Shown: positions 1 through 64,000 of the stretch, one piece after another
How positions within the stretch are numbered: the first letter of the stretch is position 1
Layout of the letters: the number at the start of each line of letters is the position of its first letter
From: Angelakisella sp.
GTDB taxonomy: Bacteria; Bacillota; Clostridia; Oscillospirales; Ruminococcaceae
Length of the DNA stretch: 64,000 bases
Reading direction: 5' to 3'
NCBI GenBank assembly: GCA_020024515.1
Contig: JAHHTR010000001.1
Span: forward strand, 1,635 to 65,634
Made by a program: the position numbers and the translations under genes
Notes under the pieces: generated by a model
The model's database searches: none
What the model was told of the DNA's origin: nothing
Seen by the model: only the letters and a program-made list of their open reading frames with translations

Positions 1-1099
1 CAACCAATGCTGTAATTTCGCCTTGCTTTGCAACAAAAGACACGCCTTTTAGAACCGGTTCCTCGTTGTAGGAGAACATCACATCCTTGAATTCAATATC
101 GTAGCCCTTGTTGTTGCAGACATTTGTGCCGGTCTGCTCTGATGGGACATCAATCTGCTTCATCCGCTTAACACTAACGAGGGCAGAGAACACCTCAGCC
201 ATCAGCATAAAACAACTGGTGAAGGGATCATAAATACGGCCTGCGAACAGCAGAAATAGAATAAACAAGGGAATGGACAAAGAGCCGGAGGTCACCAGTA
301 TTCCACCCACCAGCATAACCGCAACGAGGCCGAAACGCAGGATAAACTGAGCTGTAGTTGTAGCTGCACCAGGGGCAATTTCATTTTGGAAGGAACACTT
401 CACCACATAGTTCAGTTTCTTTTCCAGACCCTCCAAATACTCCGTTTCACGAGAACAGGACTTCAATTCCTGAATGGTATCGAGATACTCTTGCACACCA
501 TCATAGGCAGCCCTCTTTGCATCCATGTTTGAACTCTCTGCCTTTGACTGTGCTTTCTTCGCCGCAAAGATCACCAGAGCAGCAACAGGAACTGGCACCA
601 CGATGCAAAGACCCATACGCCAGTCCATAACGAGCAGACCGATGGATGTAATGATAAACATGAAAACTGTGCCAAACAGCTGAGGGATGGCGTTTGAAAA
701 TACACGCTCCAATGCTGTGCAATCTCCCATGATGGTGGTGGTCAGGTCAGAAAGGTCACGCTGACCGAAGAAAGACAGCGGCAGTTTTCGTAGTTTCTCC
801 GCTAGAACAATTCTGCGGTTAGCACTTTCCTCATATGCTACAGTATAGGTTTTATTGTATTGGAGCCACTGCGTCAAAAATACAATGATGAACATAACTA
901 CTGTTCCACCGATAAACAAAGCGACATGATCCTGTATACTGTTTTTCTGGTTAGAAATCACATTCAATAACTCCACAATTACCATAACCAGCAAGCTGAC
1001 AGGAGCAATCAGACACAGATTACTGAGTGCGGTAGCCGCAATTCCTTTATTCAAATCTTTTGCCCCCTGATCACTCAGGGCAAACATCTGTTTTAACAT
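1..1099 (-). CDS. ABC transporter fused permease/ATP-binding protein (exporter fold), partial; C-terminus lies beyond window start
   Basis: Not in the ORF track because no stop lies in the window. My translation from ATG 1099-1097 (MLKQMFALSDQGAKDLNKGIAATALSNLCLIAPVSLLVMVIVELL...) stays open to nt 1. It ends ...EPVLKGVSFVAKQGEITALVG, entering Walker A. The start overlaps the stop of the upstream partner (GTATGTTAA). Confidence 0.8.
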   Translation of the reverse strand, partial: MLKQMFALSDQGAKDLNKGIAATALSNLCLIAPVSLLVMVIVELLNVISNQKNSIQDHVALFIGGTVVMFIIVFLTQWLQYNKTYTVAYEESANRRIVLAEKLRKLPLSFFGQRDLSDLTTTIMGDCTALERVFSNAIPQLFGTVFMFIITSIGLLVMDWRMGLCIVVPVPVAALVIFAAKKAQSKAESSNMDAKRAAYDGVQEYLDTIQELKSCSRETEYLEGLEKKLNYVVKCSFQNEIAPGAATTTAQFILRFGLVAVMLVGGILVTSGSLSIPLFILFLLFAGRIYDPFTSCFMLMAEVFSALVSVKRMKQIDVPSEQTGTNVCNNKGYDIEFKDVMFSYNEEPVLKGVSFVAKQGEITALV

Positions 1100-2883
1100 A
1101 CTTTCACCTCATTTCCAATGTGCCATTTTGTGGTCTTGGTATAGTTACTCCACATTTTGGCATATTCACCACCCTGCTGAACCAGTGTGTCATGGCTGCC
1201 ACTCTCCACCAATTCCCCATGTTTCATTACCAAAATCTGATCAACATCCTGAATGGCAGAAAGGCGGTGTGCAATCATAATGACCGTCTTCCCCTTGATC
1301 AGCCCTTCAAAAGCTTTCTGAATCTGTTGCTCATTCTCCGGATCGGCGTATGACGTTGCCTCGTCCAAAACAACAATGGGGGCATCCTTCAAAATAGCAC
1401 GGGCAATCGCAATGCGCTGTGTTTCACCACCGGATAGGTATACACCTCTCCCGCCCACTACGGTATCAATCCCATCTGAGAATTTCTCTAAAATATCGTC
1501 ACACTGAGCCAGATGTGCTGCCCACAGAACTTCCTTCCTCGTAGCGGAGGGTCTGCCTGCTCGAATATTTTCCAAAAGGCTATCCTTGAACAATTTAGGG
1601 TCTTGGAACACAAAAGCTACCATCTTCATTAAATCGGCATGAGAAATTTCTCGAATATCTATTCCACCAATCTTAACTTTTCCCTGCTGTACATCATAGA
1701 AACGTGAAATTAAGCTGGCTGTTGTACTTTTTCCTGAGCCAGAATGTCCGACCAGAGCAGTAGTTGTTCCAGCCTTGGCAGTGAAAGTCAAATGGGATAC
1801 TGCAGGATGATCGGTGTTCTCGTAGGCAAAGGTCACGTCTTCAAAAAAAACATCATAGCTCTTGGGATATTTCGGTGAGGTTGTTTCTACTTGTGGTTGG
1901 GCAGTCAGGATAGTGTCAATACGACGTATGGATTCCTCTGCCTGCATCTTGTAGCTAGTCATATACATAATCTTATTTAGCATTACTGCACAAGCCGGAG
2001 AGAAAATCACATAGAATAGAAAACTCTGCATAAAGCCAATTAAATCATCTGATACTGAGCCTATGATGAGTGCTGTGGGTACTAATACCAGAAAACTGGA
2101 GTTAATCATTGAGTTAAAGACCACCATTCCTTTTTTACAGGACATAGTATAAGCCAGTGCAAACTTGCGGTAGGATTTAATTGCATCGTTAAATTTGGTA
2201 ATGGATTGTACTGTCTGACCGAAGATTTTAACCACTGAAATTCCACGGATATATTCCACTGCCTCGTGATTCATCGTCTCCAGTGAGTCCTGGTAGGTCT
2301 GCATAAACTTCATACTGTCCTTTCCCATAAGGGAGCCTTGTAAAAAGAAGCCAATGCCAAAAAGCAATAGGAGTGGGATACCTATGCGCCAGTCAAAGAC
2401 CAGCATCAAAATCAGACTAACTATCATTGTGACCTGTGCCCCCACCAAATCGGGGAGCTGGTGAGCGATGAATGTTTCAGTCTGAAAACTGTTTTCATCA
2501 ATAATCTTCCGCAGCTTGCCACTGGGATTTGCATCAAAGTAGCCCATCGGCATCTTTGCCAGATGTTTCAGTAACGCCATCTTTAGATTTTTCTCCGTAT
2601 GAAATGCCACCACATGGGAGCAGAGTAAGGCCGAGAAGTAAAGCACCAGACCAACCAACTCCAGTACCAAGGCGAGCACCCCCCAGCGGACAAGACTATT
2701 CGTATCCAAAGGCATCCCTGCAAATACGCCCACCAAATCACGTGCTGCAAAGTAGACGCAAAGAAATGGTCCAAGAATAAAGATTGAGCTGATTCCGGAT
2801 AGAATGCGGGAAACTGTGAGCAGTCCACGGTATTTCCCCGTAAATTCAAGTAAGCGTTTGATTCCGCCTGATTTTTGTTTCAT
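1093..2883 (-). CDS. ABC transporter fused permease/ATP-binding protein (exporter fold), probable heterodimer partner of the downstream gene
   Basis: TM-rich N-half, then Walker A GHSGSGKST, signature LSGGETQR, Walker B IVVLDEATS and H-loop IAHRL. Start placed at ATG 2883 (MKQKSGG...) because AAGGAGGA lies about 9 nt upstream. ATG 2904 is also possible. Confidence 0.85.
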   Translation of the reverse strand: MKQKSGGIKRLLEFTGKYRGLLTVSRILSGISSIFILGPFLCVYFAARDLVGVFAGMPLDTNSLVRWGVLALVLELVGLVLYFSALLCSHVVAFHTEKNLKMALLKHLAKMPMGYFDANPSGKLRKIIDENSFQTETFIAHQLPDLVGAQVTMIVSLILMLVFDWRIGIPLLLLFGIGFFLQGSLMGKDSMKFMQTYQDSLETMNHEAVEYIRGISVVKIFGQTVQSITKFNDAIKSYRKFALAYTMSCKKGMVVFNSMINSSFLVLVPTALIIGSVSDDLIGFMQSFLFYVIFSPACAVMLNKIMYMTSYKMQAEESIRRIDTILTAQPQVETTSPKYPKSYDVFFEDVTFAYENTDHPAVSHLTFTAKAGTTTALVGHSGSGKSTTASLISRFYDVQQGKVKIGGIDIREISHADLMKMVAFVFQDPKLFKDSLLENIRAGRPSATRKEVLWAAHLAQCDDILEKFSDGIDTVVGGRGVYLSGGETQRIAIARAILKDAPIVVLDEATSYADPENEQQIQKAFEGLIKGKTVIMIAHRLSAIQDVDQILVMKHGELVESGSHDTLVQQGGEYAKMWSNYTKTTKWHIGNEVKVC

Positions 2884-3053
2884 AGAAACAAATCCTCCTT
2901 CCATTTGTGATTAGCTGTAGCTAACTTAATTCTATTATAGCGGTTTCTACTTTGATTCTCTACAACCTTTTAGGTATATTGATACTCCAATCAGACAAGA
3001 GTAAAAACCACAAGAAAGGGTGGTCTGCAACAGTCACCCTCCCAAATAAATGA

Positions 3054-4682
3054 TTATTTTACCTTGATATTCTGAACAGCAGTAAAACTCGTATCACCAA
3101 TATACTCATAGTCCGCAACCTTGTCATTGTAAACAGCTAACTGATGTGTATAGTACAAAGGTGTAACAAGGCACCGATCAGCCATTGTTGTCAGAATTGT
3201 TTGATAGATTTCCTGAATCTTTGCCTCGTCTGTTTCCGCATTCAGTTCGTTTAACAGGTTCTCCGGCAAGTAGTTATACACCTGTGCCAGAATTGGGTCA
3301 GTGGACACATTCGGATCTAACCCTGCGATTACAACAGTGGGATCATAATATCCACCCTGAGTTCTGAAAATGGTAGCGCCATATTTTCCTCCTGTGACCA
3401 TCATATACCAGTCCATCATCGCAGCAGAGTTTGGTGTAAACTCAATACCAATCTTTTTCAACTGATCACAAATATAAACTACGGTATTATCATCAGATGC
3501 AGAGCCTGTCTGATAAGCAAATACAGCAGACAGTTTCAATCCATCCTTTTCTCGGATTCCATCACCATCTGTATCAACATAGCCAGCACTATCCAAAAGC
3601 TTATTAGCCTCATCAATATTGTAATCAAAAACCTTTTGGTCCACATTACAATAAGGAACACTTCGTGCAAAGAAAGTATCTGATTCCTCATACAGACCGC
3701 CAAAAATATTTTTGACGATAGCACTTTTATCAACTGCCATCGTAATGGCTTCACGGACAACCTGATCGCTGAAGACAGGATCACTTAAGTTATAGCCCAT
3801 ATAATAGGTCTGCATAGATCCGTCATCGGCTTTTGCCGTATAACCATCCGCAGCACTGATTTCCTCAAAATTTTCAACGGAGATTTTGGTGATACCGGAA
3901 TAAAAGTCGATTTCGCCATTTTTAAGTGCCAGTAGCTTAGCATCATTATCAGGTATATTTGTAATGGAGAAGCTGTCAACATCAGGTTCCTCTCCCCAAT
4001 AATTGGGGTTCTTCTCGAAATTCCAGACCTTTCCATTATTGTCACCGGAATACATATATGGACCAGTACCGCAGGTTGAAGACTTAAAGGTATCCTTTGC
4101 GGTCAAATCATCATTGAACTGCTCACTGGATACGATGCCCCACGGATTTGCAAGACAGAGTTCACGCATCGTACCATAGTATGGCTGGGTCAGGTGAAGC
4201 TCCACTGTATAGTCATCAATTACCTCAGCCTTATCGATAATAGTAGAGAGCTTGCCATAACCTCCATTGTATTGACCAAGGTTTACCGGAACTGCCATAA
4301 GGGATACAGCCACATCATCGGCAGTCAGATCGGAACCATCTGAAAACTTGATTTCCTTTTTAATCTTGAAGGTATATACTGTTCCATCCTCACTCATAGA
4401 CCAACTTTCAGCCAGCATACCAGTCAGTTCTCCATTTGCGTCATACTTTACCAGAGTATCATAGAAAGAGGGGAGCCAATAAGTAAGATCATAGCCGCTG
4501 GAGGTGACTGCGGGCGTGATGACCGTATAAAAATACTCGAATCCCCAACTTTCAGCCAGATTAAGATGCACGGGTTTACTGTTTTCCTGTGGCGTTCCAG
4601 ATCCAGACGACTCTGAGCAAGCCGCCAGAGAAAAAAGCATAGCTGCGGACAGTGCCGCTACTGCAAATCGTTTGAATTTCAT
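3054..4682 (-). CDS. ABC transporter substrate-binding lipoprotein, family 5 (peptide/nickel/metallophore type)
   Basis: Signal peptide with lipobox (MKFKRFAVAALSAAMLFSLAAC). Family-5 hallmark ...LAESWSMSEDGTVYTFKIKKEIKFSDGSDLTADDV... Last gene of the importer block. Confidence 0.85.
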   Translation of the reverse strand: MKFKRFAVAALSAAMLFSLAACSESSGSGTPQENSKPVHLNLAESWGFEYFYTVITPAVTSSGYDLTYWLPSFYDTLVKYDANGELTGMLAESWSMSEDGTVYTFKIKKEIKFSDGSDLTADDVAVSLMAVPVNLGQYNGGYGKLSTIIDKAEVIDDYTVELHLTQPYYGTMRELCLANPWGIVSSEQFNDDLTAKDTFKSSTCGTGPYMYSGDNNGKVWNFEKNPNYWGEEPDVDSFSITNIPDNDAKLLALKNGEIDFYSGITKISVENFEEISAADGYTAKADDGSMQTYYMGYNLSDPVFSDQVVREAITMAVDKSAIVKNIFGGLYEESDTFFARSVPYCNVDQKVFDYNIDEANKLLDSAGYVDTDGDGIREKDGLKLSAVFAYQTGSASDDNTVVYICDQLKKIGIEFTPNSAAMMDWYMMVTGGKYGATIFRTQGGYYDPTVVIAGLDPNVSTDPILAQVYNYLPENLLNELNAETDEAKIQEIYQTILTTMADRCLVTPLYYTHQLAVYNDKVADYEYIGDTSFTAVQNIKVK

Positions 4683-4715
4683 AGTATAACTTTCCTTTCT
4701 TAATATGAATTATTT

Positions 4716-5498
4716 TTATATGTACAGCGGTGATTGTATAACCCCGCTTGCATCCAGTAGTACTTTGCTGTATTCATTCTTGAACACATTCACATCGCCA
4801 GAAAAGTTGACCTGTTCGATCAGCCTGGAGGATCGCATTACTAGGATCTCATCCGCCACGACGAGTGCAAGTTCCATGTCATGTGTAATGAAAATTAAGG
4901 TAAAGCCCACTATCTTATGCAGTTTTATGATTTCCTCGATAATTTTCTTACGTAGCGGTAAGTCAAACCCATTTGTAGCTTCATCAAAAATCAGGCACTC
5001 CGGCTCCGCTGCTAACGCTCTTGCAATTGCCACACGCTTTTGCTCACCCCCAGATAGTTCGGATGGCAGGCGTGCATAGTAGTTTATAGGAAGGTTACAA
5101 AGGGTCATAAGCTCCTCACATCGTTGTTTTCGCTTTGAGCGATTCATATGAAAGAAGCAGACCAATGGCTCCTCGATAGATTTCCCGATGGATATTTTGG
5201 GGTCAAGTGCAGAAGCGGAATTTTGCTGTATGATCTGTACTTTCTTAAAGTAGTTTCTATCTACTTTATATCTACCTTTGTAGATGGCAATGCCATCTAT
5301 CAGCACATTGCCGCCACTTGGTCTTTGAAGTCCGGCAATCATCCGAGCTAATGTTGTTTTTCCTGAACCGGATTCCCCCACAATCGCATACCGACCTCCA
5401 TCTCGAAAAGTAACGCTTATGGGAGAAACAGCCATAAAGCGGTCTTTTTCAAGCACCCCACCAGAAAAAGAACAACTAAGACTCTGTACTTCAATCAT
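4716..5498 (-). CDS. ABC importer ATP-binding protein (OppF/NikE-like)
   Basis: Walker A GESGSGKTT, signature LSGGEQKR, Walker B CLIFDEAT. Start overlaps the stop of the preceding ATPase gene. Confidence 0.85.
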   Translation of the reverse strand: MIEVQSLSCSFSGGVLEKDRFMAVSPISVTFRDGGRYAIVGESGSGKTTLARMIAGLQRPSGGNVLIDGIAIYKGRYKVDRNYFKKVQIIQQNSASALDPKISIGKSIEEPLVCFFHMNRSKRKQRCEELMTLCNLPINYYARLPSELSGGEQKRVAIARALAAEPECLIFDEATNGFDLPLRKKIIEEIIKLHKIVGFTLIFITHDMELALVVADEILVMRSSRLIEQVNFSGDVNVFKNEYSKVLLDASGVIQSPLYI

Positions 5499-6273
5499 CT
5501 ACATTTCTCCTTTCCAGTTGACACGCACTCAGAAGATATTTTGTGTATTCCTGCATGGGGCATTTCATAATATTTTCTGTCTTGCCGGATTCCACCACTT
5601 TCCCGTGGTTCATTATGAGGATCCTGTCAGAAAACGCTGCCGTCCTCATATCATGGGTGACAAACAGCCCTGACATTCCTTCTTTGCACAAAGATCGCAA
5701 TTCTTTCATCAGTTCTATACGGTTACAGGCATCAATGGCAGTAGTTGCTTCATCTGCAATCAACAGCTGCGGTTGATTGACGAGAGCTGTCACTATCATA
5801 AGCCGTTGGAGCATACCGCCTGAAAGAGTGAACGGATAGCTTTTTAGAATCCGCTTTGTGTCTGTCAATCCAAGGCGATGCAGGGTTGCTTCAATCAAAT
5901 TGGTCATTTCTGTCCTTGTTGCCTTTATATGATGACGCAGATAGGTTTCTTCAATCTGTCTGCCAACACGGATAGATGGATTAAAGGCCGTCATTGGATT
6001 CTGCATAATACAGCAGATTTCTTTTCCATAAATCTGCCGCCGCTCTTTTGAAGGGAGCGACAGCAAATCTCTGTCCTTGAACAGGATTTCTCCCCTGGAT
6101 TGATAACCACTGCCCAGTAAGCCCATGATCGCTTTGCAGATGGTTGTTTTCCCGGCACCGGAGCTACCTACAATGGACAGTATTTCTCCTGGTGCAATTT
6201 GAAAGGCAATATGATCTACAATTGTTTCTCCCGAAGTGAGTGATACAGTAAGATTTCTGACTTCAAATAACAC
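5491..6273 (-). CDS. ABC importer ATP-binding protein (OppD/NikD-like)
   Basis: Walker A GSSGAGKTT, signature LSGGMLQR, Walker B LLIADEATT. Start moved to GTG 6273 (LFEVRNLTVSL...), which is preceded by GGAAAGGAGGA. The longer track ORF would overlap the permease gene by 83 nt. Confidence 0.85.
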   Translation of the reverse strand: MLFEVRNLTVSLTSGETIVDHIAFQIAPGEILSIVGSSGAGKTTICKAIMGLLGSGYQSRGEILFKDRDLLSLPSKERRQIYGKEICCIMQNPMTAFNPSIRVGRQIEETYLRHHIKATRTEMTNLIEATLHRLGLTDTKRILKSYPFTLSGGMLQRLMIVTALVNQPQLLIADEATTAIDACNRIELMKELRSLCKEGMSGLFVTHDMRTAAFSDRILIMNHGKVVESGKTENIMKCPMQEYTKYLLSACQLERRNVDD

Positions 6274-7081
6274 TAATATGATCCTCCTTTCCAATTGTAT
6301 CCCGCAGCCCTTCTCCCAATAAATTAAAACCAGCACAGCACACAATCAGGCAGATACCGGGATAAATAATCAGTGCAGGATTTGAATAAATGCTGTTACG
6401 TGCTTCATTCAGCATTGCACCCCATTCTGCAGTACCCTGAACCAAACCAACTCCTAAAAAAGCAAAACTTGATATGGACATAATAACCGACGCAATTCCT
6501 GTTGTAAAATACACAATAAATTGTGGCAGAACATTTGGAATCAGGTGAACCATTACAATCCGTATCCTTGACGCACCTGATGTTTTCGCTGCTTCTATAT
6601 ACTCCTTTCTGCACTCCATTTTTGCGTAAGAGCGAACCATCCTTAAAAACCATGCGGTCATAGATATACTAATTGCGGTGAGAATACAGGCTGTTGTATC
6701 CTCGAAAGAGGTTACTAAAGCCATTGCAATTACCAATACAGGGAATGCCATAAATATATCACATAGTAAACGAATGATTTCGTCCATAACACTGCCCTTA
6801 TAACATGAGTAACATCCTACAAACAGTGCGATTGCTGATAAGATAGCTAAAATAGGAACAGACAGTCCAAGGGAATATCTTGCTCCGTAAAGCAGTCTGG
6901 ATAGTTCACATCGTCCCAGCTGGTCACATCCCAAGGGGTATTCTGCTGATGGTGCGGCATTCTTCAATGCCAGATTGGTTACATTGGGGGCATGGGGTGC
7001 AAGGATAGGTGCACATATCGCCAATATCACAAAAATAGCAATCAGCAGGGATCCGAAGATTATTTGTCCTTTTCGTTTCAT
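6263..7081 (-). CDS. ABC importer permease (OppC/NikC/DppC-like)
   Basis: Multi-TM protein typical of binding-protein-dependent transport inner-membrane components. Start at ATG 7081 (MKRKGQIIFGSLL...) forms an ATGA overlap with the upstream permease stop. Confidence 0.85.
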   Translation of the reverse strand: MKRKGQIIFGSLLIAIFVILAICAPILAPHAPNVTNLALKNAAPSAEYPLGCDQLGRCELSRLLYGARYSLGLSVPILAILSAIALFVGCYSCYKGSVMDEIIRLLCDIFMAFPVLVIAMALVTSFEDTTACILTAISISMTAWFLRMVRSYAKMECRKEYIEAAKTSGASRIRIVMVHLIPNVLPQFIVYFTTGIASVIMSISSFAFLGVGLVQGTAEWGAMLNEARNSIYSNPALIIYPGICLIVCCAGFNLLGEGLRDTIGKEDHISVI

Positions 7082-8031
7082 ATTATTTCCCTCCTGTATG
7101 TCGGACAGATGATACCCGAAAGAATATCTGCCACGGTATTGAACAAGACAAATAGGATGGCACATACCAGAATGGATCCAGATATTCCGTAGATGTCCAT
7201 TCCCTCACATGATTTAATCAGATAACTGCCTAATCCATCAATAGAAAAAACTCTCTCAATCAATGCAGAAGTTCCAAACAGAGCTGCACTATACTGGGCC
7301 AAAAGCGTAATGGCAGCAGGCAGTGCATTTCTTAATACCTGTCCATACACAATTTGTGAATTGGAAAAACCTCTGGCTTTTGCATATACAACATAATCAC
7401 TTTTCAATTCGTTTAAGATAGATGCCCTAAGAACTCTTGTTGCAATACAGATAATTGGTACAGCCATCGAAATTGATGGCAGTATAAGTGATTTGAAACT
7501 TCCATCTGCAATCACATGAAAAAGTGGTATTTTAACTGCAAACACCGCCAAAAGTACCAAAGCCAGCCAAAAGCTGGGGACACAGATTCCGATAATACAA
7601 AGAACCCTCGTCACATTATCAAAAATTCCATCCTTCCGTATTACGGAAATCGCCGCTATCAGAACAGTAAATAATATCACCCAGACGATTGCCATAAGAA
7701 TCATTATGCAGGTGACCGGTAATGCATTCGCAATATTCTCTATAACAGGCTTTCGGTTTGTGATTGCGGTTCCCAAATCACCATGAAGGACACCTTTTAT
7801 ATAGTTGACATATCTTTCTGAAAAGGGGGCATCTAAGCCAAGGCTTTCCCGAACTGACTGCACCTGCTCATCTGTTGCAAAGACATTGTTCTTCCTGACA
7901 AGCATTTCCGCTGGGTCGGTTCCCGTGAAAAGCTGTAGGCTGAAACTTAATGTGACAACACTCAAAATGACAAGGATGAAATTGATGCTACGTATAGCAA
8001 TTTTTTTTGTGGTTTCTCCAGCAATTCGCAT
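7078..8031 (-). CDS. ABC importer permease (OppB/NikB/DppB-like)
   Basis: Multi-TM permease of about 317 aa, first gene of the importer block. Start at ATG 8031 (MRIAGETTKK...) preceded by TTGGAGGGA. Confidence 0.85.
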   Translation of the reverse strand: MRIAGETTKKIAIRSINFILVILSVVTLSFSLQLFTGTDPAEMLVRKNNVFATDEQVQSVRESLGLDAPFSERYVNYIKGVLHGDLGTAITNRKPVIENIANALPVTCIMILMAIVWVILFTVLIAAISVIRKDGIFDNVTRVLCIIGICVPSFWLALVLLAVFAVKIPLFHVIADGSFKSLILPSISMAVPIICIATRVLRASILNELKSDYVVYAKARGFSNSQIVYGQVLRNALPAAITLLAQYSAALFGTSALIERVFSIDGLGSYLIKSCEGMDIYGISGSILVCAILFVLFNTVADILSGIICPTYRREII

Positions 8032-8199
8032 GAAACATCCCTCCAAAGTTAGTTAGGTTAGGCTAACTATTGATTTAAAAAAAGCAGCCGCTTTTCAACG
8101 ACTGCTCTACAGCATACTCATCATTAGCATCTTAATTATTATAGCATACTAAAGTGGTGCATTCTATGACCGAACGGGTCGGTTTTTGCTCCGATCGGG

Positions 8200-9171
8200 T
8201 CAGCGATACTTGTGACGGTACACCTGTGGCGTTACGCCTATAACAGATTTGAAAGCGGCGGAAAACTTACTTTGGTTTTCGTATCCTGCCGTGTTCCCAA
8301 TCTCTCCGATACTCAAAGTCGGTTCATAAATCAACATTTCAGCAGCGGCCTCCATACGCTTTTCCTTAATAAATGTGCCAATAGGCGCTCCTGAAATAGA
8401 CTTAAAACACCGTTTTAAGCTGGATTCTGACAGTCCAAACATGTAGGACAGATCCTGAATTGTATCTCTGCAAAAAGGATTTTCAATGATGTATTGGTAA
8501 ACTTTCTGTGTTTGTTTGGATATATCCACAGAAAACTGCTGTGGTCGGCAAACAGCACTACCATCCAAAAGACTTAAAAACAGCAGTAGTTCGATGCTCT
8601 TAATCCAAAAATATGGACCTTGGATACGCTCATCTACTGAGTATAACTCACTAAAGATATGGTCAATTTCATGTTTGGACCTGATGATAAGGGAACGACC
8701 ATCCGTACACAGACGATCCCTTATTTGTTCCAAACAGATGTGTGCTTGTTGAAAGCCTTGATCTAAAGTTTGCTGTGCCGTTTCCATTTCTAACAACACA
8801 GTGACACCTCGATATTTTTTCAACGGAATATGAGAACCGAGAAATATCTGTTTATCTTTGGAGAGATAATCAACACAGAGGTCACCTTCGCCCAAAAAGC
8901 TGACTGATCCACCTTCCAGTTCACACTCATAGCATCCTTCCAAACAATGATTAATCTGCAAAAAATTTTTTTCAAATCGGATAGGACGGAAACAGGAGTC
9001 CATTTTTAAGTCATTATAGGTAATTTGAATACCAGGTGCAACCTCAAAACGCCGCATGGTTCCTTCGCCTGATTCATTTCCTTCGTGCAACACTCCTACT
9101 GCTGTTTCTGTCTCTATTCCAGTTTTATAAATATTATGAAATGTACCTGCTCCTCTAGTTACATCAAACAT
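8200..9171 (-). CDS. AraC-family transcriptional regulator
   Basis: C-terminal double HTH of AraC type (...IQDLSYMFGLSESSLKRCFKSISGAPIGTFIKEKRMEAAAEMLIYEPTLSIGEIGNTAGYENQSKFSAAFKSVIGVTPQVYR). N-terminal ligand-type domain of about 200 aa. Directly upstream of and co-oriented with the importer genes. Confidence 0.85.
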   Translation of the reverse strand: MFDVTRGAGTFHNIYKTGIETETAVGVLHEGNESGEGTMRRFEVAPGIQITYNDLKMDSCFRPIRFEKNFLQINHCLEGCYECELEGGSVSFLGEGDLCVDYLSKDKQIFLGSHIPLKKYRGVTVLLEMETAQQTLDQGFQQAHICLEQIRDRLCTDGRSLIIRSKHEIDHIFSELYSVDERIQGPYFWIKSIELLLFLSLLDGSAVCRPQQFSVDISKQTQKVYQYIIENPFCRDTIQDLSYMFGLSESSLKRCFKSISGAPIGTFIKEKRMEAAAEMLIYEPTLSIGEIGNTAGYENQSKFSAAFKSVIGVTPQVYRHKYR

Positions 9172-9388
9172 TGTGATCCTCCTAATTCAACCGTTTTTTT
9201 CTGATTTATAACATTAAATTATATCTTTTTTTGTGATAGAATTCAAGTCAGTTTCTTTGCCACTTTCGATAATGTGTAAGATTACAATAGATGTGTTATA
9301 GTATTGCAAAAAAAGTGACGAAATGAAAAATCTATGTTACAGTAAGTTTGCGACAACTAAACTGAAAGTGAGGAAAATCCATCTCGTC

Positions 9389-9818
9389 ATGAAAAGTGTA
9401 ACACAAACCTGTAAATATCGTCAAGCCTTAATTTTGTATTCCAAAAAATACGGAGTAACCAAAGCCACTGTAAGATACAGAACAAACCGTCAATATATCT
9501 ATCGTTGGTTAAAACGGTATGATGGTACATTGCAGTCTTTATCTGACAAATCTCACCGTCCACATCATCACCCAAACGAACATACAACATAAATTAATCC
9601 GTCCATTTACACTCCGACATAACGGTAAAGCAGAACGTAGTCACCGTAAAGATAACGAATATTTTTATGCAACACATAAATTTTATTCGTTTGATGACTT
9701 TAAAAAGCAACTTGCTCTACATAACAGAAAGTACAATAATTTTCCTATGCGTCCTCTAAATTGGCCTTCTCCTGCTGATTACATCAACTCTTTTTTAACA
9801 ACAGAAGAAGTTTTCTGA
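9389..9818 (+). pseudogene. Remnant of an rve-integrase (IS481/IS3-superfamily) transposase lacking the catalytic core
   Basis: N-terminal HTH part (MKSVTQTCKYRQALILYSKKYGVTKATVRYRTNRQYIYRWLKRYDG...SHRPHHHPNEHT) stops at 9592. A different frame carries only the extreme C-terminus of rve transposases (IQHKLIRPFTLRHNGKAERSHRKDNEYFY...NNFPMRPLNW). The two parts abut at about 9580-9595, so the DDE core of roughly 170-200 aa is absent. Confidence 0.6.
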
Positions 9819-9972
9819 TTTTGTAACACATCATTAACAAACCTACATTATCATTAAAATATTTCATCATATGAAATACATGTTTTGAATTCAAAATAAG
9901 GATAGAATTAACCTGTAAACATATAAATTATAATTTAACTTAAAATAATTCCAATTATCATAATATTTTATA

Positions 9973-10000
9973 TTGACATATTAAATATTATTGTTATAAT
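9973..10000 (+). promoter_or_regulatory. Consensus sigma-A type promoter (TTGACA-16 nt-TGtTATAAT)
   Basis: TTGACA at 9973-9978 and TATAAT at 9995-10000, with a TG extended -10 at 9992-9993. Lies 94 nt upstream of ATG 10094. Confidence 0.5.
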
Positions 10001-10011
10001 AGTATTAAATA

Positions 10012-10023
10012 GAACAAATGTTC
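10012..10023. promoter_or_regulatory. LexA (Cheo/SOS) box GAACAAATGTTC
   Basis: Matches the Firmicutes SOS-box core GAAC-N4-GTTC exactly, 12 nt downstream of the -10 element. A degenerate second copy AAAC-ATTT-GTTT lies within 10038-10051. Confidence 0.45.
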
Positions 10024-10093
10024 TAAAATGCTACTATAAAACATTTGTTTTGAAAAATTAATTTTAGTATAGTTTTAATAGGAGGAATAATAT

Positions 10094-10658
10094 ATGAAAA
10101 AAGATAGTAAACGAATCAGTAATATTAAATGTATATACTCAGATAAAGAAATGGATTATAAAAAAAATATACTATAAGACAAAATTACTTTTATCTATAT
10201 ATAGAAATATTGTATGGCAATCTTTAAATGCAAATGACAATATATATGATGATATAATTGCTATAAATGCAGATTTTTACAGTAATGAGTTAAATACTGC
10301 TCTTACATATCTGACAGATTTTGCTCCGACTGAGGAAAGAACAATTTTTGAAAATCGTATAAATTCTTTATTTAAAACTAAATAGATAATAGAACTTATT
10401 GATAAAGCTATGTATAAAGTGTATTTATATTATGATAATGGTGAAATATATCATCAACTTTTAACAATGAAATATCTTTCATCTTATAAATATACTGAAA
10501 ATAAAATATTAGATATTCTTCATATGGAACGCAGTACATATTACAGAAAGAAAAAAGAAGCCATAATGCTTTTAGGAATATCACTTTTGGGATACTCAAT
10601 TCCCGAAATGAAAAAGTCTTTAAACAATGTAGCAAATTTAAAAATTAATTGTAATTAG
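10094..10658 (+). pseudogene. Disrupted small HTH / sigma-region-4-like regulator (phage or mobile-element type)
   Basis: GGAGGA RBS and ATG at 10094. The frame stops at TAA 10175 after an A8 run (10160-10167). One A fewer would fuse it to a frame that reads ...KLLLSIYRNIVWQSLN...TEERTIFENRINSLFKTK, then in-frame TAG at 10383. The same frame continues IIELIDKAMYKVYLYYDNGEIYHQLLTMKYL...ILDILHMERSTYYRKKKEAIMLLGISLLG, a C-terminal HTH of the ...STYYR.K.EA... type. Confidence 0.45.
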
Positions 10659-11484
10659 GACCTGTTAACACTAATTGACAAAAAAATTTTTATGTTGTAG
10701 AATAAAAATATGGAAATAACAAAAGAACAATACGAGCAGATAGAGAAATATTTACCTCGGCAACGTGGTAACGTAAGCATGAGCAACCTCCAACTGATCA
10801 ATGCGCTGCTGTATATCACCGAAAACGGCTGCAAATGGAGAGCATTGCCGGAAAAATACGGGAATTGGCATACAATTTATGTACGTTGAACAGATGGAGC
10901 AAAAATGGTGTATTGCAACGTTTATTTGAGGCACTGCAATCAGAGGGTATCATCAAAATCAAAGTAAATACCATTTGCCTTGACAGCACTACGGTAAAAG
11001 TTCACCCGAATGGAACAGGAGCGTTAAAAAAAGAGGAAAACAGTCTGTAGGATGTTCACAGGGTGGACTGACCACAAAAATTCATATGATTACCGCATCT
11101 GACAGAGCAGTTGTTGAATTCTCGTTATCCGGAGGGGAAACGCATGACTCACCGGAAGGAATAGCTTTACTTAAACGTATGAAATGGCAGAACAGGCAGA
11201 CATATATTTTAATGGATCGTGCATATGAAGGGGATAAAATGCGTTTAACAGCAGTAGAAAGAGGTTTTATTCCTGTTGTTCCTCCAAAAAGTAACCGTAA
11301 AGAGCCGTGGGAATATGATAAAGAACGTTATAAGCAACGCAATGAAATTGAACGCTGTTTTCTTAGGTTAAAACGCTTTCGTAAGATTTTTACCCGCTAT
11401 GATAAGCTTGATGTGATGTTTTCCGGTTTTATTTTCTTAGCTATTGTTTTTGATACAATTTTAGGGTGAACACACTCTAATTAC
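10651..11484 (+). mobile_element. IS5-family insertion sequence (IS427/IS1031-like organisation); boundaries approximate
   Basis: Imperfect terminal inverted repeats: GTAATTAGGACCTGTTAACAC (10651-10671) against the reverse complement of 11464-11484, GTAATTAGAGTGTGTTCACCC (15/21 identical). The palindromic hexamer TAATTA sits at both junctions (10652-10657, 11478-11483). Encloses the transposase frames listed next. Confidence 0.55.
10710..11469 (+). pseudogene. IS5-family DDE transposase split over three frames
   Basis: Frame a: MEITKEQYEQIEKYLPRQRGNVSMSNLQLINALLYITENGCKWRALPEKYGNWHTIYVR, then TGA at 10887. Frame b: LNRWSKNGVLQRLFEALQSEGIIKIKVNTICLDSTTVKVHPNGTGALKK, reaching the A7G run at 11026-11033. 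Frame c: RGKQSVGCSQGGLTTKIHMITASDRAVVEFSLSGGETHD...MDRAYEGDKMR...RNEIERCFLRLKRFRKIFTRYDKL. The combined sequence is a typical IS5-family protein. Confidence 0.7.
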
Positions 11485-11654
11485 CTTCTTAAAAATATTT
11501 ATTTTCGAAGTATAACAAAAAAGCCTGTAAACTGCTACTATAAGCTAGTTTACAAGCTTTATATCTTTCATTAGTGTATAAAAAAGTTATCATTTAAAAT
11601 TTAGCTAAGCTTTCAAAAAATAGTTAGTATTATATTATACTCTTTATAACGTGA

Positions 11655-11692
11655 GAACAAAAAAATAGACGTGAACAATACTTTGCTCACGT
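11655..11692 (-). terminator. Intrinsic terminator of the tRNA-Pro unit
   Basis: Minus-strand RNA ACGUGAGC-AAAGUAUU-GUUCACGU (8 bp including one G-U) followed by CUAUUUUUUUG. Confidence 0.6.
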
Positions 11693-11714
11693 CCCACAAA
11701 CGGCGGTTCGCCGT

Positions 11715-11790
11715 TGGTCTGAGTGACCTGATTTGAACAGGCGACCTCTACCACCCCAAGGTAGCGCGCTACCATCTGCGCCACACCCAG
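11715..11790 (-). tRNA. tRNA-Pro (anticodon GGG), CCA encoded
   Basis: Hand-folded 76-nt cloverleaf: acceptor CTGGGTG/CACTCAG, D stem GCGC/GCGC and anticodon stem CTACC/GGTAG. The loop TTGGGGT gives anticodon GGG with G37. T stem GCCTG/CAGGT with loop TTCAAAT, discriminator A, then CCA. Confidence 0.9.
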
Positions 11791-11806
11791 ATAAAATTAC
11801 CAAACT

Positions 11807-11835
11807 ATTATACTATAAAAAATCAATCAAGTCAA
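11807..11835 (-). promoter_or_regulatory. Sigma-A type promoter for tRNA-Pro (TTGACT-17 nt-TATAAT)
   Basis: On the minus strand, TTGACT (11835-11830), a 17-nt spacer, then TATAAT (11812-11807). The -10 element ends 16 nt before the tRNA 5' end. Confidence 0.5.
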
Positions 11836-12124
11836 GATAAAAATCTATTCTATACCCCCACTGTTTAAAAATATTTCTTATTTTTTTGCTTTTGATTTTA
11901 ACTTAACAATAAAAAATATATAGTAACCACATTATTCAGTTAAATCATTAAAGTGTCACTAACTATATAATATATTTATTAATCACTTTATAAAACAAAT
12001 TACATATATACTGTAAGCTATTAATTATTTGAGTAAATCTATCTAATAAAACTAATATTTTTTAAAGTTTTTTAGTCATTTTTAGCTAAAATAAAGAAAC
12101 AGCTAAAAAGTTTTAAAAAAAAGC

Positions 12125-12151
12125 TAAAGTTTTGATTTTTAGTGTCGAATT
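12125..12151 (+). promoter_or_regulatory. Sigma-28 (SigD/FliA)-type promoter upstream of flagellin
   Basis: TAAA (12125-12128), exactly 15 nt, then GTCGAATT (12144-12151). Compared with the consensus TAAA-N15-GCCGATAT, 5/8 positions match in the -10 element and the CGA core is kept. Confidence 0.5.
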
Positions 12152-12226
12152 ATATTGTTGTAGGGGAAACAAAAAAGATTTTGTGTGCATACGAAATACT
12201 TTGTTTTCCCGACAAAAATAGTAAAA

Positions 12227-12242
12227 GCTATATGGATATAGC
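12227..12242 (+). promoter_or_regulatory. Candidate CsrA-binding hairpin (GGA in loop) in the flagellin 5' UTR
   Basis: GCTATA-TGGA-TATAGC is a perfect 6-bp stem presenting GGA in the loop, 14 nt upstream of the SD AAGGAG (12256-12261), which holds a second GGA. Confidence 0.35.
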
Positions 12243-12271
12243 AAAATAAAAATTTAAGGAGATAAAAAATT

Positions 12272-13135
12272 ATGGTTATTCAACACAATACTATGGCTAT
12301 GAACGCTCACCGTTCACTAATAGGTAACAACAGCATGGTTCAAAAGAACCTAGAAAAACTATCAAGCGGTTACCGTATCAACCGCGCAGGCGATGACGCC
12401 GCAGGTCTTGCTATTTCAGAAAAAATGAGAGCACAAATCAAAAACTTGGAGCAATCACAAAGAAACGCGCAAGACGGTGTTTCTCTTATTCAAACAGCCG
12501 AGGGTGCGCTAACAGAGGTGCACTCAATGCTAAACCGAATGGTTGAACTAGTTACCCAAGCTTCTAACGGTACATACACCGCCGAAGACCTTAACTCTAT
12601 AAAGTCTGAGACCGACTCGTTGGTAAATGAGATTGACCGTATCGTTGGCGACACGAATTTCAACGGCAAAAAGGTTCTAGACCTTACTACCGTGAAAGAC
12701 CTCAAAATCCAAGTGGGAGACGGAACTAACGCGGTAATTCAGCTATCCGACCTCTCAAAAGTTTACGTAGGGGCCGACTCCTACTCAGCGGTGGACTGCT
12801 CAACCCTCAAACTGACCGGAAGTGCAATCTTCTCAGGATCAAACTCATCGACAACGCTAAATTCAAGCGCCCTGGGAACCGTCCAAAATGCGATTAAGGC
12901 AATTTCAGACCTACGCTCAAAATTTGGTGCTTACCAAAATCGTTTGGAACATACGATAAATAACTTAGGGACAACGACGGAAAACTTGACAGCTTCTGAG
13001 AGCCGTATCCGTGACTCCGATATGGCTAAAGAGATGATGGCATTCACAAAGAACAACGTCCTATCCCAGGCGGCTCAGAGTATGCTAGCTCAGTCCAACC
13101 AGCAACCTCAACAGATCCTCCAGCTTCTAAGATAA
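12272..13135 (+). CDS. fliC: Flagellin (short, 287 aa)
   Basis: Conserved N-terminus (MVIQHNTMAMNAHRSLIGNN...LSSGYRINRAGDDAAGLAISEKMRAQIKNLEQSQRNAQDGVSLIQTAEGAL) and C-terminus (...FGAYQNRLEHTINNLGTTTENLTASESRIRDSDMAKEMMAFTKNNVLSQAAQSMLAQSNQQPQQILQLLR). Strong RBS. Confidence 0.95.
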   Translation: MVIQHNTMAMNAHRSLIGNNSMVQKNLEKLSSGYRINRAGDDAAGLAISEKMRAQIKNLEQSQRNAQDGVSLIQTAEGALTEVHSMLNRMVELVTQASNGTYTAEDLNSIKSETDSLVNEIDRIVGDTNFNGKKVLDLTTVKDLKIQVGDGTNAVIQLSDLSKVYVGADSYSAVDCSTLKLTGSAIFSGSNSSTTLNSSALGTVQNAIKAISDLRSKFGAYQNRLEHTINNLGTTTENLTASESRIRDSDMAKEMMAFTKNNVLSQAAQSMLAQSNQQPQQILQLLR

Positions 13136-13180
13136 TTTTTTAACCGCTGGAGTTTAACTGCATATTATAAAATGATAAGG

Positions 13181-13211
13181 CCACAGGCAATGCACTGCCT
13201 GTGGTTCTTTT
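13181..13211 (+). terminator. Intrinsic terminator after flagellin
   Basis: CCACAGGCA-ATGCAC-TGCCTGTGG (9-bp perfect stem) followed by TTCTTTT. Confidence 0.7.
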
Positions 13212-13263
13212 AAGTTTAAAATATATAACCATGTTAAATATTTTATAAAAGGAGTTGTAAATA

Positions 13264-15303
13264 TTGACTAAACTTGAACTTGCGCGTAAATGCGCAGAAA
13301 TCGGTGATTTTGAAAATTCAGTAAATGCCTATACACTTGCGCTCAAAGAAAACGAACATAAAGATACCCTTGTTGACTTTGAATGTGCGATGTATATATT
13401 GCAGTTTGGTGAGGACTACAAGTTGTCTTATGATACATTTATATATCTTTACAATAATGGTCTGTATCAAAAAGAAATATTTGATGTGATGGTAACATCA
13501 TTCTATGCGCCGAATATGTCGCAACTGACAGAACAATTTGATGCCAATATAAAAAATCTAAATAAATATAAGTTCATATTCAATAAAAGTTTTATAGATT
13601 TCGATGATTTAAAGATTAAATTCTTTCCTTATGACGACAATCACTTTATTCCGTTTTATACAGAAAAAAACCAATTTGGTGAAAAAATCAATTTTAATTA
13701 CGAAGAAATTACGCATAACTTCTTCTCTGATTTAGAAAATCCTATTCTTGCCAAAGATATTTATTCGCAATATGAGCTTGAATATCTAAATGATAATGTT
13801 CGTAAAAGCGAATGGGTAGGCAGAGAAAATCATATATATTTACACTATACCGATTTTGCCGAATTTTGCTCATATTTACAGGTAATCAATTTCACCGATA
13901 TGCTGAAAGAGAAAAAACTTGTCTTTTTGTTTGATGAAGAAATTGAGATGTATCCGATTGACTTTAAAGAAATGTTCGATATTGATTATTCCAAATATCC
14001 GTTAAAACCGCTAAGTGTCAAAGAAGTTAATAAACTTATTTGGGCTGTTCAACTTTCTTCATCGAATGGTGGTGACTTTTTTAACGAAGTACTGGACTCC
14101 CACCCCAATATTTTACTGATACATTCATTAATGCATTACAATTTGGAAAAAATAATAAATGCAAAAAATCGATACATATCGCAAGATACATCTTTAAATA
14201 TATCTGAAGGATTAAATGATACTAGTTTCAATTTTAATATAAGCAAATACCTAAAAAAATACAGAGACAGTCTAACAGAAAAAGATGTTCTTGTTGCCTA
14301 TGCGCTTGGGCAAAATAAGTTTCACGACAGAGCGTCACGCATTGTTCCCGCTGTATATTTTCAACCTCACTTTCATAATCTTGAAACAGATTTAATTGAG
14401 TATGATGAAAAAGGAATAATATCTATTACAGAAGGAATTGAAAACACAGTACTTAACTATCCTTTTATAAAGCAATTCAAATATATAAAAACATTTACAC
14501 CTTTGAGAAGAATGACAACATCCTATTCTTCTACTATGAGATTTATAGCACAACAATTTGAAGACCTTTCTAAAAATTTATCAATTTTCAATCTCTCCAT
14601 AAGATGTATGATAAGAACATATATGATAAGCAAAAGTGAACGAGTATACAGAGACTCTAGGGTGGTACGTTACGAAGACGGCAAGCTGAATCCGGAGGCT
14701 ACGTTTACAGCCTTGGCTCAATTTTTGGATATTCCGTATACGGATACTATGAAATATTGCTCGCGATACGGAAAAGTTGATGCCGAATCTGACCCTACAA
14801 GTCTTGTAGGCTTTGATACCCGATCGGTTTTCAGAAAATACGAGGAATTTGTTGATCCAGAAGAACAGTATATGCTGGAATATATGCAACAAAACGCATA
14901 TAAAGAATATAAATATGACTTTCAATATTATGACGGCAAAGAAATTACAGAACAGAAAGCCGAACAATTAATCGAAGGGTGTCATAAACAACAGTCCATG
15001 GTTTGTGACAGAATGAAAGAATTTTTAAAGCAACGAGACGATAAATATAAATTATTTGATATATTAATAAACGGAAGAATATTATTTGCTCCTTCCATAA
15101 CATACGAAAACGAAGATGAACGTTTGGAAGATATTGACAAATTAGCTAAAAAATATTATAAATTTCACACTGACAAACTAAAAGAAATATTGATGACAAT
15201 TGACCCAAATGCAAGGGTAATTGATGAGAACGGTGACGATAAGGTGTTTATGAAACTTCTTGAACCTATTGAAGAACTAATGGTTGAGCCACTGTATCAC
15301 TAA
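13264..15303 (+). CDS. Large protein of unknown function with a sulfotransferase-like C-terminal half
   Basis: 679-aa ORF with a TTG start 8-9 nt after AAGGAG. Motifs resemble PAPS-sulfotransferases: QLSSSNGGDFFNEVLDSHPNIL (5'-PSB-loop position), PLRRMTTSYSS (3'-PB position) and RVVRYEDGKLNPEATFTALAQFLDIPY (typical C-terminal segment). I cannot assign the N-terminal 250 aa or so. Confidence refers to the functional call. The ORF itself is solid. Confidence 0.4.
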   Translation: MTKLELARKCAEIGDFENSVNAYTLALKENEHKDTLVDFECAMYILQFGEDYKLSYDTFIYLYNNGLYQKEIFDVMVTSFYAPNMSQLTEQFDANIKNLNKYKFIFNKSFIDFDDLKIKFFPYDDNHFIPFYTEKNQFGEKINFNYEEITHNFFSDLENPILAKDIYSQYELEYLNDNVRKSEWVGRENHIYLHYTDFAEFCSYLQVINFTDMLKEKKLVFLFDEEIEMYPIDFKEMFDIDYSKYPLKPLSVKEVNKLIWAVQLSSSNGGDFFNEVLDSHPNILLIHSLMHYNLEKIINAKNRYISQDTSLNISEGLNDTSFNFNISKYLKKYRDSLTEKDVLVAYALGQNKFHDRASRIVPAVYFQPHFHNLETDLIEYDEKGIISITEGIENTVLNYPFIKQFKYIKTFTPLRRMTTSYSSTMRFIAQQFEDLSKNLSIFNLSIRCMIRTYMISKSERVYRDSRVVRYEDGKLNPEATFTALAQFLDIPYTDTMKYCSRYGKVDAESDPTSLVGFDTRSVFRKYEEFVDPEEQYMLEYMQQNAYKEYKYDFQYYDGKEITEQKAEQLIEGCHKQQSMVCDRMKEFLKQRDDKYKLFDILINGRILFAPSITYENEDERLEDIDKLAKKYYKFHTDKLKEILMTIDPNARVIDENGDDKVFMKLLEPIEELMVEPLYH

Positions 15304-15315
15304 GGAGAAAAAACT

Positions 15316-15846
15316 ATGAAAAAAGTAAAACAAGGTACATTTTATGGCTTTATCGGACTTGCGGGTGTTGGTAAGACAGAAATGGCTATGCGTCTATATG
15401 ATTATTTGAAAAGTCAAAGAAACGATGTTGTTTTTTTTGACGGAGATATATTGCGTGATGTGGAGTATACTGTTTGCGGATACACACGTCAAGAAAGAGT
15501 AGAGGACAGCTTTCATTTTAATAAAATGATAAAGCTTTTGCTCGACCAAGGTATAAATATCGTTTATTCCACAATAGGACTTTTTGACGAAGTTATGGAA
15601 TGGCAATATCAAAATTATGAAAACTATGTCGAAATATACATTACTACTCCTATGGAAATTTTGAAAAAGAATAATAAGAAAAATCTTTATAGCGGAGAGA
15701 TTAAAGATGTTATAGGTATGGATATACCATTCGATGAGCCTAAACACACAACTTGCCATGTATATAACGATTTTACAAAAGACCCACAGCAGATAGTTGA
15801 AGACATAATAAAAGAACTTCGTGAAAAAGGCAAACTAATTGTATAG
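15316..15846 (+). CDS. Adenylylsulfate (APS) kinase-like P-loop protein
   Basis: P-loop GLAGVGKTE, then FDGDILR (CysC LDGDxxR), GYTRQERVED (CysC GFSxxDRxEN) and KNLYSGEIKDVIGMDIPFDEP (CysC KGLY...GIDxxYExP). AAGGAG RBS, 12 nt after the previous stop. Confidence 0.55.
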   Translation: MKKVKQGTFYGFIGLAGVGKTEMAMRLYDYLKSQRNDVVFFDGDILRDVEYTVCGYTRQERVEDSFHFNKMIKLLLDQGINIVYSTIGLFDEVMEWQYQNYENYVEIYITTPMEILKKNNKKNLYSGEIKDVIGMDIPFDEPKHTTCHVYNDFTKDPQQIVEDIIKELREKGKLIV

Positions 15847-15857
15847 GAGCAAATATT

Positions 15858-16460
15858 TTGAGTAATTATATCTTTCTTTTTGATTTGGATTCAACCATTA
15901 CAAGCGAAGAAATTTTGCCGACAATATCCAAAAAAATTAACCAAGAGACGGAAATGCGTGAACTCACAGAAAAAACAATGAGTGGAGATATACCTTTTAA
16001 TCCAAGTTTTTTACAGAGAGTAGATTTATTAAAAGATATTCCAATTACAGAAGTTCAGGATATTGTCAGTAATATAAAACTAAATAGTCATATTGTAGAT
16101 TTTATTCAAAACAACAAAGAAAGATGCTATATCGTTACAGGAAATCTTGATGTTTGGATTTTGCCCCTGATGAAAAAAATCGGTATGGAAAATCGCTTTT
16201 TTTCATCAAAAGCATTGGTAAAAGATAATAAATTGCAACAAGTTACTCATATAATAGAAAAGCAAACCGTTGTAAATATGTTTTCATCTCCTTTTGTTGC
16301 CATTGGTGATGGTGTTAACGATATCGCTATGATTAGTAATGCCAAAATAGGCATTGCCTATGCAGGTGTGCGACAAATATCAACTGCTGTTGTTAACTGC
16401 GCCACACATATATTCTATGAAGAAAACAAAATGTGTGAATTTCTAGAAACACTATTATAA
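15858..16460 (+). CDS. HAD-superfamily subfamily IB hydrolase (SerB/phosphoserine-phosphatase-like)
   Basis: Motif I FLFDLDSTIT and motif IV GDGVNDIAM. Cap region typical of the SerB-like subfamily. TTG start after AGGAG, 11 nt after the previous stop. Confidence 0.7.
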   Translation: MSNYIFLFDLDSTITSEEILPTISKKINQETEMRELTEKTMSGDIPFNPSFLQRVDLLKDIPITEVQDIVSNIKLNSHIVDFIQNNKERCYIVTGNLDVWILPLMKKIGMENRFFSSKALVKDNKLQQVTHIIEKQTVVNMFSSPFVAIGDGVNDIAMISNAKIGIAYAGVRQISTAVVNCATHIFYEENKMCEFLETLL

Positions 16461-16482
16461 TAAATATCATAACAATAAAAAA

Positions 16483-16516
16483 ATCCCCAAGTGTATTTAT
16501 TTATACATTTGGGGAT
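16483..16516. terminator. Bidirectional terminator between convergent genes
   Basis: ATCCCCAAGTGTAT-TTATTT-ATACATTTGGGGAT (14-bp stem with one wobble), flanked by an A-run on the left and a T-rich tract on the right. Confidence 0.6.
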
Positions 16517-16541
16517 AAATTATTTTATTTATAAATTTATA

Positions 16542-18155
16542 TCAGTCGTCCCATTTGTCACAAAGCGATTTTATTTGGTCGGCAAACTTCGCAATATCTT
16601 TATTCGGACGCTCTTTGTAATTCTCGGCAATCTTAACAAGTCTGTCAGCCATAGATAATAGCCTTGTAAATACAGGCGAATTTTTGGATTTGAGTTTAAC
16701 TTTTGTAGAATGAGGCTTATACTCCTCACCATAATCTATACATTCTCCTGTAACAAGGTCATATATTGACTCAAAGTTTGGAGCTACCGCATTTATTCCA
16801 TAACTATGACGTAGTTCGTTTGCAAAGTCAACAGTAACTTTTGCATTACCATGCACAACAAAAACTTCTTTTGGTTTTGGTGAAAAGCTATTGATCCACT
16901 TCAAAAGTCCTGTTTTATCAGCATGTCCACTCATAGAACGCATTGTTAATATTTGTGCTTTGACATCAATTTCTTCACCGAATATGTTCACAGTCTTTGC
17001 GCCATCATACAAACTTCTTCCAAGTGTTCCAACTGCTTGATATCCAACAAAAAGTATTGTACATTCCGGTCGCCATAGATTATGTTTCAAATGGTGCTTT
17101 ATTCTACCTGCGTCGCACATACCACTTGCCGAAATAATAACCTTGCAATCTTCATCAAAGTTTATTGCCTTACTGTCTTCTGATGATACAGATGTTATAA
17201 GTCCTGTAAAACTTAGCGGATTTACACCGCCATTAACAAGTTCCATAGCCTCATCATCAAAATATCCCGCTACATTCTTACGGAAAACTTGAGTTGCCTC
17301 AACCGCAAGCGGACTATCTACATACACTTTAAAGTTTGGGTTTGTCTTAACTAGTCCCCTATCCTTTATCTTACGGATAAAATACAATAGTTCCTGTGTT
17401 CTGCCAACTGCAAAAGATGGTATGACAACATTACCGCCACGTTTAAATGTTTCTTCTATAATTTGTGTAAGATTATCTACATAATTCCCATCGATAGGCT
17501 CGTGATTTTTGTCCCCATAAGTAGATTCCATTACAACATAATCCGCTAATTTATGATAAGTTGGATCTTCTATAATTGGCTGATTAATATTACCTATATC
17601 TCCGGAAAATACAACTGTTCTGGTTACATCATTTTCTGTTATCTTGACTGTTATACTGGCTGAACCGAGTAAGTGACCAGCATCTCTGAATAATATCTCT
17701 ATACCGTCACAAATTTGTACAGGATTATCATATTCACATGGTACAAAATGTGTAAGTACATCTTCGGCATCTTGCATATTATATATCGGTTCAATAGGTT
17801 CACGTCCTGCACGTTTACCCTTTCTGTTCTTCCATTCGGCTTCAAATTCTTGTATATGTGCGGAATCTCGCAACATTATACTGCATAAATCACAAGTTGC
17901 ACCTGTGGTGTATATTTTACCTCTAAAACCATACTTTGTAAGTAATGGAAGATATCCCGAATGGTCAATGTGTGCGTGTGTAAGCAAAACATAGTCTACT
18001 GTTGATGGGGAAATAGGAAGTTTTAAACTTTCTTCATCATCTTTATCTTCGCCCTGTTTCATACCAAAATCAATAAGTATTATTTTTCCGCAGGCTTTCA
18101 AACAATGGCAACTACCTGTTACTTCGTGCGCAGCACCCAAAAAAGATATATACAT
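16542..18155 (-). CDS. MBL-fold beta-CASP family ribonuclease
   Basis: HxHxDH motif (LLTHAHIDHSGYLP) and N-terminus MYISFLGAAHEVTGSCH. The 537-aa length, with ...ESTYGD... and ...MSGHAD..., is typical of beta-CASP RNA-metabolising MBL enzymes. Confidence 0.8.
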   Translation of the reverse strand: MYISFLGAAHEVTGSCHCLKACGKIILIDFGMKQGEDKDDEESLKLPISPSTVDYVLLTHAHIDHSGYLPLLTKYGFRGKIYTTGATCDLCSIMLRDSAHIQEFEAEWKNRKGKRAGREPIEPIYNMQDAEDVLTHFVPCEYDNPVQICDGIEILFRDAGHLLGSASITVKITENDVTRTVVFSGDIGNINQPIIEDPTYHKLADYVVMESTYGDKNHEPIDGNYVDNLTQIIEETFKRGGNVVIPSFAVGRTQELLYFIRKIKDRGLVKTNPNFKVYVDSPLAVEATQVFRKNVAGYFDDEAMELVNGGVNPLSFTGLITSVSSEDSKAINFDEDCKVIISASGMCDAGRIKHHLKHNLWRPECTILFVGYQAVGTLGRSLYDGAKTVNIFGEEIDVKAQILTMRSMSGHADKTGLLKWINSFSPKPKEVFVVHGNAKVTVDFANELRHSYGINAVAPNFESIYDLVTGECIDYGEEYKPHSTKVKLKSKNSPVFTRLLSMADRLVKIAENYKERPNKDIAKFADQIKSLCDKWDD

Positions 18156-18298
18156 AAAAGCTCCCCCTTTTTGTAAATATATTATATATTCATCTATATA
18201 ATACCAAAAATTTTATTAAAAGTCAACAAAAATATTAAATATCACATTAGATTATTAACAATAATATATGTAAATATTCATCATTTGGCTTTAAGTAC

Positions 18299-18341
18299 GC
18301 AAAAATACCCTCTGACAGTATTCATAATACTACCAGAGGGT
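18299..18341 (-). terminator. Intrinsic terminator after rnfB
   Basis: ACCCTCTG...CAGAGGGT outer stem with an AGTATT/AATACT inner stem. A U-tract follows on the minus strand (A-run 18301-18305 on plus). Confidence 0.6.
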
Positions 18342-18362
18342 TAATTTTTAATATATTAAATA

Positions 18363-19181
18363 TCAGTTGCCACTGCAACCTGTACAAACACCGTTTGCAC
18401 CACAATTTTTGATAACGTGAACAGGACATACCTCCACACATTTACCGCAATTTGTACATTTATCATAATCAATTGTTGCAAGATTATTTGTAATATGAAT
18501 TGCATCATACTCACAAGTTTTTTGACACTTCATACAACCAATACAGCCTGATGTACATTCTTTACGTACAAGTGCGCCTTTTTGGTGTGAAGAACAACCA
18601 ACAGAAACCATATTTGTTTCTTTAACCATATCAATTAGGTTATTTGGACAGACTTTTGCACAGGCACTACAACCTGTACAAAGATCTCTGTCAACAACAG
18701 CTACGCCATTTACTATTGACATAGCATCAAATTTACATGCTGAAACACAGTCACCTAAACCAAGACAGCCAACTGAACAGCTTCTTCTTCCTTGATAGAA
18801 CATATTGTTTGCCGCACAAGTTTGTGGGCCGTCATATTCCATTTTGTATTGCGCTGTTTCAAAAGTACCTGTACAATGTACAAACGCTTTTTTCTCCACA
18901 ACGTCTTGGAACTCCATACCAAGAATTTCGCTTATTTTTCTTGATACACTGTCGCCACCGGGGGCACATAGGTTTGTTCTCGGTGATTTTTCATCTGCCA
19001 AATATTTTGCATAACCGTCACAGCCGGCAAAACCACATGCGCCACAGTTTGCGCCGGGCAATGTATCACGCAATTTTTCAGCTTTTTCATCAACAGGCAC
19101 AGCCATCAGTTTTGATGCTATTACAAGAATAACACCACAGATAAGACCAATAGCCGCAACACTCAAAACTGCTACTAACAT
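18363..19181 (-). CDS. rnfB: Rnf complex subunit B (polyferredoxin)
   Basis: N-terminal TM helix plus [18 protein letters not shown], and several CxxCxxCxxxCP 4Fe-4S motifs. Last gene of the rnfCDGEAB order. Confidence 0.9.
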
Positions 19182-19201
19182 AACTTTTGTACTCCTCCTA
19201 T

Positions 19202-19801
19202 TTATTTAAACAATCCCTCAATTAATCCGCCAAATCCCATAAATGACATTGAAACTATTGATGCCGCAATAAGTGTTATTGGTAGACCTTGGAAAGATTT
19301 TGAAATTTTGCTGTTTTCTATACGTGAACGAACACCTGCAAACAGTACCATCGCAAGCATAAATCCCAAACCTCCGCCAAGAGAGTTTATCATAGACTCT
19401 GCAAAAGTATAACCTTCACGAATATTAAGCACAGTTACACCCAAAACAGCACAGTTTGTTGTGATAAGTGGCAAATAGATACCCAATGATTTATGAAGAG
19501 CAGGTATAAATTTACGCAATACCATTTCAACAAGCTGAACAAGTGCGGCAATTACCAAGATAAATACAACTGTTTGCATATAGCCTAAATTATATCTATC
19601 AAGCAAATATACTTGAATAGGGTAAGTAACTGCTGTTGCCATAAGCATAACAAATGTTACGGCAAGACTCATACCAACGGCGCTGTCAAGTTTTTTTGAT
19701 ACACCTAAAAAAGGACATATTCCCAAGAATTTTGCAAGTACAAAGTTATTTACAAGTATTGCACTGAAAAGTATTATCATAAGTTCTTTTGCGTATTCCA
19801 T
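19202..19801 (-). CDS. rnfA: Rnf complex subunit A
   Basis: ...[21 protein letters not shown]...[17 protein letters not shown]... is the RnfA signature. Confidence 0.9.
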
Positions 19802-19805
19802 TCAG

Positions 19806-20483
19806 TTACACCCCTTTCCCGGCATTTGCACAAGCACCCTTTGATGGGCAGTTTGCACAGCCGAATTCTTTTTTCTTAATTGCTTTTGATTTTGTAAGTT
19901 TATTAACAAGTGCTATTAGTAAACCGAATACCAAGAAACCACCAGGAGCCATTTTCATAATTGATATTGGTGGTATACCTTCTGGTAATATGTTAAAGCC
20001 AAGTATTGTACCTGCGCCAAGCAGCTCACGAATAAATCCCATTACGCCAAGTGCAAGTGTAAAACCAAGACCCATACCGATACCGTCAAGTGCTGAATCA
20101 AGTACTGAATTTTTTGATGCGAACATTTCTGCACGACCAAGAATTATACAATTAACAACTATTAGTGGTATAAAGATACCAAGTGTATTGTATAAATCAG
20201 AAGCAAATGCTTTCATAAGCATTTCTATTACAGATACGAAACCTGCAATAACAACTATATAACAAGGTATACGAACCTTTGCAGGTATTACCTTTTTTAA
20301 TAATGATATTACTATATTTGAACCCAATAGTACAAATGTAGCCGCAATACCCATTGCCAAACCGTTTTTCATAGAAGTTGATGTAGCAAGAGTAGGGCAA
20401 GTACCAAGTACAAGTACGAGTACAGGATTCTCTTTTATTATACCATTAAGGAGTATTTTCATTTTTTGACTGAATTTACTCAC
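19806..20483 (-). CDS. rnfE: Rnf complex subunit E
   Basis: ...NPVLVLVLGTCPTLATS...LGIFIPLIVVNCIILGRAEMFASKN... is the RnfE signature. Carries an extra Cys-containing C-terminal tail. Confidence 0.9.
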   Translation of the reverse strand: MSKFSQKMKILLNGIIKENPVLVLVLGTCPTLATSTSMKNGLAMGIAATFVLLGSNIVISLLKKVIPAKVRIPCYIVVIAGFVSVIEMLMKAFASDLYNTLGIFIPLIVVNCIILGRAEMFASKNSVLDSALDGIGMGLGFTLALGVMGFIRELLGAGTILGFNILPEGIPPISIMKMAPGGFLVFGLLIALVNKLTKSKAIKKKEFGCANCPSKGACANAGKGV

Positions 20484-20511
20484 TTATCTTCACTCCCTCT
20501 TATAATAAATT

Positions 20512-21417
20512 TTATGCTATTGTTTTAAATAGTTCAAGTGCCTTTGCAACAGCTTTGTTAAATCCTTTTGAGCTTTCTGTTGCACCTGATATAGCATTAA
20601 TGCCCTCTACTTGTGTTTTACCTACAAATTGTTCTGTATATGCTTCTTCGCCAACTCTTGAACCTAGTCCTTGTGTCTCTCCGTTTTCGCCAAGAGCAAC
20701 ATTTACTATTTCACCTTTTTTGTTTATACCAACATAAACTTGCATTTTCATTGGCGCACCACTGTAACCTTGTTCTTCAACAACAATTACATAACCGTCT
20801 TCATCTGTTTTAAATGCTTTTAATGCGCCTTCCAATTTCATTTCTTCAAATTTTGTTGCTGTTGGGTATGCCATTTTTTCAAATGAAACTTTTTCCACTT
20901 CTACACCTGCAAGTTCAGCATAAGCTTCGAATGCACTTGTTACAGAACTCTTAAATGCGCCGGAAGAAACAGTAGCACCTGTTACAGCATCAATACCGTT
21001 AAGTTTCATATCTTTACCTTTATATTGGTCTGTATATTTTGGCAAACCAACTTGTGAACCGATACCCTCTGTCTCACCGTTTTCCATTAGTTTAACTTTA
21101 TCGATTTTGCCATCAGCAGTGATACCAACCATTACTTGCATTTCACCACCGTAACCATTTGCTTTACCTGTAATTACAAAACCTTTGTTGCTTGTCTCTT
21201 TGTATGCTTCTACTACGTTTTTAGCTTTTACTTCTACTTTTTCAAAGCTGCCTGCACCTTGTAAAACTTCGCTGCGAGCTGCATCTGCTGCTGCTCTCTT
21301 TGCTGCTTCTATTATTGGTTCTGTTGTGTTATATGTTAATACCAGTGCCGCAGATATAACGATACATATAATTGTAAGAACTGCTGCCGGATATACAAAT
21401 TCTTTTACAAACTTCAT
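20512..21417 (-). CDS. rnfG: Rnf complex subunit G with two tandem FMN-binding domains
   Basis: N-terminal TM anchor, then two homologous modules. Each ends in a flavinylation-type motif: GIDAVTGATVSSGAFKSSV and GINAISGATESSKGFNKAV. Confidence 0.85.
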   Translation of the reverse strand: MKFVKEFVYPAAVLTIICIVISAALVLTYNTTEPIIEAAKRAAADAARSEVLQGAGSFEKVEVKAKNVVEAYKETSNKGFVITGKANGYGGEMQVMVGITADGKIDKVKLMENGETEGIGSQVGLPKYTDQYKGKDMKLNGIDAVTGATVSSGAFKSSVTSAFEAYAELAGVEVEKVSFEKMAYPTATKFEEMKLEGALKAFKTDEDGYVIVVEEQGYSGAPMKMQVYVGINKKGEIVNVALGENGETQGLGSRVGEEAYTEQFVGKTQVEGINAISGATESSKGFNKAVAKALELFKTIA

Positions 21418-22358
21418 TATTTAACTCCTCCAAATGGCATTTTTTTAGTTAATTTATTTATATGTGGTGTTACTATATTCATTAGTAGTATTGCAAATGA
21501 CATACCTTCCGGATATGAACCATAAGCACGAATTAGTACTGCTATTACACCCACACCTATACCAAAGATAATTTTACCGCTCTCACGAACAGGAGAAGTA
21601 ACATAGTCTGTTGCCATAAAGAATGCTGCAATCATTGTACCGCCTGATACCAACATATAAAATGGATTTAGTCCTGTTATTAATGACATAACGAATACTG
21701 TTACAAGTATTGTAACAGGAATTGTTGCTGTAATTACTTTCTTGTATATTAGATATATACCACCGATAAGAAGCGCAAGTGCTGCTGTTTCACCCAAACA
21801 ACCACCACGTACACCAAGTAACATATTAAGCATATTTGGTGTGTCCATAACTGAACCGCCTGTTGTAAGTATAGCAAGTGGTGTTGCACCTGTTACTGTC
21901 TCACAAGCTTTAACATAAGAGTTTGGATTTGCCCATGTTGTCATCTCTTTTGAAAAAGCTACCAGAAGGAATATACGAGCTGTTATCGCAGGATTGGCAA
22001 AGTTATCACCAATACCTCCAAATAGACATTTTACGAACAAAATCGCAAAAATACCGCCTACAACAGCCATCCATATAGGAAGTGTTGAAGGCAAGTTGTA
22101 TGCAAGAAGTAAACCTGTTACTACTGCGCTGAAATCTCCAACTGTTTGTCTTTGTTTCATTAATCTGCAAAATAGATACTCTGTCAAAACACAAGTTGCA
22201 ACAGTTACTGCTATCAGTATTAATGCCCTATAACCAAAAGTAAGCACCGACACAATTCCCGCTGGGATAAGTGCTGCTGACACATTCATCATTATTGATG
22301 ATGTTGAAACAGGAGACTTGATGTGTGGTGAGGGCGAAACTGTCAATTTACTAACCAT
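21417..22358 (-). CDS. rnfD: Rnf complex subunit D
   Basis: Polytopic membrane protein (MVSKLTVSPSPHIKSP...), NqrB/RnfD-like including ...ATDYVTSP... Position in the operon fits. Confidence 0.9.
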   Translation of the reverse strand: MVSKLTVSPSPHIKSPVSTSSIMMNVSAALIPAGIVSVLTFGYRALILIAVTVATCVLTEYLFCRLMKQRQTVGDFSAVVTGLLLAYNLPSTLPIWMAVVGGIFAILFVKCLFGGIGDNFANPAITARIFLLVAFSKEMTTWANPNSYVKACETVTGATPLAILTTGGSVMDTPNMLNMLLGVRGGCLGETAALALLIGGIYLIYKKVITATIPVTILVTVFVMSLITGLNPFYMLVSGGTMIAAFFMATDYVTSPVRESGKIIFGIGVGVIAVLIRAYGSYPEGMSFAILLMNIVTPHINKLTKKMPFGGVK

Positions 22359-22374
22359 AATTATAAACTACCCC

Positions 22375-23688
22375 CTATTTTTGTTGTTGCTGACGCAAAA
22401 GTTGCTTACCTAACTTATTGTACATTGCAAGAGGTCTTCTTGCCGGACATACATAAGAACAACAACCACATTCCATACACAAATTAACTTTTAAATCTTT
22501 AAGTGCTTCAATATTTTTTGTGTGATATGCACTGTCAAGCATTGCCGGTGACAAATCTATCGGACAAGCTCTCATACATCTTCCACAACGGATACATGCT
22601 GTTTCCTCAAATATCTCAGCATCTTTTGGTAAAAATGCAAGTATGGCATTTGTATTTTTAATTACTATATATTCATCACTTGGAAGTGCAATACCCATCA
22701 TTGGGCCACCCATAAGTATTTTCTTTGGTGTATCTACATATCCACCGCAAAATTCTACTAAATCAGATACTGATGTGCCAAGTGGAACAGTTATATTTTG
22801 TGGATTTTTTATAGCACTGCCGTCTACTGTAAGTGTTTTTTCTACAAGTGGCATACCTGTATTTACATAATCAGCAAGTGTTGCAAGTGTTGTAACATTA
22901 CAGATAATAACACCGCTATCAGCAGGTAACGCACCCTCTTTTATCACTCTGCCTGTACATTCAAAAGCAAGAACTTTTTCACCACCCTGTGGGTATTGTG
23001 ATTTCAAAGTTTTTACATTTATATTAGCCTCATCTTTTAATAGATTGGTTAATTTTTCAATAGCCTCAGGCTTATTATTTTCTATACCTATTACTGCTTC
23101 TTTAAGATTTAAATGTTTTACAACAAGTTTAATACCTTCAATCAATAACTCTGTGTTATCTATCATAAGTCTTGTATCACAAGTTATATACGGTTCACAT
23201 TCAGCACCATTTACAACAAGTGTATCCACAGTATCGATATTTTTAGGATTTAGCTTAATATGTGTTGGAAATCCCGCACCACCAAGACCAACAAGACCAC
23301 AGTTTTTTGCTGCCTCTATTAAATCCTTTTGATTTTTGATTTCAGGTTTAACTACTGTTTCACTAACTGCTTGCAAACCATCTGTTTCTATAACAACTGC
23401 TTTGCAAGTTGCACCCATTGGTGTAAGATAATCAATAATTGATTTTACAGTACCTGATACTGATGAATGTACATCAGCACACAAAAAACCTTGACCTTCG
23501 CCTATCTTTTGGCCTACTTTTACTTCATCGCCAACCTTAACAAGCACTTCGCTTTCGCTACCCATATGTTGAATCATGGGGAGTGTTACTTGTTTAGGAA
23601 TAGGCATTTTTACAGCTTTTTTATCCGCTGTATTTTTATGATGTTCAACATGAACACCGTTTAAACTGCGGTGAAAAAGTTTTCCCAC
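22375..23688 (-). CDS. rnfC: Rnf complex subunit C
   Basis: GTG start after GGAGG. GLVGLGGAGFPTH nucleotide-binding motif and two C-terminal 4Fe-4S motifs (CIRCGRCMRACP, CMECGCCSYVCP). Confidence 0.9.
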   Translation of the reverse strand: MGKLFHRSLNGVHVEHHKNTADKKAVKMPIPKQVTLPMIQHMGSESEVLVKVGDEVKVGQKIGEGQGFLCADVHSSVSGTVKSIIDYLTPMGATCKAVVIETDGLQAVSETVVKPEIKNQKDLIEAAKNCGLVGLGGAGFPTHIKLNPKNIDTVDTLVVNGAECEPYITCDTRLMIDNTELLIEGIKLVVKHLNLKEAVIGIENNKPEAIEKLTNLLKDEANINVKTLKSQYPQGGEKVLAFECTGRVIKEGALPADSGVIICNVTTLATLADYVNTGMPLVEKTLTVDGSAIKNPQNITVPLGTSVSDLVEFCGGYVDTPKKILMGGPMMGIALPSDEYIVIKNTNAILAFLPKDAEIFEETACIRCGRCMRACPIDLSPAMLDSAYHTKNIEALKDLKVNLCMECGCCSYVCPARRPLAMYNKLGKQLLRQQQQK

Positions 23689-23767
23689 TTGTAATTACCT
23701 CCATATTTTTTCATATATTATTAACATAACTAAATAATTAATTATGTAATTATTATAAATATCTGTT

Positions 23768-24331
23768 TTATAATATTATTTCTTCCAAAGAGCGTTTAGG
23801 TACACATAAATTACCTTCGCTGTCTTTAAAATATTTAACATCATTATCCTTTATATCTACTTCGTATGATTTTTCACCTATTATGCCAAGTGCAACTACT
23901 GCAAGCAATTTAAGATTTTCAGGAAGTTTCAAAAGCTCGGTTATACCGGCATAATTAATAGCACCCATCCAACAAGTACCCACACCATCTTCATAAGCGG
24001 ATAGTATAAGATTTGTAACAGCTGCACCCATATCAAATTCATAACCTACTTTTTTTATATTCAAGTCTGCCACTACCGCAATAAATACAGTAGGTCTTTC
24101 ATTCTCTTTTGGTGCACCATCTTTTAAATATGCCGCCCATTTAACCATATCAAAAACTTTGTCTACTGTCTCTTTTTCATCGATAATTGCGTATTTTAAC
24201 GGTTGCAAATTTGCTCCGCTTGCGGCAAGTCTTGCTGAATCTATATAGGAAACAAGTTTTTCTCTTTCTATCGGTGTCTGCAAAAATTTTCTTATTGTTC
24301 TACGGTTTTTTATTGCTTCTTTAACTGTCAT
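23768..24331 (-). CDS. Nitroreductase family protein
   Basis: MTVKEAIKNRRTIRKF...ARLAASGANLQPLKY is the nitroreductase N-terminal signature. Confidence 0.8.
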   Translation of the reverse strand: MTVKEAIKNRRTIRKFLQTPIEREKLVSYIDSARLAASGANLQPLKYAIIDEKETVDKVFDMVKWAAYLKDGAPKENERPTVFIAVVADLNIKKVGYEFDMGAAVTNLILSAYEDGVGTCWMGAINYAGITELLKLPENLKLLAVVALGIIGEKSYEVDIKDNDVKYFKDSEGNLCVPKRSLEEIIL

Positions 24332-24427
24332 AATTCCACTCCTGTAATCATTTAAATATATAAAACACCGTTTTTTAGACTATATTTATTATCTGCAAAA
24401 ATAAAACAAGTATTTATTTATAGAATA

Positions 24428-24949
24428 TCAAGAAGATAACTTATCAATATATGGCAAAACTGTTTTTAATATTATGCCGGTTATTATACCCATAAATATT
24501 CCTGACAGTATAAGAATGGGTAAAGTATAGATAAGTTTATTTGATATAAATATACTCGCAATTATTATTTGACCTACATTGTGAAAAATTGCACCAAAAA
24601 TACTTAAAATAAGATACTGTTTTTTATTGTCAAAAATTTTCGATAATATTACCATACCCAAAACTGAGAGTAATCCTCCAGACATACTGAGCAGTGATGC
24701 CATTACACCACGTGTAATAAAAACAAAAAAGCCTTTTAGAATAACTATCGAAATACCTGTACCTGCTCCCAATACAAATATTGAATACATTGTTACTATA
24801 TTGGAAAGCCCCAATTTTACCCCGGGTGGTAAAAAAGAAGATGTAGGTATTAATGATTCAAAAAAGCTAAGTGTCAAGGCTACTGCAAAAAGTATCCCTG
24901 TGAGTACTATTTTTTTTGTATTTACTTTCTTGATAATATACCACCCCAT
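24428..24949 (-). CDS. Gx transporter family membrane protein (formerly annotated heptaprenyl diphosphate synthase component I)
   Basis: ...ALTLSFFESLIPTSSFLPPGVKLGLSNIVTMY...FGAIFHNVGQIIIAS... matches my recollection of this family. Five or six TM helices. Confidence 0.7.
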   Translation of the reverse strand: MGWYIIKKVNTKKIVLTGILFAVALTLSFFESLIPTSSFLPPGVKLGLSNIVTMYSIFVLGAGTGISIVILKGFFVFITRGVMASLLSMSGGLLSVLGMVILSKIFDNKKQYLILSIFGAIFHNVGQIIIASIFISNKLIYTLPILILSGIFMGIITGIILKTVLPYIDKLSS

Positions 24950-25050
24950 TTTAAATAATAAATCCAGGAAAAATATAATTAAATTTTTAACAATAAAAAA
25001 TGATGACCTTCAAAGCGCTTGACTTTGGCGGTCATCAAATTCATATTTTA

Positions 25051-25542
25051 TTATTCTTCGTCGCTACAATTACCGTCGCAACCACCACAACAACAGTCAG
25101 TTTCTTCAAAATCAAACTCTAATTTTTCTCCGCAACTTGGACAATTAATGTAGCCTTCATCTAGCATTTCATCGTCTATGATAACTTTATCACCACATAC
25201 CGGACATTCTACCTCATATTCAACTTCTTCGTCATCATATTCATCATCATACTCTTCTTCATCGTCATGATGATGACAGCAGCAACATTCATCTTCGTTC
25301 TCGTCTTCTTCAAATTCATCTTCGCCATACCATTCATCTTCTATGGCAGCCAAATCATCATCTATCTCATCTACTTGAAGACCCATTTCTTCAACTTTAT
25401 CTTCTACGTCTGTAACTGTGCGAGATACTTCCTCAACAATGTCTATTATTAAAGAAAGAACTTTACCCTCATTTGAAGACTCAGCAATTCCTGAACCTTC
25501 TGCTAAACCTTTTAGGTATGCTACTTTTTCTGAAAGAGTCAT
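25051..25542 (-). CDS. Highly acidic zinc-ribbon protein with Cys/His clusters (CD1247-N-terminal-domain type)
   Basis: 163 aa. Conserved-looking N-terminus MTLSEKVAYLKGLAEG, then a long D/E-rich segment with ECCCCHHHDDEEE. A CPVCG...CPSCG zinc ribbon follows, then a CCCGGCDGNC tail. Confidence 0.6.
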   Translation of the reverse strand: MTLSEKVAYLKGLAEGSGIAESSNEGKVLSLIIDIVEEVSRTVTDVEDKVEEMGLQVDEIDDDLAAIEDEWYGEDEFEEDENEDECCCCHHHDDEEEYDDEYDDEEVEYEVECPVCGDKVIIDDEMLDEGYINCPSCGEKLEFDFEETDCCCGGCDGNCSDEE

Positions 25543-25581
25543 AATAATTTCCTCCTATTGTTAATTAATATTATGATTTAT

Positions 25582-26145
25582 TTAGTTATTAACACGTTCC
25601 ATGTATTCACCTGTACGTGTGTCAACTCTGATTACTTCACCTTCGTCAACAAATAGTGGAACTTTAATTTCCGCACCTGTTTCCAAAGTTGCCGGTTTTG
25701 TAGCATTTGTTGCTGTGTTGCCTGCAAAACCCGGATCTGTTTTTATAATTTTTAGTTCCATAAAGTTTGGTGGCTCTACACCAAATGTTGAACCTTTGTA
25801 TGATAATATTTTACAGTCTGTATTTTCTTTTACAAATTTGAAGTTGTCACCTAGAACACTGGCGTTTACAGGAACATTCTCATAAGTCTCGTTGTCCATA
25901 AAATAGTATAGGTCACCATCATTGTATAGATATTGCATATCACGTCTTTCAACGATGGCATTCTCAAATTTTTCTGTAGGGTTGAATGTTCTTTCAACAA
26001 CAGCACCGCTGATAACATTACGAATTTTTGCTCTTACGAAAGCAGCACCCTTACCCGGTTTAACGTGTTGGAATTCTATTATTTGAAAAACGTTTCCTTC
26101 CATATCAAAAGTAACACCGTTTCTAAAATCTCCGGCAGTAATCAT
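25582..26145 (-). CDS. efp: Elongation factor P
   Basis: [44 protein letters not shown]... is canonical EF-P with the PGKG loop. Confidence 0.95.
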
Positions 26146-26262
26146 TTTTTTACCTCCAAAATATTATTTATTCAGTTTATTAAATTTTATCACAAAAAGC
26201 ATAGCATTTGCAATAGTTATTTACATTTTTCCAGAAAAAATATTAAATTTTTTTATTGTTTT

Positions 26263-27330
26263 TCACAATATTATTAGTTCCATTGGACTGGCTGTCAATT
26301 TTTCAGAACCATTTTCGGTAACAAGATACATATTTTCTATTCTTACACCGAATTTCCCTTCAAGATATATACCAGGTTCAACTGTCATAATATTGCCTAC
26401 TTTACAATTACCTGTGGCAGCAGGTGAATAACGTGGATTTTCGTGTATTTCAAGACCTACCGAATGACCTGTTCCATGACCAAAACAACCTGTGTATCCT
26501 GCATCATATATAAGATCACGACCAACTTTATCAACACTTACGTTTGTAACAGCCGGATTAATATGCTCTGCTGATTTGTAATGAGCTTCCAAAACAGTAT
26601 TATAAACTTTCTTCATCTCATCAGTAGCCATACCGATAGCAACTGTTCTTGTCATATCTGAGCAGTAACCGTCAACCTTACAACCGAAGTCCATTGTAAC
26701 AAAGTCGCCTTTTTCTACCTTTTTATCAGATGGCACACCGTGTGGCAAACTGCTGTTTACACCTGATACACAAATTGTATCAAAGCTTGTATTTTCCGCA
26801 CCCAATTTACGCATATTGTATTCAATTTCAAGCGCAATTTCTTTTTCTGTCATACCTTCTTTTATAAATTCGCATATATGGGTAAATGTTGCATCTGTAA
26901 TTGCTTGTGCTTTTTTAATAGCTTCTATTTCTTTTTCATCTTTGTGTGAACGCAAATCAAGAATTAGAGCATCAACAGTACTATCCATTGAAAAGGCTAC
27001 GTCTTTCAAGTTTTTTTGCATAACTGTATATTCATTAAGAGTCATATAAGATGTTTCTACTGCAACATTTTTAATATTATTCTCTTTAAATATTGCATTT
27101 ATTTGCTCATACAGTTTCTCTTGCAAAATAACTTCAGCATTTCTTACTGTACGTTTTGCGAGCTCTATGTATCTAAAATCTATTATGAAGTATGTTTTTT
27201 CTTTTGTTATCAGTAGTGTTCCTGCTGATGAGCGCATACCTGTAAAATAATGTCTGTTATAATCAGATGTTACAATTACACAATCTACTTCTTGTGGCAA
27301 TATGTTTTTTAATTTAGAAATTCTATCCAT
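26263..27330 (-). CDS. M24-family Xaa-Pro aminopeptidase/dipeptidase
   Basis: Creatinase-like N-domain plus an M24 core (DFGCKVDGYCSDMTRT, GHGTGHSVGLEIHE, TVEPGIY, RIEN). Confidence 0.85.
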   Translation of the reverse strand: MDRISKLKNILPQEVDCVIVTSDYNRHYFTGMRSSAGTLLITKEKTYFIIDFRYIELAKRTVRNAEVILQEKLYEQINAIFKENNIKNVAVETSYMTLNEYTVMQKNLKDVAFSMDSTVDALILDLRSHKDEKEIEAIKKAQAITDATFTHICEFIKEGMTEKEIALEIEYNMRKLGAENTSFDTICVSGVNSSLPHGVPSDKKVEKGDFVTMDFGCKVDGYCSDMTRTVAIGMATDEMKKVYNTVLEAHYKSAEHINPAVTNVSVDKVGRDLIYDAGYTGCFGHGTGHSVGLEIHENPRYSPAATGNCKVGNIMTVEPGIYLEGKFGVRIENMYLVTENGSEKLTASPMELIIL

Positions 27331-27336
27331 AATATT

Positions 27337-27855
27337 CTATATGTCCTTTCTTTGTTTTCGTCTTGTATATCTATTATACCCATTTATTATGGGTTTTTCA
27401 AGCTTTCTTTTTACAATATATAAACCATATTTTTCATAGTCCATAGGCTCTACCCTAACAGCAACACAGCCCGAAAACTTTGCAGACAAAATATCAGTAA
27501 AAATTTGGTCACCAATAACCGCAGTTTCCTGTGGTTTTGAACCAAACTCTCGCAGCTTTTCTTTAATTTTCTTTGCAGATGGTTTTTTTGCATCTGCTAT
27601 ATATCCAAGTCCCAATTCTTTTGCAAACGGTGCAACTCTTTGTTCTGTATTATTAGATACAATAAAAAGTTTAATACCCTGTTTTCTTTGTTCTTCCAGC
27701 CAAAGCATTATTTCCTTAATAGGCTCTTTTTGATTATCACCTGTAAGGGTATTGTCAACATCGAGCAGCAATGTATTTACACCTATCTTTTTAAAAAAAT
27801 CGAGTGGTATTTTATCTATTCTTTCAAAATTGTAATGTGGATAAAAAATATTCAT
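27337..27855 (-). CDS. yqeG: YqeG-family HAD-IIIA phosphatase
   Basis: LLLDVDNTLTG motif I, about 170 aa, ...VIGDQIFTDIL... motif. Sits among the conserved yqe gene set. Confidence 0.8.
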   Translation of the reverse strand: MNIFYPHYNFERIDKIPLDFFKKIGVNTLLLDVDNTLTGDNQKEPIKEIMLWLEEQRKQGIKLFIVSNNTEQRVAPFAKELGLGYIADAKKPSAKKIKEKLREFGSKPQETAVIGDQIFTDILSAKFSGCVAVRVEPMDYEKYGLYIVKRKLEKPIINGYNRYTRRKQRKDI

Positions 27856-27887
27856 ATTACACTCCGTTTTCTGTTTTTTTGCACATA

Positions 27888-27920
27888 GAATAAAACAAAA
27901 GGCGAGCCAAAAGCTCGCCT
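27888..27920 (-). terminator. Intrinsic terminator after rpsU
   Basis: Minus-strand AGGCGAGC-UUUUG-GCUCGCC followed by UUUUGUUUUAUU. Confidence 0.65.
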
Positions 27921-27944
27921 GTTCTTTTAATACAAATTCTAAAA

Positions 27945-28118
27945 TCAGAACTTACGTTTACGAGCAGCCTCTGATTTCTTTTTACGTCTTACAGATGGTT
28001 TCTCGTAATGTTCTCTTTTACGAACCTCTGCCAGAACGCCGGATTTTGCACAAGATCTTTTGAAACGACGCAAAGCGTTGTCAAGAGTCTCATTTTCCTT
28101 GATTCTTATTTCAGCCAT
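27945..28118 (-). CDS. rpsU: 30S ribosomal protein S21
   Basis: [57 protein letters not shown]. Start at ATG 28118 after GGGGAGGGA. Confidence 0.95.
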
Positions 28119-28211
28119 TATATATCCCTCCCCACGCATTAAGCTGGAGTTATATCAAAACCATAGCGGTTAGATAACCATCCAATAAATAAAAATAATC
28201 ATAACGTACGT

Positions 28212-28241
28212 ATTATACTATATAAATATATATCATGTCAA
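28212..28241 (-). promoter_or_regulatory. Consensus sigma-A promoter upstream of rpsU (TTGACA-18 nt-TATAAT)
   Basis: On the minus strand, TTGACA (28241-28236) and TATAAT (28217-28212). Confidence 0.5.
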
Positions 28242-28270
28242 GTATTTTATTCAATTTTTTTCATATTTTT

Positions 28271-30676
28271 TTATTTTACGACAATATTATACAGTTTTCC
28301 TGTTACATATATCTCTTTTACGATAGTTTTGCCTTCTATAGCTTGTGCAACATTTTCGTTTTGTTTAACAATAATTGCAACATCTCCTTGTGTGGCAGTT
28401 GTTTCAACATTAAGACGAGCTTTAATTTTGCCGTTTACCTGTACTGCTATTTCCACTGTTTCGTCTACACATTTAGCCTCGTCATACTCAGGCCACTTCA
28501 TTTCCGCAACAAGTGCTACATTCCCCAATTTCTCGTTTATTTCTTCGGAAATATGTGGAGCAAATGGATTTAATAGTATAATAAATGTAAATAACTCTTT
28601 TCTTGTAATACTGCCCTTTGCGTATATTTCGTTTAGTACTGTCATCAGTGACGCTATTGCTGTATTGAATTTAAGTGACTCAATATCTTCTGATACTTTC
28701 TTTATCAGCTTATTAAATGATACTTCCATATCCTTGCTGTATTCATCACTGTGTACAAGCATATCAAGCAGTCCCCATACTCTGTCTAGGAATCTTTCAG
28801 AACCCTTGATAGAAGAAGTATTCCAAGGAGCTGTTTTTTCAAAGTCACCTATAAACATTTCATAAATACGAAGAGTATCAGCACCGTATTGTGCAACTAT
28901 ATCATCAGGATTTACAACATTACCCTTTGATTTTGACATCTTCTCACCGTTTTCTCCAAGTATCATACCATGACTTGTACGTCTTGAATATGGTTCTTTT
29001 GTAGAAACCAAGCCAATATCGTATAGGAATTTGTGCCAAAATCTTGAATACAATAGGTGAAGTGTTGTATGCTCCATACCGCCATTGTACCAATCAACAG
29101 GCAGCCAGTAATCAAGAGCTTCTTTTGATGCAATGGCATCTTGATTTTTTGGATCGCAGTAGCGAATAAAGTACCATGAAGAACCTGCCCATTGTGGCAT
29201 TGTATCTGTCTCACGTTTTGCATCTGCTCCACAGTGTGGACATTTTACATTTACCCAATCTGTAATGGCAGCAAGCGGTGATTCACCGTTATCGGTAGGC
29301 TCATAGCTCTCTACATTAGGCAGACGTAGTGGCAATTCACTCTCAGGAACAGGAACCCAACCACATTTTTCGCAATAAATCATAGGTATAGGTTCGCCCC
29401 AGTATCTTTGTCTTGAAAATACCCAGTCACGAAGTTTAAAGTTTACCTTTGCCTCACCTTTATTGTGAGCTTTTAGGAACTCAATTATTTTAGCCTTTGC
29501 TTCTTCTACTGACAGTCCGTCAAGTATATCTGAATTTACCATTGTACCTGTTGCACAGTCTGTAAATGCTTCTTTTTCGACATCTCCGCCTTTTACAACT
29601 TCGATTATAGGCAAATTGAATTTCTTTGCAAAATCATAGTCACGTGTATCGTGTGCAGGTACTGCCATTATTGCACCTGTACCATAAGTCATTAGGACAT
29701 AGTCAGATATAAAGATAGGTATTTCTTTGTTGTTTACAGGATTTATTCCTCTAACACCTTTCAGTTCAACACCTGTCTTGTCTTTTACCATTTCTGTACG
29801 TTCAAAATCAGATTTCTTAGCCGCTTTTTCTCTGTAATTAAGTATATCAGCCATATTCTCGATTTTGTCTGCATATTTATCAATAAATGGGTGCTCAGGT
29901 GAAATAACCATATATGTTGCACCAAAGATTGTATCAGGACGAGTTGTATATACAACCAAATCTTCACCGAATGTTGTACCGAATTTTACCTCTGCACCTG
30001 TCGAACGACCTATCCAGTTCTTTTGTGAAGTTTTTATACGATCAATGTAGTTTACTTCGTCTAAATCATCAATCAGTCTTTGTGCATACTCTGTAATTTT
30101 AAGCATCCATTGACTCTTAACTTTGTGTACTACTTCGCTACCGCAACGTTCACAAGCGCCATTTACAACTTCTTCATTTGCAAGTACGCACTTACAAGAA
30201 GTACACCAGTTTACTGACATCTCTTTTTTGTAAGCAAGTCCTTTTTTGTATAGTTGCAAGAATATCCACTGTGTCCATTTAAAGTAATCAGGATCAGTTG
30301 TATTGATTTCTCTTTCCCAATCAAATGAAAGACCAAGTCTTTGTAACTGGGATTTAAATCTTGCGACATTGTTTTTTGTAACTATCTCAGGGTGAATTTT
30401 ATTTTTTATGGCAAAGTTTTCGGTAGGTAGACCAAATGCGTCCCAACCCATTGGATAAAGCACATTATATCCCTGCAAACGTTTTTTCCTTGCAACTATA
30501 TCAAGTGCTGTATAGGAACGTGGGTGTCCTACATGTAGCCCCTGTCCCGATGGATAAGGGAACTCTACCAAGGCATAGAACTTTGGTTTTGTATAATCTG
30601 TTGTTGCGGCAAACGAGTTTTTTTCTTCCCAACGTTTTTGCCACTTCTGTTCAATACTGTCAAAATCGTATTTCAC
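28271..30676 (-). CDS. leuS: Leucine--tRNA ligase
   Basis: 801 aa with HVGH ([14 protein letters not shown]) and KMSKS motifs and the class Ia editing-domain layout. Confidence 0.95.
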
Positions 30677-30773
30677 TTTTTCTACTCCTCACAATTTATA
30701 TTTTGTATAACTTGTTACTTGTTAAAAAAATACCAATATAACATAATCATATTTTAATAAATCAAGTTTTAGA

Positions 30774-31139
30774 TTATTCTTCCGTCTTTATACTAAACTC
30801 TGATAAATCAAGACGTGGTGCATCTTGCCATACTTTATCAAGGCTGTAAAAATCTCTTGATTCTTTATTAAACAAATGAATGATTATGTCGCGATAGTCC
30901 ATAAGAACCCATAGACAAGTTTCTTTACCATCTACTTTTTTAGGTTCAATGCCGTTTTGTGTCATTATATCTTCTATCTCGTCACTCATAGCTTTAATTT
31001 GTGCAGGACTACTGCCTGTTGCAATTACAAAGTAATCACCCAGTGGTGATATACCGTTGATATCAAGCACTTCTATATCTTTACCATGTTTTAAATCAAT
31101 GGCTTTAAGTATATGTTTAAGTGTTTCTTTTGATGTCAT
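30774..31139 (-). CDS. rsfS: Ribosome silencing factor RsfS
   Basis: 121 aa, ...KHGKDIEVLDINGISPLGDYFVIATGSSPAQIKAMSDEIED... Lies downstream of nadD/yqeK as in the conserved synteny. Confidence 0.9.
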   Translation of the reverse strand: MTSKETLKHILKAIDLKHGKDIEVLDINGISPLGDYFVIATGSSPAQIKAMSDEIEDIMTQNGIEPKKVDGKETCLWVLMDYRDIIIHLFNKESRDFYSLDKVWQDAPRLDLSEFSIKTEE

Positions 31140-31164
31140 ATTTATAACTCCTATCTATAATATA

Positions 31165-32337
31165 TTAATTATTTACTTTATTTTGATAATATAACAATGC
31201 GTCTTGCTGAATTTGACAAGGTAATTTTCCTGTCTTTTTCAAAACGTTTTGTTTTGTAAATTCCAAAGACAACAACATCGCTTTATCCAAACTTTCATTT
31301 GACAACTCAATAACCTTGTCTACATCAGGATAGTTTCTTTCCACCGATGTAATATCTGCAAGATACACCGCTTTTTCAATTCCCGTCATATTCGGTCTGC
31401 CTGTTGTATGGTAACGGACAGCATTAATAACATCTTCATCGAAAATATTGAGCCTATCTTTTATATATTCCGCACCAACGAAGCTATGCAGTAATTGTGG
31501 ACTTTCTTCAAAATTTATATCCCCGATTATATCACATTTTTTTGACATTTGCAATAAAATTTCTTTGTCTATATTTTTACATATATCATGAAGTATGCAG
31601 CCAATACGCACTTTGGTTTCATCGAGCGAATGAATCTTTGCAAGCTCCGCTCCACGTCTCTCCACATTTTTACTGTGTATGTATCGCGTCTCTTTAAGTA
31701 TAGGCTTAATTATCGTACATATTTCTTCAACCGCTTTATCGGTTGTATAAATCTTATTTTTTGCCATATATTCATACACACGTCTTGGTACAGGCGTATT
31801 TTCTTTGTAGCTTTCACTCAAAAAACGAATTTGTGTTGATGATATTTCATTAATCGGATTGGAAAGAATTTTTGAATGTATTCCGTATTTACAAAGTTCT
31901 TGTTGTTTTGTTTTCAGTGCCTCTCTGTCGTCTTTTTCACGAGACACCACCAATATATCAACAAGCTTACCTAAATTTTCCCACTCTTTCCATGTTTCAA
32001 ATGTAAGAAACATATCAGTTCCTATCATTATGCTGTACTTATCTTGTGGGTTTTGCTTCATAAAATCACGTATAGTATCAATAGTATAATTCTTTCCGCC
32101 TTTTTTTATTTCATAATCACTTACTGTAATAAATGACATATCCTCTACCGCAAGTTTACACATATCAAGTCTCTGCTCCGGTGTTGCAGTATTTACAACT
32201 TCCTTGTGTGGTGGCAAAAATACAGGCATAAGTATTATTTTATCAAAAGAAAAATTTTCCGCAACATATTGACAAACAGCGGTATGACCGTTGTGTATTG
32301 GATTAAAACTTCCACCGTAAATTAAAACAGATGCCAT
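31165..32337 (-). CDS. nadD: Fusion protein: nicotinate-nucleotide adenylyltransferase (NadD) plus HD-domain YqeK (Ap4A hydrolase family)
   Basis: N-half: VLIYGGSFNPIHNGH...ISSTQIR (NadD). C-half: RYIHSKNVERRGAELA...ILHDICK...RYHTTG... (YqeK HD domain). One uninterrupted 390-aa ORF. Confidence 0.85.
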   Translation of the reverse strand: MASVLIYGGSFNPIHNGHTAVCQYVAENFSFDKIILMPVFLPPHKEVVNTATPEQRLDMCKLAVEDMSFITVSDYEIKKGGKNYTIDTIRDFMKQNPQDKYSIMIGTDMFLTFETWKEWENLGKLVDILVVSREKDDREALKTKQQELCKYGIHSKILSNPINEISSTQIRFLSESYKENTPVPRRVYEYMAKNKIYTTDKAVEEICTIIKPILKETRYIHSKNVERRGAELAKIHSLDETKVRIGCILHDICKNIDKEILLQMSKKCDIIGDINFEESPQLLHSFVGAEYIKDRLNIFDEDVINAVRYHTTGRPNMTGIEKAVYLADITSVERNYPDVDKVIELSNESLDKAMLLSLEFTKQNVLKKTGKLPCQIQQDALLYYQNKVNN

Positions 32338-32486
32338 AGACTCTTCCTCTCTTTTACTTAGCTAAAATTATTTAAAAAAACTGTTATTTTAGGTACAACT
32401 CCATTATAAAGTTTTATTTTATCAATAATACGTTAGCTATCTTACAAAGTTATTCAATAATCTCTATTTTGGGTGTTAAATTGTTA

Positions 32487-32783
32487 TTATAGTTTACCTA
32501 ATTCTATCTTTGGTTTTTTCCCATTACGTTTGTAGAAAATAATTTTTCTGCCTATTACTTGTACTACTTCACATTTTATGGCTTGTGAAAGTTCCTCGGC
32601 TGCCTCTTGCGGTGTACAGGGAGCTGTCTCGTGTACTGATATTTTTATTAATTCTCTTGCTGTCAAAGCATCACGAACTTGTATTATTAATTGCTCGCCT
32701 ATTCCGTCTTTTCCTACTTGTAAAATTGTATCTATTGTATTTGCCATACCTTTTAATTTGGCTCTTTGTTTTGATGTTAACAA
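32487..32783 (-). CDS. yhbY: YhbY-family (CRM domain) RNA-binding ribosome assembly protein
   Basis: MLTSKQRAKLKGMANTIDTILQVGKDGIGEQLI...ARELIKISV..., 98 aa. Confidence 0.85.
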   Translation of the reverse strand: MLTSKQRAKLKGMANTIDTILQVGKDGIGEQLIIQVRDALTARELIKISVHETAPCTPQEAAEELSQAIKCEVVQVIGRKIIFYKRNGKKPKIELGKL

Positions 32784-32855
32784 AATATTTTTCTCCTTTT
32801 AAATTAAACTTAAATTTTAAAAATTATATACTATGTCGGCTATTTCTTTACAAAA

Positions 32856-33434
32856 TTAACCTAACTTCAATAATTTTTCTTGTAATCTTTCCAGTGCTTT
32901 TCCTCTGTGACTAATTGAATCTTTCTCTTGTGGTGACATTTCGGCTGTACTTTTTTCTCCAACCATAAAGAGCGGATCGTATCCAAAACCATTTTCGCCA
33001 CGAAGTTCAAATCCAATATAACCCTCACACTCACCCTGTGTCTCAATAATATTATCTTCGCCCATAACTACACATATATTGCAAACAAAACGTGCTGTTC
33101 TCTTTTCTTGTGAAACATCTTTTAGTTCTCGCAAAAGTTTTGCATTGTTTTCTGCATCACCCATACCGGAATATCTTGCTGAATATACTCCCGGTGCATT
33201 GTTGAGCGCGTCTACACATAGTCCGCTGTCATCGGCTATTGTCGGCATATTTACTGTCTTATATATACCGTAAGCTTTCTTATAAGCATTTTCCCTAAAA
33301 GTTTCGCCGTCTTCCTCTATCTCGCAAGGTGGGCAAACTTCATTTTGTGGTACTATACTGTGTCCCATGGGTTCAAGTATTCTTTTGAATTCCCCTAATT
33401 TATGTTCATTGTTGCTTGCAAGTACAAATTTCAT
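32856..33434 (-). CDS. rdgB: RdgB/HAM1-family non-canonical purine NTP pyrophosphatase
   Basis: MKFVLASNNEHKLGEFKRIL...EEDGETFRENA..KA...ADDSGLCVDALNNAPGVYSARY...GFGYDPLF...SHRGKA. Confidence 0.9.
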   Translation of the reverse strand: MKFVLASNNEHKLGEFKRILEPMGHSIVPQNEVCPPCEIEEDGETFRENAYKKAYGIYKTVNMPTIADDSGLCVDALNNAPGVYSARYSGMGDAENNAKLLRELKDVSQEKRTARFVCNICVVMGEDNIIETQGECEGYIGFELRGENGFGYDPLFMVGEKSTAEMSPQEKDSISHRGKALERLQEKLLKLG

Positions 33435-34339
33435 CGATTATCCTCCCCAAACAGTAATGCCTGTGCATAATCTTCTGCCGAGAATGGCTTTAAATCATCA
33501 ATTTGTTCACCTACACCTACAAATTTAATAGGCAAACCAAGTTGTTCTTTTATTGAAATTACTATACCGCCCTTTGCAGTTCCGTCAAGTTTTGTAAGTA
33601 CAATACCAGTAATTGCACAACTTTCGGCAAACAGTTTTGCCTGTGACAGTCCATTTTGTCCTGTTGTTGCATCAAGCACAAGCAAAACTTCCTTTACACT
33701 GTCAGGAGCTGCTTTATTAATAATTCTGTCCATTTTCAGCAGTTCGTCCATAAGGTGTTTTTTGTTATGAAGTCTGCCTGCTGTATCACAAATAACAACA
33801 TCTGCTCCACGTGCCTGTCCCGCCGCTATTGTATCAAAAACCACTGCCCCCGGGTCTGCACCTTCATTATGTTTTACTATCTTGCAATTATTTCTCTCTG
33901 CCCAAACAGTAAGCTGTTCTGATGCAGCCGCACGAAATGTATCAGCCGCACCTATTATTACACTCTTGCCCTCGCTCATTAAGTGGTGTGTAAGTTTGCC
34001 GATTGTTGTTGTTTTACCAACTCCGTTTACGCCTACAACCATTATTACAGTCGGATTTCCACTTAGGTCAAGAGAAACATCTGGAGACAACATTTCCACT
34101 ATAATTTCTTTTAATTCTTTGCGAAGTTCTGTTGCATCAATGTTTTTTCTTTTCATTCTTGCACCAAGTTCAGAGCAAATCTTACTTGCTGTTGATACAC
34201 TTATATCCGACATAATAAGAATTTCTTCCAAGTCTTCCAATGTATCCGCACCCAATTTATTCGCACAAGAGTCAATATCCATAGCAAGTTTTTCTCTTGT
34301 CTTTTTTAAACCTCTATTAAAAAAATCGAAAAATCCCAA
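33431..34339 (-). CDS. ftsY: Signal recognition particle receptor FtsY
   Basis: NG domain motifs GVNGVGKTTTIGKL, DTAGRL and TKLDGTAKGG. 302 aa. Confidence 0.95.
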   Translation of the reverse strand: MGFFDFFNRGLKKTREKLAMDIDSCANKLGADTLEDLEEILIMSDISVSTASKICSELGARMKRKNIDATELRKELKEIIVEMLSPDVSLDLSGNPTVIMVVGVNGVGKTTTIGKLTHHLMSEGKSVIIGAADTFRAAASEQLTVWAERNNCKIVKHNEGADPGAVVFDTIAAGQARGADVVICDTAGRLHNKKHLMDELLKMDRIINKAAPDSVKEVLLVLDATTGQNGLSQAKLFAESCAITGIVLTKLDGTAKGGIVISIKEQLGLPIKFVGVGEQIDDLKPFSAEDYAQALLFGEDNR

Positions 34340-34581
34340 TCCACTATCACCTTTCTGTCTAATTTCTGTTTTTTCTTTTATTTAAATATATGATAGGTAA
34401 AATAATTATAGTCAATAATAAAATACACAACTCAAAAATGAAGAAAATCATTACTGATATTAATGTAAATAGCTGTATGTCCATCAATTTCATTAATCAG
34501 CGTTGTCTTCTTATTTTTTTGTACTCTGTCATACTCAAAATAAACATTAAATATTTTTATATAAACCACAATTTTAAAAAC

Positions 34582-37500
34582 CTAGTTAATATTCATTTTC
34601 AATTTTTCTTCCATTTCACCGATATTTAATCTCAATAATTTTGAAACACCTTTTTCTTCCATTGTTACACCATATAACACATCTGCTTGTTCCATTGTAC
34701 CACGTCTGTGTGTAATGGAAATAAACTGTGTATTATCTGTAAGTTTATTGAGGTATGTAGCAAATCTGACAACATTGACATCATCAAGAGCCGCTTCTAT
34801 CTCATCAATCAAAACAAACGGCGCAGGGCTTACTTTAAGTATAGCAAAATATATGCAAATAGCAACCATTGCTTGCTCACCACCCGATAATGATGCCAAA
34901 TTTTTAATAATCTTTCCGGGTGGCTGCACAAATATTTCAATATTTGATTCCAATGGATTTTGTAGGTCATCGAGCAAAAGTTCTCCCGTTCCACCACCAA
35001 AAAGCTCTTTGAATATTTCTTTAAAGTTTTTGTTTATCGCATTAAACTTTTCGGTAAACATATTACACATATCAGTTGAAAGCTGCGATATAAGTTCCAA
35101 AAGTTTAGCTTTTGCATTTTCCACATCTGCTATTTGTTCACTCATAAAAGTATATCTTTGGTAAACTTCAGCATACTCATCAATAGCACTTACATTTACA
35201 CTACCCATTGACTTTATATGATTTTTAAGTTCAGAAAGTCTCTTATTTGCCTTTTGGACATCTTCTATTTCTACTGCAATTTCCAAAGCCTCGCTTTTCA
35301 GTACTTCGTAGTCGTCCCACATCTTGTTTACTATATCATCATTTTCACTCTGCAAAGACAATCTTTTTTCTTCGTTTCTACCGAAATCCATAGCTATTTC
35401 TTCACGTTTTGCCGCAACTATCTTTTCTGTTTTACGTAGTTCCGATATTTTTTGCTCTGTTGACTCCTGCTCAGTACGTTTATTGTCTATCTCTGCCTGT
35501 GTCTCTGTAATTTGCACTTTACCGTCAGCAATATTTTTTATATTTTCTTCTATTTGCTTTTCCAGATCTTCAATGGCAATATTTAGTCTCTTTACACTCT
35601 GTTCTGTTTCTTCTTTTTTGTAAATATCCATTTTCAGTCTTTGTGTAAATATATCAATAGCCGATTGCGATGACTCTATATCTTTTTCAAGTCTCACACA
35701 TTCAAGTTGTAAATTGGACTCTTTTTCATTAAAATCTTCAATTTGTTCTGTTATCAACTGTAAGTTACTTTGTTTTAAAGAATATTTCTCATTAAGATTT
35801 TGAAGTTCATCATTCAATTTATCAATCATTTCCATTGAATTTAAACCTTGATTTTCAAGCTCTTTTATTCTGTTTGCAAGCTTCTCTGTCTCTTTATATG
35901 CTCTTTCGTCTCGCTCCCTTGCTTCATCAAGCGACATCTTAATTCTCTTACACTCGGCATTGGCAGAAATCAAATCTTCTTCTGCTGTTCGCTTCTCGCT
36001 ATTTATACCAAGAACAACGGCATCTATTTCCGCTATCTCGCGCAAAAGTGCATTCTCTTTTTCTTCCAAAGCACACATTTCTTCGGCAATTTCCTTTGCC
36101 TCTGTCCGAAGTAGTTCTATCTCACTCTTTCGGCTTAGTATATTACCGCTTTTTCCTGTTGAACCGCCTGTAAGTGATCCACCAGCATTTACAACCTGTC
36201 CATCAAGCGACACTACCTTATATTTATGCGAAACAGCTTTACCAATAATAATTGCGCTATCTATATCTTCTGCAATAATTATTCTGCCCAGTAACCAATC
36301 AATTACACCACGATATTTCTCACCTGTATCAACAAGCTTACAAGCCACATCTACAAAGCCGTCTATTTTAAACAAATTTTCGTCATCAATAGGAGAACCG
36401 ACAAGCGTACTTATCGGCAAAAATGTTGCACGTCCGTTATTTGAGCTTTTTAGTATTGATATACATTTTTTTGCTGTATTCTCATTATCAACAACAATAT
36501 TTTGCATAGCCTGTCCCATAGCTATCTCTATTGCAAGAGCATATTTTTTATCAACATCAATAAGCGATGATGCCGTACCATACACACCCCTAAGTGCCGA
36601 ACCTTGACTGCTGATAGCAATAATATGTTTTACACTGCCCGCGTATCCTTCCATATTCTTTTCCATATCAGAAAGAAGCTGTGCGTGTTGCAATTTTTCA
36701 CTTGCCTTTTTTTCATAAGCACGTAGGTTTGTCTGTATTTCTTCCAGTATCTCTCTTTTTGACGAAATCTTATAGTCATAACCCTTTGTACTATTTGCAA
36801 AAGTCTCTATATTTTCTTCGAGTTCTTCAACAAAAAACTTTGCGTCTTTAAGTTCCTGTTCAAGTTTTGCAATTAGTTCTGCGCTTTCGGAAGATTTTTT
36901 TAAGGTTTCCAATCTCTCTTTTGTTTCTTCAATAAGTGTTCCTGAGGTTTCCTTTTCTATCTGAACCTTTGCTATACTCTGTTTAAGCTCTTCAATATTT
37001 GCATTTATTACATTCAATTTTGCTTTTTCATCAAGTTTTTGGCTTTTTAATCTGTCTTCATCAGCACTTATTCTGTTATATTCAGCTTCTTTATGGCTCA
37101 GTTCTTCTTTTTGTTTTTCTATAACAATCTTTTTGTTTTCAAGTTCTTTTTGTGTTTCTTCACTTGATTGTCCAAACTTTTCAAGTTCTTTTAATTGCAT
37201 TTCAGCCATTTGCTTATTATGTGCAATATCATTTTGCATAACTGCAGTTTTGGTTTGCATATCAAAAATACTTTCTTGCATATTTTTGATAAAATTTCGC
37301 TTTGTATCAAAATATACCAAGTATTCTTGTTGTAACTTTTCACAATTTTCAATATCTTCTTCTATTTTGCTCAGCTGATTTTCAATGCTTTCTTTTTCGG
37401 CTTTGTTCAGCAAAATTCTGTCATCAAGTTCTTTTATCTGCTCCGATAAATTTTCGAGTTTCTTTACCCATAATGATATTTCAAGACTCTTTCTTTCGTC

Positions 37501-38157
37501 CATAAGCACCAAAAATTCTTTTGCCTTTTCCGCTTGAATTCTAAGTGGTTCTACTCGACTTTCCAGCTCTGTCATTATATCTTTTAATCTGAGTAAGTTT
37601 TCTTCTGCACCGTCAAGTTTATGTTCTGCCTCGGCTTTTCTGTATCTAAAACGGGAAATACCCGCCGCTTCTTCAAAAATATCACGTCTTTGATTTCCTT
37701 TTTGACTTACAATATCGGCAATTTTTCCCTGTTCTATAACAGAATAACCATCTCGGCCAAGTCCTGTATCCATAAATAATTCGTGAACATCTTTGAGTCT
37801 TACCAAATTCCCATTTATTTTATACTCACTGTCACCACTGCGATATAGCTTTCGTGTAACTGTCACTTCGTCGCTATCCATATCTATATTGTGACTTGTA
37901 TTATCAATAGTTACGGATACTTTTGCAAACCCCTGCGATTTTCGATTGAGTGTTCCCCCAAAAATAACATCTTCCATTTTGCTTCCACGCAAGCTTTTAA
38001 CCGACTGTTCTCCAAAAACCCATTTAATTGCATCACTTACATTGCTTTTACCACTGCCGTTTGGCCCAACTATTGCGGTAACACCATCTTCAAAAGTCAA
38101 TTTTGTGCGATCAGCAAAGGATTTAAAACCTTGCATCTCTATTCCTTTTAGTTTCAA
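34582..38157 (-). CDS. smc: Chromosome segregation protein SMC
   Basis: 1191 aa. N-terminal Walker A GPNGSGKSN, long coiled coils, a hinge, and C-terminal LSGGEQAMVAI plus FVLIDEIEAALD. Confidence 0.95.
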   Translation of the reverse strand: MKLKGIEMQGFKSFADRTKLTFEDGVTAIVGPNGSGKSNVSDAIKWVFGEQSVKSLRGSKMEDVIFGGTLNRKSQGFAKVSVTIDNTSHNIDMDSDEVTVTRKLYRSGDSEYKINGNLVRLKDVHELFMDTGLGRDGYSVIEQGKIADIVSQKGNQRRDIFEEAAGISRFRYRKAEAEHKLDGAEENLLRLKDIMTELESRVEPLRIQAEKAKEFLVLMDERKSLEISLWVKKLENLSEQIKELDDRILLNKAEKESIENQLSKIEEDIENCEKLQQEYLVYFDTKRNFIKNMQESIFDMQTKTAVMQNDIAHNKQMAEMQLKELEKFGQSSEETQKELENKKIVIEKQKEELSHKEAEYNRISADEDRLKSQKLDEKAKLNVINANIEELKQSIAKVQIEKETSGTLIEETKERLETLKKSSESAELIAKLEQELKDAKFFVEELEENIETFANSTKGYDYKISSKREILEEIQTNLRAYEKKASEKLQHAQLLSDMEKNMEGYAGSVKHIIAISSQGSALRGVYGTASSLIDVDKKYALAIEIAMGQAMQNIVVDNENTAKKCISILKSSNNGRATFLPISTLVGSPIDDENLFKIDGFVDVACKLVDTGEKYRGVIDWLLGRIIIAEDIDSAIIIGKAVSHKYKVVSLDGQVVNAGGSLTGGSTGKSGNILSRKSEIELLRTEAKEIAEEMCALEEKENALLREIAEIDAVVLGINSEKRTAEEDLISANAECKRIKMSLDEARERDERAYKETEKLANRIKELENQGLNSMEMIDKLNDELQNLNEKYSLKQSNLQLITEQIEDFNEKESNLQLECVRLEKDIESSQSAIDIFTQRLKMDIYKKEETEQSVKRLNIAIEDLEKQIEENIKNIADGKVQITETQAEIDNKRTEQESTEQKISELRKTEKIVAAKREEIAMDFGRNEEKRLSLQSENDDIVNKMWDDYEVLKSEALEIAVEIEDVQKANKRLSELKNHIKSMGSVNVSAIDEYAEVYQRYTFMSEQIADVENAKAKLLELISQLSTDMCNMFTEKFNAINKNFKEIFKELFGGGTGELLLDDLQNPLESNIEIFVQPPGKIIKNLASLSGGEQAMVAICIYFAILKVSPAPFVLIDEIEAALDDVNVVRFATYLNKLTDNTQFISITHRRGTMEQADVLYGVTMEEKGVSKLLRLNIGEMEEKLKMNIN

Positions 38158-38218
38158 AAAAATCTCTCCCTTACTTTTCGCACATCAATAAACATTAAAG
38201 TCGTTATAAGTCTTATAT

Positions 38219-39217
38219 TTAACTTAAAGCAAACATTTCATTCATATCATTTGTGCCCTGTATAATTGTCACTTTGTAACCCTTATCCACAAGTCTGTCG
38301 ATGTTTCTTTTCTTTTGTCCGACTACTTTTGAATAACCTTTCGGATTTACAGTTATTGTTATTTCCTTCTTGTCGATTTTTGAAAGTTGCGATAGTATAT
38401 CTTCATAAACTTCCTCATTGACGCACAGTTCTCCCAGTGCCTGATGATAACAACCACCCACAATATCAGTCTCCATTGTTTCGGAAGCATGCAGTCCGAC
38501 ACGTATAATTTTTATATTATTCTTCTCAAAAATCTTACGTATTTTGACAAGTCTAGGTAATGTTTCATCTACATTAGGCGGATTATATAAGCCCTGTTTC
38601 ATAAAATCGCACAAGTCTGTATGTTTTAATACAACTGTTGGATATATGCGTACTGTATCGGGATTTAGCATAGCTATTTTTTGTGCTGTCTGTATATCTG
38701 TTTCTTCTGTCGCTCTATATAGTCCGGTCATCATCTGCAAGCCCAATGAAAATCCATAGCTTTTGATTAATCTTGACGCATTTACAACATCTTGTTCGGT
38801 ATGTCCTCTTTTATTTATCCTAAGAACTTCGTTATCCATACTCTGAGCACCGAGCTCTATTGCGGTTACACCATACTGCTTTAATATCTGTAAATGTTCA
38901 TCATCAATAGCATCGGGACGTGTGGAAATTCTGATACCCTTTACTCTTTCATCATTTAAAAAAGAGTTTACGGCTTGTAAAAGTTCAAGCATATACTCTC
39001 TTTTAATTGCTGTAAAGCTGCCTCCAAAAAAAGCTATCTCCACTTCTCCCACTCTCTTCGGCAAATTTTCAAGAGCTTCTTTACATATTGCATAAGCTGT
39101 TATGCCTGTCGGTATATTTACAGTTCCTGATATTGTTTTTTGATTACAAAAGCTGCATTGTTGCGGGCAACCACTATGTGGAACAAATATTGCTATATTA
39201 CCTGCCAACGTTTTCAC
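38219..39217 (-). CDS. Radical SAM protein (ELP3/HemN-like family, function unknown)
   Basis: CPQQCSFCNQ CxxxCxxC motif near the N-terminus. 332 aa. Lies between rnc and smc. Confidence 0.75.
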   Translation of the reverse strand: MKTLAGNIAIFVPHSGCPQQCSFCNQKTISGTVNIPTGITAYAICKEALENLPKRVGEVEIAFFGGSFTAIKREYMLELLQAVNSFLNDERVKGIRISTRPDAIDDEHLQILKQYGVTAIELGAQSMDNEVLRINKRGHTEQDVVNASRLIKSYGFSLGLQMMTGLYRATEETDIQTAQKIAMLNPDTVRIYPTVVLKHTDLCDFMKQGLYNPPNVDETLPRLVKIRKIFEKNNIKIIRVGLHASETMETDIVGGCYHQALGELCVNEEVYEDILSQLSKIDKKEITITVNPKGYSKVVGQKKRNIDRLVDKGYKVTIIQGTNDMNEMFALS

Positions 39218-39905
39218 CCATAAGCTGTAAAGCTTCCTTTGCCGCTAATTGCTCCGCACTCTTTTTACTGCTCGATTTTCCCCTACCTATAACATTACTG
39301 TTTAGGTGTACTTCCACTTCAAAAACTTTGTCGTGGTCAGGGCCTGTTTCAGAAACCAATACATAAGATACCTTTTCCTCAGGATTTTTCTGTATTATTT
39401 CTTGCAACATTGTTTTGTAGTCCAAGAATGAATGTTGAGTATTGTGTTCAAGTTCGTCTTTTACAAAAGAAAGCACAAATTTTGACGCAGGTTCCAGTCC
39501 TCCGTCAAGATATATGCTTGCTATTACTGCCTCAAAAGCATCTGAAACAACTGACGGTCTTGTGCGTCCACCCATTAGTTCTTCGCCTTTGCCAAGTAAC
39601 AAATAGTTACCAAGTTGTATTTTTTCTGCAAATTCAAACAATGATTTCTCACATACAAGTGATGCTCTTATCTTTGTTAAATCACCCTCATCAAGATGAA
39701 ATTTATGGAATATATGATTTGATACTACTATTGAAAGCACAGCATCACCCAAAAATTCCATTCTTTCGTTACTTTCCGGTTTTTGTTTTGCTTCATTTGA
39801 GAAAGAGGAATGTGTTAATGCACGCTCCAAATAACCTATATTTGTATACTTATAACCTATTTTTTCTTGAAGTTCAAACAATCTGTCTTTATTACTCATT
39901 GCCAT
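39198..39905 (-). CDS. rnc: Ribonuclease III
   Basis: ERMEFLGDAVL signature and a C-terminal dsRBD (...DHDKVFEVEVHLN...GRGKSSSKKSAEQLAAKEAL). Confidence 0.95.
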   Translation of the reverse strand: MAMSNKDRLFELQEKIGYKYTNIGYLERALTHSSFSNEAKQKPESNERMEFLGDAVLSIVVSNHIFHKFHLDEGDLTKIRASLVCEKSLFEFAEKIQLGNYLLLGKGEELMGGRTRPSVVSDAFEAVIASIYLDGGLEPASKFVLSFVKDELEHNTQHSFLDYKTMLQEIIQKNPEEKVSYVLVSETGPDHDKVFEVEVHLNSNVIGRGKSSSKKSAEQLAAKEALQLMGENVGR

Positions 39906-40929
39906 CTTCCTTTTTTTCTATTTCTTGTTGTTCAAGTTCTCTCATTGAACTTTCTATAACTTCTATTATTTTTGAATCCACACATGCTATTGCTTGTTTT
40001 ATTGCACTTCTGAAAGCACGTGCATCTGATGAGCCATGTGCTTTTATTACAGGCATTTTTACACCCAAAAGTATTGCACCGCCACATTCCTTATAGTCAA
40101 ATTTTACTTTAAATGCCTTCAACTGTTTACTTACGCACACTGCACCTATCTTTGAAATAGCATTGCTCATAAACATAGATTTAAGAGAATTTTTCATCAT
40201 TTTACCCATTCCTTCGGTAAGTTTCAGTACAATATTCCCTGTAAATCCGTCACAAACAGCTACATCACAGCCACCTAGCGGCAAATCTCTTGCTTCAATA
40301 TTTCCTATATAATTTATTTCCTTACAATATTTTAACAGTACATTTGTTTCTACTTGCAGTGGTGTTCCCTTGGAGTCCTCTGTACCGATATTTACCAGTC
40401 CGACACGTGGGTTTGCTATTCCCAAAACTTCTTTTGCATATATTGAACCCATAATAGCAAACTGTCTTAGCATTTCGGGACGACACTCAGAATTTGCTCC
40501 TGAGTCCAAAAGTACATATCTACCTGTTTCGCAAGGAATAACAGTTGTTATCGCAGGACGTTTTATTCCTTTTATACGTTTTGCAATAAATGTTGCACCA
40601 ACAGATACAGCACCGGTACTTCCAGCACTGACAAAGGCATCACCTTTGCCTTCTGCAAGAAGATTAAAGCCTACCGCCATAGATGAATTACTGTATTGTG
40701 GCTTTATCAGTTTTGTAGGATCTTCACAAACAGGCATAATATCAGGCGCATCAACTATTTCTATTCTATCCATAGAAATATTATTTTCCTGTGCTACCTT
40801 TGTTATTTTCTCTCTACTACCTGTCAAAATTATATCCACACCAAACTCTTTAACAGCAAGTGATGCACCTTTTATAACTTCCAAAGGTGCATGATCTCCA
40901 CCAAAAGCATCTAAAATTATCTTTGCCAT
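39892..40929 (-). CDS. plsX: Phosphate acyltransferase PlsX
   Basis: MAKIILDAFGGDHAP..., ...GSTGA..., 345 aa, PlsX-typical throughout. Confidence 0.95.
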   Translation of the reverse strand: MAKIILDAFGGDHAPLEVIKGASLAVKEFGVDIILTGSREKITKVAQENNISMDRIEIVDAPDIMPVCEDPTKLIKPQYSNSSMAVGFNLLAEGKGDAFVSAGSTGAVSVGATFIAKRIKGIKRPAITTVIPCETGRYVLLDSGANSECRPEMLRQFAIMGSIYAKEVLGIANPRVGLVNIGTEDSKGTPLQVETNVLLKYCKEINYIGNIEARDLPLGGCDVAVCDGFTGNIVLKLTEGMGKMMKNSLKSMFMSNAISKIGAVCVSKQLKAFKVKFDYKECGGAILLGVKMPVIKAHGSSDARAFRSAIKQAIACVDSKIIEVIESSMRELEQQEIEKKEDGNE

Positions 40930-41000
40930 AGTCTCTCAATCTCCTTTTTTATCTCCTATTATACAAGTGCTGTATTAATTTTAAGAAAAGTTTTTAATTT

Positions 41001-42317
41001 TTAACCATTCATTCTTTGCAAATAGTCTTGCATAGCTGTTAAGCCTCTTTGTGCATATTCCGTATATTTTGCTTGTTTTTCACGAGTTGTTGTTTCAAGC
41101 TTTGGTAAAATGCCCATATTACTGCCTAATGGCTGAAAATCTATTACTTCGGGATTGCTTATGTATCTGCACAATGAACCTATCATTGTTTCAATTGGCG
41201 GTACATCAAGTTTTTTACCCTGTAATCTTTTTAGCATTGCGTGTCCTGCTATAAGTCCCGATGCTGCTGATTCTGTATATCCTTCAACACCTGTCATTTG
41301 TCCGGCAAAGAATATTCTGTTATCACTCTTTAAGTTAAATGTTCCGTCAAGAAGTCGTGGCGAATCAATAAAAGTATTTCTATGCATAACACCATATCTT
41401 ACAAACTCTGCATTTTCAAGTCCCGGAATTAATGAAAATACTCTCTTTTGTTCACCGAAAAGCAAGTTTGTTTGAAATCCTACCATATTATACATATCTC
41501 CGCTCTCTGTCTCTTTGCGAAGTTGCAAATTTGCCCATGGGCGATGGTTAGTATATGGATTTACTATTCCCACCGGACGCATAGGTCCAAAACGCATAGT
41601 ATCTATGCCTCGTTTAGCCATAATTTCTATTGGCATACAGCCCTCATACACCTTAAAGTATTCTCTTTCAAATTCGTGTAATTCCGCTGTCTTCGCATCA
41701 ATAAGCTCATTATAGAATAATTCATATTCTTCTTTATTGAATGGACAGTTTATATAGTCCGCATCGCCTCTGTCATATCTTGCCGCAAAAAAAGTCTTTC
41801 CTTTATCAATACTTTCTGCCAATATAATAGGTGCTGACGCATCATAAAAGCTTAAATATTTGTTGCCGCAAACGCTACCAATTGTATCTGCAAAAGCTTT
41901 TGAAGTAAGCGGACCTGTTGATATAATAAGTTCACCGCTTGGTATTTCAGTCACTTCACCATATTTAACAGTGATATTGGGGTGACTTTTAATTTCCTTT
42001 GTAATCTCATCTGAAAAAGCCTTTCTGTCAACAGCCAAAGCTCCTCCTGCCGATACCGCTGTTTTTTCGGCACACTTTAATATTAGCGAACCTAACATTC
42101 TCATTTCTGTTTTTAGCATTCCCGCGGCTGAGTTTTCTCGTGTAGCTTTTAATGAATTTGAACAAACTAGCTCACCAAAACCGTCATATTTATGTGCCTC
42201 ACTGTATTTTGTCGGTTTCATCTCGCACAGTGTAACCTGTACACCGTTATTTGCAAGTATCCATGCCGCCTCGCACCCTGCGAGGCCGGCACCGATGACC
42301 GTCACTTTTTTATCCAT
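41001..42317 (-). CDS. trmFO: Methylenetetrahydrofolate--tRNA-(uracil-5)-methyltransferase TrmFO
   Basis: VTVIGAGLAGCEAAW FAD motif. 438 aa. Classic dprA-topA-trmFO synteny. Confidence 0.9.
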   Translation of the reverse strand: MDKKVTVIGAGLAGCEAAWILANNGVQVTLCEMKPTKYSEAHKYDGFGELVCSNSLKATRENSAAGMLKTEMRMLGSLILKCAEKTAVSAGGALAVDRKAFSDEITKEIKSHPNITVKYGEVTEIPSGELIISTGPLTSKAFADTIGSVCGNKYLSFYDASAPIILAESIDKGKTFFAARYDRGDADYINCPFNKEEYELFYNELIDAKTAELHEFEREYFKVYEGCMPIEIMAKRGIDTMRFGPMRPVGIVNPYTNHRPWANLQLRKETESGDMYNMVGFQTNLLFGEQKRVFSLIPGLENAEFVRYGVMHRNTFIDSPRLLDGTFNLKSDNRIFFAGQMTGVEGYTESAASGLIAGHAMLKRLQGKKLDVPPIETMIGSLCRYISNPEVIDFQPLGSNMGILPKLETTTREKQAKYTEYAQRGLTAMQDYLQRMNG

Positions 42318-42357
42318 TGATTGTTTCTCCTGTACTATTTCAAGTTAAATAACATAA

Positions 42358-44562
42358 TTATTTGTTGTTATCCAATATTTCGTAACCGCAACCCTCTTTT
42401 AAACAATGTATCCTCTTTGTTCTTCCGGTTGTTTTAAATAATGTTGCACCACATTTTGGGCATTTATCCGATATTGGCAAATCCCATGTCATAAATTCGC
42501 AGTTTGGATTGTCTTCACAGCCATAGTATGTTCTGCCTGCTTTTGACTTCTTTTGTATAATCTTTTTGCCACACAGCGGACAAATTCCACCTGTCTCTTT
42601 TACAATACGTTTTGTATTGCGACACTCAGGGAATGCCGGGCAAGCGAGAAATTTACCGAATCTTCCTGTCTTAATAACCATTTTGCGTCCACATAATTCA
42701 CATTCAATATCTGTCTCCTCATCAGGAATACGCATATCTCTGCCTTCCATATGTTCTTCCGCAATTTCCATATTTTCTTTGAATGCTGTGTAGAATGTTT
42801 TTATCATTTCTTTCCAGTTTACACTGCCTTCTTCTACTTTATCAAGATAGGACTCTATACCGGCAGTAAAGCCTGTGTCAACAATATCCGCAAACTCCTC
42901 TTTCATAAGCTGAGTTGTGATTTCACCCAAAAGCGTAGGTTTCAGAACTTTCTGCTCACGTTCAACATATCCTCTAAGCTGAATTGTTGTTATTGTAGGT
43001 GCATAGGTACTTGGACGTCCTATACCGTTTTCTTCAAGTTCTTTTATCAGTGTAGCTTCTGTATAGCGTGGTGGTGGCTGTGTAAAGTGTTGATTGCCTT
43101 TGATTTCCTTTACTTTTAATTTTTCGTTTTCAGATAGTTCCGGCAGTGATGTACCCTTTTCTTCGTCTGCATCTGTATATAGCACTGTGTAACCATCGAA
43201 ATTAACTGTAAAACCTGATGCTTTAAAGTTATATTTATCAGCCTTTATATCAACTGAAACAGTATTATAAATAGCCTCTGCCATTTGGCTTGCCACAAAT
43301 CTGTCCCATATCATTTTGTATAATTTATATTGGTCAGATGTTAAATTTTCTTTTATCTGTTGTGGTGTAAGCTCTATTACTGATGGACGAATAGCTTCGT
43401 GTCCGTCCTGTGCGTTTTTGTTTGTTTTAAATTTGCGGGGAGTACTCAAAGCATATTTATCGCCGTATTTATTTAAAATAAGCTCGTTTGCCTTTGCAAG
43501 TGCCTCATCTGATATACGCAAAGAGTCTGTACGCATATAGGTTATAAGACCTACCGCACCGTATCCGTCAACGTTTACACCTTCATATAGCTCCTGAGCT
43601 ACCTTCATTGTACGTTTTGCTTGAAAACCCAGTCTTTTTGATGCCTCTTGCTGCAAAGTTGATGTTATATATGGTGGTGGTGGTGTTTTTTTACGGATAC
43701 CTTTTTTGATGCCTGTTACTGTAAATTCAGCAGTCTTTAAATTTTCTAGAATTATATCTGCTTCTTCTTTGCTCTTTATCTCGGCTTTTTTTCCATTGAT
43801 TCCATAATATTTTACAGCAAATGGTTTTTGCTCTGTCTTTGTTCCGCTTACCTTACTAACCATTCCGTCTATTGTCCAGTATTCCTGTGGCTCAAAGTTT
43901 TGTATTTCGTGTTCTCTGTCAACAATCATACGTACTGTTACAGATTGCACACGCCCTGCTGATAAATTTGGACGAACCTTCTTCCACAAAAACGGACTGA
44001 GCTCATATCCCACTATTCTGTCAAGAACACGTCTTGCTTGCTGTGCATCTACAAGCTGCAAATCTATACTACGTGGGTTATTCATACCACTTTGTACACC
44101 GGTTTTTGTTATTTCGTTAAAGGTAACACGATTTTTCTTTGTTATATCAATATCCAAAATATGTGCCAAGTGCCATGAAATTGCCTCCCCCTCACGGTCA
44201 GGATCAGTTGCAAGATATACTTTTGAACAGTTTTTCGCCGCTGTCTTTAATTGTTTTATTAAATCACCTTTACCGCGAATTGTCATATATTGTGGCTCAA
44301 AATCATGTTCAACATCTACGCCCAGACGGCTCTTTGGCAAATCACGAACATGTCCCATTGTTGCCAAAACTTCGTAACCTTTGCCCAAATATTTTTTTAT
44401 GGTTGTAGCCTTTGTTGGTGACTCCACTATTACAAGTTTATCATATCCACCCTTTGTGGCAGATAACTTTGTTGTCGTTTTCTTTGCAACCTTTTTAGTT
44501 GTTGCAGCTGTCTTTTTTGTATCTTTTGTAACGTCTTTCGTTGCTGTTTTTTTTGTTGCCAT
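42358..44562 (-). CDS. topA: DNA topoisomerase I
   Basis: TOPRIM (LVIVESPTKA...DPDREGEAI), catalytic region (...ITYMRTDS...) and three C-terminal Cys4 zinc ribbons. Extra Lys/Thr/Ala-rich N-terminal tail. Confidence 0.95.
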   Translation of the reverse strand: MATKKTATKDVTKDTKKTAATTKKVAKKTTTKLSATKGGYDKLVIVESPTKATTIKKYLGKGYEVLATMGHVRDLPKSRLGVDVEHDFEPQYMTIRGKGDLIKQLKTAAKNCSKVYLATDPDREGEAISWHLAHILDIDITKKNRVTFNEITKTGVQSGMNNPRSIDLQLVDAQQARRVLDRIVGYELSPFLWKKVRPNLSAGRVQSVTVRMIVDREHEIQNFEPQEYWTIDGMVSKVSGTKTEQKPFAVKYYGINGKKAEIKSKEEADIILENLKTAEFTVTGIKKGIRKKTPPPPYITSTLQQEASKRLGFQAKRTMKVAQELYEGVNVDGYGAVGLITYMRTDSLRISDEALAKANELILNKYGDKYALSTPRKFKTNKNAQDGHEAIRPSVIELTPQQIKENLTSDQYKLYKMIWDRFVASQMAEAIYNTVSVDIKADKYNFKASGFTVNFDGYTVLYTDADEEKGTSLPELSENEKLKVKEIKGNQHFTQPPPRYTEATLIKELEENGIGRPSTYAPTITTIQLRGYVEREQKVLKPTLLGEITTQLMKEEFADIVDTGFTAGIESYLDKVEEGSVNWKEMIKTFYTAFKENMEIAEEHMEGRDMRIPDEETDIECELCGRKMVIKTGRFGKFLACPAFPECRNTKRIVKETGGICPLCGKKIIQKKSKAGRTYYGCEDNPNCEFMTWDLPISDKCPKCGATLFKTTGRTKRIHCLKEGCGYEILDNNK

Positions 44563-44636
44563 CGTTTTACCTACCTAAATATAATATATTTAAAACGGAG
44601 GAATATCCTCCATAGAAGTTATTTTTTTAAAAATCG

Positions 44637-45857
44637 CTATGCCAAAATATAAGTTCTGCCGGCTGTTGCTGTAATAAGTCCGAATAGTTCCAATTGCGTC
44701 AATACTGACAGTAGTTTTTGCATAGGTATTTTAAGTTTTCGTGCTATCTCATCAGATGTTATCGGTGACTTGTCTATAAGCAAAAAGACTTCTTTTTGCA
44801 ATTCATTAAGATAAGGTGGGAGTGTTGTACTTTTATTTTCTTCTTTCTTTATTTCTTCATTCTTATTTTCTTTTATTACTATTTTTTCTTGTATTATATC
44901 AACATCACTTATTATTTTTACAGATACACATCTTTCATCTATATTTCCCATATCTTCTTTATTCTCTGTTTCTAAATGGATATATGGATATTCTTCTATT
45001 ATTTCTTTTGCCGATGTTGCAATAACAGCACCCTCACGAGCAAGCCAATTCGTCGCCTCAGACTGTGGAGAAAATATATTCCCTGGTACAACAAAAACAT
45101 CTCTGCCTTGTGTCAACGCATGTCCCGCTGTAATTAGCGAACCGCTTTTGTGAGTGCCTTCCACAACTAATACACCTTTTGATATTGCTGATATAATTCT
45201 ATTGCGTATAGGGAAATGATAAGACATTGGTGGTGATGTGGGCGGATATTCTGTCATTATCAGACCACCATTTTCCATTATCACTCTTGCAAGCTCTTTG
45301 TTTGACGCCGGATATATATTTCCCAGACCTGAACCCAAAACAGCTATTGTTCTGCCATTTGCTATCAAAGTTTCCCTATGTACAACAGTATCTATACCTT
45401 TTGCAAGTCCACTTACCGTAACCACCTTGTATTTTGCAAAATCTCTGCTAAAAATACTTGCTACCTGTATACCATATTCACTCGGATTTCGTGTACCGAC
45501 TATTCCTATTGCTATTTCTGTTTTAAGTATTGTTATATCACCTTTATAGTAAATAACAAGCGGTGGAGAATATATATTTCTTAAATTATCAGGATAGTAT
45601 TCACAATCAATAGTAATAATCTTTATATCATTTTCTTCACAATCTGTTACTATCTTTTCAGCGATAACACGGTATTTATCAATATTTTGTAGTTTTTTTC
45701 TGTCATTTTGAGTAAGTAGAGTATTATTTTGATATTCAAAATCTCTCTGTGCAAAAAGTTTATCGGGAGAAGTATACGCATCAATTATCTTTTGAGCTTT
45801 TGTACTTCCATATCCAAACATTTCTTGTAACATTATCCACTCAATAGTACTTGCCAA
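44637..45857 (-). CDS. dprA: DNA processing protein DprA
   Basis: GIVGTRNPSEYG, SGLAKGIDTVVHRETL and a C-terminal winged-helix region. 406 aa. Confidence 0.9.
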   Translation of the reverse strand: MASTIEWIMLQEMFGYGSTKAQKIIDAYTSPDKLFAQRDFEYQNNTLLTQNDRKKLQNIDKYRVIAEKIVTDCEENDIKIITIDCEYYPDNLRNIYSPPLVIYYKGDITILKTEIAIGIVGTRNPSEYGIQVASIFSRDFAKYKVVTVSGLAKGIDTVVHRETLIANGRTIAVLGSGLGNIYPASNKELARVIMENGGLIMTEYPPTSPPMSYHFPIRNRIISAISKGVLVVEGTHKSGSLITAGHALTQGRDVFVVPGNIFSPQSEATNWLAREGAVIATSAKEIIEEYPYIHLETENKEDMGNIDERCVSVKIISDVDIIQEKIVIKENKNEEIKKEENKSTTLPPYLNELQKEVFLLIDKSPITSDEIARKLKIPMQKLLSVLTQLELFGLITATAGRTYILA

Positions 45858-45872
45858 AACATCACCTCATTA

Positions 45873-46667
45873 TTATTTTTGCGACATCTCCCACATCAAC
45901 ACTGTTGCCGCTGATGCTGCATTTAGTGACTCGATATTTTCTGTCATTGGTATATATACGGTTTTTGAACACTTTTCGTAAGTTTCCTTTAAAATTCCAT
46001 TACCCTCGTTACCGATAACAACTGCTATTCCACCTTTTCCTATTTGCATTTCCGATGGTTTAATTGATTTTTTATTTAGTATTGCCGCATAGACAAATGT
46101 ATTTTTTATTTTCATTTCTTCTATTATATCAGTAATGCTATCCACTTCTATAATCGGCATACGCAAAGAACTACCCATTGCGCTACGCAAAACCTTCGGA
46201 CTGCATACATCTACACTGTCCTTTGATACTATTACAGATGTCATTCCAAAAGCCTCTGCACATCTTATTATTGTACCCATATTACCGGGATCTTGCAAAT
46301 TTTCGAGTATAATAAATTTACTGTTATTTGTAAAACTTATATCATTTCGGCTATGATTTGGTCTTTGCACTATTGAAAAAACACCCTGAGTATGTTGTGT
46401 ATTTGCTATATAGTTTGCGAGTACATCTGTTATTATATATACATTCTTTGCTAAATTTATTGTATTTCTTAGTTCTATACTATATTTTTCAAATGCAATT
46501 TGTGTCAAAAGTACAACCTCTGCAACATATCCACTCCTTGTGGCATCTGTACATAGACGAAGTCCTTCCAAAAAAAGCAGTCCGCTTTTTCTTCTTTCTT
46601 TTGCACTTTTATTTAATTGTACTGCCTGTTTTATAATAGAATTATCTTTTGATGTTATGTTTTTCAC
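45873..46667 (-). CDS. TrmH/SpoU-family RNA 2'-O-methyltransferase
   Basis: SPOUT motifs ILENLQDPGNMGTIIRCAEAFG, VVIGNEGNGI and IPMTENIESLNAASAATVLMWE. Start moved to GTG 46667, which is preceded by AAGGAGA. Confidence 0.85.
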   Translation of the reverse strand: MKNITSKDNSIIKQAVQLNKSAKERRKSGLLFLEGLRLCTDATRSGYVAEVVLLTQIAFEKYSIELRNTINLAKNVYIITDVLANYIANTQHTQGVFSIVQRPNHSRNDISFTNNSKFIILENLQDPGNMGTIIRCAEAFGMTSVIVSKDSVDVCSPKVLRSAMGSSLRMPIIEVDSITDIIEEMKIKNTFVYAAILNKKSIKPSEMQIGKGGIAVVIGNEGNGILKETYEKCSKTVYIPMTENIESLNAASAATVLMWEMSQK

Positions 46668-46870
46668 AATTATCTCCTTAATAAACACATTAATAAAGTT
46701 TATTTTTTTATAGAGTACATTATAAAGCATTTTTTAATAAAAAGCAAAGAAAAATAAATCAAAAAATAAAAATTTGTTCTTTTATCATACTTAGCATCTT
46801 GAAAATATCAATTAATTTACATATACAGTTTATTTTTTTATAATTTTGTTAATAAATATTTTCCAAATAC

Positions 46871-46909
46871 TAAAACTATGCACCCGTATCGAAAAACTGA
46901 TACGAGTGC
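46871..46909 (-). terminator. Intrinsic terminator after rplT
   Basis: Minus-strand GCACUCGUAUC-AGUUUUUC-GAUACGGGUGC followed by AUAGUUUUAG. Confidence 0.65.
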
Positions 46910-46922
46910 AATTAAAAGAAAA

Positions 46923-47276
46923 TTATAGAGCTTTCTTTGCTTGTTCTACAAGAGCAGCAAATGCAGCAACATCATTAATTGCAAGTTCAGACAAAACTTT
47001 ACGGTTTAGACCAATACCTGCTTTTTTAAGACCATTCATAAATGTGCTGTAATTGATATCATTCATTTTGCAAGCTGCTGAAATACGTGTTATCCATAGA
47101 CGTCTGAAATCTCTTTTCTTTAGACGTCTGCCAACGTATGCGTAGTTTCCTGACTTCATAACAGCTTGTTTAGCCATTTTAAAGTGTGAGTGCTTAGCAC
47201 CAAAGCATCCACGTGCAAGTTTTAGTACCTTTTTTCTTCTTTTATGTGTCATAGTCGCTCTCTTAACACGAGCCAT
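46923..47276 (-). CDS. rplT: 50S ribosomal protein L20
   Basis: [42 protein letters not shown]... is canonical L20. Confidence 0.95.
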
Positions 47277-47326
47277 ATCCTTATACCTCCGTTATAAAAT
47301 CAATCTTTAGATATAGTAAATACAAA

Positions 47327-47524
47327 TTATTTACCTGGCATTAACAGTTTCAATGTTTTTACATTTGAAGCATCTGCGTAAGTACCTTGTCTTAGGTTTC
47401 TCTTACGTTTTGATGTTTTCTTGTTTAGTATATGGCTTTTAAAAGCCTTTGCTCTCTTAACCTTACCTGTTTTTGTAAGCTTAAAACGTTTTTTAGCACC
47501 TGTATGTGTTTTTAGCTTTGGCAT
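47327..47524 (-). CDS. rpmI: 50S ribosomal protein L35
   Basis: [45 protein letters not shown]... is canonical L35. Confidence 0.95.
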
Positions 47525-47546
47525 ATCTTTATCCTCCCAATAATTT

Positions 47547-48065
47547 TTACTTAGTAGTCTTTGCTGTCAAGAACATTATCATACTGCGTCCTTCAAGTTT
47601 AGGCATCTTATCGACAGAACCAAACTCGGCACATGCATCGGCAAAATTCTTAAGTATTTCACCACCAAGTTCTGCGTGAGCCATCTCACGTCCACGAAAT
47701 CTTATTGTTACCTTAACTTTGTCACCACTTGTAAGAAAACGCTTAGCATGTGAAACTTTTGTTTCAAAATCGTGAGTATCAATATTTACTGAAAGTCTTA
47801 TTTCCTTAATATCAATTACCTTTTGATTTTTCTTAGCTTCTTTTTCTCTCTTTGTTTGCTCAAAACGATATTTGCCGTAGTTCATTATTTTACAAACAGG
47901 TGGTGTGGCTTGAGGAGCTATTTTTACTAAATCCAAATCGTTTTCAATAGCCATATTCAGAGCATTTGCAGTAAGCACTACTCCAAGTTGTTCTCCATCT
48001 ACACCGATAAGGCGTACTTCTTTGTCCTTAATCTCCTCGTTGATTTGCAGTTCTTTGTTGCTGAT
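47547..48065 (-). CDS. infC: Translation initiation factor IF-3, with non-canonical ATC start
   Basis: The track ORF (GTG 47978) lacks the conserved N-terminus. The frame stays open upstream through [29 protein letters not shown] to an in-frame TAA. The only plausible start is ATC (48065-48063), 7 nt after GGAGGTG. Confidence 0.85.
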
Positions 48066-48085
48066 AGCAAAGCACCTCCATTTTT

Positions 48086-48128
48086 AAATAAATACAAAGT
48101 GCGAACAACTAATTAAAGCTGCTCGCAC
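48086..48128 (-). terminator. Leader terminator/attenuator upstream of infC (L20-leader-like)
   Basis: Minus-strand GUGCGAGCAGC-UUUAAUUA-GUUGUUCGCAC (11 bp including two G-U) followed by UUUGUAUUUAUUU. Lies between the promoter and the infC SD. Confidence 0.5.
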
Positions 48129-48232
48129 CACAAATCAACATAATTAAACGTATAAGTTTTAAAGATATTGACCGTACCAAAATAAAGTTCGATAGGTGAG
48201 AACAGATATTGTTCTACTTTGTTTACTGTAAC

Positions 48233-48260
48233 AGTATATCACATATTTTATACTTGTCAA
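48233..48260 (-). promoter_or_regulatory. Sigma-A promoter of the infC-rpmI-rplT operon (TTGACA-16 nt-TGaTATACT)
   Basis: On the minus strand, TTGACA (48260-48255), a 16-nt spacer, then an extended -10 TGATATACT ending at 48233. Confidence 0.5.
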
Positions 48261-48289
48261 GTCTTTTTAAAAAAAACCTCTCTTTTTAA

Positions 48290-49483
48290 TCAATTATCCA
48301 CTTTTTCTGCCGTTTTAAGCATATTTTCAATAAAAATACCATAACCACGTGTAGGATCATTTACAAAAACATGGGTAACCGCCCCCACAAGTTTTTCATC
48401 TTGAATTATCGGAGAGCCCGACATACCTTGAACTATTCCTCCTGCCTTTGCAAGTAGACGAGGATCAGTAACACGTATTACCATATTTTGTGTATTATCC
48501 TTATTTTTTTGTATCTTTTCTATTTGTATCGAATACTCCATTGGCCCTTCACCGTCAATGGTTGTAAGTACATATGCCTTACCTATCTTTATTTCATTGT
48601 TATAAGCAATAGGAAGCTCTCTACCTTTGTAAATATTGTTTCTTATTGTTCCGTAAATACCTGTTTCCGTGTTGATTTTTATTTCACCGATAGAGTTGTA
48701 GCCTTCAAACTTTCCTTTTAATTCACCGGGAGCACCGCTCTCACCTTTTTTGCAACCTGTAATGACCGTTCGCATTATGTCTCCGCTTTTTAGTGGCATA
48801 ACGTCACCTATATCAATATCACATACAGGGTGACCTAGCCCCGCAAATGTACCGCTGTTTTTATCAATAAATGTCATTATGCCAATACCGGCGGAGCTAT
48901 CTCTAACCCATATACCTACTCTATAAGCTTTGTCACCTACACTTTTGACGGGTTTTACACTTTTGTGCATAATATTGTCTTTTTTCTTAATGACAAAATC
49001 AAGCGCATTACCGTTACTGCTTTCTACAATACTGCCAAGCTGTTCATTTGAATGTATCTTTTTGCCATTAATCGACAAAACAATGTCTCCTATTTCTATT
49101 CCTGCTGTTTTTGCCGGGTTTATTCGGCCACTATCGGTGCATACATCTGTCATACCCACTACCATTAAGCCATTACTAATCATCTTTATACCAAAAGGCG
49201 CGCCGCTTACTGTAACTGTTTTTCGCTCAACAACATTGAGCGATACTGTCTTTATTGGTATTGTATTCAAAAAATAAACTTCTCTGTCTGTGCTTTTTTC
49301 TACTGTTTTTTTACAGTCCTTAAACGACAGGCAGGAAACAAAATTTATATCTTCGTCCTTTGTAACAGAAAAACTCTCCGGAGTTGTTATATTAAAATAT
49401 ACAATTCCAGAAAGCAAACAAATAATAATCAAATCCAGTATTGATACCAGAACTTTAACCGATTTATAAACATTTCTTTTCAT
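48290..49483 (-). CDS. spoIVB: SpoIVB peptidase (S55, sporulation signalling protease)
   Basis: N-terminal TM helix, PDZ region (GIEIGDIVLSINGKKI) and S55 core (...GIGIMTFIDKNSGTFAGLGHPV...IVQGMSGSPII...). Confidence 0.9.
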   Translation of the reverse strand: MKRNVYKSVKVLVSILDLIIICLLSGIVYFNITTPESFSVTKDEDINFVSCLSFKDCKKTVEKSTDREVYFLNTIPIKTVSLNVVERKTVTVSGAPFGIKMISNGLMVVGMTDVCTDSGRINPAKTAGIEIGDIVLSINGKKIHSNEQLGSIVESSNGNALDFVIKKKDNIMHKSVKPVKSVGDKAYRVGIWVRDSSAGIGIMTFIDKNSGTFAGLGHPVCDIDIGDVMPLKSGDIMRTVITGCKKGESGAPGELKGKFEGYNSIGEIKINTETGIYGTIRNNIYKGRELPIAYNNEIKIGKAYVLTTIDGEGPMEYSIQIEKIQKNKDNTQNMVIRVTDPRLLAKAGGIVQGMSGSPIIQDEKLVGAVTHVFVNDPTRGYGIFIENMLKTAEKVDN

Positions 49484-49580
49484 CTGTAAACCCTTTCACT
49501 TTATATTAATATATTATTAATGTTTCCATATATATTTTTATTATAACAGGCAATATATAAGTCAAGAATTTTACAAATTT

Positions 49581-50564
49581 TTACGAGCTTATAAAATCTG
49601 TATTTACAGTTATATTGAATTCAATATTTTCAGAGTTTTCCAATATTTCTTGATTTTTCCTTGAATGTCTTATAAATTTATACAATAAATTTTCCGTATA
49701 TTTTTCGTTTGTGTATTTCTCTGCTTTTTCTTTGAATTTATTTGCAACTTCAATTTTTATTTTTTTCAATTCACCTTTTTGTATGTTTTCGCGTATATAG
49801 GCAATCGGAGAAATAATAATATTTATTTTTACTGTATTGTCACTTTCTTTTAAAATTTCAGATGTGTACACAATATCTTTAATATCAATAATATTATTTT
49901 CTATATTAATTGTATATGGTTTAAATTTCAGTAATTCATTTGATATAAATTTAAAATCTTCTATATCAAGTACGGAAAAATCTTTATCACATACTCCGAT
50001 ATATTTACAATATATATTGTTATCGGTTGTTTTAATTATTGGTATTAATAAAGAATGTAAGTTATCTACGCAGTGCGATGATATTAAATATAACTCATTT
50101 CCTGTTCTAAAATTTATATTTTGTATATTTTTCAGTTTGCTTTGCAAAAAATCCATTGTTTTATCATTAATTGTATCAGTAAAAGAAAAAAACATATAGC
50201 TTTTCGGTGATATCGTCTTTATCTCTGCGAATTCTTTGCAAATGTTTTTTATAACATTTTTACTTGTTATGTTGTTTATTATAATATATTGCACAGATGA
50301 CAAAAGCACATTTTCATTTTCGGAAAATCTTATTTTCTCTATACATTCTTTTATCGTATCACCTTCTGTTGACATAATATTTCTCTGTATTTCTTTTTCA
50401 TTACTGTTTTTCTCTTTAATTACTATTTTTACTTCATATTTATTGTCATTTCGTGATACTTGTAAGATTTCGGCTGATTTAGTGTAATTTATAAAAACAT
50501 CACTGCAACCCACAAATAATAAAGACAATAGAAAAAAACAAATACAAATTATCTTTTTATACAT
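49581..50564 (-). CDS. Ger(x)C-family spore germination lipoprotein
   Basis: Lipoprotein signal (MYKKIICICFFLLSLLFVGC). 327 aa. Third gene after the GerA- and GerB-type genes, overlapping the GerB-type gene by 8 nt. Confidence 0.7.
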   Translation of the reverse strand: MYKKIICICFFLLSLLFVGCSDVFINYTKSAEILQVSRNDNKYEVKIVIKEKNSNEKEIQRNIMSTEGDTIKECIEKIRFSENENVLLSSVQYIIINNITSKNVIKNICKEFAEIKTISPKSYMFFSFTDTINDKTMDFLQSKLKNIQNINFRTGNELYLISSHCVDNLHSLLIPIIKTTDNNIYCKYIGVCDKDFSVLDIEDFKFISNELLKFKPYTINIENNIIDIKDIVYTSEILKESDNTVKINIIISPIAYIRENIQKGELKKIKIEVANKFKEKAEKYTNEKYTENLLYKFIRHSRKNQEILENSENIEFNITVNTDFISS

Positions 50565-51573
50565 CTTTATTACCTCTCTTTTTTAATATTTTCGTGGTTG
50601 TGATATAGATTAAAGGGAGTATTACAACACTCAAAATAAATACACACAAATGAACAGTTACAAGCATATTATAGCTAATGGTATTTAGTATAATGGCTGT
50701 TATAAAAGAAAACAACAAGAAAATAAACATCTTAACTGTTTTGTGTGAAATAGCAATCTTATTAAAATACTCAAAAGAAAAATTAAACATAAGAATACTT
50801 CTGATTGCACCGAGAGCTACCCAAATACAAAAAAACAGAGCCTGTACATTATCAATAAAAAATCCCCTTGTTATCTTTGCAAGTGCAAATGTCGGTATTT
50901 TGCTAAACTGTGCATACGAGCCAACACCTGCCACTATAAAAACAATGACAACAATACTTCCCAGAAAATTACTCAGCATAAGTAAAAAAATATCTTTCTT
51001 TTTTGCTGAAGGAAAAGTATATTTCATTAATTTTGCAAAGGTAATGATTTCAGCTGAAAACATCATATTTTCATATGTGGCAATGGCTGTCTCTCTAAAA
51101 GAAATATTAAATTCCAAAAGATTATAAAAATTAAGTTTCGGAAATACGGATATAATCAATACGCCAATAGCAAAAGCAATAAGACAAAACAGTATAAAAC
51201 CACCACGAATCAGTGCAGGTATACCCATTAATGAAACAAAAAAAGTTGCAAATAAAAAAATCGCCAAATAAAAATACAATAATTTTTTATCGTAGAATTC
51301 TATAACCGCAAATTTAGTGCATATCAAAGCGGAATATACACCAAATATCAAAAAATATAAAAACAGTATAGAATTACATATTTTTTCTGTAATATTACCC
51401 AAGGATTTTTCCTCAATATTCTCCCAAAACTTTACAAATAGAAGTATTAATGCAAATTTTATAATACTTGCAATCGCTGTTCCCATAATAACTGAACCTA
51501 TTTCTCTCGATGTTCCCGAACGAATTAACGACATAAAAAATCTCGAAGAAAATATCAGCAAAAATATATACAT
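50557..51573 (-). CDS. Spore germination receptor permease subunit (GerAB type)
   Basis: About 10 TM helices in a 338-aa ORF, placed between the GerAA-type and GerAC-type genes. The exact start is uncertain. Confidence 0.7.
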   Translation of the reverse strand: MYIFLLIFSSRFFMSLIRSGTSREIGSVIMGTAIASIIKFALILLFVKFWENIEEKSLGNITEKICNSILFLYFLIFGVYSALICTKFAVIEFYDKKLLYFYLAIFLFATFFVSLMGIPALIRGGFILFCLIAFAIGVLIISVFPKLNFYNLLEFNISFRETAIATYENMMFSAEIITFAKLMKYTFPSAKKKDIFLLMLSNFLGSIVVIVFIVAGVGSYAQFSKIPTFALAKITRGFFIDNVQALFFCIWVALGAIRSILMFNFSFEYFNKIAISHKTVKMFIFLLFSFITAIILNTISYNMLVTVHLCVFILSVVILPLIYITTTKILKKRGNKDV

Positions 51574-51645
51574 AGGTTTAAAATACGTTGTTGGTGATGT
51601 GTCAGTATTCTTAATAATATTTATAACTATTCATCTCCTGTTTTT

Positions 51646-53088
51646 TTAGTCTTTTGATATATTGTTGATTGTAAAATTATTGTTATTCAGTTTCTTAAAA
51701 CTTCTTCTGAATATCAAATCTTGCGAAAACTTTTTGCTGTATGGTGAAAATGGTGCAGTATATGGCACACCCATAAACTCTATTGAAGATATATTTATTA
51801 TCATTGCTATAACTCCGAGCGTAAGTCCCCAAAAGCCCGTTATCCCTGCAAAAAATATAAATATAAATCTAAGTATTGTTACAGGCTGATAAAGGTGTGT
51901 TACGGTAAATGAACAAATTGCGGTAACACCTGTAACAATAAGCATTGGAAGTCCAACAAGCCCAGCTGTTACCGCCGCATCACCTATAACAAGTCCACCT
52001 ACAACACTTATTGCGCTGCCGATAGGTTTTGGAAGCCTTAGTCCCGCTTCTCGCAAAAGCTCATACATTATAAGTATAAAAAAACTCTCCCACATAGGCG
52101 AAAGCGGTGTTTTCGCAACCGAAAACAGCATGTCATCAAATAAAACCGTCGGTATTAATTCGTGATGAAATGTCATAATTGCAACAAAAATTGACGGTAA
52201 AAGTATTGTGACACAAAAACTTATAATTTTGAGCGATCTTATAAACCAAGTATAAAAAGGACGATTGATATAATCATCAGGCGTTTGAAAATTATCAATA
52301 AACAAATACGGCAAAATAAGAGCGAAAGGTACGCCGTCTACTATTATACCCACCCTACCCTCACATAGTTTACTGCAAAGCGTATCAGGACGTTCTGTTT
52401 TACCGATTGGACTAAACAGCGAAACTTTATTTTTGCACAAAAAAGGCGATAAGTATGACGCACTGAAAACCGCTTTTAAATTTATATTTTGTAAATTCTC
52501 CTTTATTTCTTCTATCATTTTTGTTGTTACAAGGTCACTGCAATACAACATTTTTACGGAAGTATGACTTATACTGCCTATTGTCACTCCCTCAACTATC
52601 AAATTTTTTGATTTTAATTTTCGTCTTATAAGTGCAACAGAAGTCACTGCCGATTCATTGAAACTTTCTCGTGAACCATATAGAGTTTGCTCAATTTGCG
52701 GAGAATCTATACCACGTGTGCTAAATCCTTGAAAACCAAAAGCGAGACCTTTTTTAGAACCATCAATAAGCAATACTGCAAACCCACTCATTGAAAAATT
52801 ATATAATTGCTCCATAGTTTCAACTTCTTTTTTATCAGAAGCATTCATCATTTCATTTTTAAGTAAATCAAAAATATCATTACCCGTTTTTCCTCTATTT
52901 ATATCAGTAAGCGGTATCAGTAAAAGTTCTGTTACCTGTAAATTAGACACAAGCCCATCAAACATAACTATTGCACCATTTACACCATTCATTTTAAATT
53001 CTTGTATAACTAAATCTTGACTGTTTTTCAGTGTGTTTTTAATTTCTGATAAATTAATATTTAAAGAGGCATTAATATACATTTTCAT
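51646..53088 (-). CDS. Spore germination receptor subunit A (GerAA/GerKA type)
   Basis: 480 aa. Soluble N-domain plus a C-terminal TM bundle with GerA-family segments (...ERPDT...GRVGIIVDGVPFALILP..., ...FMGVPYTAPFSPY...). Confidence 0.85.
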   Translation of the reverse strand: MKMYINASLNINLSEIKNTLKNSQDLVIQEFKMNGVNGAIVMFDGLVSNLQVTELLLIPLTDINRGKTGNDIFDLLKNEMMNASDKKEVETMEQLYNFSMSGFAVLLIDGSKKGLAFGFQGFSTRGIDSPQIEQTLYGSRESFNESAVTSVALIRRKLKSKNLIVEGVTIGSISHTSVKMLYCSDLVTTKMIEEIKENLQNINLKAVFSASYLSPFLCKNKVSLFSPIGKTERPDTLCSKLCEGRVGIIVDGVPFALILPYLFIDNFQTPDDYINRPFYTWFIRSLKIISFCVTILLPSIFVAIMTFHHELIPTVLFDDMLFSVAKTPLSPMWESFFILIMYELLREAGLRLPKPIGSAISVVGGLVIGDAAVTAGLVGLPMLIVTGVTAICSFTVTHLYQPVTILRFIFIFFAGITGFWGLTLGVIAMIINISSIEFMGVPYTAPFSPYSKKFSQDLIFRRSFKKLNNNNFTINNISKD

Positions 53089-53174
53089 TATCCTTTTTAT
53101 TCATAGTATAGTTTCATCTTTTTTGATTAAAATAATAACATTACACTATTATTTTGAACAAAAGGTGGTTTTTT

Positions 53175-53849
53175 ATGCTTGTATCTTTACTTCGTACAAT
53201 AATTTTATACTTTATTATTGTATTTATAATTAGGCTAATGGGAAAAAGACAACTAGGCGAACTTCAACCTACCGAATTAATAATAACCATATTAATTTCA
53301 AATATTGCCACACTACCACTGGAAAATGTGGATACACCTCTATTTATGGGACTTATTCCCATTATGACACTTGTTATACTGGAAGTAATTATTTCTCAAA
53401 TAAATTTGCACTGCCCAAAATGTGCAAAAATATTTACAGGTAAAAGTATGGTAGTTATAAAAGACGGAAAAATCAATCAGGCAAAACTGAAAGAACTGAG
53501 AATTTCTCCTGAAGACCTACTTTTGCAGCTGCGGCAAGAAAAAATCTTTGACATAAGTCAAATTGAACTTGCCATTGTGGAAACTACCGGCAAACTCAGT
53601 GTATACGAAAAATATTTATATAGAAACGCAACGCCTGAGGACTTAAAATTGCAAGGTGACAAAAAACAAGATATTCCACCTATACCACTTATTATAAACG
53701 GTGCAATAAACAGTGAAAATTTAATGGTTACACAAAAAAATGAAAAATGGGTATATAATGAACTAAAAAAACAAAAAACAGACATAAAAGAAGTCTACAT
53801 TATGACAGTTGACAGTGACAATAAGTGTAATATAATAAAAAAATCTTAA
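53175..53849 (+). CDS. DUF421 (YetF-like) membrane protein
   Basis: MLVSLLRTIILYFIIVFIIRLMGKRQLGELQPTELIITILIS... is the typical DUF421 N-terminus. Start at ATG 53175 after AAAGGTGG. Confidence 0.8.
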   Translation: MLVSLLRTIILYFIIVFIIRLMGKRQLGELQPTELIITILISNIATLPLENVDTPLFMGLIPIMTLVILEVIISQINLHCPKCAKIFTGKSMVVIKDGKINQAKLKELRISPEDLLLQLRQEKIFDISQIELAIVETTGKLSVYEKYLYRNATPEDLKLQGDKKQDIPPIPLIINGAINSENLMVTQKNEKWVYNELKKQKTDIKEVYIMTVDSDNKCNIIKKS

Positions 53850-53853
53850 AAAG

Positions 53854-54252
53854 GTGGTAATAAAAATTAAAAGATTTTATACTGCAATTATCCTATTTGT
53901 AGCAATATTGAGCCTGTCGGTTATTTCTCTTTTCAATTTTCGCTCAAACTATCAAAAACTTATGACCGATACGGAAAATATAAAAAGTACTGTTGTCAAT
54001 GATATTATTGACAGCAAATCCGTATACAAATATACTGAAAATTTAAAAAAGAACTGGGAAAATGCCGAAAAATATTTTGTAATATACTTTAATCACAATG
54101 ACTTGCACGATATACAAATAATGATTTCACAACTTAACGCAATGCTTGATTATGAAGAATACGGTGAATTTTTTGCAAGAGTGGATTCCATAGAAAGTTC
54201 ACTTGATGAACTTAAATTTAACACTTATCCTTGTCTTAAAAATTTACTTTAA
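53854..54252 (+). CDS. DUF4363-like small membrane-anchored protein
   Basis: N-terminal TM helix, about 130 aa. The usual partner immediately downstream of DUF421 genes in Clostridia. Start codon uncertain. Confidence 0.6.
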   Translation: MVIKIKRFYTAIILFVAILSLSVISLFNFRSNYQKLMTDTENIKSTVVNDIIDSKSVYKYTENLKKNWENAEKYFVIYFNHNDLHDIQIMISQLNAMLDYEEYGEFFARVDSIESSLDELKFNTYPCLKNLL

Positions 54253-54480
54253 TTATATATACAAACATTTGTATATATTTGTGCAAAATATATATAAGAA
54301 ATTATTATAATTTGCATATACTATATTTAGTGACAAAATTATTAAAAACTTGTTAATATGTAAAGAAAACTATTTACAGACAAAAAATTATATAGTATAA
54401 TGGACACATATAAATTTTTAATATAATTTGTATACACATTATATTATTCTTTTTTTTGAAGAAAGAAAGGTATATATTTT

Positions 54481-55017
54481 ATGTGGACAAAAGCGCTTGA
54501 AGAAGAATACATTAAATGTATTTATGATTTAATACAAAATCCTTTAATTCAGGAAATGGATAATATTGAACAACATATTGATGATATGTCTTGTCTTGAC
54601 CACAGTATATATGTTTCCGCAATAAGTTTTGCACTGTGCAAAAAATGGAAACTAAATGCAAGAGCGGTGGCACGCGCCGGTCTGCTACACGATTTATACT
54701 TGCTTAATTGGGACGAGGATACAGATTTTTCTCAATGGGAAAGGCTTACCAGACACCCACAAATCGCACTGGACAATGCAAAAAAAAATTTCGATTTAAC
54801 AGAGCTTGAACAAGATATAATTTCAAAACATATGTGGCCTTTGACTATTACAAAAATGCCAAAATATAAGGAATCTATGATTGTGAATATAGTAGATACA
54901 GCTTGTGCATTAGCTGAATTTACACACACTTACAAAACCAAAAAGATATTGGGTTTACTTACAAGACTAAATAGACGCAGGTTTTTAACCCACAATCAAA
55001 CCGTTCAAACAAATTAA
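54481..55017 (+). CDS. HD-domain phosphohydrolase
   Basis: ...LDHSIYVSAISFALCKK...ARAGLLHDLYL... contains the H...HD motif. Confidence 0.75.
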   Translation: MWTKALEEEYIKCIYDLIQNPLIQEMDNIEQHIDDMSCLDHSIYVSAISFALCKKWKLNARAVARAGLLHDLYLLNWDEDTDFSQWERLTRHPQIALDNAKKNFDLTELEQDIISKHMWPLTITKMPKYKESMIVNIVDTACALAEFTHTYKTKKILGLLTRLNRRRFLTHNQTVQTN

Positions 55018-55071
55018 TTTAGCCATCTTCTAAAAATTTTTTCATAAATCTTCTTTTTTATGGTTGCAAAA

Positions 55072-55125
55072 GTAACCTAACAAAAAAGCTCAACTCTAAT
55101 GGGTTGAGCTTTTTTGTTAGGTTAC
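55072..55125. terminator. Bidirectional terminator between the HD gene and larC
   Basis: 23-bp perfect inverted repeat GTAACCTAACAAAAAAGCTCAAC / GTTGAGCTTTTTTGTTAGGTTAC with an 8-nt loop. The right arm includes the larC stop codon. Confidence 0.7.
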
Positions 55126-56369
55126 TTTATTTCGCTGAGTACATCTGCAATAGATACATTATATATACTTGCAGCTTGCTTTACATCTTCATATTCAGCC
55201 TTTTCTTTATTGATACCATAACCATATCCACATTTTATGCGTATTGAACCGTATTTTGTCTCTGCTGTACGCATTTTATATGATAATATATTACGATTAC
55301 AAATTTTGAAACGTACACCCAGTGTAGTTGTATGTTTGAGTAAAAGTTTTGTCATACGCTCTTGATCTTCGAGTCGGCACAGGCAAGTAAGCATATATGC
55401 AGGACGGCTTTTTTTCATAACTATCGGTGTTGCAAATATATCAAGTGCCTTTTCTTCCATTAATTTATCAATCGCAAAGCCAATAGTCTCAGGTGTCATA
55501 TCGTCTAAGTTACAGCTTAATTCTACTATTTCATCATGTCCTTCACTCTCTGAACTCAAAAATACCCGTACACAATTTGCAACTTCAAAATCTTTGTTAC
55601 CCATTCCGTATCCGATTTTTTCAGTAGTCATAACAGGCATTGAGCCGAATTTCTGCACAAAATGTTTAAGAACAGCCGCACCTGTCGGTGTACAAAGTTC
55701 TCCCTTAATATTTCCACTATATGTAGGCACTCCCATTAAAATATGCGCTGTTGCAGGTGCAGGAACAGGCAAAACTCCATGTGCACAATGTACAAAACCA
55801 CTGCCGACATGTATAGGTGATGCAAGTATTGATGAAACATCAAGTTTATTGATAAGTAAACAGCAACCAACAACATCTGCCACAGCATCAAGTGAACCTA
55901 CTTCATGAAAATGTATTTGCTCGATTGACGTATTGTGTACAAACGACTCCGCCTCACCAATTAATTTATATACATCAATAGCATCTGCCTTGACTTTTTC
56001 AGGTAAATCCAACTTTTCTATTACATCACAAATATCATGATAACTATAATGATGATGACTGTGTTCATTATTATGTGTGTGATCGTGACTGTTGGTATGC
56101 TCGTGGTGATGGTGATGATGAGATTCTATATGTTCTAAATCCGCATCTTCACTATGTTCTTCTTGTTCATCAACTAAAACTGAAATGTGACTTCCATATA
56201 TACCGCATTTCTGCACAGCTTTACAAGAAAGCTTTATGTTGTCAAGTCCCAGACTATTCATCTTATTCAAAAAATCTTGTTTATCTGTTTCTGATAACAA
56301 ATCATACAGTGCAGACATAAGCATATCGCCTGCCGCACCCATATTACATTCTAGGTAAAGTGTTCTCAT
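55122..56369 (-). CDS. larC: LarC, nickel-pincer cofactor nickel-insertion protein (DUF111), single ORF with His-rich tract
   Basis: MRTLYLECNMGAAGDMLMSAL is the DUF111/LarC N-terminus. His-rich insert HIESHHHHHHEHTNSHDHTHNNEHSHHHYSYHD. Start at ATG 56369, 8 nt after AGGAG. Confidence 0.85.
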   Translation of the reverse strand: MRTLYLECNMGAAGDMLMSALYDLLSETDKQDFLNKMNSLGLDNIKLSCKAVQKCGIYGSHISVLVDEQEEHSEDADLEHIESHHHHHHEHTNSHDHTHNNEHSHHHYSYHDICDVIEKLDLPEKVKADAIDVYKLIGEAESFVHNTSIEQIHFHEVGSLDAVADVVGCCLLINKLDVSSILASPIHVGSGFVHCAHGVLPVPAPATAHILMGVPTYSGNIKGELCTPTGAAVLKHFVQKFGSMPVMTTEKIGYGMGNKDFEVANCVRVFLSSESEGHDEIVELSCNLDDMTPETIGFAIDKLMEEKALDIFATPIVMKKSRPAYMLTCLCRLEDQERMTKLLLKHTTTLGVRFKICNRNILSYKMRTAETKYGSIRIKCGYGYGINKEKAEYEDVKQAASIYNVSIADVLSEIK

Positions 56370-57129
56370 TTTTTTCACTCCTTTTTATATGATTAATCAT
56401 ACTTGCTTGGTAGGCTGCACCAAAACCATTATCAATGTTGACAACACTAACTCCGCTTGCACACGAATTTAACATTGACAGTAGTGCAGATACTCCTCCA
56501 AAATTTGCACCATAACCAATACTGGTGGGTACAGCAATTATGGGACAATCTGCCAACCCACCTATGACACTTGCAAGTGCTCCTTCCATTCCTGCTACTA
56601 CAATTATTACACGTGCCGACATTATAACATCCATTTTAGAAAGTAAGCGGTGTATTCCCGAAACACCGACATCGTATAATCTTTCTACACAATTTCCCAA
56701 AAATTCAGCAGTAATTACAGCTTCCTCAGCCACAGGTATATCACTTGTACCAGCAGTTGCTACTACAATAACTCCGTCTGTATCACATAAATTTTTTTCG
56801 CCTACAATTCCTATTTGCGATACCTTATCATAAATAAGTGGCACAAATTTTTCCACTTCTTGTGCCTTTTCGGGGGTCATTCGTGTAATTAATATACCTA
56901 AAACACCTTCTTTGAGCATTGCAGAAGTAATCCCTACTATTTGCTCTGCTGTTTTACCACTACCGTAAATAACCTCATGTGAACCTTGTCGTATTGCCCT
57001 ATGGTAATCTATCTTTGCATATCCTAAGTCTTCAAACGGACTTAGTTTCAAATTCAAAAGAGCTTGCTCTGGGGAGATGGCACCGTTTTTAACTTGTTTT
57101 AATAATGCAAGAATATTATCTCTTTCCAT
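56344..57129 (-). CDS. larB: LarB, nickel-pincer cofactor biosynthesis carboxylase/hydrolase (AIR-carboxylase-like)
   Basis: 261 aa, ...DYHRAIRQGSHEVIYGSGKT...IVVATAGTSDIPVAEEA...VVAGMEGALASVIGGL... PurE-like fold motifs and lar gene context. Confidence 0.85.
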   Translation of the reverse strand: MERDNILALLKQVKNGAISPEQALLNLKLSPFEDLGYAKIDYHRAIRQGSHEVIYGSGKTAEQIVGITSAMLKEGVLGILITRMTPEKAQEVEKFVPLIYDKVSQIGIVGEKNLCDTDGVIVVATAGTSDIPVAEEAVITAEFLGNCVERLYDVGVSGIHRLLSKMDVIMSARVIIVVAGMEGALASVIGGLADCPIIAVPTSIGYGANFGGVSALLSMLNSCASGVSVVNIDNGFGAAYQASMINHIKRSEKNENTLPRM

Positions 57130-57141
57130 TCTATGTCCACC

Positions 57142-57885
57142 TCATCTCGCTTTTAAATCAAGTAATATATCTTCAAAGTCAATTGACAAAATATCTATTA
57201 TTTTAACACGTTTTGTGAGCAACAATGGCATTTGTTCTGTCTTTAATTGTATTTTTGCGCTATTTCCAACTACACGAATACGAAAATCGGAAAAACCCAT
57301 TTTAAATAGACTTTTTTCACTTCGTTCCACTTTTTTCAATAATTCAAAAGTCAATTTTGTTCCTGTTGGAATACGGGTAGCAAGACACGAATATGAAGGT
57401 TTATTGTAGGTAAAAAGACCTGCTTCCTTAGAAAGTTTACGGATTTCTGCTTTTGTCAAGTTACATTCACGCAATGGAGAACGCACACCCAATTCTGAAA
57501 TTGCACGCATTCCGGGACGGTCATTTATGTCATCTGAGGCATTTGTACCATCAAAAATAACATCACAACCTGCCTCTTTTGCCTTTTCCAGTAATTTTGT
57601 AAATAAAGTCTTTTTACAATAATAGCACCTGTTAGAAGGGTTTTCCACAACATCATTATTTTGTAACACATCATATTCAACTATTTCAAGATGTATACCA
57701 ATTTCTTCAGCAAGTCTTTGTGCATCTTCAAGCTCAAATTGAGGTTGAAATGGCGTTTTAAAAAACCACGCATTTATATCACAATTCGCTTGCTTCGCCG
57801 CCCACAATAGATATGATGAATCCACACCCCCTGAAAAAGCAAGAGCAGGTCTTTTAAACTGTTTAAAAAATTCATTTAATTGCAA
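57142..57885 (-). CDS. larE: LarE, ATP-dependent sacrificial sulfur transferase (PP-loop)
   Basis: PP-loop AFSGGVDSSYL and a conserved Cys region (...NRCYYCK...). 247 aa. TTG start after AAGGAGG. Confidence 0.85.
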   Translation of the reverse strand: MQLNEFFKQFKRPALAFSGGVDSSYLLWAAKQANCDINAWFFKTPFQPQFELEDAQRLAEEIGIHLEIVEYDVLQNNDVVENPSNRCYYCKKTLFTKLLEKAKEAGCDVIFDGTNASDDINDRPGMRAISELGVRSPLRECNLTKAEIRKLSKEAGLFTYNKPSYSCLATRIPTGTKLTFELLKKVERSEKSLFKMGFSDFRIRVVGNSAKIQLKTEQMPLLLTKRVKIIDILSIDFEDILLDLKAR

Positions 57886-57956
57886 ATAATTGCCTCCTTT
57901 TAAGTAAAATATTTCTATAAATTTATCATTATTTTATGCTGTTTTTCATAAAAAGA

Positions 57957-57985
57957 AGTGTACAATATAACTATATTTTTGTCAA
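57957..57985 (-). promoter_or_regulatory. Candidate sigma-A promoter for larEBC (TTGACA-17 nt-TACACT)
   Basis: On the minus strand, TTGACA (57985-57980), a 17-nt spacer, then TACACT (57962-57957). Confidence 0.4.
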
Positions 57986-58067
57986 TAAAATTATCTTTAC
58001 TTTATATTCTAAAAAAAATCAAATATAACCTTAAAATTATAAAATTATATTTTTTTAATACTGTCTC

Positions 58068-58135
58068 CAAAAAAGAAATACTCCCCATAGCGTAGGCTTG
58101 AAAATAATATTTTTTCAAGTATCTTCCCTATGGGG
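58068..58135 (-). terminator. Intrinsic terminator after the LarA-homologue operon
   Basis: Nested hairpin: outer CCCCATAG/CTATGGGG and inner CTTGAAAA/TTTTCAAG. AGUAUUUCUUUUUUGG follows on the minus strand. Confidence 0.6.
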
Positions 58136-58171
58136 ATTATTTTGTTATGAAATTAATTTATTTTTTAATTA

Positions 58172-59623
58172 TTAAATCAAGTCATCTTTCATGCATAGGT
58201 GAACAGCTGTTGTTTTGAATGTTAGTGGTAGTGCAAGGATATTTGGATTTTCTCCAACATATTTCTTCTTAGCATCAGCTAGTGCCTTTTCAAAAGTAGC
58301 TCGTGTTTTTAGTCCCATACCACGAGCAATACCTGGCTCACGAGCTCCAACAATATATATAGCGGATGTATTCATCTCTGCTATATGTCCACAGCTCATC
58401 ATTGAGAAACCATGGAATGGGTGGAAAGCATTTGCATATCTATATTTACGTATATATTCCTCATTTGTTGCAAAATACTCGCCGTAACGGTTCATATCAG
58501 GCAAAACATTGTTGTAGTCATGTTGGAACATATCATATAGTTCTTTTAGATATGGCCATCTTTCTTCGTGGAAGTAGCCGTCACAAATACTTGAAACGAT
58601 GAATACACAGTGGTCGCTCATAATTCTCTTGTGACGAATTACTTGTGCTGAAAGTGCTTGCATCATTTGAATTGGGTTTGTACCCATACCGTTACCATAA
58701 TGGAAATTTGTTGGCATACCGAAAACGATAACATCGTATTTTTTATCTGCCCATTTTACATAAGTTCTCTTATCAGCAACTTTCCAACTGATTGGTTGCA
58801 TTTCTTTTGCATAACCGCTGAATATAGCGATTTGTCTTGATTGGCTATCCAGAACAGCATCACAGCAGAAGAATTTTTTACCCATTTTTTCTTCCATATG
58901 CATACCGTGTTCATCAAATTTTGTACGCATTGAACTCTTTGTTGATACAGGTACAAAGTCCGCTTTGTGCATAACTTTTGGTACATGGTGAGCAGCTATT
59001 GTTTTCCAGTGACTGATACCTGTTGCACAGTGTTTGTAACCTGCTGAATAACCACCGTAAGGGTTACCTTGTGTATGTCCGATAAGGATAGCGATATCAG
59101 CATCAAAAACATATTTGTTCATGATAACATGGTCGCCTGCTTCTGTAAAGCCTAGGTCTACCAGATGATCATAGTCTTCACTATCGTGACTTGTTATTTG
59201 GTTTGTAAAGTAAAACTCATTGAATAGTTTTTCACCCAAAATTGTTTGCATTTCAGCAACAGTTGCACGTGGGTGTAAGCCATTTGAAAATAACAGCAAG
59301 ATATCTTTCTTTTCTACACCGACACTGTAAAGTTCATCAAGACAAGCTGTTATTGATACTTTACGGTGACTTGTTTCATGGTTACCACCCTTTACTATAT
59401 CAGGAATAACAAAAACCACTTTGCTGCCTTTGTGTGCCATTTCAGTAAGAGTTTGCATACCTATTGGGTTTCTTATTGATTTTAGAGTTTCGTTATAAAG
59501 TGTATCCCAATCTTGTGGCAAACATTCAGGATCTTTTACTGTAACACCGGGTATAAATGAATCAGTGTTATCAGGAAGCTCTGCGCTCATTGTGCCTTGG
59601 CCGTATTCAAATTCAAATTTCAT
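58172..59623 (-). CDS. LarA-family (nickel-pincer-dependent) racemase/epimerase homologue; substrate unknown
   Basis: 483 aa. MKFEFEYGQGTMSAELPDNTD is a LarA-like N-terminus. ...NGLHPR..., then ...GYSAGYKH-x13-HH with the Lys-to-His spacing of the LarA cofactor-tethering Lys and Ni-ligand His. Adjacent to larEBC. Confidence 0.7.
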   Translation of the reverse strand: MKFEFEYGQGTMSAELPDNTDSFIPGVTVKDPECLPQDWDTLYNETLKSIRNPIGMQTLTEMAHKGSKVVFVIPDIVKGGNHETSHRKVSITACLDELYSVGVEKKDILLLFSNGLHPRATVAEMQTILGEKLFNEFYFTNQITSHDSEDYDHLVDLGFTEAGDHVIMNKYVFDADIAILIGHTQGNPYGGYSAGYKHCATGISHWKTIAAHHVPKVMHKADFVPVSTKSSMRTKFDEHGMHMEEKMGKKFFCCDAVLDSQSRQIAIFSGYAKEMQPISWKVADKRTYVKWADKKYDVIVFGMPTNFHYGNGMGTNPIQMMQALSAQVIRHKRIMSDHCVFIVSSICDGYFHEERWPYLKELYDMFQHDYNNVLPDMNRYGEYFATNEEYIRKYRYANAFHPFHGFSMMSCGHIAEMNTSAIYIVGAREPGIARGMGLKTRATFEKALADAKKKYVGENPNILALPLTFKTTAVHLCMKDDLI

Positions 59624-59664
59624 ATTTTTCTAATTTCCTTTCATTTTATATCAATTTATAATTG

Positions 59665-60504
59665 TTATTTACCCATATATGTTTTAATGATTTCAAGATA
59701 TTCATTTGGGTAAAATCCTATCTCCCCTTGAAAACGTGTAAGTGCTATAAGTCCGCCATCAATTTCAGGTATGCTTGCAAGCATTTCGGCATTATCTACC
59801 TTCAAACCGCCACCATATACAACATCTATATCACCTGTTTTTTCTTTTACAAATTTAGCAATCATTTGTATATAGTCTTTGCTTGCAGGAGTTTTTCCGG
59901 GTCCAATACTCCAAATAGGCTCATAAGCGATAACAACCTTAGATTTATCTACACCGTTTAGTCCAATTTCAAGTTGTTCACCCAAAACTTCTTGCCAACG
60001 CTCTTGTTCTTCGCTCTTTTCTCCAATACAGTATAGTACATGAAGACCAGCTTTTTGCGCTGCCAAAATTTCTTGATTTAGTATTCTGTTAACTGCTTTT
60101 GTATCTCTAACGCCAGCCTCTGCCAAAATACCCATTTTATCATTACGTTCTTCACAGTGACCGATTATTGTAGAAACACAACCCATTTCTTTTACAATGT
60201 TAGCTGTACGATTTGTTGTAAATGCACCAAAATTTCCGCCTACTGCTGTATCTGCTCTGTATACACTTTGGCTACCAAGTTTAACAGCACTGTCCTCACA
60301 ACAAACAGCACTTTTTGCACCAAGTAAATGTGCCTCAGGCATATACATAACAAAGTCTACTTCGTTTTTATCATATTCATTAAGTTTTGCTTGTGTATTT
60401 TCAACGATGTACTTTCCCCAATCTTTCAGTGGTGCTATCCTGTTAACGCCACCGTTTTCAGGGGAAATATCAAATCTTTTTAGATTAAGATAGATATGCT
60501 TCAT
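59665..60504 (-). CDS. Triosephosphate-isomerase-family protein (divergent paralogue)
   Basis: TIM catalytic landmarks are kept: NLK near the N-terminus, IGHCEE, and AYEPIWSIGPG. The phosphate-gripping motifs diverge. 279 aa. Confidence 0.7.
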   Translation of the reverse strand: MKHIYLNLKRFDISPENGGVNRIAPLKDWGKYIVENTQAKLNEYDKNEVDFVMYMPEAHLLGAKSAVCCEDSAVKLGSQSVYRADTAVGGNFGAFTTNRTANIVKEMGCVSTIIGHCEERNDKMGILAEAGVRDTKAVNRILNQEILAAQKAGLHVLYCIGEKSEEQERWQEVLGEQLEIGLNGVDKSKVVIAYEPIWSIGPGKTPASKDYIQMIAKFVKEKTGDIDVVYGGGLKVDNAEMLASIPEIDGGLIALTRFQGEIGFYPNEYLEIIKTYMGK

Positions 60505-60556
60505 TTATTTTACTCCCATATAATTTAAAATTTTATAATAAAAAGTGATATATAAA

Positions 60557-61714
60557 TTATATACCTTCTTTTTTATAACGCTCAGCCATTTCGTCAAGTG
60601 TAACTTTTTCTACAAGTGGAGCCTTACCAAAGCTGCCAAATTCAACAATAAGTGTACCAACAGCCTCTTTTACGCCTCGTTCAACGCAACTTACAATCTT
60701 TGCAACATCTTCATCAGGAATATTTCCATACATTACTGTATCCATTATTGGTGGTAGGAATGCACGTGGATCAAATGCTGACTTATTGCTCTCCAACAAG
60801 TCATATATTTTACCTATTGATGCGGATTTTTGCATAACCGGTTCTTGTTCGAATAATTCTTTCATATTACGTGTTACAGCAAGACGAATATCTGTATCAA
60901 CATTTATTTTACCTATACCGCAAGGAATAACTGCTTTTAGTTGTTCAAGTGCTATTCCATAAGTATTTGTAAGTTCACCGCCCAAAGCATTGATTTCATC
61001 TACAATATATTTTGGAACAGTTGAAGAACCATGGCTAACGAGTACACCGAAAATATTTTCATGCATTAGGCATTCTTTTATTGCAATAGCAATTTCTTTG
61101 CGAAGTTTAACATCTTTACCTTTGCTTGCACCATGCATTGTACCATAACTTATTGCCAAGCAGTCAACTTTTGTTTTCTTAAAAAATTCAACTGCGTCCA
61201 TTGGGTTTGTGTATGTAGATGTTGCACTGAATACATGGTCCTCAACACCTGCAAGTACACCAAGTTCACCCTCAACAGTTACACCACGAGCATGTGCATA
61301 TTTTACAACTTCACGTGTAAGTTCAATATTTTGGTTAAAAGGAAGTGATGAACCGTCTATCATAACAGATGTATATCCACCATCAATAGCTGCCTTTACA
61401 CTGTCCATATCTTTACCATGGTCGAGATGCAGTACAACAGGAATAGTTGCGTCTGTACCATATTTTTTAACTGCATCACCGATATTTTTTGCACCCTTTA
61501 TTTTGTCTTCAACAGTTGCATTCAAAAAGTCCGTTCTGCCACCCATAAAACCATTTGCAAGGTCAGCACCTTGTAGTATAGCAGGTGAACGAAACATCTC
61601 GTGAACTTCAATAGCCGCTTTTGCCTGCGCTACTGCATTTACATTAAACCCACCCTGTGCATATCCATATTTTTGTGTTGCCTCCAAAAGAGGTCTCATT
61701 GGTACTATTGCCAT
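60557..61714 (-). CDS. Class II ketose-bisphosphate aldolase family protein
   Basis: LHLDHG, EGELG and ISYGTMHG metal-ligand motifs of class II FBA/tagatose-bisphosphate aldolases. 385 aa. Confidence 0.8.
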   Translation of the reverse strand: MAIVPMRPLLEATQKYGYAQGGFNVNAVAQAKAAIEVHEMFRSPAILQGADLANGFMGGRTDFLNATVEDKIKGAKNIGDAVKKYGTDATIPVVLHLDHGKDMDSVKAAIDGGYTSVMIDGSSLPFNQNIELTREVVKYAHARGVTVEGELGVLAGVEDHVFSATSTYTNPMDAVEFFKKTKVDCLAISYGTMHGASKGKDVKLRKEIAIAIKECLMHENIFGVLVSHGSSTVPKYIVDEINALGGELTNTYGIALEQLKAVIPCGIGKINVDTDIRLAVTRNMKELFEQEPVMQKSASIGKIYDLLESNKSAFDPRAFLPPIMDTVMYGNIPDEDVAKIVSCVERGVKEAVGTLIVEFGSFGKAPLVEKVTLDEMAERYKKEGI

Positions 61715-61770
61715 AAGTCTACATCTCCTATAAATTTTATTTTTATATGAAAAATTTTTTAAACTAAATC

Positions 61771-62964
61771 TTACTTTTCTTCTTTAAATGTTACAAGTTT
61801 AGGCAGTGGTTTTCCTATAAGTGGTCTACACCATTCCTTAAATGCCTCTGTAACACCATTTCCTTCTTCATTTATAAATTCATCAGGCATTTTTCTTTCA
61901 AACATCATAACTTCTTTTGTATCAACAAGAAATACTTCACATTTATATGGTCCATTTGATATTCTCTTGAATGCAACCATTTTTCCGCTTTCGCCTTCGA
62001 TAACACTCTTTGCTGCTACTCTGCCTGCCTCTTGTGCCTCTTTACTGTCTATATCCGATAACCATGCAATAGATGCTCTGCCACATAGTCCCGGTTTTTC
62101 ACTTCTTGCCTTATAACCGAATTTCTTGATAATCAAGTTGCATAGATGTGCACTTACATCACCGAAATATGTTGCTCTGCCTACTTTGAAAATAGGTTCA
62201 ACAATAGGTTTACCGTCTGCATAGTGTAGTCCTTCGCTTGCAACAACAACTCCATAACCCTTTTCATCAATCAGCTTTTTAACATCTGAAAGAAATTTTT
62301 CTTCATCAAAATCTCTTTCAGGTAGATATATAAGGTCAGGTGCAAATCCACTATCTTCTGCAAGAGCTGATGCCGCTGTTATCCAACCCGCATTTCTGCC
62401 AAGTGCTTCTATTACACAAATATGTATAGGTAATCCCCTAACATCACAAGCAACCTCGGCAACTGTTCCGGCAATATATCTTGCCGCACTGCCAAAACCC
62501 GGTGCGTGGTCTGTTATCGCTATATCGTTATCAATAGTTTTAGGTATGCCCATTACACGAATACCTGTTCCTTCGCATGCCATAAACAGCTTGCCACAAG
62601 TATCCATTGTACCGTTACCGCCATTCATAAGTACCATATCTATATTAAATTCTTTTAGTACTTCTACCATTTCTTTATATTCTTTTTCTTCCAATGCGTC
62701 ACGAGATGTACCAATTGCAGATGCCGGACTTTGCAGTAACAGTTCCAACTGTTCATCTGTAAATGAACGTGCATCTTTCAAGTTCTTTGCAATAAGACCA
62801 CCTGTTCCACCAATAGCAACATAAACTTTTTCTATTTCTGTGTGGGATACAGCCTCTTTTATAGCTCCATACAACGAAGCATTTATTACAGGAGACGGTC
62901 CGCCACCGTGAATAATTACCAAATTACCCATAGTATCATACCTCACATCATTGAATTTATTCAT
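61771..62964 (-). CDS. Phosphofructokinase (PfkA) family kinase; phosphoryl donor and substrate uncertain
   Basis: HGGGPSPVINA, MNGGNGTMD, IPKTIDNDI and ALGRNAGW are PfkA-family motifs. 397 aa. Confidence 0.8.
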   Translation of the reverse strand: MNKFNDVRYDTMGNLVIIHGGGPSPVINASLYGAIKEAVSHTEIEKVYVAIGGTGGLIAKNLKDARSFTDEQLELLLQSPASAIGTSRDALEEKEYKEMVEVLKEFNIDMVLMNGGNGTMDTCGKLFMACEGTGIRVMGIPKTIDNDIAITDHAPGFGSAARYIAGTVAEVACDVRGLPIHICVIEALGRNAGWITAASALAEDSGFAPDLIYLPERDFDEEKFLSDVKKLIDEKGYGVVVASEGLHYADGKPIVEPIFKVGRATYFGDVSAHLCNLIIKKFGYKARSEKPGLCGRASIAWLSDIDSKEAQEAGRVAAKSVIEGESGKMVAFKRISNGPYKCEVFLVDTKEVMMFERKMPDEFINEEGNGVTEAFKEWCRPLIGKPLPKLVTFKEEK

Positions 62965-62998
62965 TATTAAAAATACATTTTATATTAAAAATCAAAAA

Positions 62999-64000
62999 TT
63001 AATATTTAAATATGGTTTTTTGCAGTGCTAAAGCACAACCACCCAGTGCACCTCTGTTAACATCAGATGGTAAAAATACAGTCTTTGTCTTTTCATCATT
63101 TATACACAATAAATTTTCATAAAAAACATCTGTAAACATCTTTTGATTTTTCTCTGTCGATAACAACATACTGTCAATTATTATATACGGTACTGAAATA
63201 TAATTGATGATATTCGATAACGAAATAGCAAGTATATCTATTGATTTTCTTACTATGCCATTTACTACTTTATCATTTTTTTTCTGAGCTTCCAAAACTT
63301 CTTCTATATTTATGTTATTAATATCTTTAGATATTGTTTTAAGCACTGTGTCCTCATTATTTTTTATTGCATCTTCACACTGTTTACAAATTGCGCTTTC
63401 GCTTGCTATGGCTTCAAGACACCCTTTTCTGCCACATTCACTGCACACAGGACCGTTTCTGTCAACTATTGTATGACCAATCTCACCTGTGGAATAGTGA
63501 TTTCCTTTGTATACCTTGCTACCCAAAATAAGCGGACACGCAATACCACGAGAAACCATAAAATATGCGTAATCGACAAGTGAACTGTCTCTTTTGAATA
63601 TTTTATAGGCAATCGCCCTTGCTCTTACATTGTTTTCCACAAAAACAGGGACATTGATTTCCTTTTGCAAATCTCTTGACAAAAATCTATTTGTCCATAC
63701 CGATGCTACCGCTTTTTTTACAAAACCGGTTTGACTATCAATATATCCCGGAACGGTAACACCAACACCCAGTATCAAATTTTTGTTTATCTCAGATTTA
63801 ACAATTATATTATCAATATAACTTTTAATCTCTTTGACAGCATCTTCATATATTGTAAAAACTGTATCGTACTTTTTGCTGTACAGTACCCTTCCAAATA
63901 TATCGGTTAAACAAACATATACACCATTTAACAGTATTTCGATACCTATACAATAATTTGATTGTGGATTTATATCCAAATATTTTGCTTTTCTGCCTAG
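62999..64000 (-). CDS. ROK-family protein (probably a transcriptional regulator), N-terminus beyond window end
   Basis: ROK Cys motif CSECGRKGCLEAIAS. The frame is open from 63979 to the window edge (LGRKAKY upstream of the track start). The sugar-kinase DxGxT ATP motif is replaced (IGIEILLNG), as in ROK repressors. Confidence 0.7.
   Translation of the reverse strand, partial: LGRKAKYLDINPQSNYCIGIEILLNGVYVCLTDIFGRVLYSKKYDTVFTIYEDAVKEIKSYIDNIIVKSEINKNLILGVGVTVPGYIDSQTGFVKKAVASVWTNRFLSRDLQKEINVPVFVENNVRARAIAYKIFKRDSSLVDYAYFMVSRGIACPLILGSKVYKGNHYSTGEIGHTIVDRNGPVCSECGRKGCLEAIASESAICKQCEDAIKNNEDTVLKTISKDINNINIEEVLEAQKKNDKVVNGIVRKSIDILAISLSNIINYISVPYIIIDSMLLSTEKNQKMFTDVFYENLLCINDEKTKTVFLPSDVNRGALGGCALALQKTIFKY

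What the first reader, a model, noticed from the sequence alone, without database searches (positions are those of the whole stretch)
13264..16460. Flagellin-adjacent cassette: sulfotransferase-like giant protein + APS-kinase-like protein + SerB-like HAD, a candidate novel flagellin modification system
**Seen.** Three co-oriented genes with 12- and 11-nt gaps follow the terminator-bounded flagellin gene and end at a bidirectional terminator.

1. A 679-aa protein whose C-half has three segments in the order and style of PAPS sulfotransferases:
   - QLSSSNGGDFFNEVLDSHPNIL, against the usual xRSGTTLLxxxLxxHPxI;
   - PLRRMTTSYSS, against RxPxDxxxSxY;
   - RVVRYEDGKLNPEATFTALAQFLDIPY, against vrYEDLvxdPextlxxlxxFLgl.
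2. A 176-aa P-loop protein with the APS kinase (CysC) motif series: GLAGVGKT, FDGDILR, GYTRQERVED and KNLY...GMDIPFDEP.
3. A HAD-IB SerB-like phosphatase: DLDST and GDGVND.

No glycosyltransferase, Maf/DUF115 or nonulosonic-acid gene is present.

**Established.**
- Genes directly 3' of fliC in Clostridia commonly encode flagellin post-translational modification enzymes. As I recall, the C. difficile 630 type A locus includes a phosphoserine-phosphatase-like HAD.
- APS kinase makes PAPS, the donor for sulfotransferases.

**Inference.** The cassette may install a sulfate-containing or related phospho-ester modification on flagellin or on its glycan. I am not aware of this as a described bacterial flagellin modification.

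**Caveats.**
- The basic residue of the 5'-PSB loop seems absent, so the large protein may use a different donor.
- No ATP sulfurylase is in the window.
- The extreme AT-richness and the IS/tRNA neighbourhood would also fit an unrelated horizontally acquired cassette.
Basis: partly seen in the sequence, partly recalled or inferred. Interest (0 to 1): 0.7.

Follow-up and report, generated by a model that had tools for sequence, protein, structure and literature searches.

The report
Flagellin-linked transferase and nucleotide 3'-kinase cassette
Next to a flagellin gene sits a three-gene cassette from a large, unannotated family of gut Clostridia systems that probably decorate flagellin using "PAPS-like" 3'-phosphorylated nucleotide donors; in this window the group added is probably not sulfate.

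Summary
Three co-oriented genes with 12- and 11-nt gaps lie between the flagellin terminator and a bidirectional terminator.

- **Transferase (679 aa).** The model is confident (pLDDT 88). Its C-half has a sulfotransferase fold, closest to tyrosylprotein sulfotransferases. It belongs to a family with no Pfam domain (>1,700 clusters).
- **Kinase (176 aa).** It belongs to the APS-kinase superfamily but falls in NCBIfam PRK05541. That subfamily also holds the orthologue of C. jejuni Cj1415, the enzyme that makes 3'-phospho-CDP-amidate. It fails the canonical APS-kinase model.
- **HAD.** It is a HAD-IB enzyme 35% identical to M. jannaschii phosphoserine phosphatase.
- **Synteny.** Flagellin lies directly upstream of the transferase in 49 of 53 assessable loci. 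The kinase lies directly downstream in 65 of 66.
- **Variable third genes define the donor.** They include ATP sulfurylase, cytidylyltransferase–PEP mutase, CDP-ribitol-type genes, methyltransferase fusions, a full O-methyl-phosphoramidate pathway, and a PHP phosphatase of the 3',5'-bisphosphonucleoside type.
- **Kinases track these classes.** Only the sulfurylase-linked ones look like true APS kinases.

Verdict: this is a real, apparently undescribed flagellin-associated group-transfer system. In this window the transferred group is unknown. A phosphoryl-type group is more likely than sulfate.

The parts
12272..13135 (+). Flagellin gene (287 aa), the presumed acceptor.
   Evidence: Flagellin_N 1.8e-42 and Flagellin_C 1.8e-28. 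Homologues of the transferase have a flagellin directly upstream in 49 of 53 assessable loci.
13179..13206 (.). Intrinsic-terminator-like hairpin after the flagellin gene, scored on both strands.
   Evidence: 11-pair stem with 6 G-C pairs, followed by a T-rich tail.
13264..15303 (+). 679-aa transferase with no Pfam domain. Layout: helical N-part (aa 1-101), alpha/beta domain (about aa 118-250), sulfotransferase-fold domain (about aa 252-560), helical C-terminal extension.
   Evidence: AF2 model with pLDDT 88.4 and pTM 0.89. Foldseek PDB top hits are TPST1/2, CurM/OLS sulfotransferase domains, Stf9 and 3-OST. More than 1,766 clusters at 90% identity, none with a precomputed Pfam domain and the few that are named all called hypothetical. 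632 clusters at 50% identity.
14026..14943 (+). Sulfotransferase-fold core of the transferase. Conserved motifs: SSSNGGDFFNEVLDSHPNIL (PSB-like loop plus HPN), QPHF, TPLRRMTTS (3'-phosphate-binding-like), RVVRYEDGKLNPEATFTALAQFLDIPY.
   Evidence: Invariant columns N268 G269 G270 D271 H280 P281 N282 Q367 P368 H369 F370 R415 E471 D472 and others. The motifs are conserved in every donor class. Sub-threshold Sulfotransfer_3 hit, E 0.009, aa 417-494.
15316..15846 (+). 176-aa P-loop kinase of the APS-kinase superfamily, PRK05541 subfamily (the one that holds the Cj1415 orthologue). Presumed nucleotide ribose-3'-OH kinase that makes the 3'-phosphorylated donor.
   Evidence: Pfam APS_kinase 5.6e-18. 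NF004041 scores 142 bits against a cut-off of 127, while TIGR00455 apsK scores 71 against 138.7. 35% identity, E 2e-29, to the C. jejuni Cj1415 orthologue, which scores 291 bits on NF004041. It has STIGLF where APS kinases have ISPY, and a lid deletion.
15858..16460 (+). 200-aa HAD-IB enzyme resembling phosphoserine phosphatase. Its role is open: phospho-amino-acid handling, or a substitute for the PHP phosphatase.
   Evidence: TIGR01488 scores 71 bits against 45; serB TIGR00338 scores 92 against 144; ThrH 42 bits. Best PDB match is M. jannaschii PSP 1F5S, E 5e-21. DxDST, GDGxND and PSP residues E20, M43, F49, R56 are conserved in WIN, L001 and L011.
16483..16516 (.). Bidirectional terminator-like hairpin that closes the cassette and the convergent RNase J-like gene.
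   Evidence: 14-pair stem, with an A-run upstream and a T-run downstream.

Best explanation
The cassette is one subtype of a widespread, unannotated flagellin-associated modification system of gut Clostridia that works on the logic of PAPS.

1. **Kinase.** The small P-loop kinase phosphorylates the ribose 3'-OH of a nucleotide-activated group (NDP-X or NMP-X).
2. **Transferase.** The 679-aa enzyme binds that 3'-phospho-nucleotide donor in its sulfotransferase-fold domain. It transfers the activated group to a hydroxyl of flagellin, or of a flagellin glycan, and releases a 3',5'-bisphosphonucleoside.
3. **Donor-defining genes.** Across the family, the variable genes that follow define the transferred group. 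These are ATP sulfurylase (sulfate), cytidylyltransferase-PEP mutase (phosphonate), CDP-ribitol-type genes (ribitol phosphate), Cj1416-1418 homologues plus a methyltransferase (O-methyl phosphoramidate), and kinase-methyltransferase fusions.
4. **By-product removal.** A PHP phosphatase of the 3',5'-bisphosphonucleoside-phosphatase family probably clears the by-product.

In this window the kinase is of the Cj1415-containing subfamily (non-APS), and no sulfurylase or nucleotidyltransferase is present. The donor is therefore most likely built from a housekeeping nucleotide. The transferred group is most likely a phosphoryl-type group (phosphate or a phosphodiester-linked small molecule) rather than sulfate. 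The phosphoserine-phosphatase-like HAD could handle a phospho-amino-acid moiety, as FtaA does in C. difficile type A. Alternatively it could replace the PHP phosphatase.

**Shown:** folds and families, synteny, and co-variation of kinase type with accessory genes. **Inferred:** 3'-phosphorylation of the donor, flagellin as acceptor, and the identity of the group.
For: - **Fold.** The C-half has a sulfotransferase fold, with tyrosylprotein sulfotransferases as best matches. An Arg/Ser-rich motif (TPxRRxTTS) sits where sulfotransferases bind the 3'-phosphate of PAPS. That motif and the YEDxxxxP motif are invariant.
- **Obligate partner.** The kinase is directly downstream in 65 of 66 loci, 21 of them as kinase-methyltransferase fusions.
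- **Flagellin link.** Flagellin is directly upstream in 49 of 53 loci (examples).
- **Kinase subfamily.** The window kinase passes NF004041/PRK05541 at 142 bits. The C. jejuni Cj1415 orthologue scores 291 on the same model. Cj1415-1418 make CDP-phosphoramidate 3'-phosphate, described as 'the likely donor' (PMC11800397). The window kinase fails apsK.
- **Kinases track accessory class.** Sulfurylase-linked kinases group with solved APS kinases and score best on apsK (131-135 bits). All others, including the window kinase, are PRK05541-like. The window kinase scores 112-135 bits against the best member of each cytidylyltransferase-, methyltransferase- or PHP-linked class. It scores 94 against the Cj1415 orthologue, 72-77 against solved APS kinases, and 59 against sulfurylase-linked kinases.
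- **Natural experiment (L092/L093).** A homologue of the window transferase (28% identity over 561 aa, E 1e-68) is followed by homologues of Cj1415 (41%), a Cj1420-like methyltransferase (48%), Cj1418 (42% over 787 aa), Cj1417 (30%) and Cj1416 (32%), then a PHP gene. It sits where C. jejuni has its DUF2972 MeOPN transferase.
- **Other donor sets.** A genuine PEP mutase fused to a cytidylyltransferase (TIGR02320 at 399 bits against a cut-off of 320); such fusions make CMP-phosphonates (PMC6697681). Also Rpe + IspD/TarI-like + Zn-ADH, and ATP sulfurylase.
- **PHP accessory.** Its best NCBIfam hit is 3',5'-nucleoside bisphosphate phosphatase, and its best PDB relatives include 2YB1.
- **Window content.** No Sat, nucleotidyltransferase, PHP or Cj1416-1418 homologue anywhere in the 64 kb.
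Against: - Nothing here is biochemical. No donor, product or modified flagellin has been observed.
- The transferase scores below Pfam's sulfotransferase thresholds (16.7 bits against 27). Foldseek TM-scores are modest (TMt 0.36-0.48).
- The transferase family shows no detectable sequence homology to the genetically defined MeOPN transferases (hhalign probability <1%).
- In the window's own subclade flagellin is directly upstream only in WIN and L001. L011 has a flagellin 6 kb away. L012 and L094 have none within 6.5-10 kb upstream.
- The cassette lacks any enzyme to make a nucleotide-X precursor, so the donor is undefined.
- The nucleotide-site motifs are the same in sulfurylase-linked and cytidylyltransferase-linked loci, which leaves base specificity unexplained.
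- The class-to-kinase tree is a neighbour-joining tree on short sequences.
Confidence: 0.6

Rival explanations
1. Genuine PAPS-dependent sulfation in this window. The kinase is a divergent APS kinase fed by an ATP sulfurylase encoded elsewhere in the genome. The large protein O-sulfates flagellin, and the HAD removes the 3'-phosphate of PAP.
For: - Sulfotransferase fold, with protein-tyrosine sulfotransferases as the best matches.
- The kinase is in the APS_kinase Pfam family.
- Sister loci L060, L066 and L075 really carry flagellin + transferase + kinase + ATP sulfurylase.
- The transferase motifs in those loci are the same as in the window.
Against: - The window kinase scores 71 bits on apsK (cut-off 138.7) but passes PRK05541.
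- It lacks the ISP(Y) and RExNIxR signatures that the sulfurylase-linked kinases keep.
- Of all classes it is least similar to those kinases (59 bits, 30% identity), and it clusters away from them.
- No sulfurylase is in the window, nor in the parts of L001 and L011 (same subtype) that were annotated.
- The HAD keeps phosphoserine-type substrate residues rather than looking like a nucleotidase.
Confidence: 0.15
2. The system is real, but in this subtype the acceptor is not flagellin. It could be another surface protein or a cell-wall polymer, and the adjacency to flagellin in the window would be inherited position rather than function.
For: - In the window's subclade, three of five loci (L011, L012, L094) lack a flagellin directly upstream.
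- The flagellin gene has its own terminator.
- The distant relative L092 has no flagellin remnant in the 168 bp upstream.
- Related chemistry in C. jejuni targets capsule sugars.
Against: - Family-wide adjacency is 49 of 53 loci, across many different flanking contexts.
- WIN and L001 keep the flagellin-transferase junction.
- L011 still has a flagellin 6 kb away.
- No polysaccharide-synthesis genes lie nearby in the window's relative L001.
Confidence: 0.15
3. The HAD is an FtaA-like enzyme that makes a phospho-hydroxy-amino acid (for example phosphothreonine from phosphoserine). The cassette installs a phosphodiester-linked amino acid, a type-A-like modification made by non-homologous downstream enzymes. 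This is a sub-variant of the best explanation, not exclusive of it.
For: - The HAD is 35% identical to M. jannaschii PSP, with residues E20, M43, F49 and R56 conserved in all three members of the subtype.
- It gives a weak ThrH hit.
- In C. difficile the HAD FtaA is required for CDP-threonine, and the model derives phosphothreonine from phosphoserine (bioRxiv 10.64898/2026.02.12.704994).
Against: - Neither the cassette nor the window has an FtaB-like or other nucleotidyltransferase to activate the phospho-amino acid.
- No sequence of FtaA was available for direct comparison.
- The HAD occupies the position held by the PHP by-product phosphatase in other classes.
Confidence: 0.25
4. An unrelated, horizontally acquired cassette with no functional link among the three genes or to flagellin.
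For: IS fragments and a tRNA gene lie upstream of the flagellin gene, and the region is AT-rich.
Against: - The three genes are tightly spaced and each has its own RBS.
- The transferase-kinase pair is conserved in 65 of 66 loci.
- The trio recurs in L001 and in L011, the latter in a completely different neighbourhood.
Confidence: 0.02

Closest known systems
C. jejuni O-methyl phosphoramidate (MeOPN) capsule modification: Cj1415 (CDP-amidate 3'-kinase), Cj1416-1418, Cj1419/1420 methyltransferases, Cj1421/1422 transferases
   Same: - The kinase subfamily is shared: NF004041 scores 142 bits for the window kinase and 291 for the Cj1415 orthologue, and the two are 35% identical.
- The logic is the same: a 3'-phosphorylated nucleotide donor handed to a roughly 600-680-aa transferase.
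- A relative of the window transferase sits in a complete MeOPN-type gene set.
- The C. jejuni transferase model also gives sulfotransferases as its best fold matches, though weakly (E 0.065, probability 0.8-0.97).
   Different: - The transferases are not detectably homologous (DUF8374+DUF2972 against a Pfam-less family; hhalign probability <1%).
- The target there is capsule sugar; here it is presumably flagellin.
- The window lacks Cj1416-1418 and methyltransferase homologues, so the transferred group is not MeOPN.
PAPS-dependent sulfotransferases, especially tyrosylprotein sulfotransferases TPST1/2 and the Sulfotransfer_3 family, with the Sat/CysC PAPS pathway
   Same: - Same fold.
- xxHPxI, RxxxxS-type and YEDLxxxP-type motifs occur in the same order.
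- Both depend on a ribose-3'-kinase.
- Sister loci carry ATP sulfurylase plus an APS-kinase-like kinase.
   Different: - Scores are below the Pfam thresholds.
- The PSB loop reads HNGGD instead of (K/R)SGTT.
- There is an extra conserved N-terminal half of about 250 aa and a C-terminal helical extension.
- The window kinase is not of the APS-kinase type.
C. difficile type A flagellin post-glycosylation modification (FgtA + FtaABCD)
   Same: - It is a flagellin-adjacent operon.
- It includes a HAD (FtaA), uses CDP-activated donors, and yields a phosphodiester-linked product.
- A methyltransferase acts on the nucleotide-bound donor (bioRxiv 10.64898/2026.02.12.704994).
- A phosphonate (AEP) has also been seen on that glycan (PMC8861647).
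   Different: - Transfer there is by a TagF-like CDP-alcohol phosphotransferase (FtaD), with no 3'-phosphorylation step.
- It needs a glycosyltransferase and FtaB; no counterpart of these was seen near the window cassette.
- Homology of the HAD to FtaA could not be tested.
PHP-family 3',5'-nucleoside bisphosphate phosphatases (NF041577; PDB 2YB1)
   Same: The PHP genes that accompany the transferase-kinase pair in most non-sulfurylase classes have these as best matches. That fits release of a pNp by-product.
   Different: - They are absent from the window, where a HAD-IB takes the same position.
- Scores are below the equivalog cut-off (165-188 bits against 400).

Membership tests
PAPS sulfotransferase (Pfam Sulfotransfer_1/3) | Sulfotransferase alpha/beta fold. 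| tested here: met
   Foldseek against the PDB: 10 hits at E<=1e-3, all tyrosylprotein sulfotransferases, followed by CurM/OLS ST domains, Stf9 and 3-OST. The query model has pLDDT 88.
PAPS sulfotransferase (Pfam Sulfotransfer_1/3) | Profile score above Pfam's gathering threshold. | tested here: not met
   Sulfotransfer_3 scores 16.7 bits against 27, covering only the C-terminal motif. A family profile against PDB sequences finds only TEG12, at E 2.5.
PAPS sulfotransferase (Pfam Sulfotransfer_1/3) | 5'-phosphosulfate-binding loop with a basic residue and Ser/Thr ((K/R)xGTT). | tested here: not met
   The loop reads (H/S)NGGD in the core family, including the sulfurylase-linked members. Distant members have SG(T/N)xF.
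PAPS sulfotransferase (Pfam Sulfotransfer_1/3) | 3'-phosphate-binding Arg/Ser motif. | tested here: inconclusive
   TPxRRxTTS has R415 invariant and R416, T418 and S420 at >=90% conservation. Distant members have (I/V)R(D/R)P. The equivalence rests on motif order, not on a residue-level structural superposition.
PAPS sulfotransferase (Pfam Sulfotransfer_1/3) | PAPS supply (ATP sulfurylase + APS kinase) available. | tested here: inconclusive
   No sulfurylase is in the 64-kb window, and the rest of the genome was not available. It is present next to relatives in L060, L066 and L075.
APS kinase CysC (TIGR00455 apsK) | P-loop plus DGD motif of the APS_kinase superfamily. | tested here: met
   GLAGVGKT and FDGDILR are present. 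Pfam APS_kinase 5.6e-18. Best PDB hits are APS kinases.
APS kinase CysC (TIGR00455 apsK) | Equivalog score and substrate-site signatures (ISPY, LGFS...R..N.RR). | tested here: not met
   71 bits against a cut-off of 138.7. It has STIGLF and ERVEDSFHF instead, plus a lid deletion.
PRK05541 / NF004041 kinases (subfamily holding the orthologue of Cj1415, CDP-amidate 3'-kinase) | Score above the NCBIfam cut-off, and similarity to the orthologue of the characterised member. | tested here: met
   142.3 bits against 127. The Cj1415 orthologue scores 291 bits. Pairwise identity is 35%, E 2e-29.
PRK05541 / NF004041 kinases (subfamily holding the orthologue of Cj1415, CDP-amidate 3'-kinase) | Phosphorylates the 3'-OH of a cytidine diphospho-X substrate. 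| not testable with these tools
   This needs an enzyme assay. Contextual support: relatives are linked to cytidylyltransferases.
MeOPN transferases Cj1421/Cj1422 (DUF8374 + DUF2972) | Sequence homology to DUF2972 proteins. | tested here: not met
   hhalign of the family profiles gives probability 0.07-0.6%. There is no PF11186 hit. The apparent HNGGG/HNGGD match was a false lead, at residue 28 against residue 267.
HAD-IB phosphatases / phosphoserine phosphatase SerB | HAD motifs (DxDST, GDGxND) and the HAD-IB subfamily score. | tested here: met
   TIGR01488 scores 71.3 bits against 45. The motifs are present.
HAD-IB phosphatases / phosphoserine phosphatase SerB | SerB equivalog score. | tested here: not met
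   TIGR00338 scores 92.3 bits against 144.15. There is a 14-residue deletion relative to M. jannaschii PSP, although E20, M43, F49 and R56 are kept.
C. difficile type A system (FgtA, FtaABCD) | Glycosyltransferase, FtaB, a methyltransferase and a TagF-like phosphotransferase next to fliC. | tested here: inconclusive
   No such genes appear in the Pfam list of the syntenic relative L001, and the cassette has only three genes. No Fta sequences were available for a direct search.

The most novel reading that the evidence does not exclude
The 679-aa protein founds an unannotated superfamily of sulfotransferase-fold 'sulfuryl/phosphoryl-group transferases'. Each is paired with a dedicated CysC-like 3'-kinase. 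Together they use 3'-phosphorylated, mostly cytidine-based nucleotide donors to write a donor-defined chemical mark onto the flagellins of gut Clostridia. The mark could be sulfate, phosphonate, phosphoramidate, alditol phosphate or a methylated variant. The window's minimal HAD subtype would take a housekeeping nucleotide and install a bare phosphate or a phospho-amino acid directly on flagellin Ser, Thr or Tyr. That would be a route to protein O-phosphorylation or phosphoesterification unrelated to protein kinases.
Probability: 0.4. Interest if true: 0.9.

Novelty: new variant of a known kind. Interest (0 to 1): 0.8.

Why it matters
- **Medical relevance.** Flagellins of gut Clostridia are dominant antigens in Crohn's disease and ligands of TLR5. 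Many of the related contigs come from human gut metagenomes, and single clusters hold up to about 2,000 member sequences. An unrecognised, chemically diverse layer of flagellin modification would bear on immune recognition, phage attachment and motility.
- **Mechanism.** It would generalise the PAPS principle (3'-phosphorylate the nucleotide carrier, then transfer with a sulfotransferase-fold enzyme) from sulfate to phosphoryl-type groups.
- **Open questions it addresses.** It would explain why C. jejuni 3'-phosphorylates CDP-amidate. It would also supply candidate transferases for CMP-phosphonates.
- **Annotation.** It gives a function to a Pfam-less family with more than 600 clusters at 50% identity.

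Tried and rejected
- **Fetching the C. jejuni capsule locus from genome contigs.** A published primer found nothing. A degenerate poly-G-flank pattern gave one chance hit in Methanoregula.
- **The HNGGG lead.** I suspected that the phase-variable HNGGG stretch of Cj1421/22 matches the HNGGD loop of the window protein. This is rejected: in C. jejuni it lies at residue ~28, in an unrelated N-terminal helix.
- **A chimeric peptide query** built from primer translations recovered only a 74-aa fragment. That fragment nevertheless led to the real locus.
- **Profile-profile comparison** of the transferase family with DUF2972 proteins gave no signal.
- **The DUF2972 model** was only moderately confident (pLDDT 65), so its sulfotransferase-like fold matches are weak.
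- **tblastn of the transferase against plasmids** gave no match.
- **Literature searches** linking flagellin to sulfotransferase, APS kinase, phosphoramidate or phosphonate biosynthesis turned up nothing describing this system.
- **Methyltransferase domains of the kinase fusions** are only generically similar to Cj1419/1420.
- **A sigma-28 pattern search** found nothing near the cassette.
- **Organism name.** It could not be obtained, because the exact-sequence look-ups return unnamed NCBI/Logan records.
- **'HAD is a housekeeping serB' is rejected.** The trio recurs in L011 in an unrelated neighbourhood.

Full report
**1. What is in the sequence**

One search confirms the three co-oriented ORFs at the stated coordinates:
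- 13264-15303, 679 aa, TTG start
- 15316-15846, 176 aa
- 15858-16460, 200 aa, TTG start

The gaps are 12 and 11 nt, and each gene has an AGGAG ribosome-binding site. The gene upstream (12272-13135) is a flagellin (Flagellin_N 1.8e-42, Flagellin_C 1.8e-28), followed by a terminator-like hairpin at 13179-13206. A 14-bp hairpin at 16483-16516 has an A-run on one side and a T-run on the other. It separates the cassette from a convergent RNase J-like gene.

The rest of the window is housekeeping DNA of a spore-forming Firmicute: Rnf, SMC, LeuRS, TopA and GerA. IS fragments and a tRNA-Pro gene lie upstream of the flagellin gene.

**2. The three proteins**

*The 679-aa protein.*
- It has no significant Pfam or NCBIfam hit. 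The only signal is a sub-threshold Sulfotransfer_3 match to its C-terminal motif (E 0.009).
- It belongs to a large family: more than 1,766 clusters at 90% identity. None has a precomputed Pfam domain, the few that are named are all called hypothetical, and those names point to Clostridiales, Dysosmobacter and Lawsonibacter. A profile search finds 632 clusters at 50% identity.
- An AlphaFold2 model built on 56 family members is confident (pLDDT 88.4, pTM 0.89). It shows a helical N-part, an alpha/beta domain, a core from about residue 252 to 560, and a helical tail.
- Foldseek against the PDB returns ten hits at E<=1e-3, all human or tick tyrosylprotein sulfotransferases. Polyketide sulfotransferase domains, Stf9 and heparan 3-O-sulfotransferase follow.
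They persist in recognisable form in distant members: SG(T/N)xF, HPxLLT, (I/V)RDP and VRFEDLKLNP.

*The 176-aa protein.*
- It is in the APS-kinase superfamily (Pfam 5.6e-18).
- NCBIfam places it in subfamily NF004041/PRK05541 (142 bits against a cut-off of 127). It scores only 71 bits on the canonical apsK model, whose cut-off is 138.7.

*The 200-aa protein.*
- It is a HAD-IB enzyme.
- It is 35% identical to M. jannaschii phosphoserine phosphatase (E 5e-21).
- It keeps residues E20, M43, F49 and R56. From my recollection of the published PSP structures, these hold the amino-acid part of phosphoserine.

**3. Conserved context**

Exact-protein look-ups showed flagellin, then transferase, then kinase in unrelated contigs, with different genes following.

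A metagenome scan then gave 80 further loci, which I annotated with local phmmer searches:
- Flagellin lies directly upstream in 49 of 53 loci with enough upstream sequence.
- The kinase lies directly downstream in 65 of 66 loci. In 21 of these it is fused to a methyltransferase.

What comes next varies:

| Next gene(s) | Loci / notes |
|---|---|
| PHP phosphatase | 19 loci directly after the kinase (15 after a kinase-methyltransferase fusion, 4 after a free-standing kinase); further downstream in others |
| IspD-type cytidylyltransferase | 8 loci |
| Rpe + IspD/TarI-like + Zn-dehydrogenase | A CDP-ribitol-type set |
| Cytidylyltransferase fused to a genuine PEP mutase (TIGR02320 399 bits against 320) | 8 loci, with phosphonopyruvate-decarboxylase-like and radical-SAM genes alongside |
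| Other nucleotidyltransferases and methyltransferases | Several loci |
| ATP sulfurylase | L060, L066, L075 |
| The HAD | Only the window's closest relatives, L001 and L011 |

In L011 the trio sits in a wholly different neighbourhood, so the HAD belongs to the cassette.

**4. The link to the C. jejuni phosphoramidate pathway**

I recovered a C. jejuni capsule locus (L010) through a fragment found with primer-derived peptides.

- Its Cj1415 orthologue scores 291 bits on NF004041 but fails the apsK cut-off.
- That orthologue is 35% identical to the window kinase (E 2e-29).
- Cj1415-1418 make CDP-phosphoramidate 3'-phosphate, described as the likely donor for the capsule modification. Deletion of Cj1421 or Cj1422 abolishes it (PMC11800397).
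- The C. jejuni transferases (DUF8374 + DUF2972) show no profile-level homology to the window family. A moderate-quality model of one still has sulfotransferases as its best fold matches, though weakly.

The decisive observation is L092/L093. A distant member of the window's transferase family (28% identity over 561 residues, E 1e-68) is followed by homologues of:
- Cj1415 (41%)
- a Cj1420-like methyltransferase (48%)
- glutamine kinase Cj1418 (42% over 787 residues)
- Cj1417 (30%)
- Cj1416 (32%)
- a PHP gene

The family thus occupies the place of the MeOPN transferase in an otherwise complete pathway whose end product is a 3'-phosphorylated cytidine donor.

**5. Kinase type follows donor type**

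- In a neighbour-joining tree, the sulfurylase-linked kinases group with solved APS kinases. They keep the ISP and RExNIxR signatures.
- All other kinases have (S/T)I(G/S/A)(L/M)(F/Y) instead, plus a short lid deletion. The window, L001 and L011 kinases form their own clade in this group.
- NCBIfam agrees. Sulfurylase-linked kinases score best on apsK (131-135 bits) and fail PRK05541 (102-106). The PEP-mutase-linked kinase scores 174 on PRK05541.
- The window kinase compared with each group:

| Compared with | Bits |
|---|---|
| Best member of each cytidylyltransferase-, methyltransferase- or PHP-linked class | 112-135 |
| Cj1415 orthologue | 94 |
| Solved APS kinases | 72-77 |
| Sulfurylase-linked kinases | 59 |

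- The transferase's nucleotide-site motifs, by contrast, are the same in every class.
- The PHP accessory has 3',5'-nucleoside bisphosphate phosphatase as its best NCBIfam hit, with 2YB1, 9ETK, 3E0F and 7UG9 as best PDB relatives. This fits a by-product of the pNp type.

**6. Interpretation**

The most economical reading is a modular system built on the PAPS principle. A nucleotide-activated group is 3'-phosphorylated by the kinase. The sulfotransferase-fold enzyme then transfers the group, and the bisphosphonucleoside is recycled.

*Family level.* Flagellin or its glycan is the likely acceptor, given the 49 of 53 adjacency. Some classes (the window, L001, L004) have no glycosyltransferase nearby, and the closest solved structures are protein-modifying sulfotransferases. 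Both points hint at direct modification of the polypeptide, but this is inference.

*The window itself.*
- The kinase type and the absence of a sulfurylase argue against sulfate.
- The absence of any nucleotidyltransferase or Cj1416-1418 homologue in the 64 kb means the precursor must come from general metabolism.
- The HAD's role is unresolved. It could handle a phospho-amino acid, as FtaA does in C. difficile type A. Or it could be a functional replacement for the PHP phosphatase, whose position it occupies.
- My rough odds for the transferred group: about 0.6 for a phosphoryl-type group, 0.15 for sulfate, and the rest unknown.

**7. Caveats**

- Everything rests on sequence, predicted structure and gene context.
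- In the window's own subclade, flagellin is directly upstream in only two of five loci.
- The tree is a simple distance tree.
- Residue-level equivalence of the putative 3'-phosphate site to that of sulfotransferases was not checked by superposition.
- How one nucleotide site would accept both adenine and cytosine donors is unexplained.
- The organism could not be named.

**8. Novelty**

The chemistry has precedents: PAPS sulfation, the proposed MeOPN donor, and CDP-dependent flagellin modification in C. difficile. I found no description of the following:
- this transferase family
- its obligate pairing with a CysC-like kinase
- its near-constant position beside flagellin genes
- its apparent range of donors

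I therefore rate it a new variant of a known kind, of high interest.

Noticed in passing
L092:169-7833 (also L093): A metagenomic contig carries homologues of the whole C. jejuni MeOPN pathway: Cj1415, Cj1416, Cj1417, Cj1418 and a Cj1420-like methyltransferase, at 30-48% identity. The transferase is a member of the window's family rather than a DUF2972 protein, and a PHP phosphatase follows. There is no flagellin remnant in the 168 bp upstream.
   Followed up: yes
L060:2-5064, L066:47-5067, L075:2548-8426: These loci carry flagellin + transferase + a kinase that looks like a true APS kinase + ATP sulfurylase (PF01747 + PUA_2). This is a complete PAPS-making set beside flagellin, and the best candidates for genuine flagellin sulfation.
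   Followed up: partly
L019, L028, L037, L051, L057, L063, L065, L083 (gene after the kinase): Cytidylyltransferase-PEP mutase fusions, including triple NTP_transf_3 + CTP_transf_like + PEP_mutase fusions, follow the kinase. In L057, a radical-SAM-cytidylyltransferase fusion, a TPP enzyme (phosphonopyruvate-decarboxylase-like) and LuxE/LuxC come next. This suggests phosphonate donors.
   Followed up: partly
21 loci, e.g. L004:10021-11175, L033:12003-13145: The kinase is fused to a class I (TehB-like) methyltransferase and is usually followed directly by the PHP phosphatase, with no nucleotidyltransferase. This is a second self-contained subtype whose donor is unknown.
   Followed up: partly
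P0126 (1328 aa, from the representative search): A GT2 glycosyltransferase domain is fused N-terminally to a full-length member of the transferase family.
   Followed up: no
L010:10001-11848 (C. jejuni DUF8374+DUF2972 protein, P0343): The predicted structure of a C. jejuni MeOPN-transferase-family protein has sulfotransferases (NDST1, SULT1C2, 2-OST) as its best PDB fold matches, though weakly (E 0.065-0.4; model pLDDT 65). By eye it carries HxSG..., LVRDPIERLK and I.YIDM..I.PE motifs.
   Followed up: partly
window 9323-11790: Transposase debris (rve_3 and DDE_Tnp_1 fragments, several short overlapping ORFs) and a tRNA-Pro(GGG) gene at 11715-11790 (-) lie between an AraC-type regulator (8200-9171) and the flagellin gene. 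In the related genome L001 this position holds EamA and DUF3810 genes instead.
   Followed up: partly
window 12117-12146: By eye there is a sigma-D/sigma-28-like promoter upstream of the flagellin gene (cTAAAgttttgatttttagtgTCGAATta). A strict pattern search did not pick it up, and no comparable site lies before the cassette.
   Followed up: no
window 1-9000 vs the rest: The G+C fraction is 0.40-0.46 in the first 9 kb (ABC/oligopeptide transporter genes and the AraC regulator). It is 0.26-0.41 (mostly 0.28-0.39) in the rest of the window. The step coincides with the IS debris.
   Followed up: no
L091:10001-13810: Two tandem distant paralogues of the transferase (639 and 624 aa) sit next to a methyl-accepting chemotaxis protein gene, with no kinase within 10 kb.
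   Followed up: no

Follow-up and report, generated by a model that had tools for sequence, protein, structure and literature searches.

A LarA-homolog operon of Angelakisella that may end a sulfatase-free route for sulfated amino sugars

What is a nickel-pincer-nucleotide (NPN) enzyme doing in an operon that otherwise resembles glycolysis? The question is raised by one end of a 64,000-nucleotide stretch of Angelakisella sp. contig JAHHTR010000001.1 (the window). Eight genes, all on the minus strand, were confirmed there among the window open reading frames (ORFs). In gene order, the features are as follows:

62999..64000 (5′ end cut by the window end), minus strand: ROK-family transcriptional regulator, NagC/Mlc-like (PF00480, E=1.6e-40)
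61771..62964, minus strand: PFK-family 1-kinase (PF00365, E=1e-51)
60557..61714, minus strand: class II ketose-bisphosphate aldolase paralog (PF01116, E=3e-71)
59665..60504, minus strand: divergent TIM-family isomerase (PF00121, E=2e-37)
58172..59623, minus strand: single-histidine LarA homolog, an NPN enzyme (483 aa; Lar_N is the sole Pfam match)
58069..58141, minus strand: terminator-like hairpin and U-run 3′ of the LarA homolog (folding versus shuffles)
57957..57985, minus strand: promoter-like site 5′ of larE (TTGACA-17-TACACT, 10/12 matches; consensus match only)
57142..57885, minus strand: larE, sulfur transferase for NPN synthesis, CXXC-C ([4Fe-4S]) type (TIGR00268, 250.6 bits; cutoff, 150)
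56344..57129, minus strand: larB, NaAD carboxylase/hydrolase for NPN synthesis (NF033503, 281.9 bits; cutoff, 175)
55122..56378, minus strand: larC, CTP-dependent nickel insertase (PF01969, E=1e-138; TIGR00299 and NF052512 above cutoff)

A preliminary description of this DNA had reported five co-oriented genes with gaps of 34 to 56 nt, followed by a terminator, a new promoter, and larE-larB-larC. The coordinates bear this out, with intergenic gaps of 34, 56, 52, and 41 nt from the ROK gene to the LarA homolog (LarAH) and a gap of 286 nt between LarAH and larE. The hairpin in this gap (58141..58077) has a ΔG of -26.4 kcal/mol (z = -4.14), was matched in stability by 0/200 shuffles, and is followed by UAUUUCUUUUUU; further on, AAGGAGG precedes the TTG start of larE. 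The ROK ORF seen in the window (63979..62999) has NagC and Mlc as its best NCBIfam matches, and in a Logan contig with identical genes the full-length protein has 404 aa and a weak N-terminal HTH_24 match. Because its ATP motif is degenerate (GIEILLNG in place of DxGGT), it looks like a regulator, as had been described.

By sequence, LarAH is an ortholog of LarA_Bw from Blautia wexlerae (9Q3J, 842 bits) and LarA_Sp from Streptococcus plurextorum (9Q2U, 788 bits; also 9Q3K), with about 80% full-length identity. The single-histidine subfamily, in which Asn substitutes for His174, has already been described with structures and glycolysis-like neighbors (Protein Sci 2025; PMC12611868), and the literature of June 2026 still labels it as being of unknown function. 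In LarAH, Asn187 occupies the position of the second catalytic His. The invariant residues (D75, K78, H117, N187, K197, H213, H308, Y309, H404, and R434) map onto those named in that study, and all published active-site residues are conserved. Thus LarAH shares with LarA_Bw and LarA_Sp the Asn-for-His exchange, the NPN-binding Lys and His, the substrate-side His/Tyr/His, the dimer-interface Arg, and the glycolysis-like neighbors, but it lacks the C-terminal tail, about 14 residues long and rich in Cys and His, that they carry. With LarA of Lactiplantibacillus plantarum it has in common the Lar_N fold, the covalent NPN on Lys, the Ni-ligand His, one catalytic His, and the need for LarB, LarC, and LarE; in contrast to that enzyme, it has no second catalytic His, carries Lys for Arg75, and differs in most substrate-side residues. 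Its context differs as well: of the 28 window ORFs that were annotated, none was seen to encode a lactate dehydrogenase, lactate permease, or LarR, as first noted. A lactate racemase identity, which the preliminary description had not proposed, was rejected on the score against the racemase model NF033504 (104 bits; cutoff, 460) and on the Asn at the His174 position.

The remaining enzymes of the operon carry familiar family names. The PFK-family protein (motifs GGNGT and PKTIDND) scores 398 bits against PRK14072, the PPi-PFK subfamily (cutoff, 273), and in the PDB the PPi-PFKs 3K2Q and 3HNO come closest to it; we propose that it may act as a ketose-6-sulfate 1-kinase. The aldolase lies under every FBA equivalog cutoff; against TIGR00167 it scores 216.2 versus 215.6. 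The TIM-like protein misses all TPI equivalog cutoffs (best, 94 bits versus 255), and its top PDB TIM match reaches only 84 bits. It retains GHCEER and YEPIWSIGPG, while the loop-8 phosphate grip GGASL is ALTRF throughout the family. The family-level Pfam names would suit plain glycolysis, with these genes as the organism's sole PFK, aldolase, and TIM copies and with lactate racemization by LarA at its side. We regard this as very improbable, given the LarAH score and Asn substitution, the lack of lactate racemase activity in LarA_Sp (PMC12611868), the cutoffs missed by both the TIM-like protein and the aldolase, and a distribution and conjugation or integrase neighbors typical of an accessory island.

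The adjoining larE, larB, and larC make the cofactor of LarAH. Each exceeds its NCBIfam equivalog cutoff; LarE has the motifs SGGVDS and CYYC...SC, its type being set by comparison with PMC9283937, and LarC is a LarC1-LarC2 fusion with a His-rich stretch. Such cofactor genes were called directly beside LarAH in just 2 of the 80 surveyed genome loci, both from this species; in some metagenome contigs, a LarC-like gene or larC-larB lies near LarAH.

What is new here is a survey of LarAH neighborhoods in genomes from 80 species, 54 loci forming a well-flanked subset; most counts come from our own simple gene caller, which was compared with official calls in a few loci. The invariant core of the cassette is the TIM-like gene and LarAH. 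The TIM-like gene is a near-obligate partner, present in 47/54 well-flanked loci and immediately upstream of LarAH in 60 of 73. Upstream of this core stands an aldolase, sometimes joined by PFK, or in its place a transaldolase or a split transketolase. A C-C cleaving enzyme occurs in 47/54 well-flanked loci and PFK in 23/54 (29/80 of all related loci), and the aldolase (median identity, 74%) in 48/80. The linkage of LarAH orthologs to such genes, which the preliminary description had left to comparison, therefore holds. Its larger claim of an uncharacterized NPN-dependent carbohydrate pathway survives in part: the enzyme is no lactate racemase and the genes are linked, but the subfamily and its neighbors were already in print.

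Cassette proteins are 57 to 87% identical among Clostridia, Spirochaetota, and one Desulfovibrionaceae metagenome-assembled genome, and the cassette adjoins conjugation or integrase genes, a pattern of accessory islands. We think, at a little short of even confidence, that the operon forms the central part of a catabolic cassette that is mobile and widely shared, and that it serves neither housekeeping glycolysis nor lactate racemization.

Where in the pathway might LarAH act? The preliminary description had it at the top, as an epimerase of a sugar, sugar acid, or sugar phosphate that feeds a dedicated branch. Spelled out, this model would have LarAH epimerize at C2, C3, or C4, for example, and pass its product to PFK, aldolase, and TIM isozymes reserved for the route, with phosphate esters throughout. 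Every characterized LarA homolog is indeed a racemase or epimerase, gluconate 2-epimerases included, and the published speculation for the single-histidine enzymes is "carbohydrate-processing," with a phosphorylated aldose modeled into the ligand density (PMC12611868). The 316.5-Da ligand of purified LarA_Sp would suit a hexose-size pocket, and both PFK and NagA score above the cutoffs of ordinary families. However, one His makes a two-base epimerase mechanism unavailable, and LarAH is coupled not to transporters or kinases but to TauE, which often follows it, and to the TIM-like gene, which belongs to the lowest part of the pathway. Kinase and aldolase can be replaced by transaldolase or transketolase, a C6 kinase or PTS is not conserved, and C3-type loci hold no hexose enzyme at all: in one arrangement, a GlpA/B/C-like (glycerol-3-P-dehydrogenase-like) trio precedes LarAH and two TauE genes; in another, a beta-hydroxyacid dehydrogenase precedes LarAH, an ABC transporter, and two TauE genes. 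The sulfonate-type ABC, TauE, CHR, and GH185-like genes would also stay unexplained. An upstream epimerase thus seems unlikely, and that part of the description is probably wrong.

The neighbors instead indicate a sugar that is sulfated or sulfonated, an option absent from the preliminary description. Common companions are NagA and a NagB-like protein whose phosphate site is altered (one or the other in 40/54 well-flanked loci), a GH185-like 6-sulfo-GlcNAcase, an ABC importer of the taurine/sulfonate type, and a TauE exporter (24/54); a sulfur-type gene is present in 39/54. Official gene calls with Pfam confirmed whole operons, among them ALD-TIM-LarAH-PFK-TauE-mutarotase-ABC-DUF4838-NagB-like-NagA and ABC-HK-RR-NagB-like-NagA-ALD-TIM-LarAH-PFK-TauE. 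Other neighbors are transaldolase, split transketolase, CHR, an anSME-type radical-SAM/SPASM enzyme, and a beta-hydroxyacid dehydrogenase. In the DUF4838 protein, the invariant Q150, H203, D285, Y408, and R605 have the spacing of Q174, H227, D309, Y436, and the sulfate-binding R633 of the GH185 6-sulfo-GlcNAcase Sp_0475. The ABC components are closest to taurine and aliphatic-sulfonate systems, with the binding protein under the SsuA cutoff (115 versus 164 bits). The TauE neighbor belongs to PF01925, a family of broad functional range.

As in GlcNAc-6-phosphate catabolism, related loci place a NagA equivalog (304 bits; cutoff, 226, for the ordinary GlcNAc-6-P deacetylase) and a NagB-fold deaminase upstream of PFK and aldolase. 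They differ in having the taurine/sulfonate-type importer and the co-encoded GH185-like enzyme and in lacking a GlcNAc kinase or PTS. Since no conserved sugar 6-kinase or PTS was found among the surveyed LarAH loci, the NagA/NagB pair would be without a 6-phosphate substrate; in the NagB-like protein the catalytic motifs are retained, but the TGGTP phosphate loop and a counterpart of Lys208 are missing. NagA exceeds the GlcNAc-6-P deacetylase cutoff and PFK that of the PPi-PFKs, and either could be an ordinary phosphate enzyme.

The comparison of 80 genomes suggests that the operon ends a sulfatase-free breakdown of amino sugars that carry sulfate, such as 6-sulfo-GlcNAc from mucin. From neighbors in other genomes we infer what the substrate is, that LarAH acts at the triose level, and that sulfur is released. 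We imagine that the ABC system imports a hexosamine whose C6 bears a sulfur oxyanion, not phosphate, most likely 6-O-sulfo-GlcNAc freed from mucin- or keratan-type glycans by the cytoplasmic GH185-like 6-sulfo-GlcNAcase. NagA would deacetylate it, and the NagB-like enzyme would deaminate and isomerize it to fructose-6-sulfate. The PFK-like kinase would then phosphorylate C1, and the class II aldolase would give DHAP and glyceraldehyde-3-sulfate, with transaldolase or split transketolase performing the cleavage in other genomes. The TIM-like enzyme would interconvert aldehyde and ketone of the sulfo-triose, and LarAH, with its bound hydride-shuttling cofactor, would carry out a redox-neutral conversion that releases the sulfur anion and yields a C3 compound of use to the cell, at the methylglyoxal/lactate level. 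TauE (or CHR) would remove the anion.

Such a glycolysis-like 6-sulfo hexosamine pathway, with the TIM-like protein and LarAH releasing sulfur from a sulfo-triose, is our tentative preference. An enediolate with a good C3 leaving group eliminates it, as when DHAP yields methylglyoxal and phosphate. The TIM-like protein retains the Lys, His, and Glu motifs for enediolate formation, the step on which triosephosphate isomerase and methylglyoxal synthase chemistry relies; unlike triosephosphate isomerase, it has the replaced loop 8 (ALTRF) and an altered loop 6 (GPG), and its activity on a sulfo-triose is a prediction. NphT, an NPN-dependent hydride transferase of aldo-keto-reductase fold, is likewise an NPN enzyme acting on sugars by chemistry other than racemization, although its fold is unrelated to that of LarAH and the gene context is not shared; its authors suggested that single-histidine LarA homologs might shuttle hydride too (Nat Chem 2026). 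Some observations count against the preferred reading. Purified LarA_Sp carries its 316.5-Da ligand in density that extends to the active-site entrance, so the pocket may exceed triose size. Sulfite is a strong inhibitor of LarA_Lp and forms an adduct with its cofactor.

As for the sulfur group, an O-sulfate is the probable form. One can also envision a sulfonate, of the sulfoquinovose/DHPS type, in the same architecture: the C3 sulfonate would be kept, and the TIM-like protein and LarAH would make exportable products from the reactive sulfolactaldehyde with no need for NAD(H), by isomerization or by a Cannizzaro-type intermolecular hydride shuttle that could give DHPS and sulfolactate, with export by TauE as in known sulfoglycolysis. 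We consider this quite unlikely. Sulfonate metabolism classically involves TauE-type exporters and ABC systems of the taurine/sulfonate type, and the EMP, TAL, and TK variants parallel the three known sulfoglycolytic schemes (sulfo-EMP, sulfo-TAL, and sulfo-TK). With these schemes the cassette would share ketose isomerization before kinase plus aldolase, transaldolase, or transketolase splitting, retention of DHAP or an equivalent, separate handling of the sulfo fragment, and the use of TauE-type exporters. A YihU-like beta-hydroxyacid dehydrogenase adjoins LarAH in some loci, DHPS is described as abundant in gut and rumen, and intermolecular hydride transfer by single-histidine enzymes has been raised as a possibility (Nat Chem 2026). 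However, the cassette uses NagA, NagB, PfkA, class II FBA, and TIM paralogs, not YihS, YihV, YihT, and YihU. Homologs of GH31 sulfoquinovosidase, YihS, YihV, and YihT are absent, and the sulfo-triose would pass to a TIM-like/NPN pair in place of a reductase or dehydrogenase that uses NAD(H). The presence of NagA, the NagB-like protein, and the GH185-like enzyme indicates an N-acetylated, O-sulfated sugar, and C3-only loci that import, transform, and reexport a sulfonate would gain no carbon. For the O-sulfate, in turn, no C3 sulfate ester is known as an abundant metabolite, yet the C3-type loci would need one.

In Angelakisella itself, neither TauE, an SsuA-like binding protein, NagA, nor DUF4838 was found in the window and 10 kb upstream, so the sulfur reading reaches this locus only via orthology. 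A NagB-like gene lies divergently just past the window end in this species.

The eight genes of the locus all lie on the minus strand, and each family was confirmed by both Pfam and NCBIfam.

Genes of the locus
63979..62999, minus strand: ROK protein (ROK), open reading frame cut by the window end
62964..61771, minus strand: PFK-family protein (PFK), by Pfam/NCBIfam
61714..60557, minus strand: class II aldolase, by Pfam/NCBIfam
60504..59665, minus strand: TIM-family protein (TIM-like), by Pfam/NCBIfam
59623..58172, minus strand: LarA homologue (LarAH), 483 aa, matched in Pfam/NCBIfam only by Lar_N
57885..57142, minus strand: larE, passing its NCBIfam equivalog cutoff
57129..56344, minus strand: larB, passing its NCBIfam equivalog cutoff
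56378..55122, minus strand: larC, passing its NCBIfam equivalog cutoff

The gene set, order and tight spacing in the preliminary description are real, the gaps between the five operon genes being, in order, 34, 56, 52 and 41 nt. By their HMM scores, the TIM-like protein, the aldolase, PFK and the LarA homologue do not behave like housekeeping enzymes. The TIM-like protein reaches 94 bits against a TPI equivalog cutoff of 255, the aldolase lies under both FBA equivalog cutoffs (238 versus 511 and 236 versus 343), and PFK passes no equivalog, only the subfamily model PRK14072 (PPi-PFK; 398 versus 273). The 20 other annotated ORFs of the window are housekeeping or unrelated genes by Pfam (Rnf, LeuRS, SMC, FtsY, PlsX, TopA, DprA, flagellin, and an Opp/Nik-type ABC), with no gap-pgk-tpi cluster among them. 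One could read the kinase, aldolase and isomerase as plain glycolysis; with the window and 10 kb of the source genome in view, we rejected this on indirect evidence: the subthreshold scores, the high identity of the genes across phyla, and their mobile context. The locus is very probably a dedicated, nonglycolytic cassette.

Within the cassette, the PFK-like proteins fall into two motif classes, GGNDSMDT (n = 15) and GGNGTMDT (n = 7), and the window protein belongs to the latter. It carries PKTIDND, with Lys at the position of E. coli G124, a PPi-type feature, and Gly at position 104, an ATP-type feature, so that the phosphoryl donor is ambiguous. The suggestion that the ROK protein is a regulator was borne out: its ATP motif is degenerate, and the full-length copy (404 aa), found on a Logan contig with identical genes, has a weak match to HTH_24, which together suggest a NagC/Mlc-like regulator.

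The LarA homologue has a clear Lar_N domain (PF09861; E = 1.3e-34), and alignment indicates that it keeps the lysine that forms the nickel-pincer nucleotide (NPN) thioamide and the nickel-ligand histidine (K197 and H213, equivalent to Lys195 and His211 of LarA_Sp, a solved relative). In LarA_Sp, the density shows both the Lys195-NPN link and His211 as a nickel ligand (PMC12611868). The catalytic histidine pair of the Lactiplantibacillus plantarum lactate racemase, LarA_Lp (His108 and His174), is incomplete: H117 is kept and position 187 is Asn, invariant in 10/10 aligned LarAH orthologues. With the second catalytic His absent, the protein falls outside the canonical two-base PCHT LarA racemases/epimerases. 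It also misses every LarA-type NCBIfam model; the best-scoring of these is LarAH14/15/16 (158 versus a cutoff of 740), and the lactate racemase model NF033504 gives 104.4 bits versus 460. That score, along with Asn187, led us to reject a lactate racemase.

In contrast to these models, two solved structures are matched nearly end to end, 9Q3J at 842 bits and 9Q2U/9Q3K at 788 bits. These are LarA_Bw and LarA_Sp, respectively, described by Gatreddi et al. in 2025 as a "single catalytic histidine" subfamily in which Asn takes the place of LarA_Lp His174 (PMC12611868). Ten residues are invariant across the ten aligned orthologues and correspond one to one to those named in that paper: D75 (the ribose Asp), K78 (the Lys replacing Arg75), H117 (the catalytic His), N187 (the Asn), K197 (the NPN-linked Lys), H213 (the nickel ligand), H308, Y309 and H404 (the substrate-side His306, Tyr307 and His401 of LarA_Sp), and R434 (the dimer Arg). 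Having the Asn, the His/Tyr/His set and the dimer Arg, the LarA homologue is, judged by sequence, a member of the single-histidine subfamily. For LarA_Sp, lactate racemase activity was not detected and a ligand of 316.5 Da, not identified, was reported; the genes neighboring members of the subfamily were called "potentially involved in glycolysis," and carbohydrate processing was speculated (PMC12611868). The carbohydrate pathway put forward in the preliminary description was thus right in outline, but it was not new.

Two details of the protein deserve mention. The same paper calls the LarA_Sp nickel ligand His211 in section 2.4 and His221 in section 2.5 (His223 for LarA_Bw); our alignment favors 211, equivalent to window H213 and 16 residues past the NPN-linked Lys, as in LarA_Lp. 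The window protein ends in MKDDLI, without the Cys/His-rich C-terminal tail (about 13 to 15 residues; consensus end, HxCG) carried by most LarAH orthologues, which are 495 to 498 aa long; a few database orthologues are just as short.

At the LarAH gene, the window shares 99% identity with an Angelakisella sp. MAG. LarAH relatives are encoded in 517 GTDB species genomes. LarAH has matches in over 2,400 protein clusters, and the best 120 are all 78 to 86% identical to it; the few named sources among those 120 are Clostridia, Lachnospiraceae, Erysipelotrichaceae, Spirochaetales and Sphaerochaeta. This conservation across phyla, taken with conjugation and integrase genes near some copies, suggests a mobile accessory cassette. 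MobL, a TraG/T4SS coupling protein, or phage-type integrases adjoin it in places (locus L088, 1-3250; locus L084, 16890-18191), which fits horizontal spread.

We surveyed 80 genome loci over 10 kb on either side of LarAH, calling and clustering the genes and naming recurrent clusters by Pfam and NCBIfam. The gene caller, based on amino acid composition log-odds, recovered LarAH in 82/82 loci and agreed with official calls in the loci compared. Of the 73 loci with room for one, 60 have a co-oriented TIM-like gene as the immediate upstream neighbor of LarAH.

Genes near LarAH in the 54 well-flanked loci
TIM-like: 47/54
Any C-C cleaving enzyme (the three types listed next): 47/54
Class II aldolase: 38/54
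Transaldolase/FSA: 6/54
Split transketolase: 3/54
NagA or NagB-like: 40/54
At least one sulfur-type gene: 39/54
TauE: 24/54
PFK: 23/54

Identity to the window proteins
LarAH: 82-87%
TIM-like: 57-79%
Aldolase: median 74%
PFK: median 44%
ROK: 28-34%

PFK is absent within 10 kb in many Flavonifractor-type loci, a problem for the pathway proposed below. Official calls with Pfam give one long operon, aldolase-TIM-like-LarAH-PFK-TauE-mutarotase-ABC permease-ABC ATPase-NMT1/SsuA-like binding protein-DUF4838-(NagB-like)-NagA, and a second, ABC-HK-RR-(NagB-like)-NagA-aldolase-TIM-like-LarAH-PFK-TauE, with a Nik/Opp-type ABC, larC and larB nearby. The proposal of a dedicated pathway is supported, in that the LarA homologue clearly does not group with true lactate racemases and its orthologues show conserved gene linkage. 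In the source species itself, a 271-aa NagB-like gene lies just past window position 64000, divergent from ROK (locus L083, 7789-8604, minus strand); it has no Pfam match but falls into one cluster with the NagB-like proteins seen elsewhere in the survey. Farther upstream are genes for a FecCD-type ABC and for SSF and SNF symporters.

What might such a cassette act upon? The neighbors of LarAH suggest that its substrate, probably, carries sulfur. The recurrent ABC importer resembles taurine/aliphatic-sulfonate/nitrate systems (TauB/SaoA-like ATPase, TauC/SaoP-like permease, SsuA-family binding protein), and the recurrent exporter, TauE/SafE, is immediately 3′ of LarAH in 21 loci. Chromate-transporter (CHR) halves and a sulfatase-maturase-type radical-SAM/SPASM enzyme are also among the neighbors. 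The idea that TauE might instead move nickel or the cofactor was not supported: TauE is often adjacent to the cassette, whereas the lar genes usually lie away from it.

The glycosidase and hexosamine genes point in the same direction. GH185, within DUF4838, was founded on Sp_0475, a cytoplasmic exo-6-sulfo-β-GlcNAcase, and sulfoglycosidases release 6-sulfo-GlcNAc from host glycans (PMC10570127). The DUF4838 neighbors match PF16126. By a comparison of residue spacing, their Q150, H203 and D285 are invariant and lie exactly as far apart as Q174-H227-D309 of Sp_0475; the likewise invariant Y408 and R605 sit at a common 4-residue shift relative to Y436 and the sulfate-binding R633. The neighboring NagA is an equivalog (304 bits versus 226), whereas the NagB-like protein scores 88 bits versus the NagB cutoff of 237; it retains the catalytic motifs DEY and GxNGH..NE, with the TGGTP phosphate loop replaced and the equivalent of Lys208 lost. 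Across the surveyed loci, neither a hexosamine 6-kinase nor a PTS is conserved. A sugar already anionic at C6 would explain a NagA and an altered NagB-like protein without a kinase.

The TIM-like family likewise keeps GHCEER and YEPxWSIGPG, with the loop-8 phosphate grip changed from GGASL to ALTRF, Arg being present in 61/69 members. As for cleavage, the kinase plus aldolase, transaldolase, and transketolase alternatives of the cassette parallel the sulfo-EMP, sulfo-TAL and sulfo-TK routes of sulfoquinovose. The logic of sulfoglycolysis, ketose cleavage with a TauE-type exporter, is seen in related loci, whereas the window holds kinase, aldolase and isomerase only. The enzymes themselves differ: no homologues of YihS, YihV, YihT or sulfoquinovosidase occur among the recurrent cassette neighbors, which are of other families, and YihU is resembled only by a beta-hydroxyacid dehydrogenase in 3 loci. 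All of the cassette enzymes have paralogues that act on phosphate esters, which makes an O-sulfate, being isosteric, the simplest candidate substrate. Transporters, DUF4838, NagA and NagB-like without a kinase, the TIM-like protein, and the cleavage modules are thus five lines of evidence that point the same way. A problem for this reading is that the window and the 10 kb upstream contain no TauE, SsuA-like protein, NagA or DUF4838; a homologue search of the window for these and for PGI and transaldolase returned generic ABC ATPases only.

That leaves the step at which LarAH acts. Three different feeder genes occur directly upstream of it in different genomes. The first is the TIM-like isomerase, which would interconvert the GAP and DHAP analogues. 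The second is a DAO/BFD, Pyr_redox and DUF1667 trio, which we take to be the clostridial GlpA/B/C-like glycerol-3-phosphate dehydrogenase; by analogy, it would make a DHAP analogue from one of G3P. The third is a beta-hydroxyacid dehydrogenase, a family to which sulfolactaldehyde reductase also belongs. Loci with the latter two feeders lack any hexose enzyme; besides LarAH, they encode an NMT1-type ABC importer and TauE, the latter twice.

C3-type LarAH loci, without a hexose enzyme
6921-13961 of locus L084
7045-17641 of locus L086

One of these combines an NMT1-type ABC and a LarC fragment with the GlpA/B/C-like trio (DAO plus BFD, Pyr_redox, DUF1667), LarAH and two copies of TauE. In the other, LarAH is accompanied by an alkaline-phosphatase-family "Phosphodiest" protein, the beta-hydroxyacid dehydrogenase, an ABC transporter and, again, two copies of TauE. 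Given the feeder types and the loci free of hexose enzymes, we lean slightly toward a role for LarAH at the level of trioses, where it would act on a DHAP or GAP analogue carrying a sulfo group. The size of the LarA_Sp ligand, which exceeds that of a triose, is a problem for this placement.

Since the C3-type loci contain no other enzyme to free carbon from sulfur, LarAH would be the sulfur-releasing step. We imagine that its bound cofactor takes a hydride from a C-OH and returns it elsewhere on the same molecule, a redox-neutral reaction for which a single acid/base histidine would be sufficient. In one route, the enediolate of the TIM-like protein would lose its leaving group at C3, much as methylglyoxal synthase brings about, and LarAH would turn the hydrate of the 2-oxoaldehyde into lactate via the pyruvate-plus-hydride state used by all LarA enzymes. 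In the other, LarAH would oxidize the C1-OH of the keto form and deliver the hydride such that the sulfur anion is expelled. Both routes would be compatible with the data. Sulfite inhibits LarA_Lp and forms an adduct at C4 of its cofactor, so that sulfate would be a likelier product than sulfite unless the mechanism has some twist. To our knowledge, a C3 sulfate ester, as needed by the C3-type loci, is not known as an abundant metabolite; DHPS, a sulfonate, is abundant.

Overall, the comparative evidence supports a predicted sulfatase-free, glycolysis-like catabolism of 6-sulfo hexosamine ending in the TIM-like and nickel-pincer pair. The full model, with sulfur release by LarAH, is tentative, and we place it somewhat below an even chance. 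A broader proposal, in which single-histidine LarAs are nickel-pincer desulfating/desulfonating enzymes acting on sulfo-trioses at the end of a sulfatase-free "sulfate-ester glycolysis" of mucin-derived 6-sulfo-GlcNAc in gut Clostridia and spirochaetes, is speculative and less likely than not.

The locus is a further member of a published single-histidine LarA subfamily without an assigned function; two structures have been solved, and papers from 2025 (PMC12611868) and June 2026 call its function unknown. In the literature searched, we found no published link of nickel-pincer enzymes to sulfo compounds and no report of sulfatase-free 6-sulfo-GlcNAc catabolism; as far as that literature shows, the 6-sulfo hexosamine proposal is unpublished. 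The comparative context yields a short list of substrates to try with the TIM-like partner (glyceraldehyde-3-sulfate, dihydroxyacetone sulfate, or sulfonate analogues) and defines a whole testable pathway starting from 6-sulfo-GlcNAc. If correct, this would be the first nonracemase chemistry in the LarA fold, extending nickel-pincer chemistry past racemization; it would explain the fate of free 6-sulfo-GlcNAc in the gut and add a branch to the organosulfur cycle. Gut bacteria would be using sulfated mucin sugars without sulfatases, with a bearing on erosion of the mucus barrier and on the supply of sulfite/sulfate to sulfide producers. Even if it is wrong, the invariant TIM-like and LarAH pair needs explaining, within what would remain a clean sugar cassette that depends on nickel and moves horizontally.

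The NPN synthesis genes larB, larC and larE are all present, directly downstream of LarAH. Of the 80 genome loci, only those of the source species have lar cofactor genes called beside LarAH; some metagenome contigs have a LarC-like (Ni_insertion) gene or larC-larB within a few kilobases. The 286-nt gap between LarAH and larE folds into a compound hairpin (ΔG, −26.4 kcal/mol; z = −4.1) followed by a U-run, and contains a promoter-like TTGACA-17-TACACT and a strong ribosome-binding site ahead of larE. A simple terminator scan of the gap found no minus-strand terminator because the long compound hairpin exceeded its loop limit. LarE (57142-57885, minus strand) has SGGVDS and a CYYC...SC (CXXC-C) motif. 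Although its NCBIfam model is named "sacrificial," such a CXXC-C motif characterizes the LarE of Thermotoga maritima, which is of the catalytic [4Fe-4S] type (PMC9283937).

Elsewhere in the window, two further gene groups can be recognized.

Other window features
1093-9171, minus strand: Opp/Dpp/Nik-type ABC transporter, with SBP_bac_5 at 3054-4682
18363-23688, minus strand: Rnf-type ferredoxin:NAD oxidoreductase genes, with RnfC-, RnfD-, FMN_bind (RnfG)- and RnfB-like products

The four ORFs after SBP_bac_5, to 8046, have sizes that fit two ATPases and two permeases, and two of them matched ABC ATPases; an AraC-type regulator accompanies them at 8200-9171. The stretch is higher in GC (41 to 45% versus about 33%). 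Since a similar SBP_bac_5 ABC adjoins larC and larB in the related locus L090, the window transporter may be a nickel importer. A 679-aa ORF without a Pfam match (13264-15303, plus strand) directly follows the flagellin gene (12272-13135). Judged from translations only, there is an apparent GerA-family spore germination operon at 49581-53088; together with the Rnf genes, it suggests that the organism would be a spore-forming anaerobe.
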